In this document: in pieces, positions 1 through 64,000 of the stretch
How positions within the stretch are numbered: position 1 is the stretch's first letter
Layout: each line of letters opens with the position of its first letter
Origin: Isurus oxyrinchus
Taxonomy: Eukaryota
DNA length: 64,000 bases
Direction: 5' to 3'
NCBI GenBank assembly: GCA_026770705.1
Contig: JANJGN010000018.1
Location: 69,626,001-69,690,000, forward strand
Program-made: the position numbers and the translations under genes
Notes under the pieces: generated by a model
Database searches by the model: none
Seen by the model: the letters and a program-made list of their open reading frames with translations, nothing else
What the model was told of the DNA's origin: nothing

Positions 1-416
1 ATAGGTTAGCATCACTCAAAGTTGTCATCAGCTTCAGATGGGATGCATCCTAGGCCGCAGGGAAATTATTACGGAGATGGCAGAAGTTCTGACCGCAATC
101 TTTCAATCACTCATGGTTATCAGAGTGGTGCCAGAGGGCTGGAGATTACAAATGTCACACTTTTGCTGAAAAAAATAGTGAGAGGTTTAAACCTGGTAAT
201 TGTAGACCAATCAGTTTTACATCAGTGGTGAGAAAACTATGAGAAACCATTCTCAAAAGACAAAATTAAAATGTCACTTGGAGAAGCAAGGGTCATTAAG
301 CGACAACCAGCATTGATTTCTTCAAGGCAAAATGTGCCTGACCAACGTGACTGAGTTCATTGATGAAGTAACAGAGAACATGGATGAAGGTCAAAAGCCA
401 TTTGATAAAGTAACAC
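1..416 (+). mobile_element. Old CR1 LINE RT fragment, interrupted by a Gypsy insertion
   Basis: Decayed CR1 RT motifs: DGMHPR, a LTNVTEFIDEVTE-like stretch, and FDKV ending at 416. The continuation aacagacttcttcagaaa (NRLLQK) resumes at ~8819, after the Gypsy LTR. Confidence 0.75.
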
Positions 417-615
417 AGTAATAAACTTGGATTACTTGGGCAGGTTTCTTGTAAAAAACAGAAAACTATTTACAGAGCTCCTGATGAAGCTCCATGCTTG
501 TACCAAGACCAAGGCTAAAAACTCCACCCCTAAGACTACCCACTCTTAGGGCTGATTCGTCTAAACAGTCACACGATCCCCAACAGTATGAAAGGTTTAA
601 CTTAAAATTACTACG
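417..615 (-). repeat. Gypsy 3' LTR
   Basis: Aligns by eye to 8612-8811 (shared tttacagagctcctgatgaagct...cagtatgaaagg); adjacent to the PPT. Confidence 0.85.
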
Positions 616-639
616 TTCCTCCCCCTTTAACATTGTTTT

Positions 640-1995
640 ACACCCCTTATTTACAAGATTTTCTTAACCAAATCATATACACATATATGCAGTTCATGCA
701 ATTATAAATTTAGTCTTTGAGGAGTTTTTTCTGATTCGAGTAGAGTGGCACAGCCCTACAACTGAAGGTTCTTCCATTAGATAAACTTGACCAGGAACTG
801 TGGTATCAGGGACTTCCTTAGGCAATGGCAGTTCAGAATTATTTACTTCAACAGAAACATCAGTATGTCTCTTTTCAGTCGATCTGGCACCTTAGAGATC
901 AAAGGTTCGACTTCAATTTCAGATGGATTAACCAGTTGTTGGAATGTGTCTCAACTTCTGAGGTGTTTCCTAACTCCCACTTGATATGATTAAGGTCCTG
1001 TTTCTGAGACAATTGTACCAGGAACCCATCTTGGCCCAGTTGCAAAAGTTTGTACAAAAACTATCACTCCCACAGTGAACTCTCAACCTTTGCTGTGAAC
1101 ATCATGATTCACTTTCTGCCTACTCTAGTTTTTCTCCACCTTGCCCGCTAACTTAGGGAGTACTAGACTCAATCTTGTATGAAGGCTGTTCTTCATTAGC
1201 AATTCAGAATGTGTTGAACCTGTGGTTGCCTGAGCAGCTGTGTGATGGTTGAACAGAAATCTTGAAATTCATGATCCTAACATTCCCTTGGATAGTTCCT
1301 TCATGCCTGTTTTAAAGGTTTGTACTGCTCATTCTGCTAACCCATTGGACGAGGGATGATACGGTGCTGTTCAGGTGTGTTTAATCCCATTTAGGTTCAT
1401 GAATCTCTGGAATCCAGCACCAGTGAAAACAATGCCATTGTCTGACACAATAACCTCTGGTAGACCATGTACACTGAAATATTGGTGCAGTTTTTCAATG
1501 GTTGCACACGATGTAGGTGATCTCACTTCATACACATCCATCCACTTTGAATGCACGTCACTGATCACGAAGAACACGGTATCTAAAAATGGTCCTGCAT
1601 AGTCTATATGTAGTCTATCTCAGGGTCAACCAGGCTGCTCCCGTGGATGTAGTGGGGCTGAAACGGGCAACTTCTGCAATTGCTGACACTGGAGACAGCA
1701 TTTAGCTATATTTTCTATATCCCTGTCTATACCTCGCCACCAGATATAACTTTGCGCGAGCATCTTCATTTTGAAAGAACAGGATGTGCATTTTGAACCT
1801 CTGCCACTAGTGGTTCTCTTCCTTGAAAAGGGATGACAGCTCTTGCTCCCCATAACAAGATACCACCTTGACAACTCTGTTCAGATTTATGAGCATAGAA
1901 TCGTTTTAATTCTTCAGAGGCTTGTGCATTTGACCATCCTTGCAATACTTGTTCTCAGACTTGCTAAAATTGTGTCCCGTTTTGTCCAATTCTTT
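640..1995 (-). pseudogene. Gypsy integrase (frameshifted, with stops)
   Basis: MKMLAQSYIWWRGIDRDIENIAKCCLQCQ (HHCC region), DVHSKW and HGLPEVIVSDNG (DDE core) in ORFs 1371-1577 and 1626-1874. Confidence 0.9.
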
Positions 1996-1997
1996 AT

Positions 1998-2575
1998 AGG
2001 TAGAATTTTCCTGTTGGCGTGCGGGGGTAGGGGCCCCACACGCATGTGCATAAAATAAAATGACATGTGGTGACATCAGGCGTGCGTCCCGATGTCATGG
2101 CATGTCATTCAGACTTTCAGTTCGGCAGGCGCGCACCCGAGACAGCTTCACGCCCGCCGAACTATCAAAGGCCATGTAAATATCACTTAAAAGTTATTAA
2201 CTGAGCTGCCTGTCCAACCTTTAGGTTGATGGGCAGGCGAAGAGCCCAGGCAGCCTTTGCATTTTTCATGGAACCTCATCCACAGGCAGGATAAAGTTCC
2301 ATTAAGGGTTTATAAATTAAATACATTTTTTCATTAATGTTCCTTGACATGTCCCAGCTCATGTAACACTATCACATGAGGGGACATGTTTTAAAATATT
2401 TTATTTTCTTTATTTAAACTTTTAAGCCTTAAACTAACTTCCCTGAGGCAGCTCTGTGCCTCAGGGAGATTTCTGCGCTCTTTTGCGTGCATGTAGGAAA
2501 GAACACAGACCTAGACTCAGGGAAATCCCCCCCCCCAACGCCCGCACAGGGAGTGCACAGCACTCCCGGCTGCAC
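1998..2575. mobile_element. Harbinger-type MITE, one end lost, inserted in Gypsy pol
   Basis: Terminus ggtagaatttt and internal hairpin ccctgaggcagctctgtgcctcaggg. Homologous, in opposite orientation, to the element at 20938-21753. Confidence 0.7.
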
Positions 2576-3655
2576 ATCTTCACTAAATAAACCCAGCAGG
2601 GGTTTGTGATCTGACACTATAGTGAAGAGTCAACCATGCAAAATATTGATAGAATTTCTTTACTCCAAATACGACAGATAAGCCTTCTTTTTCAATTTGT
2701 GAGTAACCTTTCTCAGTTTCAGATTGGTCTTTCAGATCCACCCTCCATCTTGTGTGAGTATTCTGCTCCCAGTCCGTAGGAAGATGAATCATAAGTGAGT
2801 ATTAATTCCTCATACGGGTCATAGTGCACTAGCATAAACGACGAGTGTAAAAGCTCCTTGACTTTTATGAAGGCTTCCTCTTGCGGTACTTTCCAGGACC
2901 ATCTGTGCTTCTACTTCAATAATAAGTGTAAAGGGGCTCACACTGTTGACAAATTTGGCAAGAAGTGACCGTAATAATTTACCATGTCCAAAAAGACTGA
3001 AGCCCTGTGACACTGGTAGGAGAGGAACTTCCTTGATTGTCCTGACTTTCTCCCCTAAGGCTGCAATCCTTGGGCATCCACTCAATGACACAAATATGTG
3101 ACTTCAATTGATTGGAAAGTGAACTTCTCTTTTTTCAAACGTACGCTAGCCTCAAAAAATCATTTCAGAACTTATTCTAGGTTGGCCAAATGTTCTACTT
3201 CTGTTGATCCTGTGATCAGGATGGCATCCAGGTACATCATAACTCAGGGAAGTCATTGTAGTAAGCTTTCCAAGGTTCTTTGGAAAATCGCACAGGCAGA
3301 TGTTACACCAAAGGGTAAACATATATATTGGTACAGGCCTTTGTGTGTGTTTATGATGACATAACCTCTCGATGTGGTGTCCAGCTTTAGCTGTTGGTTT
3401 GCATGGCTCATGTCCAGTTCAGTGTAGTATCTTCCTCCTGCAAGTTTAGCGTACAGATCTTCAATCCTTGGAATTGGGTACTTATCTAATTTCACAGCCT
3501 TGTTCACGGTTAATTATTAATCTCTACAGTTGCAAATGGTTTGGTCTGGTTTCATCACGGGGACTGTGGTTGCTGCCCATTCTGAAAATTGGACTGGCTG
3601 GATTATTCTTAACTTCTCCAGATGCCATAATTCTGCATCTATAATTCCACATCTA
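2576..3655 (-). pseudogene. Gypsy RT/RNase H (decayed)
   Basis: YPIPRIEDLYAKLAGG, INTHKGLYQYICLPFGVTSACAIFQR, YSQIEKEGLSVVFGVKKF and SDHKPLLGLF motifs. Confidence 0.92.
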
Positions 3656-5823
3656 ACTATTCCTGGGTACAAGGGTTCAGAAAAGATAGGAAAGGAAGGA
3701 AAAGAGGAGGGGTGGTGGTGTTGGTTAAGGATAGCATTGCAGTGCTGGGGAAAGAGGAAATCTCAAAGGGTTCAAGGACAGAATCAACTTGGCTAGAGCT
3801 AAGGAACAAAAAGGCTGCAATTACATTGCTCGGTGTAGTCTATAGGCTGCCAACTAGTGAGAAGGACATAGAAGAACAAATCTGCAGGGAAATTACATGG
3901 AGATGCAATCTTTATGGAGTAGTTATAATGGGTGACTTTAATTACCCGAACGTAGATTGGGACAGTAGTAGTGTAAAGGGTGGAGAGGGGCAAAAGTTCC
4001 TAAATTGTGTTTATGAAAACTTTCTACAGCAGTATGTGTCCAATCCAACAAGAAAAGATGCACTGCTGGACCTGGTTCTTGGAAATGAGGTGGGCCAAGT
4101 AGATCAAGTGTCAGTGAGGGAACATTTAGGAGACAGTGATCATTGTATTGTACATTTTAGGATGATGATAGAAAAGGACGATAGGCAATCCAGAGTAAGA
4201 ATAATTAAGTGGATGAGAGCTGACTTCGATGGGGCAAGAACAGAGCTGGGCCAAGAACCGAGCTGTGCCAGATAGACTGGAATGAAAGATTGTCAGGAAA
4301 AACTGCAGTTGAACAATGGGCTACCTTCAAAAAAGAATTGGTTTGGGCACAATCAAGGTATATGCCATTGAAAGGGAAAGCTAAGGCAAACAAATACAGA
4401 GCTCCCTGGATGAAAAAGGAGATAGAAATTAAGATAAAAAAGAAAAAGTGTGCTTATGACATGTGTCAGATAGAAAATACAATTGAGAACCAAGAGGAAT
4501 ACAAAGGTTCAGAATGGAGGTGAAAAAGCATATTAGAGATCAAAGAGGGATTACCAACATAAAGGGGAATCTCAAAGTCTTCCACAGGCATATAAATGTA
4601 ATATTAAAAATGGTGGTAAAAGGTGAAGTAGGGCCAATTAGGAACCTAAAATGGAATTTACACATGGACGAAGGGGCCACGGCTGAGGTATTAAATTAAT
4701 ACTTTGCATCCACCTTTACTAAGGAGGTAGATGCTACCTAGGTCTTGGTGACAGATGAGGAAAATCTGTCGCTGGAAGTTTTCAAAAGTGATAAGGAGGT
4801 AGTGTTGAATAGACTGTCAGTACTTACATTTGACAAGGCACCGGCACCAGATGAGATGCATCCAGGGATAATGAAGGAAGTGAGAGTGGAAATTGCAGGA
4901 CCACTGGCCATAATTTTCCAGTCTTCCCTAGAGGTGCCAGAGGACTGAAGAATTGCAAACATTACACCCTTGTTCAAAAAAGTGTTGTAAGCATAAGCCC
5001 AGCAATTTCAGACCAGTCAGTTTAACTTTAGCTGTGGGCAGGATTCTAGAAGCAATTAGTCAGGATAGAATTAGAAGTCACATAGAAAAATATGGGTTGA
5101 TCAGGAAGAGCCAACATGGATTTCTAATGGGGAAATTGTATTTAACTAACTTGCTGGAGTTTTTTGAAGAGGTAACAGAAAAGGTTGATGAGGGTAATGC
5201 TGCTGATGTGTTGTACATGGACTTTGAAAAGGCATTTGACACAGTGCCACACAACAGACTTGTGAGAAAAGTTATTGCTCATGGAATAAAAAGGACAGTA
5301 GCAAATTGGATACAAAATTAGCTGAAAAATAGGAAGCAGAGAGTAATGATCAATGGATATTTTTCAGGCTGGAGGAAGGTTTGTAGTTGAGTTCCCCAGG
5401 GGTTGGTATTGGGACCCTTGCTTTTCCTGATATATATTAATGATCTCGATCTGTGTGTTCAGGAAGCAATTTCAAAGTTTGCAGACAATACGAAGCTTGG
5501 GAGTGTTGTAAACTGCAAGGAGGACAATGTAGAACTTCAAAAGGACATAGACAAATTGGCAGAGTGGGCAGATAGGTGACAGATGAAGTTCAATGTAGAG
5601 AAGTGTGAGGTGATGCATTTTGGTAGGAAGAACATGGAGAGACAATATGAAATAAGGGGTGAAATTTGAAGGGTGTGCAGGAGCAGAAAACCTGGGTGCA
5701 TATGTGCATAGATCATTGAAGGTGGCAGGACAGGCAGAGAGAGAAGTCAATAAAGCATATAGCATAAAACAGAATTACCTGGAAAAACTCAGCAGGTCTG
5801 GCAGCATCGGCGGAGAAGAAAAG

Positions 5824-5862
5824 AGTTGACGTTTCGAGTCCTCATGACCCTTCGACAGAACT
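5824..5862 (-). ncRNA. Minimal type I hammerhead ribozyme motif (CUGUCGA variant)
   Basis: Reverse complement reads AGUU CUGUCGA A GGGUC AUGAG GACUC GAAAC GUC AACU. Confidence 0.7.
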
Positions 5863-6845
5863 TGATTTCGAGTCCAGGAAAGAGTTGAAATATAAGCTGG
5901 TTTAAGGTGTGTGTGTTGCGGGGGGAGGAGAGAGAGAGAGAGACAGAGGTGCTTGTGTAGACAAACAAGCAGTGATAGAAGCAGATCATCAAAAGATGTC
6001 AGTAACAATGGTACAAAAGAACACATAGGTGTTAAAGTTAAAGTTGGTGATATTATCTAAACGAATGTGCTAATTAAGAATGGATGGTAGGGCACTCAAG
6101 GTACAGCTCTAGTGGGGGTGGGGGGAGCATAAAAGATTTTAAAATATTTAAAAATAATGGAAATAGGTGGGAAAAGAAAAATCTATAAAATTTATAGGGA
6201 AAAAAAAAGGGGGAAAAAAGGGGGAAACAGAAAGGGGGTGGGGATGGGGGAGGGAGCTCACGACCTAAAGTTATTGAATTCAATATTCAGACCGGAAGGC
6301 TGTAAGGTGCCTAGTCGGAAGATGAGGTGTTGTTCCTCCAGTTTGCGTTGACTGGAGGAACGCAAACTGGAGGAACAACACCTCATCTTCCGACTAGGCA
6401 CCTTACAGCCTTCCGGTCTGAATATTGAATTCAATAACTTTAGGTCGTGAGCTCCCTCCCCCATCCCCACCCCCTTTCTGTTTCCCCCTTTTTTCCCCCT
6501 TTTTTTTTCCCTATAAATTTTATAGATTTTTCTTTTCCCACCTATTTCCATTATTTTTAAATATTTTAAAATCTTTTATGCTCCCCCCACCCCCACTAGA
6601 GCTGTACCTTGAGTGCCCTACCATCCATTCTTAATTAGCACATTCGTTTAGATAATATCACCAACTTTAACTTTAACACCTATGTGTTCTTTTGTACCAT
6701 TGTTACTGACATCTTTTGATGATCTGCTTCTATCACTGCTTGTTTGTCTACACAAGCACCTCTGTCTCTCTCTCTCTCTCCTCCCCCCCCCACACACACA
6801 CCTTAAACCAGCTTATATTTCAACTCTTTCCTGGACTCCAAATCA

Positions 6846-6884
6846 AGTTCTGTCGAAGGGTCATGAGGACTCGAAACGTCAACT
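6846..6884 (+). ncRNA. Minimal type I hammerhead ribozyme motif (CUGUCGA variant)
   Basis: AGTT-CTGTCGA-A-GGGTC-ATGAG-GACTC-GAAAC-GTC-AACT: 4-bp stem I, 5-bp stem II, palindromic ACGT at stem III, GUC cleavage triplet. Lies in a PLE pseudo-LTR. Confidence 0.7.
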
Positions 6885-7602
6885 CTTTTCTTCTCCGCCG
6901 ATGCTGCCAGACCTGCTGAGTTTTTCCAGGTAATTCTGTTTTTTGTTTTGGATTTCCAGCATCCGCAGTTTTCTTTGTTTTCAAAAGCATATAGCATCTT
7001 GTGCTTTATTAATAGAGGCATATAAAATGAGAACAAGGAGGTTATGCTGAATTTACATAAGACACTTGTTGGACCCCAGCTGAAGTAGTGTGTACAGTTC
7101 TGGACGCCACATTGGAGAGAATGCAGAAGACGTTTATAAGAATGTTCCAGGGATGGGAAACTTCAGTTATGAAAAGAGATTGGTGATGTTGGGATTATTC
7201 TCCTTGGAGAGGAGAAGGCTAAAAGGAGATTTGATAGAGATGCTCAAAATCATGAGGCGGCTGGACAGAGTAGATAGGGAAAAATTGTTCCCGCTCATAA
7301 AAGGATCAAGAACGAGAGGGCACAGATTTAAAGTGATTTGCAAAAGAAGCAAATGTGATGTGAGGAAAAACTTTATCACACAAAAAGTGGTTCAGGTCTG
7401 GAATGCACTGCCTGGAGGTGTGATGGAGGTAGGTTCAATCAAGGCATTCAAGGAGGAATTAGATGATTATTTGAATAGTAACAATGTGCAGGGGTATGGG
7501 GAAAAGGCAGGACAATGGATCTATGTCATAATGCTCATTTGGAGAGCCAGTGCAGACATGATGGGCAGAATGACCATTAAAATTCTGTGATTCTGTGATC
7601 TA

Positions 7603-8515
7603 CCTTCTCCCATAGAGCGCAAGGCACAGGTCTTGCCTTAAAAAAATGGGGTGTGGCTTCAGAGTCCATGTATATTTTAGCTTGCAGCTCTATTTTCCCT
7701 AACTTATTTTGGAATACTCTGTCATGCTGCTTTAGCAACTTAGGAACTCCTGTTCTGATTTGAAAAATTCCTGACCAGTTCTACCTTTTTAAATCTGCAG
7801 GTGTTGGGTACATGATTACCCCCACATTGATAACACTTTAATTTCAGAATTACTGGTGAGCTGCTTCTAGTATTTCTTTTTGTTTTTCTAATGGTAGGGA
7901 CCGTGTCCCACTTCGATGTGGCCTCCATGGTCTTCGCGCCACGCCTGGCGGTAGGTTCCCGCCCTAACTGCAGAACAGCGCCATGTTGCACACTCTGCAA
8001 AGTCTGCGAGTCCCCCTGCAGCACTCTCCATTGCTAGTTCTATCTCTGTGGCATGCTTCTGATCTATAACAACTTCTGCAAGCAAACAGCGCTGAATGGC
8101 ATCTTCTTTTATGCTGCAAACCAAACAATTTCACAATATGTCGTTTACAGTATCACCGAAGTCACAATGCTCCGTTAATGGTTTTAACTTTGCGATGTAC
8201 AATGTAATTGACACACCGAGGGCCCTGATTTAGGAGTTGAACTTGAATCTTTGCATGATCACAAAGGTTTCGGGTGAAAATGCCCTTTCAAGAGGCCTGC
8301 TAGCTTGATGAAGGATCTGGAATTGGGCACATTCGGAGCTGTCAAACTATGGATTAGGTTATAGGTTTTGCTCCTGCAGACACTTAGGAGAATTGCTTTG
8401 TTTCTGCTCAGCCGTTATTTCGTTAGCCACAAAGTAGAAACCTAGGCGCTCTATGTACTGTCTCCAGTCCTTGATAGATGAGCCGTATGGGTCAATTCTG
8501 CTGAAGTGAGGCATT
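7603..8515 (-). pseudogene. Gypsy gag (plus RT N-terminus; protease apparently deleted)
   Basis: DWRQYIERLGFYFVANEI N-terminus, IQRCLLAE, zinc knuckle CYQCGGNHVPNTC, followed after only ~100 bp by an FFKARPVP-type RT start. Confidence 0.82.
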
Positions 8516-8611
8516 GCTGGTGAGTATATTTTTTTTTCTCTTCCCTTAAAAATTGAAATGCTCATAGTTGCGAGGTGATGTGCTGTGTCAGCGCTACTTA
8601 TTCTCGTCAAT

Positions 8612-8811
8612 TGTAATAAGTTTGGATTACTAGGGAGATTTCTTGTAAGAAAAGTAAACTTTATTTACAGAGCTCCTGATGAAGCTACATGCTTGTATCA
8701 AGACCAAGGCGAGAAAACTCTGCCCTAAAATGACCTGCACTTAGGATTGATTTGTCTATACAGTCATATGACCCCAATAACAGTATGAAAGGTTAACTTA
8801 AAATTTCTACG
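8612..8811 (-). repeat. Gypsy 5' LTR
   Basis: Begins TGTAATAAG on +; homologous to 417-615. Confidence 0.85.
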
Positions 8812-8834
8812 CACGCCTAACAGACTTCTTCAGA

Positions 8835-9182
8835 AACCCGTCCATGGTCATATTGCTCCCTATCTCTATATTCTACTCCAGCTCCAAAACCCTTCAAGAT
8901 ATCTGCATTCCTCTAATTCTGGTCTTTTGCAAATCATCAATTTTAATTGTTCCGCTATTGGCTAATGTGCCTGTCACTGGTTAGCCCCTAAACAACGGAA
9001 TTTCCTCCCTATTTCACTCTGTTTGAAACTTGCTTTTTAAAGCCTATGCTTTTGATTGAACTTTCTGATCTGTACTAATAGCTCTTGATGCAGCTTTGTC
9101 AATGTCAAATTTTGTGAAGCACCTTTGGAAGTTTTACAATGTTAAAGGAGCTATATGAAATCAAATTGTTGTCATCATTGTT
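8835..9182 (+). mobile_element. L2 LINE 3' end fragment
   Basis: Decayed HG.APYL..LLQ...P.R.L.SSNSGLL-like ORF2 C-terminus and a ...gttaaaggagctatat...gttgt tail. Confidence 0.6.
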
Positions 9183-10494
9183 GGGTTGGCTAGGAGATGA
9201 AAGACAGAATGTCTGGCTGAGAGAAAGAGGAGTGCAGAGAGGAGGGCACATGAAGGGCTAGACTGTGATGTTCCCATATTTGAATGACTGTGGACTCTTT
9301 TGGGGGTGGGGTCGGTAATGGGGGAAATCAATTTCAATGGGCTGATCCACTACCACGTAATTTATGCCTCCGGCAATTTTTAACTTCCACCTTCCCTCGG
9401 CACCTAGACATCCACTTGACGATTCGTCAAGTGCATGTCTAGATGCTGAGGGGAGGATGAAGTTAAATTTTGATAGAGATGCAAGGGGCTCAATAATTTG
9501 GGAAAAAGAGCCATAAACTTATTTGGCAGGAAGTTAAGTGATATTATGCTATGGTACAAGATAAACATGTATTTGTTGTTCTCTATTTTCAAAGATCTTT
9601 ACCCTTGTATTCTCACATTTTAAAATCAGAATACATTCAGATTTTTTTCTGTAATTTTATATTTCTGACATCAGGTATTTACTAGCCAATGGAGCCTGCC
9701 AAGGCAGAAACACCTAGTTTCCAGAAGTACTATTAATCATACATTCTATGCCAATCCAATATTAACAAGCTTCCCCAAGGAGTATTATGGCTTTGCCTGA
9801 TGGCTGGCAGCTGGGAGATACAGACTGAGATTGCCGACCATTATTTGTGATGCTGCTGCACAACCTTCGCCCCTAGGCAAGTGCCTAAAGCAGGATGACG
9901 TTTGAATGGGCCTTTATTTTTGCAGGTACTTGCAAAAGTCAGTCTGGCTGTCTCAAGAATACCCCCTGTAAATGCAGCTAACCTAGTAACAATGATCAGT
10001 GGGGAAGAAGTGGATGAGGGAAAATGCCTGTCACTTGTGTCAGAGGGCCCCTGACAGCATGAGAACAGCAACTTCTTACCCTGAGCTACTGTGCTGCAAT
10101 ATTCGACATGTATAGTCGCACTGAAGTCCGAATTACATAACTCAGTATAGCTCTATCTGTTCTACCCCAGCTCTGGATCTCAGAAGAGCACCCTCGATGG
10201 TACGTAGTAGCTTGTGTATTTTTTCAATTTTTATGCTAGCTCCTGTAACTTTTAAGTGAGATAGGCAATGAGTGCCAAATGGGGAATATTTTGTGCTCTA
10301 GAGCTAAATCCAATAAGGTTGACAAGAGGACTGGCCAAACACATTTCTCATTTAATCGTTTGCCTGAGGAGGTGACTTAAATTCCATCAGTTGAAGTAGG
10401 ATTTGAACACAAGGTTAAGAAAATAATAAAAAAACAAAAACAGAATTACCTGGAAAAACTCAGCAGGTCTGGCAGCATCGGCGGAGAAGAAAAG

Positions 10495-10533
10495 AGTTGA
10501 CGTTTCGAGTCCTCATGACCCTTCGACAGAACT
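10495..10533 (-). ncRNA. Minimal hammerhead ribozyme motif (CUGUCGA variant)
   Basis: Same motif as 6846-6884, in an independent insertion. Confidence 0.7.
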
Positions 10534-10909
10534 TGAGTTCGAGTCCAAGAAAGAGTTGAAATATAAGCTGGTTTAAGGTGTGTGTGTGGGGGACGGAGAG
10601 ATAGAGAGAGAGAGAGGTGAGGGGTGTGGTTGTAGGGACAAACAAGCAGTGATAGAAGCAGATCATCAAAAGATGTCAACGACAATGGTACAATAGAACA
10701 CATAGGTGTTAAAATTAAAGTTGGTGATATTATCTAAACGAATGTGCTAATTAAGAATGGATGGTAGGGCACTCAAGGTATAGCTCTAGTGGGGGTGTTT
10801 TTTTTTTATGTAATGGAAATAGGTGGGAGAAGGAAAATCTTTATAATTTATTGGAAAGAAAAAAAAAGAAAGGGGGAAACAGAAAGGGGGTGAGGATGGG
10901 GGAGGGAGC

Positions 10910-12003
10910 TCACGACCTAAAGTTGTTGAATTCAATATTCAGTCCGGAAGGCTGTAAAGTGCCTAGTCGGAAGATGAGGTGTTGTTCCTCCAGTTTGCGT
11001 TGGGCTTCATTGGAACAATGCAGCAAGCCAAGGACAGACATGTGGGCAAGAGAGCAGGGTGGAGTGTTAAAATGGCAAGCGACAGGGAGGTTTGGGTCAT
11101 TCTTGCGGACAGACCGCAGGTGTTCTGCAAAGCGGTCGCCCAGTTTACGTTTGGTCTCTCCAATGTAGAGGAGACCACATTGGGAGCAACGAATGCAGTA
11201 GACTAAGTTGGGGGAAATGCAAGTGAAATGCTGCTTCACTTGAAAGGAGTGTTTGGGTCCTTGGATGGTGAGGAGAGAGGAAGTGAAGGGGCAGGTGTTG
11301 CATCTTTTGCGTGGGCATGAGGTGGTGCCAAAGGAGGGGGTTGAGGAGTAGGGGGTGATGGAGGAGTGGACCAGGGTGTCCCGGAGGGAGCGATCCCTAC
11401 GGAATGCCGATAAGGGGGGTGAAGGGAAGATGTGTTTGGTGGTGGCATCATGCTGGAGTTGGCGGAAATGGCGGAGGATGATCCTTTGAATGCGGAGGCT
11501 GGTGGGGTGATAAGTGAGGACAAGATGGACCCTATCATGTTTCTGGGAGGGAGGAGAAGGCGTGAGGATGGATGTGCGGGAGATGGGCCGGACACGGTTG
11601 AGGGCCCTGTCAACGACCGTGGGTGGAAAACCTCGGTTAAGGAAGAAGGAGGACATGTCAGAGGAACCGTTTTTGAAGGTAGCATCATCGGAACAGATGC
11701 GACGGAGGCGAAGGAACTGAGAGAATGGGATGGAGTCCTTATAGGAAGCGGGGTGTGAGGAGCTGTAGTCGAGATAGCTGTGGGAGTCGGTGGGTTTGTA
11801 ATGGATATTGGTGGACAGTCTATCACCAGAGATTGAGACAGAGAGGTCAAGGAAGGGAAGGGAAGTGTCAGAGATGGACCACGTGAAAATGATGGAGGGA
11901 TGGAGATTGGAAGCAAAATTAATAAATTTTTCCAAGTCCCGACGAGAGCATGAAGCGGCACCGAAGTAATCATCGATGTACCGGAGAAAGAGTTGTGGAA
12001 GTG
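10910..12003 (-). CDS. PLE RT C-terminal half + GIY-YIG endonuclease (open but 5'-truncated)
   Basis: FLRYIDD, FLDL, YKPTD...SSHP, CPRKRCNTC, NLVYCIRCSQCGLLYIGETKR...RFAEH, HFN. The first ~55 aa of track ORF 10910-12169 come from the TSD/flank, not the element. Confidence 0.85.
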
Positions 12004-12469
12004 GGTTAAGAAAATAATGTCTGACCCGCTCTTCTACCCAATTTCCAGTGCTCTGTATTTTAAGAGTAACTCCTCCATATGGATATGTGCTGCTATCTCC
12101 TGCAAAAGAGGTATATGCAACTTGATGATTTAATAAATTGCAACAATTATTTACTGTATGGATCTGCACATTTGTGTGTCCTTGGTGTTTCTGAACCTCT
12201 AAGTGAGAGTATATGTAGAATTGTGATAGATGAAGATATGTGAGCTGCTGCTATCTTCCAGTTGAAAAGATGGGTGAGTCAATATGGAAGTTAAATATCA
12301 AAAGGCATTCAAAATAAGGGGTAAGACTCATGTCCATTGGAATGTGGCATCATATGCCACAGGCCTATTTGATTTTCAATCACAACCACCCCCCTGCAGC
12401 CAATTATGTGTGAAATGAAAATTTCTGTCTTTTGACAAAAGGAGGCAGGTAAAGAAAGATTTTTTAAAA

Positions 12470-12745
12470 ATATTCCAATTGTATACTGCCTTTCATGACA
12501 CTAGTGTGTCCCAAATCGCTTTACAGCTGATGAATACTTTTGTTGAAGTATAGTCATCGTGGTAATGTTAGAACTGGGGAAATTTGCAAAAAGCAAGCTC
12601 CTGCAAGCAGCAATGTGACAATGACCAACAAATCTGTTTTAGCGATGTTGACTAGCTATGAGATCCCCTGCTCTTCTTTGAAACAGTGCAATGCATTTTC
12701 TGCATCACATTGAAAAGGTGGCACCTCCAACATTTCCTCAGCTCT
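12470..12745 (-). mobile_element. SacSINE1/Deu-SINE-like 3' part
   Basis: Reverse-complement similarity to the tail and Deu-like core of the SINE at 57750-58140 (ctgctcttctttgaaa, gaaaaggtggcacctccaaca). Confidence 0.6.
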
Positions 12746-13974
12746 ATATTTTCTGAATAATTTTGCTCATTGTGAGACGTTGAATCTAATTGCTAATATG
12801 TTCCCGGGAAATATTTAAAGAAATAAAAAGCAGTAATTCAGAACTATATATCTGAGCAGTTCACATTGCATATCTACAGATCACTGAAAGTACGCTACAC
12901 TTAGAAAACTCCATTAGAGGAGCTTTGAGTAGTAGAATATAAATTTGGTATTCTAAAAACAGTTTATAAAAGCACTGAGGAATCCTTAAATTTCAATATA
13001 ATCATGTTCTCAGCTATTTGTGGATTTCAGCCATAATTAGAGGTGTTTACTTTTCAGCTAATAGTTTGCAAAATACAAACTCGACAGTTAATATCCAGAT
13101 GGCATCATGTCATTAAACTTCATTTACCCAAAACAATAAGGCTACGTGCCTAACATCAGAAATATGTTCACATGACATTTTCTTAAATTTTAGTTTGGTG
13201 AAATGCTTGTCTTCCCCACATGGATTGGAGTGTGGCAGGCTGAGGGCTTGCATTGTAACTTATTCCTTTAAACATTGGAATTGAATCCTTCAAGGAGTTT
13301 GTGAAATGGCAGTAATGACTTTCAGGGTAGACAATGTTGGTAATTAAGGGACCTCTGAATTATTCTCATTTCAATGACTTCTTTCTCAGTGATAGAAATA
13401 AATCTAATTATGCTGGAATTCATTTTTGCAAGGAATAAAAGTGTTGATGGAGAATTGTCCTGCTTTGCAGGGGGGTGTGTTACTCAACTTTCTCCAGCAA
13501 CTATAGACAAAGATAGGTGAATGTTTACAGCTGTACTGAAAGGTCAGTGTGTCTATTCGGTTAGCATCATTGGGAACACCCCCAACCTTTAGGCCTAATG
13601 TCTAATTAAACAATAGTGTTATAACAGATATCCACTGGCACTTCAATTCTCCCTGCGTTACAGGAGGTGCTGAGATAAAACCCAGCTTCAGACCATCAAC
13701 TGTTTTTTTAGCATAAAATGCTTGATTGGACAGTGCACAGCTTGCTTGTAATACAGAAACATTACAAGGTTAAAAAAAATTGAACTCTGATACCTAATGC
13801 AAAATTTAATTCGCTACCATTTTGTACAAAGTGCCAATTTAACCTTTTGTCAAATAGTGTAGCTTTAAAAATAAAAACATTGGGACTTGACATTGTACAA
13901 TAATGTAAAACAGATGATAGCAAGTTAATTAAGAGTCCATTTTTCACGTCTTTCCTGATTTTTTATTTTCAGTG

Positions 13975-14090
13975 AACTCAGTAGTGTAATGTCAGCCTAG
14001 ATTTTGCGCTCAAGTAACTGGAGTTGGACTTGAACCTACAATTTTCTGACTGAGATGTGAGAGTGTTAGCCCAGATCCATCGCTGACACC
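13975..14090 (-). mobile_element. SacSINE1/Deu-SINE-like tRNA head
   Basis: Minus strand reads ggtgtcagcgatgg...GGTTCAAGTCC...ctaggctgaca, matching the head of 57750-57850. Confidence 0.6.
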
Positions 14091-14304
14091 ACGCCAAATG
14101 TTTAGTGAAGGATGGACAATTATGTCTAAACTCCAAGGGCTGGATTTTACATCTGCAAATCAGGCAGGTCCAACAGTTCTACAAAACAAGCCTGCACGTT
14201 AAAAGGGTGGTGGCAATCTGTTATCTGAAGTGTCCTGTTTTTGACTGTGTGCTCCAATTTATTTCAAAATAAACTGTCTCTATTTTATCAAAATTGATAT
14301 ACTA

Positions 14305-16175
14305 TGAAACCAACAGAAGATGATCAAAAAATAATAGAGGGAGAAAATAAATTTTGAGGGTAAACTAGCAAATAATATAAAAACAGACAGTAAGAACTTC
14401 TTTAAGTATATAAAAAGGAAGAGAGAAACCAAAGTGAACATAGGTCCCTTAGAGAATGAGGCTGGGGAAATAATAATGGGGAACCAAGAAATGGCAGAGG
14501 AGTTGAATAAATATTTTGCATCAGTCTTCACGGTAGGAGAAATAGCATTTCAAAGATACTAAATAATCAAGGGGTTAAAGGGGGAAGGAAATAAATACAA
14601 TAACTATCATTAGAGAAAGGTACTAGGGAAACTAATGGGGCTAAAGGCTGATATGTCCCCTGGACCTGATCGGTTGCATCCTAGGATAATAAAGGAAGTA
14701 GCTACAGAGATAGTGGATGCACTGGTAGTCAGGTTCCAAAAATCCTTAGATTCTGAAATGGTCCCAGAGGATTGGAAAACTGCCAATATAACACCCTTAT
14801 TCAAAAAGAGAGGGCGACAAAAACAGGTAACTATAGGCCAGTTAGCTTAATCTCTGTCATTGGGAAAATGTTAGAGCCTATTATAAAGGATGTAATAGCA
14901 GAGCATTTAGAAATGTATAATATAATCAAGCAGAGTCAGCGTGGCTTCATGAAGTGGAAATCATGCCTGACAAATTTATTAGAATTCTTTGAGGAGATAA
15001 CGAGCAGGATAAATAAAGGGGAACCAATAGATGTAATATATTTGGATTTCCAAAAGGTATTCGATAAGGTAGCGCACACAAGACTACTTAATAAGTCCCC
15101 ATGGTGTTTGAGTAATATATTAGCATGGATTGGGGATTGGCTAACTATAGAAGACAGAGCGTTAGGATAAGCGGGGTATTTTCAAGATGGCAACCTTGAC
15201 CAATGGAGTGCCACAGGGATCAGTGCTGGGGCCACAATTATTAATGACTTGGATGAGGGAAATGAATGTACAATTGCCAATTTTGCGGATGACACAAAAA
15301 TAGGTGGGAAGGCAAGTGGTGAGGATGACATAGAGTCTACAGAGGAATATAGACAGGTTAAGTGAATGGGCAAAAACTCGGCAGATGGAATATAATGTGG
15401 AAAAATGTTAGGTTATGCACCTTGGCAGGAAGAATAGAAGAGGAATATTATTTAAATGGAGAAGGACTGCAACACAGAAGGATTTGGGGGTCCTCGTGCA
15501 TGAACCCCAAAAAGCTAGCATATAAGTTCAACATGTAATAGGGAAGGCAAATGGAATGTTGGCTTTTATTTCAAAGGGAATATAGTATAAAAATAGGGAA
15601 GTCTTGCTAAAACTATGCAAGGCACTAGTTAGACCACACCTAGAATGCCCTGAACAGTTTTGATCCCCTTATCCAAGGAAAGATATACTGGCCTGGGAGG
15701 CAGTCCAGTGAAGGTTCACTAGGTTGATTCTGGGTATGGAGGGATTTTCTTATGAGGAGAGGTTGAGCCTGTGTTCATTGCAGTATAGAAGAATGGGAGG
15801 CGATCTTATTGAAACATATAAGATTCATAGGAAGCTTGACAGGGTAGATGCTGAGAGGTTGTTTCCCCTTGTGGGAGAGATTAGGAGCAGAGGGCATAAT
15901 CTCAGAGTAAGGGGACGCCCATTTAAGACAGGGATGAGGGGGAATTTCTTCCCTTAGAGGGAAGTGAATCTGTGGAATTCTTTACCACAGAGGGCTGGAG
16001 AGGCTGGATTGTTATGTATAGTCAAGGCTGAGATAGACAGATTTTTAATCAAAGGTTATGGGAAAAAGGCAGGAAAATGGAGTTGAGGATTATCAGATCA
16101 GCCATGATCTCATTGAATGGTGGAGCATACTCAATGGGCCAAATGGCCTACTTCTACTCCTTCGTCTTATGAGAT
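14305..16175 (+). mobile_element. CR1 LINE family A, 5'-truncated
   Basis: SPGPDRLHPR, NYRPVSL, DFQKVFDKV, GVPQGSVLGP and FADD motifs; CR1 3' UTR. Confidence 0.92.
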
Positions 16176-16324
16176 TTCACAAGAAAAATAATCAATAAAG
16201 CTCTAGATGTTGGCTTCTGTGCTCTGACTCTTGCCTTGCTTATGTTCTGTTGCCTGCCATTTCCAAACAGAGTCCAGACATTATTAGATCTTCAGCTCAC
16301 AGTCAAATAATCTCTCCCTTTAGA

Positions 16325-17533
16325 CTCAAAGATGTGTACAGCACAGAAGGAGGCCATTCAGTCCATCATGTCCACACCAGTCAACAAAGAACTGACTGCA
16401 CTTATCCCATTTTCCAGCGCTTGGCCCATAGCTCTGGCGGCTATGGCAACACACGTGAATATCTAAATACTTCTTAAATGTTACGAGAGTTTCTGACTTA
16501 ATCACCCTTTCAGACAGTGAGTTCCAGTTTCCCACCACCATCTAGGTGAAAAGATTTCTCCTCAACTCCCCTCTTAGTCTTCTATCTCTTACCTTAAATC
16601 TATGCCCCCTGGTTATTGACCCTGCTAGTAATGGAAAAAGTGACTTCCTATCCACCCTATCTATGCCCCTCGTAATCTTATTCATCTCTATCAGGTCCCC
16701 TCTAAACCTTCACTGCTCCAAGGAAAACAACCCCAACCTATCCAATCTTTCAACATAGCTCAGACCCTCCAGCCCAGGCAGCATCCAGATAAATCTCTGC
16801 ACCCTCTCCAGTGCAATCACATCCTTCCTATAATGTGGTGACCAGAACTGCACGCAGAACTCCAATTGTGGCCTAACCAGCATTTTATACAGCTCCAGCA
16901 TAATTCACTGCTCTTGTATTTTACCTCGGCTAATAGAGGCAATGAACTATATTCCTTCTTAATCTTATCTACCTGCAGGAATATGTGGATATGCACACCA
17001 AGGTCCCCCAAATCTGCAGCACTTTCCAGGGTCCTATCATTCATAGTGTAATCCCTTCCCTTGTTAGCCCTTCCCAAGTGCATCACCTCACACTTTTCCG
17101 GGTTGAATTCTATTTGCCACTGCTCTGCCCACCTATCCATTGATATCCTCCTGCAGCTTACAGCTATCCACCTCACTATTTACCACCCTACCAATTTTTG
17201 TGTCATCCGCAAACTTCTTCATCATACACCCTACACTTAATTCCAAATCATTTGTGTACACCACAAACAGCAAGGGCCCCAGCACCGAGCCCTGTGGAAC
17301 CCCACTGGAAACAGACTTCCAGTCACAGAAACACCCCTCTACCATCACCCTCTGCTTCCTGCCTCTCAGCCAATTTTGGATCCAATGTGCCACTTTGCCT
17401 TGGATCCCATGGGCTCTTACTTTCTTGACCAGCCTGCCATGAGGGACCTTATCAAAAGCCTTGCTAAAGTCGATGTAGACCACATCAAATGCATTTACCT
17501 CATCAACACTGCTGGTTATCTCCTCAAAAACCA
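16325..17533 (-). mobile_element. CR1 LINE family A, 5'-truncated
   Basis: DFSKAFDKVPH, GVPQGSVLGPLLF, KFADDTK, LYKMLVRPQLE...QFWSPHYRKD. Confidence 0.93.
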
Positions 17534-18422
17534 ATAGTGTCCATTTCCTTTCAATATCTTATTTCAACAGGTCTTTAAGATGAAGGCTGCACACATTTGG
17601 ATGTTGCTGCATCACTCTAGCTTGCTGAACCCGGCCACCCCATTGCTGATCAGGTCACTGGGCAGCAGGAAGTGACGGGACAGAGCAGCTCCTGGTTGAA
17701 CATGCAAGACAGGAAGGCAATCAGCTACATCATCTTTCCTGGGCCTATGTCATCTGTCAGGTTTCCACTGGGCTGGGCCTTCCCAGTACAGGCAGTGGAG
17801 GGAGTCCACCTCCTGGTGCTGGTGGGGGTCCACACGGCGGTAGCGGTGCTGATACACAGAGACACTGCAGCCTGATGTGGGGATGAACTAGTCCTCCCTT
17901 AGTGCCTGCTCCGGCCACTCCAGCTGCCTCCCTGCCCTCTGGCTCAGACACAGAGCCTCCCACAGCAGATCCAAAGCTTGCCTCAGCTCAGCAGTCTGGT
18001 CCTCCTTCTTCCACAGGCAGAGGAGTGTTTGGTACTGCCAAGGCTGCTCAGGGGTGGGTGTGGGGGTGGGGGGAGTTGTGGGGGGTTGTTGGGGTGGGGG
18101 TGGTGGTGCAGGGCAGGGAGCAGGGTCTTCCTCAGGGCAGGGAGCAGAGCCTCTGGGCGAGCCTCAAGGCCTGAGTAAGAGAGAACTTGGCTCCTGCCTA
18201 GGTGTCTTGGCCTCAATAAGAGGGGCTGAGGGGGTTCATGTACTCCCAGATGCGGCCTTTAAAAAAGCCATTAAACCATCTTTGGAGCCAAAATTTCACA
18301 AAGGGACCACGTGGCGCTAACAGCTGTAAGGGAGGTGGGAGGGAAGGACCAGGCTGGCTGACCACCTTCTTATTCGGTGGAAGGTCAAAACCACTTGAAA
18401 TCTTCAAAACCCGTCTTTAGAT

Positions 18423-18555
18423 TAAAACAAAATATTGTGGGTGCTGGAAATGTGAAATAAAACAGAAAATTTTGGAAATACTCAGCAGGTTATGTAGCAT
18501 CTGTGGAGAGAGAAACATAGCTAAGGTTCGGAGATGAATATGACTTTTCTTCATG
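18423..18555 (-). mobile_element. PLE pseudo-LTR terminal fragment
   Basis: Matches the PLE terminus (tgctggaaat...actcagcagg...gcatctgtggagagag). Confidence 0.65.
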
Positions 18556-19344
18556 TTGGCAAAATACAGATGTTAGTCTATGATGCTAACACAACCAAAG
18601 CAGAAGCAGAAGGATTGCACATTTCTACCCCCATTGGAAGCCATGCAGTGCTGTCCGGCACTCCGACAACTCAACTGCTTTGTGAAAATTGCCAATTACC
18701 TGCCAAACAAAACAAAGTTCTTCAGTTAGCATCTCCTTGTCACTAAATTTCCCAAGAAAATTCTGAGAGCAATCAAACTGCTGTCCTTCCGAAGGCTGGC
18801 CCTGCTTTCACAGCACTCCACACAGCCTACCCACAGGTTTAGATGCATCATCATTCAGAGGCACCCAGGGAGAACAGGAGCAGAGAAGGTAACTAACAGC
18901 AGACTATTTTTCTTTTTTATCATTGAGCGAGTGGCCCTTCAGATTCCAGGTCACTAGAAACCTGACAACTGAACTATATCCTGATCAACATCTTACAGCA
19001 ATGCAGTTGATTTTTCCTGTCAGTCCAGGCTGCTCAGCATTGAGCACCACTTGTAGTACCAGCATTGGCTACCAGTAGTGCTGCTGGAACTACAGAACAA
19101 CTGCCAATCAGATTGGCCGGCTGCTCTCTAAGGTGGGGCTTCGTCCTAAGATAGTAACAGAAGTCTCGCCTTAAAGCAGTAAAGCTGCTTCTACTGTTGA
19201 ATTGCTGTGGGGCAGCCTTTAGGATCATGGAAGGGCTCCCACCCCCACCCCCCAACCAACCCCCCCCACCCCCCAACCCCCCGCCAACACTGACATTTTT
19301 AACGGGGGAAGCAGGGATCACGGCATTCTGTGAAGTCCAGCCCA

Positions 19345-19497
19345 TTGGGTGTATTCAAGACAGAGGTTGATAGACCTTTGGACACTAAGGAAATTAAAGG
19401 ATATGAGGATAGCGTGAGAAGGTGGAGTTGAGGTAAATAAGTGATGGATTGAGGTTCGAAGGGCTGAATGGCCTTCTCCTACTATTTCTTATGTTCA
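19345..19497 (+). mobile_element. CR1 3' end fragment
   Basis: ttcaagacagaggttgatag...gggctgaatggcct...ttcttatgttc tail. Confidence 0.65.
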
Positions 19498-20229
19498 TAT
19501 CACAAGCTTATAACTATTGCTCTCCACAGCTGGAATGCTTGCTAGCACTCATTTGTAAGCTTCACAGATATAGTGGTCATTTGGGTAAGGCACTAAAGGA
19601 ATATCATTGCCCAATAGAATTATATCCCAATAAGGGAGTTATTGTTTTAAGGGGAGAGAGGAATAAAATTTGAGAAAATTAAATGGAAAAAAAGCTAGAA
19701 GTATAGGCTTGACAGATTAATATTTTATGAGGGATGAAAGGTTCCATCCCAAACATTTTTTTTTTTGCTTTGAATGCTGCATTTGAAAGCGCATTTCCCA
19801 GAATTGTTGCTTCTATCAGAAACTTTAACACTCAGGGCGCTTCACAGATGTGGCATCTGCAGGAGAAATGCTAATGTCAATTGGAGGAACTATTTTACTT
19901 CTTCCCTTTTTAAGGATATAATTGTTTCAATACTTGGTGTATTTATTTCTCAGAGACAGAAGCAGAGAGGCCGCAACCCCATCACCCACCTGCTCCATAA
20001 TCAGATCAGGCAGTGGGAGAAATAGGATAGTCCTGAAATCCTAATCTCCCACACTGATGTCAGCAGGAGAACAGGGGAGCCCAAATGAAATGGTGTGAGG
20101 AGGTGAACACGCTGTCTCTGCTGATCTCTTATTAACATTATAGCAGGAGAACCAATGCCGAATTTCAAGGCCAAAGTTTCCAGTGAAAATCTGGCCAAGG
20201 CCTGGGGGAACTATGGGTTGGGATTTGAA

Positions 20230-21400
20230 CCCTGATGCACCTGCTGGTACCAAACTATCATTGAAAGGCAACAGTGCTGGGGATTCTATACTAATTACAG
20301 CATCCACAGCTCCTCCTCTTTCATAAGTAAATAAGCAAGTGCTGATGTACATGATTTTTTTTTCCAGCTTTCAGATGTACTATTATTTTGCTTCTGCCCT
20401 GATGGTGGGAATATCACAACAGGTTTACTTTTATTAAGCCATGCATCCTATTTACAATTACTGGAGCCATTCCCTGTGTTACAGTTCTATTTATAATGAG
20501 ATGAAGATTTTGCATTAGCTCAGCCTTTCTAATCCCCTCTGGCAGCAATTATACTGAATAAACACCCACAACTGCCTCAGCTAGTCTCTGAAATGCAACT
20601 ATGGTAGAAATGTTATCTATTCACTTGTTTGTAGCTGATGAAAGGTTGAAAGAGAGAACCTTTTAACCATTTGGCTTCACGTTCGGCTGCATCAGAATTC
20701 AGTAGTTACTTGACTCGCATCATTCTCTGAACTCACTGGGGGTCGTGGGGGGGGGGGGGCGGGGTGTGGCTTTCATGGCGCCCGCAAAAGCGGGAAACGT
20801 GGCATGTGAGGGGCTGAATTAAGCAGGATGCGAAATTTTGCTTTCCCAATGGTGGGTTGAGATGCAGAGAATAAATCGGTGGCGTGTTTGCAGCGTGTTG
20901 GGGCTCATGGCCATCCTGTGGTGGCTTTGTACTTGTTGGACAGGATTTTGCCCTTGGCAGGGGTGCTGGGCGGGGGCGGGCGGGGTCTGTTGGGCAGCCA
21001 ACTGCCGCCCGTGATTGGCTCCGCTCCACGATTTCATGCGGGTGGGCCAATTAAGGTCTGCCCTGCATGGATCGCGAGCGGCAGCGCTGAGCACTACCTG
21101 TGTGGGCGGAGGGAAGGAGGGAGAGCTGAACTTAGTGTGCAGTTCACAAATGCGCGAGAAGGGCTCCAGTAATTGTAAATAGGATGCATGGCTTAATAAA
21201 AGTAAACCTGTTGTGATATTCCCACCATCAGGGCAGAAGCAAAATAATAGTACATCTGAAAGCTGGAAAACAAAATCATGTACGTCAGCACTTGCTTATT
21301 TACTTATGAAAGAGGAGGAGCTGTGGATGCTGTAATTACTATAGAATCCCCAGCACTGTTGCCTTTCACTGATAGTTTGGTACCAGGAGGTGCCTCAGGG
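20230..21400. repeat. 239-bp inverted repeat pair (20230-20468 / 21162-21400)
   Basis: Direct reverse-complement comparison; about 6 mismatches by eye. Confidence 0.95.
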
Positions 21401-21753
21401 AGATTGAAACGCTTTTTTAAAAAGTAAATTAAGACTGTAAAAATGTAATAAAACATGTCCCCTCATGTAACTCTGTCACATGAGATGGGACATGTTTTTA
21501 ATTCCAAGATAAAGTTTTCATTTATTGTTTATTTGCTTTAGGAAACCTCATCCCGCTCGTGGATGAGGTTTCCTAAAAAATGTGAAAGCTGCTTGGCCTT
21601 TTCGCCTGCCCGCCAAATGTAAGGCGTGTCCGCCAAACAAAATATCACACAAGTGCGCGATGATGTCAGGATGCACGCCCAACGTTATCGTGCGTCATTT
21701 TATGCTCAGGCGTGTCAGTCACACGCCTGCACACGGAGTCTAAAATTCTGCCC
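20938..21753. mobile_element. Harbinger-type MITE carrying a templated inverted insertion
   Basis: TIRs GGACAGGATTTT / AAAATTCTGCCC; 3-bp GTT on both sides (20935-20937, 21754-21756); homologous to 1998-2575. Confidence 0.75.
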
Positions 21754-22149
21754 GTTATGTATTTGCATGCTTAGAATACTTATCAGCATCACACCAATTT
21801 TTAATGACGTCTGACCTTCAAGATAACATCTCGTCACGCCAGGTTCACATTTGTTTAAAGGTGTTGTGCATCAGTTGGGCTTGTGCTGTTGCATCTGAGG
21901 TCAACGGTTTTCCTTGTTGAATTCTGCAGCACGAGGGGCAGGAGCAGGAGAATGGCAGCTTGCATGGAGGTTTGGGAATGGAAAGGGTGAGCCATTGGTG
22001 AGGGGAAGGATGTGGAGTGAAGCTGAGGGAATAGAGGTAAATTGAGAAGGGCCTGGCATCTTGGGTGTTGTATGGGGTGTGGTGGGAACAGTCAGTCAAG
22101 GTAAAAAAATGAGGGGCCTAAAGGCTCTGTTGTCACTGCTGCCACCATC

Positions 22150-22405
22150 TGTTATAGTTGGATTATCTCAGGACACATTGGTTTTCTTACTCTAGAAGAG
22201 ATCTTGCTGGAGGCAATGGTTTTTCCTTCAAAATTCCTTTATTTATGTAACTAACTACATACAGGTTACAGAACATCAGGACATAGCTGCAGCTATTCTG
22301 TCAGGTGCTTCTCACTCATCTACTCTCAGTGAGTGACATTACTGTGACATAGCTCCTTACGCACATGCACAGTAGCTATTATTAGAGTTAACCCTTTACT
22401 TTACA
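22150..22405. mobile_element. Possible solo LTR
   Basis: TGTTA...TTACA termini, TTTATT (minus-strand polyA signal), and an end resembling the Gypsy LTR end. No TSD seen. Confidence 0.35.
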
Positions 22406-23370
22406 AAGGGTGGTATCAATACTGTCTACATGTGTGTCCACCTCAGGGTGTTGGCTGGCAACCCCTAGGGCTTTGAGTTTGCCTACAATATTTCAATTAA
22501 CACAGTGAGAGTGATCTTGGACAATATCCTTTACAATGCACAGAATGAGGGCTAGCTGAGCCTACAAGTTCAGCCATGTCCCACAGAGTGGCGAGTGTAA
22601 CACTGGACATATGAACACACATTACAAAGGGATCAAGGGAACACAACTTTGTTTCTTCCACAATAAAGGAAACGTCCCTAACTGCCCTGTAACCATCAAT
22701 GTGTGCCAACTATGAGGCGTGCCAATAGGTTTAGACCTCTAACTAAGCTAGTCTCGACAAATAACGATGATGCACACATAAATAATGTGAAACCAATGTA
22801 ATATGAATTATTAATTCATATATGAATATATGAATTATTTAAATTAGAAAAAAATACCCAAGCCAACTTTGTACTCTCAATGGGGCTCAAGTTAATGGCA
22901 ATGGAGTAGGGCAGGCCAATTTTAGCTGTGATGCAGAGCCCCCCTATTTGACCAGGAGCCCACCCATAGCTGCAGTGGTGTCAGCTAACAGCAGGCTTCA
23001 CCACTGAAGAGCAACCCCACCGCGGAATCGCATGCCCTGCAGACTGCTGGCACTTTAAATTTTAATTGTAATTGTGTGGGGAACTGGAAAAAGCAAGCGA
23101 GCGGAAGAGGCAACACACTTCCAGTTCTGCCGTCAGGAATGGCGTGCCACTAACAAAATTCAACCCTTTATCTCTGTAAACAATTTTTATTTTTCTCACT
23201 CCCTTGAGATTAAAATGATAGTGGCTCCATGGATGAGGAATTCAGTAAGGGACAAAAAGCAAAGAGTAGTGGTGAGTGGTTGTTTCTCAGACTGAGGGGA
23301 AGTAGGCCGAGGTGTGCCCCAGCCATTGTTTGGACCAGTGCTCTTTTTGAGGTACATTAATGGCTGGACT

Positions 23371-23959
23371 TTGTTTTTATTCGATCTTAGGATGTGGGCA
23401 CCGTTGGCTAGGCCAGCATTTATTCTCCATCCCTAATTTCCCTTGAGAAGGCAGTAGTGACCATCTTCTCAACCTGCTGCAGTCCATCTGGTGTAGATAC
23501 ACACATAGTGCTACTTTTCTGTAGAATTTTGATACAACTGAGTGGCTTGCTTAGGCCATTTCAGAATACGGTTAGGAGGCAACCACATTGCCGTGGATCT
23601 GAAGTCACATGTAGGCCATTATGGAAAGGATGACAGGTCTCCTTCCCCTGAAGGACATGTATGAACAAGATGGATTTTTGCAGCAACCTATGATCATTGA
23701 GGTTAACACTTTATTCCAGATTTGTTACTTAATTGAATTTAAATTCACCCAAATGTTGTGCTGGGATTTGAATTTATAGGTGGGATTTTGCCCTTGGTGG
23801 GGGTGCTTGGTGGGGGCAGGCATGGGTGGGTGGGAAGCTGACCACAGCCCACGATCAGCTCTGCACTGCGATTTCACGCAGATGGACCATTTACGCCCTA
23901 TCTCTCTGAAACATTAATTCAGGCCTCTGGCTTACCAGTCCAGTAACATTACCACTATG
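23371..23959 (-). mobile_element. tRNA-headed SINE made of the 5' and 3' ends of family-B LINE (MITE fragment inserted at ~23778-23898)
   Basis: Head (..gtggtaatgttactggactgg..ttcaaatccc), body shared with 57460-57654 (gatacaactgagtggctt), and ~140-bp tail shared with the family-B 3' end. Confidence 0.75.
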
Positions 23960-24599
23960 GATTTGGGTTTACAGGGCATAATTTCAAAGTTTGCAGATGA
24001 CATAAAACCCAGAAATGTAATAACTGCAAGAAGGCTAGTAACAGCCTACAGGAGAACATAGTTGGACTGGTAAAATGTGTACACACATGACAGATGTAAT
24101 TCACTGCAGAGAAGTGTGAAGTGATTTGTTTCAGTAGGAATAATGAGGAAGGACAATATAAACTAATTTGTACAATTTTTAAGGGAGTCAGAAACAGAGG
24201 AACCTGGGGGTATAGGTACGCACTTTTTTGAAGGTGACAGGACAAGTTGACAAGGCTGATAGAAACAGTTTGTGGAATCCTTGCCTTTATAAATAGAGGC
24301 ATAGAGTGCAAAAGCAAGAAAGTTGGGCCAAACATTTATAAAACTGGTTAGGCTATGGTGGGAGTATTGTGGCCAAATCCTGGCACCAGTCTTTTGGAAG
24401 GATATCATGGCTTGAGAGTGATACAGAGGAGGTTTACTAGAATGGAACAAATGAAGAAAGGTTTCACTTATTGGTAGAGATAGAGAAATGAAGCTTATTC
24501 TCTTTAGAAAAAAGAAAACTAAGGCAAGAGTTGATAAAGATGCTCAAAATTATGAAGGATTTTGAAAGACCTTATTTATTCATTCATGGATAATTTTCT

Positions 24600-27258
24600 T
24601 TTATTCATTTATGGGATGTGGATGTCATTGGCTGGGCCAGCATTTAATGCCCATCCCTAATTGCCCTTGAGAAGGTGGTGGTGAGCTGCCTTCTTGAACC
24701 GCTGCAGCCATGTGGTGTAGGTACACCCACAGTGCTGTTAGGAAGGGAGTTCCAGGATTTTGACCCAGTGACAGTGAAGGAACAGTGATATATTTCCAAG
24801 TCAGTATGGTGAGTGGCTTGGAGGGGAGCCTCCAGGGAGTTGTGTTCCCATGTATCTGCTGCCCTTGTCCTTCTAGATGATAGTGTTCATGGGGTTGGAA
24901 GGTGCTGTCGAAGGAGCTTTGGTGAGTTTCTGAAGTGCATCTTGTAAATATTACACACGGTTCATTGGTGGTGCAGGGAGTGAATGTTTATGGAAGAGGT
25001 GCCAATTAAGTGAGCTACTTTGCCCTGGATGGTGTCAAGCTTCTTCAGTGTTGTTGAAGCTGCATTTATCCAGGCTAGCGGAGAGTATTCCATCACACTC
25101 CTGACTTGCACCATGTAGTAACAGTTACATGTAGTAGCAGTTACAGACTTTGGGGGACCCCAGGATATTGGTGGCGAGGGTTTCAGTGATGGTAATGCCA
25201 TTGAAGGTCAAGGGGCATTGGTAAGAATCCCTCTTGTTGGAGACAGTCATTGCCTGGCACTTGTGTGGCACAAATGTTGGTTGCTGCATGTCAGCCCAAT
25301 CCAGGATATTGTCCAGGTCTTGCTGAATTTGGACATGGACTTCTTCAGTATCTGAGGAGTCCTGAATGGTGCTGAACATTGTGCAATCATCAGCGAACAT
25401 CCCTACTTCTGCCCTTATGATGGAAAGAAGGTCATTGATGAAGCAGTGAGGATGGTTGGGCTTAGAACAGTACCCTGAGGGACTCCTGCAGTGATGTCCT
25501 GGGACGGAGATGATTGATCTCCAACAACAGCAGCCATCTTCCTTTGTGCTAGGTATGACTCCAACCAGTGGAGACATTTCCCCCTGATTTCCATTGACTC
25601 CAGTTTTGTGAGAGCTCCTTGATGTCCTGTCAAACACTGCCTTGATGTCAAGGGCAGTCACTCTCACCTCACCTTTGGCGTTCATCTCTTCTATCCATGT
25701 TTGAACCAGGTTTTTTACAGGACTTTTACACTCTATAATGAGGTCAGAAGCTGAGTGATCCTAGCAGAACTCAAACTGAGCATCAGTGAGCAGGTTATTG
25801 CTAAGCAAGTGCCGCTTGATAGCACTGTTGTTGACCCCTTCCTTTAATTTACTAATGATCGACAGTAGACTGTAATTGGATTTGTCCTACTTTTTGTGGA
25901 CAGGACATACCTGGGCAATTTTCCATGTTGCCGGATAGATGCCAATGTTATAGCTGTACTGGAACAGCTTGGCTAGGGGCACGGCAAGTTCTGGAGTACA
26001 AGTCTTCAATACTATTGTCAGAATATTGTCAAAGCCCATAACTTTTGCACTATCCAGTGCCTTCAGCCATTCCTTGATATCATGTGAAGTGAATTGAATT
26101 GGTTGCAGACTGGCACCTGTGATGCTGGGGACCTCCGGAGGAGAATGAGATGAATCACCCACTCAGCACACCTGGCTGAAGATTGTTGAGAATGCCCTAT
26201 CTTGTGTACTGATGTGCTCGGCTCCTCTATCATTGAGGATCGGAACATTTGTGGAGCCTCCTCCTCCAGTGAGTTGTTTAACTGTCCACCACCATTCCCA
26301 CCATTCACGACTGGATGTGGTAGGACTGCAGATCTTAGATCCGATCTGATAACTTAGCTCTATCAATCACTTGCTGCTTTTGCTGTTTGGCACGCAAGTA
26401 GTCCTGTGTTGTATTTTCACGAGGCTGACACCTCATTTTTAGGTATGCCTAGTGCTACTCCTGGACTCCATGCCCTCCTGCACTCTTCACTGAATCAGGA
26501 TTAGTCCCCTGGCTTGATGGTAATGGTAGGTTACATATTGTGGCTGAGTGCAATTCTGCTGCTGCTGATGGCAACACCTCATGGAAGCCCAGTCTTGAGT
26601 TGCTGGATCTGTTTGAAATTGATCCCATTTTGCATGGTAGTGCCACACAACACGATGGAGGGTAAGCTCAATGTGAAGATGGGACTTTGCCTCCTGAAGG
26701 ACTATGCGGTTGCCATTCCCATCGACATTGTCATGGGCAGATGCATCTGCGGCAGGCAGGTTGTTGATGATGAGGTCAAGTATGCTTTTCCCTCTTGTTG
26801 GTTCCCTCACTACCTACCACAGACCCAGTTGGGCAGCTATGTCTGTAGTGGTAGTGCCAAGCCACTTATAGTGATGGACATTGAAGTCCCCCACCCAGAG
26901 TACATTCTGCACCTTTGCCACCCTCAGTGCTTCCTCCAAGTGGTGTTCAACATGGAGGAGCACTGCTTCATCAGCTGAGGGAGGGCGGTACATGGTAAGC
27001 AGGAGGAGGTTTCCTTGCCTATGCTTGACCTAGTGCCATGAGACCGCATGGAGGCCAGAGCCAACATTGGGGGCTCCCAGATCAACTCCCTCCTGATTGT
27101 ATATCACTGTACCACTACCTCTGCTGGGTCAGTCCAGATTTTTATTGAATTCAAATCCCACCATCTGAATTGTGGGATTCAAACCTGGGTCCCCAGAGCA
27201 TTACCCTGGGTATGTGGATTACAGTCCAGTGACAATACCATTACGCCACTGCCTCCCC
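24600..27258 (-). mobile_element. CR1-group LINE 'family B', near full length, with tRNA-derived 5' head
   Basis: APE (REPTRGKSILDLI) and RT (ALDIKAVFD, GVPQG, MFADD, QVRSVMEYSPLAW) remnants. The 5' end reads GGGGAGGCAGTGGCGTAATGG...GGTTTGAATCC. Confidence 0.88.
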
Positions 27259-27262
27259 TACT

Positions 27263-27750
27263 ATTGCCCATCCCTAACAGCCCTTGAGAAGGTGGTGGTG
27301 AGCTGCCTTCTTGAACCACTGCAGTCCTTGTGGTGTAGGTACACCCACAGTGCTGTTAGGAAGGGAGTTACAATGATTTTGATCCAGCGACAATGAAGGA
27401 ACAGTGATATATTTCCAAGTCAGGATGGTGAGTGGCTTAGAGGGGAACTTCCAGGTGGTGGCATTCCCATGTTTCTGCTGCCCTTGTCCTACTAGATGGT
27501 AGTGGTCGTGGGCTTTGAAGGTACTGTCTCAGGAGCCTTGGTGAGTTTCTGCAGTGCATCTTGTAGATAGTACACACTGCTGCTACTGTGCGTCGGTGCT
27601 GGAGGGAGTGAATGGTGGTGGTGTTTGGGATGCCAATCAAGCAGGCTGCTTTGTCCTGGATGGTGTCAAGCTTCTTGACTGTTGTCGGAGCTGTACCTAT
27701 CCAGGCGTGCAGACTATTCCATCACATTCCTAACCTGTGCCTTGTAGATG
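27263..27750 (-). mobile_element. Family-B LINE 3' fragment
   Basis: IHSLQHRRTVAAVCTIYKMHC C-terminus and 3' UTR homologous to 24640-25110. Confidence 0.85.
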
Positions 27751-30700
27751 GAGAAATAAGGAAATAAAAAGAAACAATTTCTAGTGGCAGGAGGATCAGT
27801 AACCAGAGGATGTGGATTTGAAGAGATTGGCAAAGATCAGAGGCGATATGAGGAAATCATTTTTTAGACAGCAAGTTATGATGTGGAATGCACTGCTAGA
27901 AATGTTGGTGGCAGCAGATTCAGTAATAACTTTAAGAAGGAAATTGGATAAATACTTGAAGGGAAAAAATTACAGGGCTATGTGGAAAGGGCAGGTGAAT
28001 GAGCGTGATTGGATAACTCAAAGAGCCAGCTCAGACATGATGGGCTGAATAATGTCCTTCCATGCTGTATCATGCTGTGATTCTGAGATACCTGTTGAGA
28101 AAAGTCAGTTGCAGTACATGTGACTGACTTTCTGGAACTGATTTTCCTCTTAATCTCCTCAATGACAAATTCAGTGGTTCAAATATCCCATCTTTCCTTA
28201 TTCAGGGGCTTTGTTATTTTAACTTAACTAAAATCTTTAACAAGTACTTAAAGGGCATGTGATTTTTATAACAGCAGTTTTCATTAAATAGCATCCTTTT
28301 TAATGTTGAAACGCATCCTCAGGTATTTCACAGATGTTTATGGAGAATGACCAAGAACCAATGCAAGTCGGTGAAGACGACAATAATGGGCAAGGGGCTT
28401 GTTTTCAGAAAAATATATTAAAATACTAGTTTTGGATGAGCTGAAGTTTTTGGAGAGTATCAGATGAGAGGTCAGCCAGAAGCAAATTGGAGTAGTCAAG
28501 TTTGGATAAAATGAAGGCATGACTAAGGGCTTCAATGTAAATGGGCTGAGATAGAGATGGAGGACAACAGTGTTTTGGTGAAGGAATTCGGTGATCTCTA
28601 TGATGGAGAAGAAACAATGTCAGATGATTAGCTTGAAGTTGAATTGGACATCAAAGTTCACAATCTGGTTACAGGAAGGATGATTTTGTCAGTGACAAGG
28701 GCAGAAGAGTATTATGGACAGGAGGCGGCAATTTTGATTTCTGATTTCCCCCTTTATAAATAGTGGCGTAGTTTCCCCAACCCTTCTGTTTGAAGTGATC
28801 CTCTATTAATAACCCCACAGCAAACTCAAAATAGGGTAAAATAAGAGGGGTAGTTTATTTTACACACACATAAAACATTGGAAGGGGTTTTGCAACATTC
28901 AGCCCTTTTGCACTCATACAATAAAATAGGGATAAGGGGAAAAAAGGTGTACAGGGCAAGACCATGATAAAAATAAGAGTTATGGTTTCATGTGAATCCA
29001 TAGTGCAGAATCAAAAGTCCAATGGTGTATTCCTTCAGAGGTTAGTAGGTTGAAACTGTTGCAGGGTGATCCATCTTTCCAGAAGCGAGGACTTTCCCAT
29101 TGGAAGAGGGCATTTAGGGATGAATTAGTCATATAGGCCCAGATACAGGAGTTGCGATGTTCCGGTAGTTCACAGTGTAGATGAGGGCCAGGCAATGTAT
29201 CTGGACAGGGCTCTTTCTGCTGCTACCTGTTAGGTGGTAAAATTGTAGACTGCCTGGGTTCAGTTCCACATGGCAATATTACAGGAGCTAGCAGCATGAG
29301 GGAGGTCATATGACATCCAACTTCTTCTCCTGAGTTTTAGACAAAGGATGTATTTTTCCAGGTTTGGAATCTTGGGAGGTTTGATAGAGGAGTCAGGGTC
29401 CCTTTTGTCCTTGCAGACATACTGCATCTGTTGGCAAGACCTCTGCCTTAGAAATTTAAAGAGCATTGATGCATTCTTTGGAATTTGATTTTCTGCAGTC
29501 GCAGGGGGCATTAGCACTTCTTTAAAGATAATGATTTTCTGAAGGCTAGAAATTCCTATGGAGTGAGTTATGGCTAGTCAGGAATATCAGGGTAAAGCCT
29601 TTGTCCATTTTAAAAATAGAATAATAATTTTATACAGCAGCCAGGTTGACATAGATATTTATTTGCCTTCCTGACTTCTGGTCGGGACATGCCTCTCCTG
29701 TTGGAGAAACATGAAATTAATTCCATTTAATTTCATTTTTTTAATGTGGTCTTAGGGAAGGAAGATTAGGAAGTGCAGAAGTATACAAGTATTCTCTCAT
29801 TCATACGAGCACATCAATCACAAAGTTAGCAGGGAAAATGGCAATTCCCTGCTGCGTGGGGAAGTCTATTCAGTGCTAGAGTTCTGACTTCCCCCTGTAG
29901 TGGGTCAGGAGATTGCAGTGTTTTAAAGGGATGTTGACCTCTTTAGGGGATTCTGGTTCCAGCTTCTGTTGCTAGGTGCTTTTGGTTGGCACAGCAGCAG
30001 GCAGGCAATTGACCCCTGAACTTGGGCCAGTCTTTCGGGGCTGGGATGAGAGGAAGATGGCCTTCTGGCAGGGCGGCTCCCGCATCCATACTGGATACGG
30101 CTACAGGGCTGTAGCCTGGTGGGGGTTATGGATCATTTTAAAGGGGGTGTTTAATTCTTACCAGTCCTCTTGCAATTCTCTTTAATGGAGGGTAAGCATG
30201 GGTCCAATTTGGTTGAAGTCCCTCTGCTGATCAATTGCATGATCGGGGCAGTGTCTTTTGGGACACTACTGCTCTCTGGTGGAGGGTTAGCTCTTGCTGT
30301 ACCTTGAAATGGCTTATCAACTACATGAGGCATCACCCCCACTCTTTTGGAGCCAATTTGGGAACTTTTCTGCTGCCCATTTTAATTCGCCATAAAGTGG
30401 TCAACAAAATGAATCACTGGCTTCCTGCAGCCTTTGACTTTGGAGGGGGTGCTCTCCTAACATGTTTCATGTTCTCTGGAACAGCACTGCCCTCAAGTGG
30501 AGGTGCAGCTCCAGCTACTGTCCTTGTGGCTTTTCAACTGGGGGAGGCATCTCCCTCACTATCTGCTTATTGGTTTGGGAAGTCCCTTCATTCCTATTTA
30601 ATGCCAGAAAGAAGTTTTCTGCCAGCCATACTTCAGGCAAGTCCTTAATCTTTTCCCTTCTGGATTTAATAACCTGTAATCTTTCAGGCTCTCCAGCTAC

Positions 30701-30922
30701 ATGGGGCATCTTCCTCACTATTTCTTTCCCTGCTTTAGGGCTTCAGTGGTACCTATTTAACTTGGGGATATTTGGGGAAACTATTCCAGATTCTAGGGGC
30801 CTTCTCTGGACCTCGTTCAATTGTATTGGCCTGGCTTCGGCCTTGCTGCCTTCAAGCAACTCTTGCTCGAGGTCTATGGGTGCTATCTCACCTTTTTGGG
30901 TCCCTGGACCTTCTCCAGCTTT

Positions 30923-31360
30923 CTACCCTTCTGCAGATTTCTGCTGCTTGGTCTTGGCCTCTTTTCTTTCTAGCCCCTGGCTGCCAGCCAAATCGTTCCC
31001 AAGGAGGAAATTGATTCCTGGTACTGGGAGCTTAGGGACAATTCCTATTGTAAGAGGCCCTGAAACAAGGCTACACTCTAGGTGGACCCCATGGAGGAGT
31101 ACAAACACAGATCCTCCTCCCACTCCACTGATCAGGGCTCTGGTCTTCAGGGAGGACTCGGGGTCTAGGTTTAGGTTTCCCTCTAACATTAAGGGCTGGG
31201 TGGTCCCTGTGTCCTGGAGCAGTAGCACAGGCTTGCTCACAGTTTGGGCCAGGTAAGGAACACTATTCCTGAAAAGACAAAACTCTGGAAGATCAGACGC
31301 AAATAGTGCCATGCCCTCCAATGGGTAAGTTTCTCGAGAGGTTCTGATGCACTGGCCCAT
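30923..31360 (-). pseudogene. Retropepsin-type aspartic protease of the Gmr1-like element
   Basis: LLQDTGTTQ catalytic DTG, ISGVGG flap, GIVPKLPVPGINFLLGNDLAG C-terminal motif. Confidence 0.85.
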
Positions 31361-31379
31361 TGGGGCATCCTTCTGGGGC

Positions 31380-32500
31380 TACTCATGTGAAGCCCTGCTA
31401 GGCCAACTGGCTTGCTTCACAATCTCCAGCATTTGGGCCTGGAATGGCCTATTTTGTTGCAATGGGAACATGCTGGCCTCCGGGAATCCTCCTTTCAGGC
31501 TGTAGGGAGCTTCTCACACCCTCTTTTGTGTTTTCTTTTCTGGTTGGGGCCCTTTTTTATCTAGACTGCCATGCTTCTTTTTCCAATACTCAGGGGTATA
31601 GTTTGGAAAGGGTCTTCCTGAGTTTACAGGCCTATGGGTGGGGCCATAGCTGTTTACTGTGACTGCTGCACCCCTGGCTGTGAGATGCTCTGCTCCTCTA
31701 GGTGTATTCACAGGTTGGTTATGTTTAGGTTGGCTTTTTACATGTGTTCCGGAATTGCTGCTGGTATGCCATTGGGACTAACTCGTAGGGACCTAGGATG
31801 GTAGCCTTAGTCTGTTCATAATTTAGGGACACCTCAGAAGGCAGCATGGAGTAGACCTCTTGGGCTCTCCCTGACAGCTGCCCTCAAATTAAAAATGTCC
31901 AGATTTTAGCTGTCCTGCTATTTTCTCAAAGGTGGTAAAAATGACTCAGCATCACTGTCTTCAAATTTGGGAAGGAATCTCACTTACTTGATAGCTTCAG
32001 AGAGTGGTTCTGGGTTGGGGGAATAAGGGAGGCTGCCGGGTATAGAGAGATTTTTCTTTGCAGCGGCTAGTTGTCTGCTCTCTCTCTCCCTTTGAGCTGT
32101 AAGCTCCAATTTTCGGAACTGAAATTCTCTTTCCTTTTCTTGTTCCCTTTGTCTCCCTTCCCTTTCTTTTTCTTTTTCCCTTTCCTGTTCCTTTATTCTC
32201 TCCCTCTTTCTTTCTCTCTCTCTTTCCCTCTCCTAAATTCCAGCTCCAATTTAAGTTTTTCCAGCTCAACATTGGCTTGGGGAGGGGATTCAGAGCCATT
32301 CATCTGACTGCTCTACTGGTAATGTCAGATCATGACGTTCTACCCAAGCCAGGATTAGTTAATTTCTTTTGATGTTGCTGGGCAATTTAAACCGTATTTT
32401 CCTAGCTACAGCTTTCAATTGATCTATGCTAAGGGTTCCAAACTTCCCCTGCTTAAATTATCTTGCTGAACAAACATTTGGGCATCAAACGTTGCCATTC
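31380..32500 (-). pseudogene. Gmr1-like gag (coiled coil + SCAN-related capsid region), decayed
   Basis: E/K/R-rich coiled-coil tract at 32090-32280, then FLPKFEDSDAESF, QLSGRAQEVYSML, YEQTKATILGPYELVPMAYQQQFRN read by eye across frameshifts. Confidence 0.7.
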
Positions 32501-33531
32501 TCTTAGCTTTAGGACAAGGAATTTTATGTGGGATGTTACTAGACTTAAAATTAGTGGCAGCCACCGGGTTTCCCTCTTTTGGCTTCCACTTGACTCTTTT
32601 ATCTCTAAGTTGGCTCATCTCTCAACTTGGATTCTGGGCAACTTCAAACTGGATCAATTCCAGATGTGAGCTCCCAATTTCTGTTATGGACAGGAGGGTA
32701 ATTAATTTAATTAGTACTGGTTTCTCCTCTCACTGGCTGTCTGTAAACAGAAAGGTGTTTTTGATTTCTGATTTCCCCCTTTATAAGTGATCGTGTACTT
32801 TCTCCAACCCTTCAGTTTGGAGTGATCCAATCTTCTATTAATAACCCCACAGCAAACTCGAGGTAAGGTAAAATAAGAGGGTTGGTACATTTTACACGCA
32901 CGCAAAATGCGTGTTTCCTTTTCTTTTGTACTCATACAGTAAAAGAGGGATAAGTGAAAGAAAGGGGTGCAGGGCAAGACCACAATAAAAATATGAGTAA
33001 TGGTTTCACTTGAGTCCAGAATCAAAGATCCAATGCTATATTCCTTCACAGGTTAGCAGGTTGAAAGTGTTGCAGCGTGATCCATCTTTCTGGAAGCGAG
33101 GACTTCTCCAAAAGAAGAGGGCAGGTCACAGGGTGCATTAGCACCACTTTCAGAACAATGAGGTCCCTGCTGGTTTTCTGAAGGCTAAACTTCCTCTGGT
33201 ATGAGTCATGGCTAGTCAGGCATGTCAGGGTAAAGGCTTTGTCCATTTTTAAAATAAAATAATAATTTTTTACAGTACAAGTTGACGTAGATATATTTTT
33301 TCCTTCCTGGCTTCTGGATGGGACAAAAGCGCTTTGTGGGTGTTCAGATGATGCTTACAAGGGACGATAAGAAGGGGGCCAAGGACGAATCCTTAGCGCA
33401 TTCTAGAGGTGACGGTGTGACAGTAGAAAGAGTAGCTAATACTAAAGATGCTTTATTTATTGATAGGTAAAAGTGGGTCCAAGCAAAGGGAGTCCAAATA
33501 TTTGGAGAAAAGTTTTCTTTCTTACTGATAA

Positions 33532-33671
33532 AAAAATGCATAAATTCTTTGCTCTTGTTGGAAATGAAGGTGGAGGGGGAATGACAGAAATTGAAGGAGA
33601 CAAAAATGCATAAATTCTTTGCTCTTGTTGGAAATGAAGGTGGAGGGGGAATGACAGGAATTGAAGGAGAC
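33532..33671. repeat. 70-bp tandem duplication
   Basis: Units 33532-33601 and 33602-33671, one mismatch. Confidence 0.95.
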
Positions 33672-34483
33672 AGTCTGTCAGAAAGAATTGGAGACAGAAG
33701 TTGATATATCTGTCTGGAGTAATCTTACAGTGGTGGGCCAGTTTGGAAAAGGAGTTTGAGTCCCAGTGGAGCCTGCTGTAGCCCAGCGAGGTGTGGAAAT
33801 AGATTCAAAGCCAGTTGTGTGTTATGAAACGCTAAGGTTTGTGCCCCTTGAGATTAATGGAGTGAAGACAAGGGAGTCATATGGAAAATAACTTGGATGA
33901 AATATAATGTAAGTATTCCTAAGCATAAAGACATCAAATGGAGAGGGGAAGGAGTTATTGAGCAAATCGGTAGCTACAGTGGTACCGTAGCACATGGTGC
34001 AGCATTGACTAATCGCTATGGATTTCGAGACAGCAATTGGAATAAACAGAATAATGCAGAAGAAAGTGGAATTAAAGGAGATTATGGAGGGTGGGGGATA
34101 CAAGTAAGTGATTTGACATAGCCTTGTTGATGATTGAGAACAGGGAAGCAGAAAGGCCATGGGGACCTTTTAACTCACCTGGCATTATATAATAATTAAA
34201 GGAGCATTCGCATCTTGATAGCCATTTGCTAATATTCATGAAGGGATTACCTTGAGGAAAGCCTTTGGCTGGTAATGTGGAGCTGTATTTAATCCTTCCA
34301 ATCCCTTAAAGTCTTAAAAACCTAACTGAACCAGAGAAAGTTCTAGGTTTGAAAGGACTTAAGAACTTGAGGATTTTAACTTTACATACGAATTTGTTTT
34401 GTCTATTAAATCTGTTTTCAAAAGTCTTGAGTCTGCTCAAACTGGACAATGGTGATCATTCATTCAAGCATGACCTGATACAT

Positions 34484-34708
34484 AAGCAAAATAACGCAGA
34501 ATTGGAAATCTGAAATCTGAAACAAAAACTGAAAATGCTGGAAATACTCAGCAGGTCTGGCGGCATCTGTGCAGAGAGAAATAATATTTAACATTTCAAG
34601 CTGATGATGGTGTGATGAAAGGTCATTGACCTGAGATGTTAGTCTGTTTCCCTCTCTACAGGTGCTGCCGGACCTGCTGATTATTTCCAGCATTTTTTGT
34701 TTTTAATT
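34484..34708. mobile_element. Miniature palindromic PLE derivative
   Basis: Inverted PLE termini around a degenerate hammerhead (gtgatgaaaggtcattgacctgagatgtta). TSD ATGACCTGATACAT at 34470-34483 and 34709-34722. Confidence 0.85.
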
Positions 34709-36634
34709 ATGACCTGATACATTCTGGTCATTAATGAATTATTCAAATAAAGGCATTGGAAACTATTTATATACCAGGCATCTAATATAGTGGACAGGCC
34801 CTGGATTTTAATTTTCAGACACACTGACAGTGGGGGAAATCCAAAAGACTGTGAAATGCTCTTATAACACAGCCACTGCATTAACATATCACACACCATC
34901 TATCTATTCCTCACTGACACTCATCCTCATTCTTACACAATGTCATCTCCCTTCTACATAGTCACCCTCAACAAATGCTCTCCATCCATTTGTTCAATAC
35001 ATGTTATTACTCTCTGTTGAAGCCTCTTCTTTCTTACCTTGGAGGAAAAGAGAGCACAGAACATGAGGGAGTGATAGAGAACCAGAGCCATTCCTCCACA
35101 GATCTCATGGCAAATAAGTTCAGTGGAAATGGAGCTGCAAGTAAGTGGTGTCTCTGCATGATGGGCTATCAGAGATGGGGAGATACAGAGGTAGGGTCCT
35201 CCCACTTACCAGATAACAGAATTAAGTATCAATAGCTAATGACATTCAATGCATGCTCAAGTAAACTTGATGTCAACAGTGATGAAATGTGGACATACTT
35301 CTAATGATAACGTCAAACTTTCCTACCTTGATGGTATTCATTCATGTCTTTTATCTCCCACAGGACCTTCATGCATCTTCAAGAGGTGGTCTAGCTGGCT
35401 GCCACCACCAATGATTCCTCAGAGGAGGTCAAGCCCTCATGATGATGCAGACCATGCACCAGCTCAGGCGCTTACACTGAGGTGGGCATAGTAAGGCAAA
35501 TGGTTGGGTTTTCACCTGGTGACTCCCACATCACAAATGAACATAAGCACATGTTGAAGACAAGGAGAGCAGCGGATAGTCTGTGTCTGAGTGGGTGCAG
35601 GACACTGATCAGCTCTGATCAGCTGGAAACAGATGCTGTATCTCAGGGGCCAATGAAGAGGCTAATTTAGGAGCAGCAATAAAGATTGTGTGGTATGTTG
35701 GCAGATGTTCTTAACAGCTATGTGCACACTGGCAGAGTGATTGGAAGAGTCTGTCTCAAGCGCGAGTGGAATGGTGTTGTAGGTGTTTGCAATGATATAT
35801 TCATCTGTAGAAAGAACGAGCACTTGTACACAGCAATCACACAAGTGCATACAAGCATTCACCAATGGCTTGCACACTATGAAGACCACCTAAATAAGAT
35901 GATTGATACCCTAGCCTTGGTTGCTTAGCGCCCCACTAAGGTGCATCAAAGTTCTCTATAGCACATTGCTAGCAGGGAGGTGCAGCTGAGCCATGGGAGG
36001 GATGATGATGAAAGGGTAATAGAAGTGGGGACCCTGCTCAAAATGCTTCAACTCTTCAACTTGTCAATCATTTCTCACCATCACCACAGCACCCCCCACC
36101 AACCCGGCCAACCCCACCACCCCCACACCTGTGCCCCCCGGGTCAGTGCCTCATATGCTACACAGATGAGGCAGTCTTTGGAGGGACCGTCATGAGCTCC
36201 AAAACCCAGAAGATGTTGGCCAAGAGCATCTTGGCAGAGCAACGTGCTTAATGTCAATTGTTCAGTGTTTGATGATGTGCATCTATTGACTTTTTTCTAT
36301 TCTGTGTGCTGTTAGTCAAGCATGGGTGTGGTTACTGAGAAAGAGAAACTGAAAGAGGCAGCTGTTGGGCTGTAGACATTTTAATAGCATTCTAAACAAC
36401 CCTCCTGTTTCGACATAAAAACTGGTGTCATTTCTGCATATTTCTGAGGTGTAAAACCCAACAAACAAGCACAAAGACTGCAGCTCATCGCTGAGTGCAA
36501 CTCACCACAGGCTGAATTTGGGAATTCGGTGAGTGAGGAAATTTGGTTTAGTGAGGGAGGAGAGAAGCAGGTAAGCAATTGGTTGGTAAATATTTTGTTT
36601 ATTTATCTTTCAAAAGTCATAATTTATAATCGAT

Positions 36635-37202
36635 AGCACCTTTTCCCACTTAGACTCGAAGCTCTGGAATTGCCACACCTCTCTGGCTCTCTATCTCCCT
36701 TTCCTTCTTTCAGACACTACTTAAAGCCTACCTTTTCTAACCAAGCATTTGGTCATCTGACCTAATATCCCCTTATGTGGCACAGTGTCGTACTTTGTTT
36801 TACAATGCTCTTCTGAAGCATCTTGGAAAGCTTCATTGTGTTAAAGGTGACATATGAATTCCTTTGACAGCACCTTTCAAACCCGTGACCCCTACCACCT
36901 AGATGGACAAGGACAGCAGATGCATGGGAACACCATCAAGTTCTCTTTCAAGTCACTGGCTTGGAAATATATCACTGTTCCTTCACTGTTACTAGGTCAA
37001 AATTCTAGAACTCCCCATCCCGCCGCCCCCCCCCCCACCCCCCACCACCCACCACTCCAACAGCACTGTGGGTGTACCTACACCATATGGACTGCAGAGT
37101 TTCAAGAAGGCAGCTTACCACCACCTTCTCAAGGGCAATTAAGGATGGCAACAAATGTTGGGCTAGCCAGCAATGTCCATGCCCCATGAACAAATAAAAA
37201 AT
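36635..37202 (+). mobile_element. L2 3' tail (36635-36850) followed by a family-B LINE 3' fragment (36855-37202)
   Basis: First part resembles 8990-9160; second part is the reverse complement of the family-B 3' UTR, ending gaacaaataaaaa. Confidence 0.7.
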
Positions 37203-37329
37203 AAGTTGTTGTTGTTGTGGCTGTTGGAGGGGTGCCTTGGTGGAACTTAAGTAAAACTTGCAATAATAAGGGCAACTGTGGGCAGTAATGTGCACTGCTG
37301 ATGGTGCATTGCCACAACCTCCTCTTCCT

Positions 37330-38250
37330 TCTCCTCTTTCTGCTCCTCAGGAATTGTTCAGAGAGACCCTGAGCTTTCTGCCTTTTTCCACCTATAGAAT
37401 GAAATCTCTGTTACACAACATGGTGAAGAGTGAGCACATCATGACCATTCTGGAGACCCTGGCTGGTGGATATTGCTCCAGGTCTGTCCAGGCACCTGAA
37501 ACACAGCAGCATGATATGGCATTCAATGTATTGCTCCTTGGCCTCATTCCTTGGGTTCAAGAGGTGGCATCAGTGGGTATCCATTGTCTCCGAGCAGCTA
37601 GCTAGTAACTTTACTTTCAGGTGCAGAGTCGTTTGGGAGGATTGACTGCCAGAGCAGAAAACAATTGCCTGAGAATCTTCTGCTGTCCCGTATAAAGATA
37701 TATTTGTAGTTGCTCACCATTTACACATTGATGAAGTGGAAGTACTTGGCAAACTCTGCTAAGTTATCTACAGGTACCTTAATGTGTAGTTGATGATGCC
37801 TTGTATCTGTGGGAGCCAACCAGAACGGCAAACCTGAGCTTTTGCTTATTCTGATTGCCATCATTGCAGACAAGGCTGACAATTCCTGGACCTGGCAAAA
37901 AAGTAATCAGTCACTCGGCTGATGTGTTTGTGGGCTGCTGACTGCAAGACCCTGCAAATGTTTCTAGCGGAGCCCAGGAAAGATGAAGGGTCAAAAAAGT
38001 TTAGCATGGTAGTGACTATGACAGTCGCTGTTAAAGTCTGGCCACTGTATTCAGCCAGCAGCAGGTCTTGTTTCAGAAGGCTGCAAATACATGCCACCAC
38101 CTGATGAGACACCCGGAGTCTCCTGAGATACTAGAGTTCTGAAGTGTTGATGAAACTTAACCTCTGCCTGTGTGCCAGGCATGGTTTCCTGTGAGCTGCA
38201 CCTTCCTGCTGATCCCCTCTTTACTGTGCAGCTCTGTTAGCAACAGGCTT
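37330..38250 (-). pseudogene. Harbinger (HARBI1-like) DDE transposase remnant
   Basis: VVACICSLL, VTTMLNFF..SSFLGSARNICRVLQSAAHKHISRVTDYFF, LLGDNGYP and CFRCLDRSG motifs. Confidence 0.8.
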
Positions 38251-38648
38251 ATTTGTACAGGTCCTCCTGCTCCTGTTGTTACTGCTAGTCACCTTGGTCC
38301 TCATCTGAGTTCCAAAGTAACACATAGTGAGCAGTACCCATCTGGGTATGAAAGAACAAGCCTCCAAAGTGTATATGATAACTCCAAATGTGTAAAGTAA
38401 TTCAGCACAAGAACAAAACTTTTCACACAAGCAGGTAAGAAAGCAACTGTGAATACACTGCACTTATTGTGTATTTTTCTGTCATGGCTTTAGCCCCCTT
38501 AAGTGCCACTTTCTTCTCACCTTGCTTTCACTGGAGAGTTCCAGAATGAAGCTATTGTTACAACCCACCCCTAGGTGAGGCTTCTCAAAGTTTTTGATCC
38601 AGGTGAGAACCCTTAAGTTGTCACCATCTGGCTAAGATACCCCCAAGT

Positions 38649-39359
38649 TGTTATGTGAGGAGGGATGAACTGGCTCCCTGTCTTTATTCAGCTCCCCATC
38701 TCCCACCACCCCCCCCCCCCCCCCCCTCACCCTCTCCCCTGCCTCTGTTGATGGAAACAAGATTTAATCTAAAAATAATTCCCTTTCGTGGATACCTTTT
38801 TCCCAGACCCAATCGCTCTGGTTTTGAAGGAGCCAATTCGATCAAACTTTCTTGAGTTAAAGGCAAGAGTAAGTTTATTACCTACTAAAAGCAAGATAAA
38901 ACACATTGCAATTCGAGATTCCAGTAGAATTGACTCCGGTAGACAAATAGTCGGATTCGATGTTCCAGTATATTTGACTCCGGCAGATGAATAGTCGGTT
39001 TCGAAGTTCCAGTAGTGTTGAATTTGATAAAGAGGGAGAGGGATCGGGATACCTGCAAAATGGCAATTTGCAGGGGTACTATGAGTGTGGCTGTTACTTC
39101 CGAGTCAAACTTCCAGCACTTGCTCTGTCTCAGAACACCAACCAACAGGCAGACACTTTTCAGCTCACTTTTAACCCCTCCTTTGTATATTCCAAGTGGG
39201 AAGCAAATTCACAAATCTGTCTGGGCATTGCTCACAGGATTTCTTGATGAGATGATCCTCATCTCCTATTATGTCCCATTGTCTCTACTGGAGGGAGCAA
39301 ATGAATTCTGGATGTCTTTAGAAGTACCTTGCCTGCCAACAGGGTGGGGTTTCATTACC
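38649..39359 (-). mobile_element. Probable solo LTR with an internal 44-bp tandem repeat
   Basis: TGTTAT...ATTACC termini; minus-strand AATAAA (~38875) and TATA-like site (~39187). No TSD found. Confidence 0.5.
38911..39015. repeat. 44-bp tandem repeat, ~2.4 copies
   Basis: Units start at 38911, 38955 and 38999 (ttcga..ttccagta...ttgactccgg.aga..aatagtcgg). Confidence 0.9.
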
Positions 39360-40124
39360 TCTTAGGGAGTTGCCCTGCAGCATTTCAGCCTGTGGCTTGT
39401 GTGCATTTTTAAGATAAGTTAAGTCCAATATTTCTGGATGCAATTTGATGTTTTTGCTTCATTATCCTGATACAGTGGAACCAAAGTTAAGCTCTAAAAC
39501 CACTATTAATATCATTTTAATTAACCTACTAACATAATGAAATGGACCACCCACTACTCCATATAGGGTTGCTTGCACACAACTTTAAGCAGAAGTCAGC
39601 AGGTCGGAGCCAGCTTCTCAACAGATTGGTAATTTTCCTGGTTTTAATCTTCTACCTGCACTCAAAACCACAGACTCTTCCACATTAAAATTCAACCCAG
39701 AGCCTTTGCATACTTTGAGAAGTAATTAGTATATTAATATCCTGTGCCTGATTCTCTATTTTGTGCCTATTACATAGTTTAGGTTGTTCACCTTTTATCA
39801 GAATATCCTCTTTCTATTACAATACAAAGAGAAGACCTTACAGTTGTACTCTCTCTGCAGCTATATTTTTTCCAGTTCTATCTCTGCCTCTGTGACCATC
39901 CTTTTAAAATGTTTTTACATCCCAATTTGATCCCCTCACCTACTTCACTGCAGGTTTCAAATAAATTGTTTTCTCCTTTGCATTTCACTTCTGGTTAATC
40001 TGCTAATCCCTACAGTAATGCTAATTTAAACTACAATTGCCAATCCTGGGGATGTTTTTATCTTGCATGCTCAAAATTATGCTTTTAAAGCTGTTCCAGT
40101 TGTTTCCCGCTGATGTGTTGTTAC

Positions 40125-40930
40125 AAAGTTACAAAGTATTTTCAGCACAGACACAGGCCATTTGGCCCAACAGATCCTTGCTGGTGTCCATGTTCCACTT
40201 GGAGCTCGGGACCCCCATTTGGTCTTGACATTGGGGTCCCAAAGCTGCAGGAAAATTGAGCCTGTTTTCTCCATGTTTACCCCTTCAAACTTTTTCATAA
40301 ACTTAAAAGACTTTCATCAGATCACTTCACAATCTTCGCTTTTCTAGAGAAAAGAGCCCCAACCTGTTCAATTTGTCCTGATTGCTTTAACTTCTTAGTT
40401 CTGCTATAATTCTTATAGGTCTTTTTTGTACCTTCTTCAGTGTCTCTATGTCCATATTATTAAACAGAGTACAGAATTGTTCATAGTACTCCAAGTGTAG
40501 CCTCACCAATGTTCCATGCAAGTTTAATACAACTTCTCTGCATTTCAATTCTATCACTGTAATAATGAACATCAGTGCTTTGTTTGCTTTTTTTATGACC
40601 ACATTAACCTGAATCCACGACTTTTCGTAATCTGTGTAGCTGTACTCCCAGATCCCTCTGTTCCTCTACCCCACTTAGACCCTTATTTTCCAAGGAGGAT
40701 ACTCTTCCTACTAAATCATACAGCCACACATCTATCCATAAGGGTGACACCCAATTTCACGTCATGGACAAATTTTGAAATTCTATTTCTGATTCCCTAG
40801 TCGAAGTCATTTATGTAAATGCTGAACATCAATAATCCCAGCAACAATCCTTGTGGAACACCACTTCCCACTATTTGCCACATTAAGTGACTACCTTTAA
40901 CTCCTACTCTGTTTTTGTTTTGCAAACAGC
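40125..40930 (-). mobile_element. Old CR1 family A 3' portion
   Basis: IKKANKAL...LVRLHLEY..QF; GVPQGLLLG remnant at ~40840-40865. Confidence 0.8.
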
Positions 40931-40964
40931 TTATTGGACAGACAGTCCTAATCAATTCTTAAAA

Positions 40965-43050
40965 ATTCTTTCAGTGGATGTGGGCGTCACTGGCTAGGTC
41001 AGCATTTATTGCCCATCCCTAGCTGTCCTTGAGAAGGTGATGGTGCGCCACCTTTCTGAACCACTGCAGTCCATGTGGCGTAGGAACACCCACAGTGCTG
41101 TTAGGCAGCAAGTTCCAGGATTTTGACTCAGCGATAGTGAAGGGACATTTCCAAGTCAGGATGGTGTGTGGCTTGGAGGGGAACTTCCAGGTGGTGGTGT
41201 TCCCATGCATCTGCTGCCCTTGACATTCTAGGTGGTACAGGTCATGGGTATGGAAGGTGCTATCGAAGAAGCCTTGGTGAGTTGCTGCAGTGCACCTTGT
41301 AGATGGTACACACTGCTGCTACTGTGCATAGATGGTGGAGGGAGTGAACATTGAAGGTGGTGAATGGGGTGCCAATCAAGTGGGCTGCTTTGTATTGCAC
41401 GGTGTCAAGGTTCTTGAGTGTTGTTAGAGCTGCACTCATCCAGGCAAGTGGAGAGTATTCCATCACACTCCTGACTTGTGCCTTGTAGATGGTGGACAGG
41501 CCTTGAGTAGTCAGGAGGTGAGTTATTCGCCACAGAATTCCCAGCCTCTAACCTGCACTTGTAGCCACAGTATTTATATGGCTGGTCCAGTTCAGTTTCT
41601 TGTCAATAATAAACCCCAGGATGTTGATAGTGGGGGATTCAGCAATTGTAATGCCACTGAACATCAAGTGGAAATAGTTACATTATCTCTTGTTGGAGAT
41701 GGTCATTGCCTGGCACTTCTGTGGAGCGAATATTACTTGCCATTTATCCGCCCAAGTTGTCCAGGTCTTGCTGCATATGGGCACAGACTGCTTCACTGTC
41801 TGAGGAGTCACAAATGGTGCTGAACGTCGTGCAATCATCAGCAAACATCCCCACTTCTGACCTTATGATGGAGGGAAGGTCACTGACGAAGCAGCTAAAG
41901 ATAGTTGGCCTGGGACACTACCCTGAAGAACTCCTGCAGTGATGTCCTGGGACTGAAGTGATTGACATCCAACAACCACAACCATCTTACTTTGTGCTTG
42001 GTATGACTCCAACCAGTGGAGAGTTTTGCCCTGATTCCCATTGACTCCAGTTTTGCTAGGGCTCCTTGATGCTGCACTCAATCAAAGGCTGCTTAGATGT
42101 CAAGGGCAGTCACTCTCACCTCACTTCTTGAGATCAACTCTTTTGTCCATGTTTGGACTAAGACTGTATTAAGGTCAGGAGCTGTGTGGCTCTGGCAGAA
42201 CCCAAACTGAGCATCAGTGAGCAGGTTATTGCTAAGTAAGTGCCTTTTGATAGCACTGTCAATGACCCCTTCCATCACTCTGCTGATGATCGAGAGTAGT
42301 GTGATGGGGTCATAACTGGCCAGGTTGGATTTGTCCTGTTTGTTGTGTACAGGATATACCTGGGCAGTTTTCCACATAGCCAGGTGGGTGCCAGTGTAGC
42401 TGCACTGGAACAGCTTGGCTTGAGGTGAAGCTAGTTCTGAAGCAGAAGTCTTCAGCACTATTGCTGGAATGTTGTCAGGGCCCATAGCCTTTGCAGCATC
42501 CAGTGCCTTCAGTTGTTTCTTAATATGATATGGAGTGAATCGAATTGACTGAAGACTGGCATCTATGATGCTGGGGATCTCCGGAGGAGGCTGAGATGGA
42601 TCATCCACTGGCACTTCTGGCTAAGGATTGTTGCGAACACTTAAACCTTGTCTTTTGCACTGATGTGCTGGGCTCCTCCATCATTGAGGATGGGGATATT
42701 TGTGGAGCCTCCTCCTCCAATTAGTTGTTTAATTGTCCACCACCGTTCACAACTGGATGTGGCAGGACTGCAGAGCTTAGATCTAATCTGTTGGTTGTGG
42801 AATCGCTCAGCTCTGTTTATTGCTTGCTGCTTTCACTGTTATGCAAGTAGTCCTGTGTTGTAGCTTCACCAGGTTGACACCTCATTTTTAGGTATGCTAG
42901 GCATTGCTCCTTGCATGCCCTCCTACACTGAACCATGGTCAGCTCGGTCAATAGTGGTGCTACCGAGCCACTCTTGGTGATAGATTTTGAATTTCCCCAC
43001 CAGAGTACATTCTGTGCCCTAATCACCCTTAGTGCTTCCTCTAAGTGGAA
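40965..43050 (-). mobile_element. Family-B LINE, 5'-truncated, with internal deletions
   Basis: KAMGPDNIPAIVLKT, DAQFGF, RVTALDI and MEYSPLAW motifs; family-B 3' UTR. Confidence 0.9.
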
Positions 43051-43922
43051 GTTTGAGCTCTTGAAATTAGCTCTGTTTAAAATAGCATATTGTCCTTGCT
43101 TTCAGCAACATTTTGGTAACATTAAAATAGTAATGTTTCTTTAGGTAGTTGTAATATTATTGGCTTTCAAAATTTCATCTCCCCACAAGCATTGCATTTT
43201 TATTTTAACAGAATTTTTTGCCTGTACTTTTTTCTTGCATTGGAAAATTCCATTGAAGGTAGTGAAGACCTGAAGTGTTTTTCCTTCTGGGACAACCTTA
43301 ACACAATGTCTAGAATTTCCTTCCATGATATCTTATGGATAGATTATGATGAACGTAACAAATGATTATTATTTTTCTTGAGTCTCATTTGAACCCAGAC
43401 TTCCAGAAGTGCAAACAGTATATGAATATGTATGAAGTGTTTCCAGAAATTGATTTTTTTTTTCTGCCGACTTTTGGGATTCTGCCGAGCTAATATTTAG
43501 TCCTAACAATAAACTGTCAGCTTACATCATCTTGTTCAGAATGAGTATCTGTGCTGCTACATGTTCTGCATGTTTTGAGTTTCCAGAGAAAAGAGCATTG
43601 AGGCCAGAACTATAGCTGTCCGGATGGACCGCCTTATCCCAAGCTACTTCAACACTGCTTCTTTTTGTTTCAGATATAAATTTGTGTCTCTCTCAATAAA
43701 CTAAATATTAAGTTGAGAGTAGAATGAATTCCACTTACCATTACTTCAGAGAAGTATCCTTCTAGCAGAATCCAATATCTGTTGCCCTGTGAATATAGGA
43801 GAAAAATTGATATTGGTACTAAACAGCACCAATGGTTATTTGAAAAGCTCACTAATGTGAAGAAGTGGTTAAATTTTTCAAAGTGCTTCCTATTACGGGT
43901 TGCCTTGCCAAGTTCATTGGCT

Positions 43923-44590
43923 CAAAAACAAAAATTGCTGGAAAAACTCAGCAGGTCTGACAGCATCTGTGGAGAGAAAGACAGAGTTAACGCTTTGAGT
44001 CCGGATGACCCTTCTTCAAAACTAAAGAGAAGTAGAAATGTGGTGAAATATATACTGTCTAAGGGGGTGGGTGGGACAGGTGAAGCTGGATAGAAGGCCA
44101 GTGATAGGTGGAGGTAAAGGAGAGATTGCAAAATGTGTCATAAACAAAAGGTCGAAGGGATGTTGATGGTGGTGATATTGGTTGATAGAAGTGCTAATGG
44201 TGACATTAAGAGTAGAAAGCAGGACGAGCAAGTGACAGACGGCCCTAGTGGGGGTGGGGTGGGGGGAGGGGATGGTGTGGGAGAAAAGATCAACATAGGC
44301 CAAAAGGTGGGGATAAAACAATGAATGGAAATAAATTTTAAAAATAATAATGGAAATAGGTGGGAAAAAATGTATATATAAAAATTTAAAAACAAATATT
44401 TGAAAAAAGGAGATCAAAAATGGGTGAGAATGGAGGAGAGAGTTCATGTCTGAAGTTGTTGAACTCAATGTTAAGTCCGGAAGGCTGTAAAGTGCCTAGT
44501 CGGAAGATGAGGTGCTGTTCCTCCAGTTTGCGTTAAGCTTCACTGGAACATTGCAGCAGGCCAAGGGTGAACATGTGGCCATGAGAGCAG
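43923..44590 (-). mobile_element. PLE 3' fragment (EN C-terminus + pseudo-LTR, degenerate hammerhead at ~43985-44023)
   Basis: Encodes ..EEQHLIFRLGTLQPSGLNIEFNNF on the minus strand; terminus homologous to 10428-10500. Confidence 0.88.
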
Positions 44591-44594
44591 AAAT

Positions 44595-45420
44595 TAACAA
44601 TAATAACTGGCATATATAAACTATTTTTCATTGGAGAAAAATATTCCGAAATGTTTCACAGAAGTGTTAACAAAAATTGGTGCCAAGCCAAAAAAGTGAT
44701 ATTAGAAACCAAAATTTTGGTCAAAGAGATGAGATTTAAGGAGAATCTTAACATAGGAGATGGAAGTGAGATGGAGAGATTTAGGGAGGGAAACCTGTAG
44801 TGTGTGGCCTAGGCAGTTGAAACCACAGTCATTGATGGTAAGAAAGATGGAGAAGAGAATGGATGCGACGCCAGTTGGAAGAATAGAGAGTTTGGGGGAG
44901 GGTGTGGTATAATTTAAGAGGTTTTAAGAAATGAGAGGAAGTTAAAAACATGGTGAGGTCAAAAGACAATTGCAAATTTGTGGTGTTGGGCAACTGGTGT
45001 TAGCATCTAATAGGTTCTGTTTAACGAATGCTAAATATCCAGTACTTAACGGTATTAAGGTGAACAGGTGCTGGATGTTGACTTGTTAATGATACTGAAT
45101 TGTATCTGTGGAAGAATCAACCAACACAGGCTATCTGGTGTGTTAGAGAAGGGAAACATCAGCTCTGTGGTGAGTAATAAAATGGTCTACTTAAGTATCT
45201 TGGTCTTTGTGTATCTTTCACATCTAGGTTTGAGAGTTAGCCAACAACTGAGAGTAAATTAGTGAGAACAGGAGGTGATTGATGAATGGGTCTCAACAAT
45301 GGATATAGAATCTAGACAGAGCTTTCAGTAATCTGAAAATTTTGGAGGGTGGGGGATAGGAGACTGTCAAGGACAGTATTGGAATAGTCAAGTCTGGAGA
45401 TTATATAAGTATGAAAGAGA
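44595..45420 (-). mobile_element. Ancient L2 3' region
   Basis: Decayed ISRLDYSNTVLD-like motif at ~45370-45405 and an L2-type tail at 44595-44800. Confidence 0.5.
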
Positions 45421-46708
45421 CATTCCAGTGCTGAATGCATTTTACTTTTTAATGTTAAATTTTAATGGTGGAGACTATATGATGATAACAGCACTGGATA
45501 TGAAAAGTCATTCTGAATAGTAGTCACAGTCTTGTTAATATTGCAGCAATGACCTCTTGATCCACTCTGATTACTGGTGGGCCTTGTAAGGCCAGGTGTT
45601 ATTAACTCTTATGGCACTTATAACAATTAGTTTGGTGTTTGTCTATCATGAGTGTGTCACTGTAGTTTCCCCTCTAGGTTTTGTTTCTATGTGATATGGA
45701 TCAGGAGTGGCTGATATAGAATCAACTGAAGATGGGCTTCCAGATACCTTCTCTGGAATGGCCCCAGTGCAATACATTATGTGAAGTGGGCATTAATTGG
45801 CCAGTGGTATGTGTTGGAAATACACCTGCTCACTAAAGCATCCTTTTCACCCATGCATCTTGGATAGTAAAAGTTTAGTAATGTATTGCATATTTGTGAA
45901 GTGCACTATTCCAATGTTAGGTTCACTGCTTTTAACACTATTGGAAGTCATGCAATTCCCAAAGTGCTTCCATTTGTTAGGGCAACATAATTAAATAAAA
46001 ACAAAAGACATCTGGCAAATGGATTGATGGCATTTTGGGTGCAATTTTTTGACCTTGATTGTTGTCATGTCACTTTAATGAAAAGTAGAAGTCCTGTCAC
46101 ATGAGGTTAATATCTTGTGTGAAGTTAGTCAATAATAAACTACTAGTAAGCTGGGATTCTTCCCAATTGCAGTTATTAAAACTTGTAATAAATTCCACCA
46201 AGTGATACTGGTAATTTTACAGTAAAAGATTTGTGACTATTAATAGTGTTACTATTTATTGGAACATCCACAGACTAATACAAATAAGTGGAATAAAACT
46301 ATGTACTTATTGTGAAGTACACATCAATCATTGACCCTATGAATTTTGTATTCTGGCATTGCTGCTTGTAGTTTGGTTCCATGTACAAGAGGACAGTTGT
46401 TCTGGGCTGGTGCAGTGACATGGAACACAATGTTGTTTCATTACTGAGGCAGAAGAAATTAGTTTGCTCTTGCTCTAGGCAGTTGCAGCTCACTCTTGGA
46501 GAAAACAAGCCAGTCTGTTAACAGTCAGGATTTATCCAGGGACGGACAGTGACACAAAAGAGAAAACCCACAGGAAGTGCTGCAACCTATACCAAGCACA
46601 TTCTGTCCAGGTGGATAAGTGACAATAGGGTTTTCAGTGAGACTTGGTGTAACGGATGTGACACCCTCTTTGAGACTGCCAACTTTCAGCAGCTTGACTT
46701 TGCAAAGA

Positions 46709-46752
46709 ATGGACTCTTGTGATAATGAGGTTGGAATCTTCACAGTTATTCA
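46709..46752 (+). CDS. Candidate first coding exon of an unidentified host gene (MDSCDNEVGIFTVI + phase 2)
   Basis: Strong Kozak context (AGAATGG) and consensus donor CA|GTAAGT at 46752/46753, in a repeat-poor island. No homology recognised. Confidence 0.3.
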
Positions 46753-49683
46753 GTAAGTATATTATTTTCACTAGATTATGTGTAATCTGTTTCTATCTTT
46801 CGGAAGGATTGCTTGTAGAATGCCGGCTAAGCTGAGTGGTTGTTAAATTGCTAAAGAGGCACCGCCTAAGAAGTAACCAATGTCTGACTCATATATATAT
46901 ATTTTTACTTTTGTACAGGAAAATCCCTTTGTTAATACATACAATTGTTAACTTAATTTTAATTCTGAATAAATGGCATTGTGTATTAATCTAAGGAGTA
47001 CTTCTCAGCAAGAGTTCAGCTTCCTGCTATGAATGTACTTTGTTTTCAGTATCAGACAGGCAGAAAGATGTAACTGTTGTAATTTCAATTTTTAAAAAAT
47101 CTCTGAAGTTGCTATATTTTGGGTGTTTGTGTTTTATCCGAGTAACAGATGTTACATCCATATTGTAATTGACAGTACTGAAGGCTGGGGGCAGGGGGGG
47201 CAGTAGCGGACCAAGTTTCTAGAATGGTAAAAATGGAATAAGGATTTGTTTCTTATTGTAATGAAGACTGAGTTTGTATCAGCATTAATAAATGTAATTT
47301 AGAAAGTACAATGCAGACCAACAGTAAGAATAGCATTCATGTTTAATAATGCCAGCAAACAAAGTGTCAAAAAGATATACATGAAATAATGAGAACACCA
47401 AAGCATATTGTAACTGTTAGACTGCATACAGAATGACCTGCTTAAAAGCTGGCTCAAGAATGATAAATGATTGCAGGCATATTTCAGAACCTATCGTTTG
47501 TGGTGTGCATTGGCTTTGAAAACCTCAGCAATCTTCACTTAGCAGTTGCAATGGATTGGATTAAAATCAATTAAAATGCTCAAAGTGCAACATAAACTCC
47601 CTACATGGGGCAAAAGGGGGAAGATAATTAGGTCAAATTCCAACAGAACTAAATTTGAATCCAAGTAAATAAATATCTAATTGATTTTTTTTAACTACTT
47701 CACTTCGCCCTCTTGCAAGGAGATTAAAAATATAATAAAACAGAACCTTAAAAGGACACTACTGCTGTGAATGGTTCTTTCGTGTAAGCAGCTGGGAGTT
47801 GAAAGTACTGCTGCAGTGGTTACAAGAGAACAGAGAGAACTTTACTTTATATCTTAATTGTCCTGGAAGTATTTATATTGTATATTAGGTACAAAAAAAA
47901 ATGAAAAAAATTATATTCCTGAGACTGATGTCTTTAACCTTGATAGCATAAAATTCTCTTATACCCTAAAGTCAAATCCTGCAATTTGTAGGCCACAGCA
48001 TTAAACTATTGACACAAAAGCTATAGAAACAGTCAATAGTGCACTGAAATGCTCAAAAGCCCGTGGGCATTATTACACAGTCAAGGTTACTTCTGTATAA
48101 ATTCTTCCAGATCACTGGTGAGGACACATTTGGTGAAACTTGAAAGAACTTCTCTAAATGTTCTCCAATGTAGCAAAGAGAAAGGTTTTGGAATTTGCAT
48201 CTCTCAAGCTACAAGGACATATCTGAGCCCAAAGTTTTGAAGGGAAATTAATGGAAGTCTTTTGAATGCAGAAAAGATGGACATCCAAGCAAGTCATGTG
48301 CCTTGAAGTGTGAATGAAAAACCAGAAGGCACAAATGTAAAATGAACAAACCATGAGCAACATTGGTTAGCTTAATATACACCTGGTTAGGACCAGGATT
48401 GGGAATTTTACAAATGAATTTAGAAGATCCTGGGACATAACAGTACCTACGAGCTAAAAACAGGAAGGACTGGAAATATGCAACAGATCAGGCAGCATCC
48501 GTGAAGAGAGAAACAGCTGCTTTTGAATCAAATGCGACTCTTCAAAACTAATTGAGAAATAATTATCTGGTATTTGTGCCAGTCTGACTTTATATTTTCC
48601 TTTGTACATAATGGGTGGAGTCTTAAATAGTCATGAGAAGTTTTTAATTTTTTTTTTAGCTTGCTTGTTTAGATCAGTACTCTTGTTATTCCATTTAAAT
48701 GTTTTTATTAAAATATGTTTTGGAAAAATTGGTGGCCAGTTTCTCTCACTCCTTGGGACAAGCTTGCTGATAAAATTTTGTGGTTGAGTTAGTACATCTC
48801 CAGAGAGAGAGAGAGAGAGACTATGTCTCAGGGAGAGCATCAGGCCATCATTTTTATCTCCTATCTCACTGAACACCATTGCACCCGAATCCAACATTAG
48901 CACATGGGGACATTTCTCAAAGTGTATGGACTCATTATTTATGGGTTCAACTTGAGTCCCTTGAAACTATGGGAATGTGGTAAGACTTAAGCTGTAAATC
49001 TTAACCTATATGAGATATGGTTATACATGAAATGCATTGAAAGAGCTTTCTGGTTGTGTGAATGCTCAGCATGGTGAGCAGTAAATGTGGATGAGGTTGA
49101 CAGGTTTCACTTTGTGGCATGTGCCATCTACCTGCTGTATGGCACTTAATTTTATCATGCCAGATTCTTTAAAGATGCTGGCTTTACCTTTACTCTCTCT
49201 TTTTACCCTGCCACCTTTTACACTCCACCCTCCTCATAAAGCCTTTGGGAAGGCTGACAAGTATTTGTAAACTATTTTCAGCCATTCTAAAGCCTGTTAG
49301 AATTATGCTTATGATGTTGTAGGTTAAGATAGACTTAGGGAAAATTGCTCTATTTGCAATATGTAGCAGAATTTTCAATGTGAGTAAATGTGAAATAAAC
49401 ATTTATGATTTTGCCACAAGCAACACAGAAGAAATCTTCCCTTTTTGGGGATCAGAGAATATTAAATGTCAATTTGCCTGTGGTGCACCATACTTCACCT
49501 TGAAGTTCTCGATCCCCAAAGTGGAGAATGCTAATGTATTTTGATAGACCAGGATTGACATACTTTACTATGATTACAAAAATTCTTCCATCTCCCCAAA
49601 AGTGACATAATATACACACAACATATATGATTTATAGCATAAGATACTGCATGTGAATTGAATATTTTTCGTCATTTCAAGGT

Positions 49684-51601
49684 CAGGGAATTTGGTCCCG
49701 TGGTGCTACTGGTGCAAGTGCAGCAGAAGCCCAGATTTCCAGAAGTGTCGACTGGACTGCTTCCACCCACTTCCAGTGCAGTTCTATGCTGTGCCATGGT
49801 TAAAGGTTAATGTGGGCATGCCGAGCATGTGCTAGGAACATGCAGAGTGGGTGGATTCTGATGTCAAACAATGTCTAACATTGCTCTGGCACACAACTCA
49901 CCATTTTGGACCTTGCAGGTTCTGTTAATTTATTTTAAGCATTACCAGCTGAACATTCATTCAGTAGAGAGAAGGTCTGTGCTATTTATAGTGATTTCCC
50001 AGGGAAATGCTTTTGACTTTGTTTTGCTGCTACTGAGTGAGTGTAAGTACTGTGTACAGTGTTGTTGGAGGAGTTTTGGAAAAGTTTTTGGATCCACAAT
50101 GGAGTGGTGCTAGACTTTGACAAGGGGATCAGAGAAGTTGGAAAGCCTATCAGAAGACAGCCTGCTTTTGGCAATGGCATCTATAGTTGCAGTTCCTCTT
50201 GGGCTGCAGCATGATGGAGAAATGGAGCAAAGGAAGCAAAGAGTTCAGGCAGTGAACAGAGGGAGAAGGTGGTGAGCACTTAACAGAAGGACCTACCCAT
50301 CAAAGGCCTTTACAGAGCACATCTACCTCCACCTCAGCTAGGAGCAGCATCTGAGGTGCCTAAGATTCATCAAGGACATGGTCAGTGGACTATGTCACCT
50401 AGTAAAACCTGATAGCTGCACAGCAGGATGATGTCGCTGTTGCCAGTAGCTGTGATGAATTGAGTCCTGTTCAATTTCTATAGCTGTCTATACCAACAAT
50501 ATCACAGTTCACCATGCATCTATGTACAGGGAGGTGACAGAGACCATATTCACCAGGAGAGGGAAATTAAGTGGGCACATGATTTTGTCAGGCTAGTGAG
50601 AATGGTGCAGAGTGTCATCGACTGCAGACACTTGGCTCTGCAGGCCCCACATATTAAAGGAAGGTGTACCACAACCACAAGGGCTACCACTCCACAAGCA
50701 TGCAGTTTGTGTGACACAATGAACAGAATATCATGTTGGTGAATGCCTGCTATCTTTGCAGTCATCACAAGGCTTTGATCCTGTACCAGTCAACCCTACC
50801 TGCCACTTTCCAGCCAAAATGATGAACCACAGGTTGGCTCCTTTGTGACAAGGGCTACTCATTCTACACTTGGTTCATGATTCCCCTCTGCTACCTGGCC
50901 ACACATGGACATCATGTCTACAATGACAGCCACCAGGAATGTCATTGAGCAAACCATCAGCGTTCCGAACCTACCTGAAACATTTGGGGGAATACTCACT
51001 TGAGCACGTCTCCAAGTTCATGGTAGTCAGCTGTGTCTTTTGCAACCTTGCTCTTATGAGGGTGCAATCCTTACCACTAGGCCTTTGGAAGGCACCTCAG
51101 GAGGAGAAGGGAGAGCAGGAGGAGGAAAAAGGGAAGTGGCATTCAGGAATGTTTTGCTCTGAATGGGCTGTTGGTGATTGGCTACTCAGACTCCAGCTCC
51201 CCTAAAATCTCATCCCCTGTTGACCATTGCCCCATACTCTTCTACCTTACCCTCTGTTATGGGCCAACACATCATCCTCTTGGCCAAAATCTTGAAATAA
51301 AAGATACCATAAAATAATTCCATAGCAACTTTATACAACAACTTCATGTGGGTACCTTTGCTGGACTAGTGCTACCCCAAGTAACCACAGCATGGCTGGT
51401 GGAAGGTTTTCTGACATTAAGTGTGGGAGACTACAGATGACCTGGCAGGGTGCCTAAGAGCAGCTCGAACTTGAGAATTGATGGAAGCAATTCCAGCTGC
51501 CATATTGGGGATGGGTGGGAATTGGGCAGCATGTGGTGCACTGCCATTTTTGACCCACTTTTGCCCTGTTGCTGCCAGGTGAAGACCAAAACATCAGCCC
51601 C
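49684..51601 (+). mobile_element. Fossil Harbinger transposon with HARBI1-like transposase remnant (~50270-51200)
   Basis: EQHLRCLRFIKD, VIDCRH, NHKGYHS, GWLLCDKGY, YNDSH and NVIEQTI motifs across stops/frameshifts; right terminus ...CAGCCC. Confidence 0.78.
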
Positions 51602-54600
51602 TGTGTGAAGAGCAAGCACTAATTCAGTCACAAATGAGTTGCAAAAGCTTTGCAGATTAGCCAGCCCAGGGTCTTATTGTATATTCTATTACACCACTGG
51701 TAACACGTTCAATATGTGCAGCATGCATTAAAACCATAATATCTACTAAACACCAATAGGACTAAAGCTGAAATATGACTCAACGATTTTCTTTAATTGT
51801 TGTGCAAGAAGCAAATGTAATTCTGTACAAGTGATGAATACCTCATGTCTGGTTTTCTGCGTTGTGTTCCAGAATTATTCCTGCACAACTGTGAATGGTT
51901 CAAAGAGTATTTATTTTCATAGCCTTTTTGGACAATATTTCAGAAATAAAAGTCAAATACTGTTTGAAGGCAGATTCTCAAAGACCCAATAGTCTTCTAG
52001 CAACTTTCATCACCATCTTCAAAAAGATTAACGCAGCAAATTTTTTGAGGAAAAGATAGATCTTTAATAATAAAAAGTACGTTGTCTAGATGTTTGTATT
52101 GATCTACACACAACGTGATCTTTCCAGCTTTTGTACATCAATATTAAAAAATGCCATAACAGCTCTTTTTCTAAAGAACCCATTAATCAGCATTTATGAA
52201 CAGAACCTCACTTTCTCAATGAAATTGCACAAGCATGCAAGATTGTTATGTCCAGTGCCTCTGCACCCATAGGCTGGCATAGGTTTTTTGTCCTTATTCA
52301 GTCACAGGGTGTGGGCTTCGTTGGCTGGGCCAGCATTTATTGCCCATCTATAGCTGCCTTGGAAGGTGGTGATGAGCTGCCTTATTGAACTGCTGCAGTC
52401 CCTGTGGTGTAGGTACACCCAGTGTGCTGTTAGGAAACGAGTTCCAGGATTTTGACCCAGTGACAGTGAAGGAACAGCAATATATTTCCAAGTCAGGATG
52501 GTAAGTGGCTTGGAGGGGACCTTGCAGGTGGTGGTGTTCCCATCTATCAGCTGCCTTTGTCCTTCTAGATGGTATTGGTCGTGGATTTGAAAGGTGCTAT
52601 CGAAGGAGCCTTGGTGAATTCCTGCCATGCATCTTGTAGATGGTACACATTGCTGCTGCTGCTGTTCTTCAGTGGTGGAGGGAGTGAATGTTTGTGGATG
52701 TGGTGCCATACAAGTGGACTGCTTTGTCCTGGATGGTGTTAAGCTACTTGAGTGTTGTGGGAGCTGCACTCGTCCAGGCAAGTGGGGAGTATTCCATCAC
52801 ACTCCTGACTTGCGCCTTGTAGATGCTGTACAGGCTTTGGGGAGTCAGGAGGTGAGTTACTCGTTACACTATTCCTAGCCTCTGACCTGCTCTTATAGCC
52901 AGTGTTTATATGGATAGTCCAGTTCAGTTTCTGGTCAATGGTACCCCCCAGGCTGTTGATCGTGGGGGATCCAGCAATGGTAATGACATTGAACATCAAG
53001 AGGTGACGGCTGGATTCTCTCTTGTTGGAGATGGTCATTGCCTGACACTTGTGTGGCGCAAATGTTACTTGCCACTTGTCAGCCCAAGCCTGGATATTGT
53101 CCAGGTCTTGCTGCAATTGGACATGGACTGCTTCAGTATCTGAGGATTCGCAAATGGTGCTGAACATTGTGCAATCATCAGTAAACATCCCCACTTCTGG
53201 CCTTATGATAGAAGGAAAGTCATTGAAGCAGCTGAACATGGTTGGACCTATGACACTGCCCTGAGGAACCCCAGCATTGATGTCCTGGAGCTGAGATGAC
53301 TGACCTCCAACAATCACAGCCGTCTTCCTTTGTGTCAGGTTTGATTCCAACCCGCAGAGAATTTTCCCGATTCCCACTGACTCCAGTTTTGCTAGGGGTG
53401 CCTTGATGCCACATTCTGTCAAATGTTGCCTTGATGTCAAAGGCAGTCACTCCCACCTCGCCTCACCTCGGGAGTCCAGCTCTTTTTCCCCATGTTTGAA
53501 CCAAGACTGTAATGAGGTCAGGAGCTGAGTGACCTTGGCAGAACCCAAACTGGGCATCAATGAGCAGGTTATTGCTAAGCAAGTGCCGCTTGATAGCACT
53601 GTTGATGACCCATTCCATTACTTTACTGATGATCGAGAGTAGACTGATGGGTGGCAATTGGCTGACTTGGCTTTGTCCTGTTTAGTGTGTACAGGACATA
53701 CCTCGGCAATTTTCCACATAGGGTAGATACCAGCATTGTAGCTGCACTGGAACAGCTTGGCTAGGGGCGTGGCAAGTTCTGAAGCACAAGTCTTCAGTAT
53801 TACTGCTGGAATATTGTCAGGGTCCATAGCTTTTGCAGTATCCAGTGCCTTCAGACATTTCTTGATATCACGTGGAGTGAATCTAATTGGCTAAAGACTG
53901 GCATCATGATGCTGGGGATCTTCAGAGGAGGTCGAGATGGATCATCCACTCAGCATGTGGCTGAATGTTGTAGCAAATGCTTCAGCCTTATTTTTTGCAC
54001 TGATGTGCTGGGCTCCTCCATCATTGAGAATGGGGATATTTGTGGAACGTCCTCTCCAGTGAGTTGTTTAATCATCCACCACCATTCACGACTGGATGTG
54101 GCACAACTGCAGAGCTTAGATCTGATCCCTTGGTTGTGGGATCGCTTAGCTCTATCGTTTGCCGCTTATATTGTTTGGCACGCACGCAGCCCTTATAGCT
54201 TCACCAGGTTGGCACCTCCATTTTAGGTATGCCTGGTGCTACTCCTGGCATGCCCTCCTGCACTCTTCATTGAATCAGGGTTGATCCCCAAGTTTGGTAA
54301 TGGTCGAGTAGGGAATATGCCAGGCCATGAGGTTATAGATTGTGTTCGAGTACAATTCTGCTGTGGATGGCCCACAATGCCTCATGGATGCCCAGCCTTG
54401 AGTTGCTAGATCTGTTGGAAATCTATCCCATTTAGCATAGTGGTAGTGCCACACAACATGGAGAGTATCCTCAATGTGAAGGCAGGATTTTGTCTCCACA
54501 ACTGTGCGGCGGTTACTCTTATCAATACTGTCCTGGACAGATGAATCTGTGGTAGGCAGGTTGGTGAAGTCAAGTATGTTTTCTCCTTTTGTTGGTTCCC

Positions 54601-54915
54601 TCACCACCTGCCGCAGATAGCTATGTCCTTTAGGGATCCGTCGATAGTGGTGCTACCAAACCACGCTTGGTGATGGACATTGAAGTCCCCCACACAGTAC
54701 ATTTTGTGTCCTTGCTTCCTCCAAGTGGTGTCCAGCATAAATTAATTAGCTGAGGGAGGGCAGCACATGAAGGTTTCCTTGCTCTTGTTTGACCTGATGC
54801 CATCAGACTTCATGGGGTCCAGAATTGATGTTGAGGACTCCCAGGGCTGTTCCTTCCCTACTGTATAGCATGGTGCTACCATCTCTGCTAGTGAAGACAA
54901 GACAGATGGTGATGG

Positions 54916-57265
54916 CAAAAGCAAAATACTGCGGATGCTGGAAATCTACAGCAAAAACAAAAATACTTGGAAAAACTTAGCAGTTCTGACAGCATCTGCG
55001 GAGAGGGATACAGTTGATGTTTCGAATCCGTTGACCCTTCATCAGAACTAAAAAAATATAGAAATGAGATGAAATATAAGTGGGTAGAGGGGGGTGGGAC
55101 AGGTAGAGCTCGATAGGGGTCCAATGATAGGTGGAGGCCAAGAAGAGACTGCCAAAGATGTCATAGACAAAAGGACAAAGGGGTGTTGACAGTGGTGATA
55201 TTATCTAAAGGATGTGCTAATGGGGACATTAAGGGTAGAAAGCAGGACAAGCTAGTGGCAGGTGGCCTAGGGGTGGGGTAGGGATCAAAATGGGCTAAAA
55301 AGTGGAGATGAAACAATAGATCGAAATATGTTTTAAAATAGGTGGGAAAAGAAAAATATATTTGTTTTAAAAATATTATAAATTATTGGAAAAAGGGAGA
55401 TCAGAAAGGGGGTGGGGATGGAGAAGAGAGTTCATGATCTGAAATTGTTGAACTCAATATTAAGTCCCGAAGACTATAAAGTGTCTAGTCGGAAAATGAA
55501 GTGCTGTTCCTCCTGAGCTTCACTGGAACATTGCAGCAGGCCAAGGTCGGACATGTGGGCATGAGAGCTGGGTGGAGTGTTAAAATGGCAAGCGACAGGG
55601 AGGTCTGGGTCATGCTTGCGGTCAGGCCGAAGGTGTTCTGCAAGGTGGTCACTCAGTCTACGTTTTTGTGTCTCCAATATAGAGGAGGCCGCATTGGGAG
55701 CAGCAAATGCAGTCGACTAAATTGAGGAAAGTGCAAGTGAATGTTTGGGCTCTTGGACAGTGAGGATGGGGGGGGGGAAAGTAAAGGTACACGTGTTGCA
55801 CCTTCTTCGGTTGCATGGGAGGGGGTTGAGGTGTAGGGGGTGATGGAGGAGTGGACAAGGGTATCCTGCAGGGAAAGATCCCTGTGGAAAGCCGCCGGGG
55901 GTGGGGTGGCGAAGGGAAGATGTGTTTGGTGGTGGCATCATGCTGGAGTTGGCAAAAATGGCGGAGGATGATCCTTTGAATGCGGAGGCTGGTGGGGTCA
56001 TAGTCTCCCAACCTCAGACGGCCCACTTCTATCTCCTACCCAAACTCCACAAACAGGAATGTCCCGGCAGACCAATCATGTCAGCCTGTTCCTGCCCCAC
56101 GGAACTCATTTCTTGCTATCTTGACTCTGTTTTCTCTCCCCTTGTCCAGTCTCTTCCCACCAACATCCATGATTCCTCTGACACCCTACATCATATCAAC
56201 AATTTCCAGTTCCCTGGCCCCAACCGCCTCCTCTTCACCACGGACATCCAATCCCTCTACACCTCCATCCCGCACCGGGATGGTCAGGGCTCTCCGCTTC
56301 TTCCTCGAACAGAGGCCCGGACAATCCTCCATCACCCTCTACACCTCAACCCCCTCCCACGGCACCTTCCCATGAAACCGCAGAAGGTGCAACACCTGCC
56401 ACTTTACCAGCACCCCTCCAGCCCCCCACCCTCCCCCACCCCAACCATCCAAGGGCCCAAACACTCGAGTGAAGCAGCACTTCACTTGCACTTCCCTCAA
56501 TTTTTAGTCTACTGCATTCGCTGCTCCCAATGCAGTCTCCTCTACATTGGAGATACCAAACGCAGACTGGGTGACCGCTTTGCAGAACACCTTCGGTCTG
56601 ACCACAAGCATGACCCAGACCTCCCTGTTCCTTGCCATTTCAACACTCCACCCTGATCTCATGCCAACATGTCTGTCCTTGGCCTGCTGCAATGTTCCAG
56701 TGAAGCTCAACGCACACTGGAGGAACAGCACCTCATCTTCTGACTAGGCACTTTACAGTCTTCCGGACTGTTGAAGTTGTTGAACTCAATATTATGAACT
56801 CTCTTCCATCCCCAACCAGTTTCCAAGCCCCCTTTTTCCAATAATTTATCTTTTTTTTTTTTACAAATTTATTTTCTTTGCCCACCTATTTTTAAATTTA
56901 TTTTGATCTATTGTTTCATCTCCACCTTTTAGCCCATTTCAATACCTTCCTATCCCCATCCCCACTAGGGCCATCTGCTGCTAGCTTGTCCTGCTTGCTG
57001 CCCTTAATGTGCCCATTAGCAGATCCTTTAGATAATGTCAACACCCCTTTGTATATGACATCTTTGGCAGTCTCTTCTTGGCCTCCACCTATCACTGGCC
57101 CCCCTGTCGAGCTCTACCTGTCCCCAGCCCCCCCCAGCTTATATTTCATTTCTATATTTTTTTTAGTTCTGATGAAGAGCCATTCGGACTCTAAATGGCA
57201 ACGCTATCCCTCTCCACGGATGCTGTCAGACTTGCTAAGTTTTTCCAGATATCTTTGTTTTTGTT
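54916..57265. mobile_element. PLE tail-out inverted insertion (minus arm 54916-55999, plus arm 56000-57265)
   Basis: Both arms carry EN C-terminus and pseudo-LTR; the plus arm starts with RT N-terminus FYLLPKLHK...GRPIMS. TSD ACAGATGGT(G/A)ATGG at 54902-54915 and 57266-57279. Confidence 0.9.
55012..55049 (-). ncRNA. Minimal hammerhead motif with canonical CUGAUGA core (older PLE subfamily)
   Basis: Reverse complement: AGUU CUGAUGA A GGGUC AACG GAUUC GAAAC AUC AACU. A more decayed sister copy is at 57165-57203 (+). Confidence 0.65.
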
Positions 57266-57749
57266 ACAGATGGTAATGGTGCTGTCTGTAAGATATGCTT
57301 CTGTGAAAATGACCGTCAGGCTGTTGTTTGATTAGTTTGAGAGACAGCTTTCCCACTTTTGTCACCAGTCCCCAGACTAGGGGGCTAAAGAGGACTTTGC
57401 AGGGTCGACAGGGCCATTGTCAGTGCCTACGTTTTATGGCAGGTGGTCCATCCCATGGCATTTGTAGTGGTTTGATACAACTGAGTGGCTTCTAATTGAC
57501 AATGGTTTCATGGTCATCAATCAACTTTCAATTCCAGATTTTTATTGAATTTAAATTCCACCATCTGCTGTGGTTGGATTTGAACCCAGGTCCCCAGAGC
57601 ATTACTTCTGGATTACTAGTCCAGTGATAATACCACGATACCATCACCTCCCCCTATTATTCTGCCTGATATGCTATCATTCTACCTGCATAAGTAGACT
57701 TTACTGGAAAAGCTGGCAAGTATGCTTGTATTTTTGCCATTCCAATTAG

Positions 57750-58140
57750 ATGTCAGCTGTGTCTCAATGGTAGCACCCTAACTTTTGAATCAAACTGTTG
57801 TGGGCTCAAGTATCATTATAGTGACCTGAGCATATAATCTAGGCTGACACTTCGGTGCAATACAGAGGGAGTGCTGCACTGTTGGATGTGCTGCCTTTCG
57901 GTATGAGATGTTAAACCCAGACCTCATCTGTCCCCTCAGCTGGAATTAAAAGGTCCCACAGCATTATTTCAAAGAAGACTGAATTCTTCCCAGTGACCTG
58001 GTAAATATTTATCCCTCAACCAACACCCAAAATCAGATTGTCTGGCCAATACCATGTTGCTGTTTGTGGACAGATTGGTTGCAATGTTCCCTATATTACA
58101 ACAGTCAAAATACTTAATTGACTGTCAAGCACTTTTGGCC
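57750..58140 (+). mobile_element. SacSINE1/Deu-domain tRNA SINE
   Basis: tRNA-like head followed by Deu-domain-like gagggagtgctgcactg...gagatgttaaacc...atttatccctcaa and an L2-type tail. Confidence 0.78.
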
Positions 58141-59200
58141 TTCGGAGGTTCCAGTCATTTTTTTAATCTGAAGAGACTTTGAAAGTTATGTGCAAACTGT
58201 ATACTCAGCATCTTGGCAAAAACAAAATAAAAGTTGTTTATCCATCATTGCACAGAATGGTGGAATCATACAGGAAATTGATGAATTCTATATTATACAA
58301 TAAAGTGGAAATAGATCTATATTTCCTGTACCTTTTTCTATGAAATATCAGTTATGATCATGAAACAACAAGCGAGGTTGTCTAATCAGCCTTTTCAAAG
58401 TAGCCTTTAGACTCATCAACCTTTTATTTGGATACTTGGGCAGCCTGAATTATTGGAAAAAAATACACTCCAACAATTGAGCCATTGTGCCACCATCCTG
58501 ACTGTCACTCCATGTTTGTGATTATGTGGATGTTGGGTCTTGTTTTCCTGTTCTGAAACCTAAACCCAAAGGAAAGCTTCGTTCCACAGAGTATGTACTC
58601 AAGATTCTAGAAAGTTCTCAAAGTTGTGTTCCTAATTGCTGAACACAACTGGGCACTTCTTATACTATCTATAAACTAAGGAATTTTAACTCTTCATTGG
58701 CTTTCATAATAATTGCAACAGAACCATATCTCTAATGCTAAGTTAGACTACAAATATGTACATACACTTGTGAATTGGAGCTTATTAACTAACCATAATC
58801 CACAAGGGACCATAGGCACCTCTTCATTAGAGAGAGAGAGAGAGACAAGTGGTTATATAGCTCAAGGGGCACCACTCACACACCAAGGGTGGGGTGGGGC
58901 AAGGCAAGAAGGTAGGCCTCTGAACTATCATGCTGTATGGGGATTGGACCTGTGCCATTGGCATCATTCTGCACCACACTATAGTTATGTGAGCTAACCG
59001 ACCTCCTTTCCAATGCTACACTAATTTACAGATTGTTTTAATATCAATACAGCATAAACCTTGAGATTAATAAAGTGCAAAATTTCATGTATCTTTATAA
59101 CCCCTTTCCAATGTTTATTTACCCAAGTAACATTATACAAATATATTCCTTCAAATCTCTGAATTATTGATCAAATGTTGTCTTGTAAAACTTAGACTAA

Positions 59201-59720
59201 TGGCAGAATTTACAGGACCCTGCTAGCAGGTTTGCAGGCGGGGGCTGGCAAATTCCCCAGGTGGTTGTCCTGCTACCTACCCACCTGCCCGTGCTGTCTG
59301 CAATTTTGCTGGGGTGGCCCATCCACCCTCACCCCAATTGAGGCTTTTAAGCCAATTAATGAATTAATGGCTACTTTAGGGCCACCTCCCACCCAACTGC
59401 AATTCGAGGCCAGTCAAAGAAATAGGAAAATGCTGGCAAGTTACCCTGCTCTGATCTTTGACAGGAAATTGGGGAGTGCCTCCCTCATGGGACCTCTTTC
59501 CTAACCAGGGGTCCCTCCCCACAAGGGCTGGGTCCTTCCCTGTCAAATGCACCTTGCTCCCACTCCTGGGACTAGAGAGCTGCATGCAAATCTAATTGGC
59601 CAGCAGCTCCTCAAGACAGAACTTCATCTTAAGTTGAGGCGTTGGAGGTCCCACCTCCAGCCAGCCATTGCTCCATGAAGTGTTAAATGGCTGGAGGCCT
59701 GCCAACATCAGCAGGGATGT
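59201..59720. mobile_element. Harbinger-type MITE remnant
   Basis: ggcagaattt terminus; GC-rich body related to 60491-60665 (cccaattgagg...ccaatt). Confidence 0.45.
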
Positions 59721-60109
59721 ATCATCCAAAAAAATGCTGCTCTAAAAATGTTCCTAGACAATTAAAATATTACAGATTAGCGCCACTCATTCATGTGGAA
59801 TGAGGATGAATGTTGGGACAGTTCAGTGCAGCCTTGTAAAATATTTTGCATAAGAATTTATTTCACAATTTTAATTATGTCCTCCTGAGCTGCTGCATGA
59901 AGAATCATCCTTGCCACTCATGCAATCAAATTTACATTTAAGTTTAAAATTCAAAAACTATTCAACTCTCTAAGCTGTGTTTTTTGACTTTGTAAAATTT
60001 TAAGTCTAGAATAACAACCAATTTTTAGCTACAGGACGAAGAATTATTATGGATAATGAATTTGAGTTGTCAGATCAGGGAATTTTGTCTTTCTACTGTT
60101 TGTATAATC

Positions 60110-60455
60110 ACAGGTGCATTCGGTTTTGGGCACAGGACCTCATGAAGGATATATCGACCTTGGAGCGGATGCAGCACTGATTCATCAGAAGGATATCAGA
60201 GCATAGAGGAATACATTTGGAGGACAGATTGCATAAAATTGTAATCTTGGAGCTTAGCACGTTGATGGGCAAATCTAATTAAGGCCTATAAAACTATGAA
60301 GGGATTTGAAAGGGTAGAAACAGATGGAGAAACTATTTTCTCTGGCCGAGGAGTGCAGAAGAGGAGGAATAATCTTCAAATTTCAGCTAGATCATTTAGG
60401 AGTGAAACCGGTAAGCATTTTTTCTCTCACAGCAGTGGAAATATGAAATGCTCTC
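60110..60455 (+). mobile_element. Old CR1 3' fragment
   Basis: Decayed ..LERMQ..F.R and YKTMKGFERV motifs. Confidence 0.6.
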
Positions 60456-60667
60456 CTATGTCAGACAAGGGCCCTCCTACATGAAATATGCAGCAGAATT
60501 TTACGGTCTCTGCCAGTGGATTTGCAGGAAGGGATGGCTCTTAAAATTCCTGGGATGGCCTTCCCACTGGGCTCCCACTCCCCTCGACCTTCCCACAGTT
60601 AAGCTGGGACAGGCTAGGCAAAGGCCAGCTTGCCCTTTCCCCAATTGAGGTCCTTAATTGGCCAATT

Positions 60668-61515
60668 TTTTTTTTTTAAATAATTCATTTACGGGACGTG
60701 GGTGTTGCTGGCTTGGTCAGGACTTATTGCCTATGCCCCTCAGAAAGGAAAAACAGTTGAGCAGTACTCTTATTTCGCAGTTTTTACTGTTTTTCTTTTT
60801 TTGCCTTCTGGGCTAATTGCCCTTGAAGGTTGTGATGAGCAGCTGCCTTGAACTGCTGTGGTCCATGTGGTGTAGGTACACCCACAGTGCTGTTAGGAAG
60901 GGAGTTCCAGGATTTTGACCCAGTGGCAGTGAAGGAACGGCAATATATTTCCAATTCAGGATGGGTGAGTGGCTTGGAGGGGAAATTCCAGGTAGTGGTG
61001 CTCCCAAGCTGCCCTTGACCTTCTAGATGGTCGTGGTCGTAGGTTTGGAAGGTGCAGTCTAAGGGGCCTTGGTGAGTTTCTGCAGTGCATCTTGTAGATG
61101 GTACACACTGCTGCCACTGTGCATTGGTGGTGGAGGGAGTGAATGTTTGTGGATGGGGTGCCAATCAAGCGAGCTGCTTTTGTCCTGGATGGTGTCAAGC
61201 TTCTTGAGTGATGTTAGAGTTGCACTCATCCAGGCAAGTGGAGAGTATTCCAGCACACTCCTGACTTGTGCCTTTGTAGATGGTGGGCAGGCTTTGGGGA
61301 GTCAAAAGGTGAGTTACTCGCTGAAGGATTCTTAGTCTCTGACCTGCTCTTGTAGTACTTGTATGGCAAGTCTAGTTCAATTTCTTGTCAATGGTAACCC
61401 CCAGGATGTTGATAGTGGAAGATTCAGTGATGGTAATGCCTTTGAATATCAAGGGGTGATGGTTAGATTCTCTTGTTGGAGATGGTCATTGCCTGGCACT
61501 TGTATGGCACTTGCC
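60668..61515 (-). mobile_element. Family-B LINE 3' fragment inserted in a MITE (MITE pieces ~60491-60665 and ~61520-61731)
   Basis: LEYSPLAWMS, IHSLHHQCTVAAVCTIYKMHC; polyA tail as a T-run at 60666-60677. Confidence 0.85.
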
Positions 61516-62289
61516 ACTCAAGGACCGTTTCCCACCCAGCCTTAGTTTTCAGGCTGGCAGGAGGAGTTCAGGGGCAGCAGGGAAGCCTGGGAAGTGACCA
61601 TACTCAGACCTTGGGCTGGAGCAATCCTTGGAGAGTTAAGTAGCTGCAGGGCAGTCAGTCTTGGCAGGGATGTGGGCTGCTGACGCTTAGGATGGTGGGG
61701 TTTCCCTTTCCGCCATCCAAAAAATCCTGGCCATGAAGTGGTATGTGACCCAGTACCAGTTTCAGGTTACTGCTGCATGGTTTATGCTGGCTGGCATCAT
61801 TTAAAATTGACCCCAAATGAACCCCGTCTGAGAAGATGAATGGAGTTTCACAAAAGTACATGGCAAAGTAGGTAGCGACAGGAAAACCAAGGTAGCACAA
61901 TACCCCATTTTTAAAAGCAATAATAACTAAATAAGCTTGTCCTATTTAACATCCTTCTGCCTCCAGGGTAGTACCGTCCAACACTGGATGTTAGCTTTAT
62001 TCTGGCATGATTTAAGATGCACTATAAATAAAAAAGAAATAGGATGTCTGATGCCACCATGTCCTTGCCCCATGATTTATCTTTGACCACGGAAAAGCAG
62101 TTGGATGTTTCTGCCACCTGTTGGAAGTAAAGGCAGCAAATCAGGTGATACTGAAGGGTGGGGAATACAGTTTGACAACCCAAATCAAGCTGGCATAATA
62201 TCCAAGCTGTAATGTTATAGTCGGTGAACGTTTCTGTTGATCTTAAACCAATTTGCAAAGGTGAGCTTACTGGCTAACTTTTCCATGAG

Positions 62290-62600
62290 AATGTAAGAAA
62301 TAAGAATAGGAATGAGACAACACAGCCCTTCACGCCTGCTCCTCCATACAACAAAAGCTAATTTTCTACTTCAACAAGACCTTCCCACACAATCCCCATA
62401 TCCATTGTTCCTCTAGTATCCAAAAATCTATAGATCTGTCTTGAATATACTCAACAACTGAGCATATTTAGAGTATATAATTCCTAAAGTCCACAACAAG
62501 TGAAGACATTGCTTCTTATCCCAATCTTAAATGGCCTACTCCCAGATAGAGGAAACAATCTCCCAGCATTTATCCTGACAAGACTCTTAATAATTTTGTT
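62290..62600 (-). mobile_element. CR1 3' end fragment
   Basis: (A)TAAGAA-type tail repeats at 62290-62310 and CR1 3' UTR similarity. Confidence 0.6.
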
Positions 62601-62654
62601 GTTAAATTATAATCCTTATTCGATTTCTGAATTGTACTGTAGGAATTATTTCAA

Positions 62655-62914
62655 TATCCTATTAATCAGATAATCTGCTCTTGTGATGTTGATTGAGAGG
62701 TAAGTATTATCCAGGACACCAGGGAGAACTCTTCTGCTCTTCCTCAAATAATTCTATGCAAAGCCAGATTGTTTGTTGGATCAAGCCATGTGCAAATTGG
62801 CTGCAATTTTTCCCTATATTGCAACGTTAGCTGCACTAATGCTTCATTGGCTGTGAAGTGCTCAGGGATGTCTTAAGATCATGGAAAGCACTATATAAAT
62901 GCAAGTTTTTCTTT
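62655..62914. mobile_element. SacSINE1-like SINE with inverted 5' part
   Basis: 62655-62757 is a minus-strand Deu/core segment; 62770-62914 is a plus-strand tail ending tatataaatgcaagttttttcttt. Confidence 0.6.
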
Positions 62915-63309
62915 AATTATTACAAGCTACTAGAATAAGTGCAGTGATGACCTGATGAGATTTTCAGGAAGGTTGTATTTTGAGCATAAATCTTATTGTA
63001 TGCAATCGTATTTAATGTATGTTATGATATTTGATGCAAAAGCATTTGCAAACACATCTGAATTTGGAAACAAATTTGATTTCCGCTGTAGGGGGTGCAT
63101 TGAAATTGCATGTACAAGTTCCAGTTAAATAATACAAGCCCATTATTGAGACAGTGGTGCATATATGCCATGTTTGTAGAATTAATTTGTTGATTCAAGT
63201 TTCCACTTTGGTGAGAGATTTTTAATGACACCCGGGAAAATATTTGGATAAAGGCTCCAATCTTGCTGTCAGCAGCAAACAAACAATGCCTGCAAAGGTT
63301 TTTCATCCT

Positions 63310-64000
63310 TTGACAAGGAAGTATTCAATGTACGGCATGACACTAGGAAGTTCTGAGGAACAAAGGGACCTAGACGTGTGTGTCCATAGATCTCTGAAGG
63401 TGGAGGGGCATGTTAGTGGGGTGGTGAAAAAGGCATACGGGACACTTGCCTTTATCAATCGAGGCTTAGATTACAAAAGTAGGGAGGTCATGTTGGAGTT
63501 GTATAGAACCTTAGTGAGGCCACGGCTGGAGTACTGTATGCAGTTCTGGTTACCACATTATAGGAAGGATGTGATTGCACTGGAGGGGGTACAGAGGAGA
63601 TTCACCAGGATGTTGCCTGGGATGAAACATTTAAGTTATGAAGAGAGGTTGGATAGACTTGGGTTGTTTTTGTTGGAGCAGAGAGGACTGAGGGGTGACT
63701 TGATTGAGGTGCACAAGATTATAAGGGGCATGGACAGGGTGGATAGGAGCAGCTGTTCCCCTTAGTTGAAAGGTCAGTCACGAGGGGACAGAAGTTCAAG
63801 GTTAGTGGGGGGGGGGGGGGGTGGAAGTGAGAAAAAACTTTTTTACCCAAAGGGTGGTGACGGTCTGGAATGCGCTGCCTGGGAGGGTGGTGGAGGCGGT
63901 TGTCTCACATCCTTTAAAAAGTACCTGGATGAGCATTTGGCACATCATAACATTCAAGGCTATGGGCCAAGTGCTGCTAAATGGGATTAGATAGGTAGGT
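63310..64000 (+). mobile_element. CR1 LINE family A 3' portion
   Basis: RDLDVCVHRSLK, LYRTLVRPRLEYCMQFW, RGDLIEV motifs; runs off the window end. Confidence 0.92.

Follow-up and report, generated by a model that had tools for sequence, protein, structure and literature searches.

A decayed elasmobranch Zenon LINE with a tRNA-type head and a sense strand depleted of Pol III terminators

LINEs are conventionally regarded as Pol II transcripts and SINEs as Pol III transcripts (PMC5786205). SINE2 elements with a LINE-derived body or tail, such as Bov-tA and SINE2-1_ACar, have a tRNA head containing A and B boxes and are short elements assembled from the 5′ and 3′ parts of a LINE, the head being joined to a deleted, non-coding derivative; in the available part of Kojima 2018 (PMC5786205), only RTE, Ingi, Vingi and R2 are given as sources of such bipartite derivatives. 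The same part describes LINEs with tRNA-like sequence, RTE-1_DAn and related elements, which belong to the RTE clade and have no Pol III claim attached to them there, and provides a precedent for autonomous elements with a non-Pol II transcript, namely R2 and other ribozyme-processed LINEs with their self-cleaved 5′ end. Persaeus/Zenon of Lepidoptera, according to the accessible text of PMC6740152, couples a Zenon LINE with an internally deleted partner of ~350 nt and a poly-A tail, and has neither tRNA homology nor a Pol III promoter. For elasmobranchs, Stuart et al. 2026 (PMC13343379) report Zenon from five species and describe it as ORF1-less and bearing a poly-A tail. The entries in that source are CarCar_Zenon-1, RhiTyp_Zenon-1, ScyCan_Zenon-1, HypSab_Zenon-1 and SquAca_Zenon-1/2/3, and six of the seven consensus sequences are 3.1-3.3 kb long. 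Luchetti 2017 (PMC5499810) and Ohshima 2013 (PMC3747384) describe further shark SINE-LINE pairs.

The window analysed here comprises 64,000 nt of contig JANJGN010000018.1 (positions 69,626,001 to 69,690,000, forward strand) from the 4.98-Gb genome of Isurus oxyrinchus. Positions 52295-57654 hold, on the minus strand, a decayed copy of a 3.3-kb single-ORF LINE that is split by a nested Penelope-like insertion. A first, sequence-only reading had treated this interval as one near-full-length headed element; it is indeed one headed copy, but only ~3.0 kb of it is LINE, interrupted by 2.35 kb of foreign sequence. The tRNA-derived head at the LINE 5′ end (57560-57654, minus strand; family profile columns 2-160) is cloverleaf-like with a long variable arm. 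Its A box has decayed to TGGTATCGTGG (57633-57643, minus strand; family majority TGGCGTAGTGG, model 3-13), and its B box reads GGTTCAAATCC (57576-57586, minus strand; family majority GGTTCGAATCC, model 67-77). The remaining leader follows at 57266-57559 (minus strand), where the endonuclease frame begins near 57400. The proposed distance of ~280 nt between the 5′ end and the endonuclease is not typical of the family, in which intact copies have ~420 nt; it is an artefact, because approximately model columns 160-284 are deleted in this copy. The LINE body at 52294-54915 (minus strand, model 536-3266) encompasses the remaining APE domain, the RT, the C-terminus, a short 3′ UTR and the remnant of an A-tail. 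It matches RVT_1 with an E of 3e-11, its frame is interrupted by stops and frameshifts, and sense TTTT is absent. The insertion at 54916-57263, to which no strand is assigned, consists of two inverted arms that are 78% alike, is flanked by a 14-nt target duplication (54902-54915 and 57266-57279), shows a GIY-YIG match below the cut-off and contains 17 sense T4 runs.

A second headed copy lies at 24598-27258 (minus strand; A box 27248-27238, B box 27185-27175) and is devoid of sense TTTT. Both headed window copies have leader deletions, the second one lacking model columns 122-573. As had been recognized from the letters alone, the same head forms the 5′ end of both copies, with 77% identity, and the B boxes read GGTTTGAATCC at 27185-27175 and GGTTCAAATCC at 57586-57576. 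The A box TGGCGTAATGG ascribed to the pair is correct for the 24600 copy and not for the 52295 copy, which carries the decayed form given above. Profile matches on the minus strand also identify a third copy, 5′-truncated and internally deleted, at 40961-43050, and more 3′ pieces of the family at 60680-61519, and the 3′ piece of a further copy at 27259-27754 (minus strand) adjoins the head of the second copy. A SINE-type short derivative at 23355-23773 (minus strand) fuses leader model 69-312 to the 3′ end, model 3130-3268, and gave no A box or B box match. The scan by eye for terminators was accurate: the minus strand of 24600-27258, 40975-43050 and 52295-54915 (7,356 nt) contains no TTTT and 34 AAAA runs, and isolated sense TTTT occur at 57306, 60749 and 61304.

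The family was reconstructed from 40 further genomic stretches, an alignment of 17 near-full copies and 190 pieces collected with a 3,270-column profile; copies diverge from the column majority by 6-12%. A head lies upstream of the body in seven of nine copies selected by their endonuclease and in 31 of 39 selected by their inner leader, and the 10 headless copies among these 48 start at model 66-253. This genome-wide survey bears out the predicted anatomy of a tRNA-type head and a single APE-RT frame without an ORF1; carried by 38/48 copies, the head characterizes the family. Its A and B boxes are canonical, 53 columns apart and identical in LINE and SINE copies, and it has a five-pair anticodon stem and, as its long variable arm, a hairpin. 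Across 67 copies, 91-95% retain the anticodon-stem pairs. With relaxed settings, ARAGORN mostly returns Thr(AGT) on the heads, and the decayed head was missed both by default ARAGORN, which called no gene in the window, and by Rfam, which gave no match on three copies. Full-length copies share one G-rich 5′ start ~10 nt upstream of the A box, and their 3′ ends bear a short A-tail, with a run of at least four A scored at 43 of 57. An AATAAA is present near the LINE 3′ end and is also compatible with Pol II.

The expectation that head and ORF lie inside one target-site duplication was not confirmed, as 37 head-to-tail pairings of such diverged copies revealed no convincing duplication and only short or misplaced matches. 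Together with the leader deletions of both window copies, this lack of duplications binding head to body would suit chance chimeras, in which SINEs happen to sit before truncated LINE copies. Such an origin is highly improbable: head-to-tail copies are collinear over ~3.2 kb and have the same 5′ start, most of the copies surveyed are headed, and the same join recurs in independent published consensus sequences, as far as their displayed 5′ portions go. Because collinearity is family-wide, we regard the chimera explanation as refuted.

These published sequences belong to Zenon, and the LINE is, on sequence grounds, a member of the published, abundant elasmobranch Zenon family. A 15-nt leader motif matches six places in Table S2 of Stuart et al., and the rows displayed are Zenon. 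By eye, all seven elasmobranch Zenon entries, which come from five species, begin with the head and correspond to the family 5′ end nearly letter for letter, a comparison that covers their first 400 nt. Six B-box spellings were compared with the first 400 nt of every row, and the one that matched did so three times, each time in an elasmobranch Zenon. In contrast, two hagfish Zenon and one coelacanth Zenon have no head, as judged by eye, and contain T4 within their first 400 nt. An RT tree of 39 rows, which includes no named Zenon reference, pairs the family, on a long branch, with a protein of the whale shark (100/99) inside a nine-row clade of unnamed elements, separate from the CR1 family of the same window (family A). 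As the latter has two frames and its RT falls into another starred clade, the Zenon family is not canonical vertebrate CR1. The family is already published and the loss of ORF1 is normal for Zenon in the portion of PMC13343379 available, so that only the head and the exclusion of terminators are unusual. In the main text of Stuart et al. 2026 (PMC13343379), neither 'tRNA' nor 'polymerase III' occurs, and we found no mention of the head, a partner SINE or terminator exclusion in its accessible parts.

The partner SINE is built from the two ends of the LINE, model 1-280 and 3198-3268, and measures ~350 nt. Among 29 loci selected by their head, 17 continue into the LINE body, 10 pass straight to the 3′ tail, representing the SINE, and two are ambiguous; the SINE head differs from the LINE head at few columns only. 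Among public sequencing runs, none of RNA was listed for the family. Assembled contigs of such runs from four organisms, which are uninformative as to transcript start, strand and level, span all 30 bins and include SINE-type joints. Regarding SINE2 traits, the tRNA-like head with A and B boxes is present, and the short non-coding form is represented only by the ~350-nt derivative, the LINE itself being coding. In this respect Zenon departs from the SINE2 group in the available part of PMC5786205: there the head is joined to a deleted LINE derivative, whereas here the autonomous coding LINE bears it, so that plain deletion yields the SINE. SacSINE1 (Deu) and HE1 (V-SINE) are likewise shark SINEs with a tRNA head and a LINE tail, but their reported partners are L2-2_CM and HER1, and the tail of the present SINE is that of the Zenon LINE. 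We take both to be families other than the Zenon partner SINE. An assignment of the latter to HE1 or SINE2-1_CM was considered and dropped, since different partners are reported in the literature and the match of the LINE was to Zenon.

With CpG decay allowed for, one frame of 969 codons is open in the family (model 300-3206), preceded by a 299-column leader with many stops; as the sequence-only reading proposed, the family has no ORF1. Full-length APE+RT relatives align along the frame at about 30-35%, and shared non-CpG variants at codon positions 3:2:1 are distributed 19:9:5. No intact copy was found among the best 150 RT matches, whose open frames reach at most 451 codons; the longest open frame met later has 603 codons. 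The leader holds ten well-kept ATGs. Of the in-frame ATGs, the one at 273 runs into a stop at 279 or 297 in ~51/58 copies, and the next, at 714, is the first usable one and lies within the endonuclease domain. ATG 328, downstream of an A-rich stretch, is conserved in 53/61 copies and, by eye, in six of the seven published elasmobranch Zenon consensus sequences as displayed, where the upstream spacing varies. It opens a 35-codon frame in another phase that overlaps the start of the long frame, and inspection of model 328-433 by eye revealed no canonical slippery heptamer. With so many ATGs in the leader and no usable in-frame one ahead of the endonuclease domain, translation is unexplained.

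The terminators provide the second peculiarity of the family. Its majority columns contain no run of at least four T (0/3,268, where base composition predicts 4.5) and have 15 runs of at least four A. T4 alone does not beat a synonymous-codon null (0 versus 2.1-2.2 in the ORF, P 0.07-0.09), whereas T3 occurs four to five times in the ORF versus 12.7 under synonymous permutation (P <0.001). According to the accessible part of Orioli 2011 (PMC3141230), T3VT2, T2VT3, TVT3, T3VT, T2AT2 and T2CT2 show partial terminator activity with human Pol III, and next to none is seen for isolated T3 and T2GT2. We scored T4 plus this active set as a broad terminator class, whose rules come from human extracts and which was adopted after the T3 depletion had appeared. 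It has no sense site in 3,268 columns versus 35 antisense sites. In the ORF, none is found versus 6.0 in synonymous shuffles (0/3,000 shuffles, 2/2,000 in a rerun; P about 0.001), 5.0 when dinucleotides are preserved (P 0.005) and 3.0 when codon-junction bases are preserved (P 0.02). The T motifs left over are six isolated T3 and two TTGTT, the latter being the sole remaining motif with four T in five positions and of a type nearly inactive in Orioli 2011. An unmodified copy with the 603-codon open frame gives the same picture (0 versus 4.7, P 0.007), and the decayed window copies have gained three to eight sites each versus ~30 antisense. Equivalent A, C and G patterns, pyrimidine tracts and splice-site motifs are at expectation; Phe codon bias (TTC 14, TTT 4) is like that of other two-fold codons (P 0.31). 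Dinucleotides are low overall for TT (0.70) and TA (0.63). The depletion concerns T alone and the sense strand alone. With the lineage counted as one observation, inclusion of the non-canonical terminators and of the controls lends real statistical support to the proposed selection against Pol III termination signals.

Comparison with other CR1/L2 families points the same way. Family-A CR1 is rich in sense T4, as had been noted from the window (15 runs in 4,402 majority columns), and its 20 loci of similar age have 20 broad-class sites versus 22 expected. Seven natural CR1-type open frames of the same genome (420-930 codons) are at expectation with one exception (11 versus 16, P 0.03). An old L2 family, for which counts were taken without a shuffle null, has five T4 runs in 1,465 columns at 30% T, and a search for a Rex1-type control via PF09004 gave no match. 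From metagenomes we collected 80 relatives, and the 51 with frames of at least 600 codons, intact and headless, have an observed/expected ratio of 0.99 +/- 0.10, the lowest being 0.66. T4 is present in all 49 metagenome relatives tabulated, most relatives exceed the Zenon family in T content, and the nearest of these headless controls (L101) are more distant than the closest full-length proteins, P0171 and P0047. One headless relative of similar T content, L168, has a TT of 0.74 and keeps three T4 runs. Searches by profile, pattern and ARAGORN found no tRNA-type head in the 80; the one ARAGORN call, in L118, is antisense and within the frame.

These data have to be weighed against transcription by Pol II with the SINE-derived 5′ end as a passive attachment. 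In this scenario a tRNA-SINE would have fused once to Zenon, Pol II would use a cryptic promoter or one nearby, and the rarity of T clusters would reflect composition or an avoidance of U-rich signals that has nothing to do with Pol III. That T4 by itself falls short of significance and that TT and TA are scarce in general count against Pol III and are in keeping with this scenario, as are the P of only 0.02 under the strictest null, the AATAAA close to the tail and the tRNA-like sequence already known in RTE-1_DAn and relatives (in the available part of PMC5786205). However, a passive head does not sit well with A and B boxes retained in five shark and ray species, as far as the published 5′ ends extend, nor composition with a T-specific depletion that survives fixed dinucleotides and spares pyrimidine tracts and splice motifs, and none of the 51 intact relatives approaches it. 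We judge the passive-head scenario to be rather unlikely. The head, its conservation in five species and a depletion that follows Pol III terminator rules and not a general avoidance of pyrimidines or splice sites agree with selection for Pol III reading through the entire element. The window element is a dead elasmobranch Zenon copy, and the full-length RNA of its family is probably a Pol III product.

For synthesis by Pol III, TFIIIC would bind the A and B boxes of the head, and the polymerase would initiate ~10 nt upstream of the A box, read through 3.3 kb from which selection would have removed T4 and interrupted-T terminators, and stop at the first T-run beyond the A-tail. Target-primed reverse transcription would then turn the RNA back into DNA. 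The most doubtful step is that the same uncapped RNA would be translated, with internal entry at ATG 328 and then a frame change or a non-AUG start into the long frame. Pol III is reportedly able to yield functional mRNA, to judge by the title of a cited paper. R2-type LINEs are translated from uncapped RNA; they differ from Zenon in depending on host rRNA co-transcription and a ribozyme instead of an internal tRNA-type promoter. Direct translation of a Pol III-made full-length RNA may occur in Zenon, a suggestion that we make with reserve.

Two RNAs could share these tasks: a Pol III template, which explains terminator exclusion, and a separate capped Pol II messenger from the same or another copy. 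The many upstream ATGs and the missing in-frame start make direct translation hard, and the partner SINE shows that the enzyme works in trans, both of which suit such a division. Purifying selection on the frame in headed copies is nevertheless easiest to reconcile with protein and template from one RNA, and the analysis turned up neither a Pol II promoter nor a splice; we consider separate messengers unlikely. As to the polymerase, the two-RNA scheme agrees with synthesis of the whole element by Pol III, and it differs on translation. Somewhat less likely than not is a single 3.3-kb Pol III RNA that would act as template and as uncapped messenger for an endonuclease-RT of ~950 residues, with a coding sequence purged of terminators, persistence across sharks and rays, and a SINE arising by simple deletion. 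In the literature searched, which had most subscription papers, Repbase and Dfam outside its range, no autonomous LINE driven by Pol III was encountered.

In summary, the family is known, and its head and statistically supported terminator exclusion have apparently gone unremarked. If the proposed synthesis by Pol III is true, a coding LINE on a tRNA-type promoter would cross the line between LINEs as Pol II and SINEs as Pol III transcripts, and would be a natural example of a Pol III unit that is long, codes for protein and begins translation in an unexplained way. The Pol III claim is testable with short natural fragments in standard extracts. The headed LINE would also offer a direct route to the origin of a SINE, by deletion of its middle.

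At the 3′ ends of the elasmobranch Zenon LINE, a run of four or five Ts stands immediately 5′ of the A-run in 8 of the 43 tails scored (from 57 copies of the family), against a background in which T4-T5 precedes 17 of 518 A-runs; the corresponding count for internal T-A junctions was 0 at three. Such tails could consist of poly-A placed after a Pol III terminator, or they could be A-tails that have turned into T5A5 palindromes, a common change. Zenon copies frequently abut one another head-to-tail, one against the 3′ end of its neighbour, or sit within such an end, as at window positions 27259-27754 and 24560-24600 and at the loci L002, L008, L033, L058 and L199.

The closest headless relative with DNA (L101:100-1060) carries a poly-A tail and a leader of ~900 nt that includes a short tandem duplication, and its T-runs are at expectation. 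A younger CR1 subfamily in the genome from which the window comes (L191, L192, L194-L196) is 93-95% identical in pairwise comparison, with open frames reaching 931 codons. On a metagenome contig, ARAGORN makes a tRNA-Ile-like call (L118:1965-2039, minus strand) that lies antisense to a CR1-group frame, where that frame begins.

Other repeats in the window include a Penelope-like family (RT plus GIY-YIG; 54916-57263, 10430-12250, 43920-44590 and 5760-6970), with inverted arms and a 446-codon open frame (10910-12250, minus strand), and a separate SINE-like repeat directly adjoining the Zenon head (about 57750-58150, plus strand), which may be Deu-type and SacSINE1-like.

P0001, which is annotated as FERM domain-containing 7-like, opens with ~125 residues of Zenon RT (58-62% identity); this may be either mis-annotation or exonisation. 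Within the family itself, a conserved 35-codon frame (model 328-435) lies downstream of an A-rich stretch and, in a different phase, overlaps the long frame where that frame begins; it is possibly a recoding site or an ORF1 remnant.
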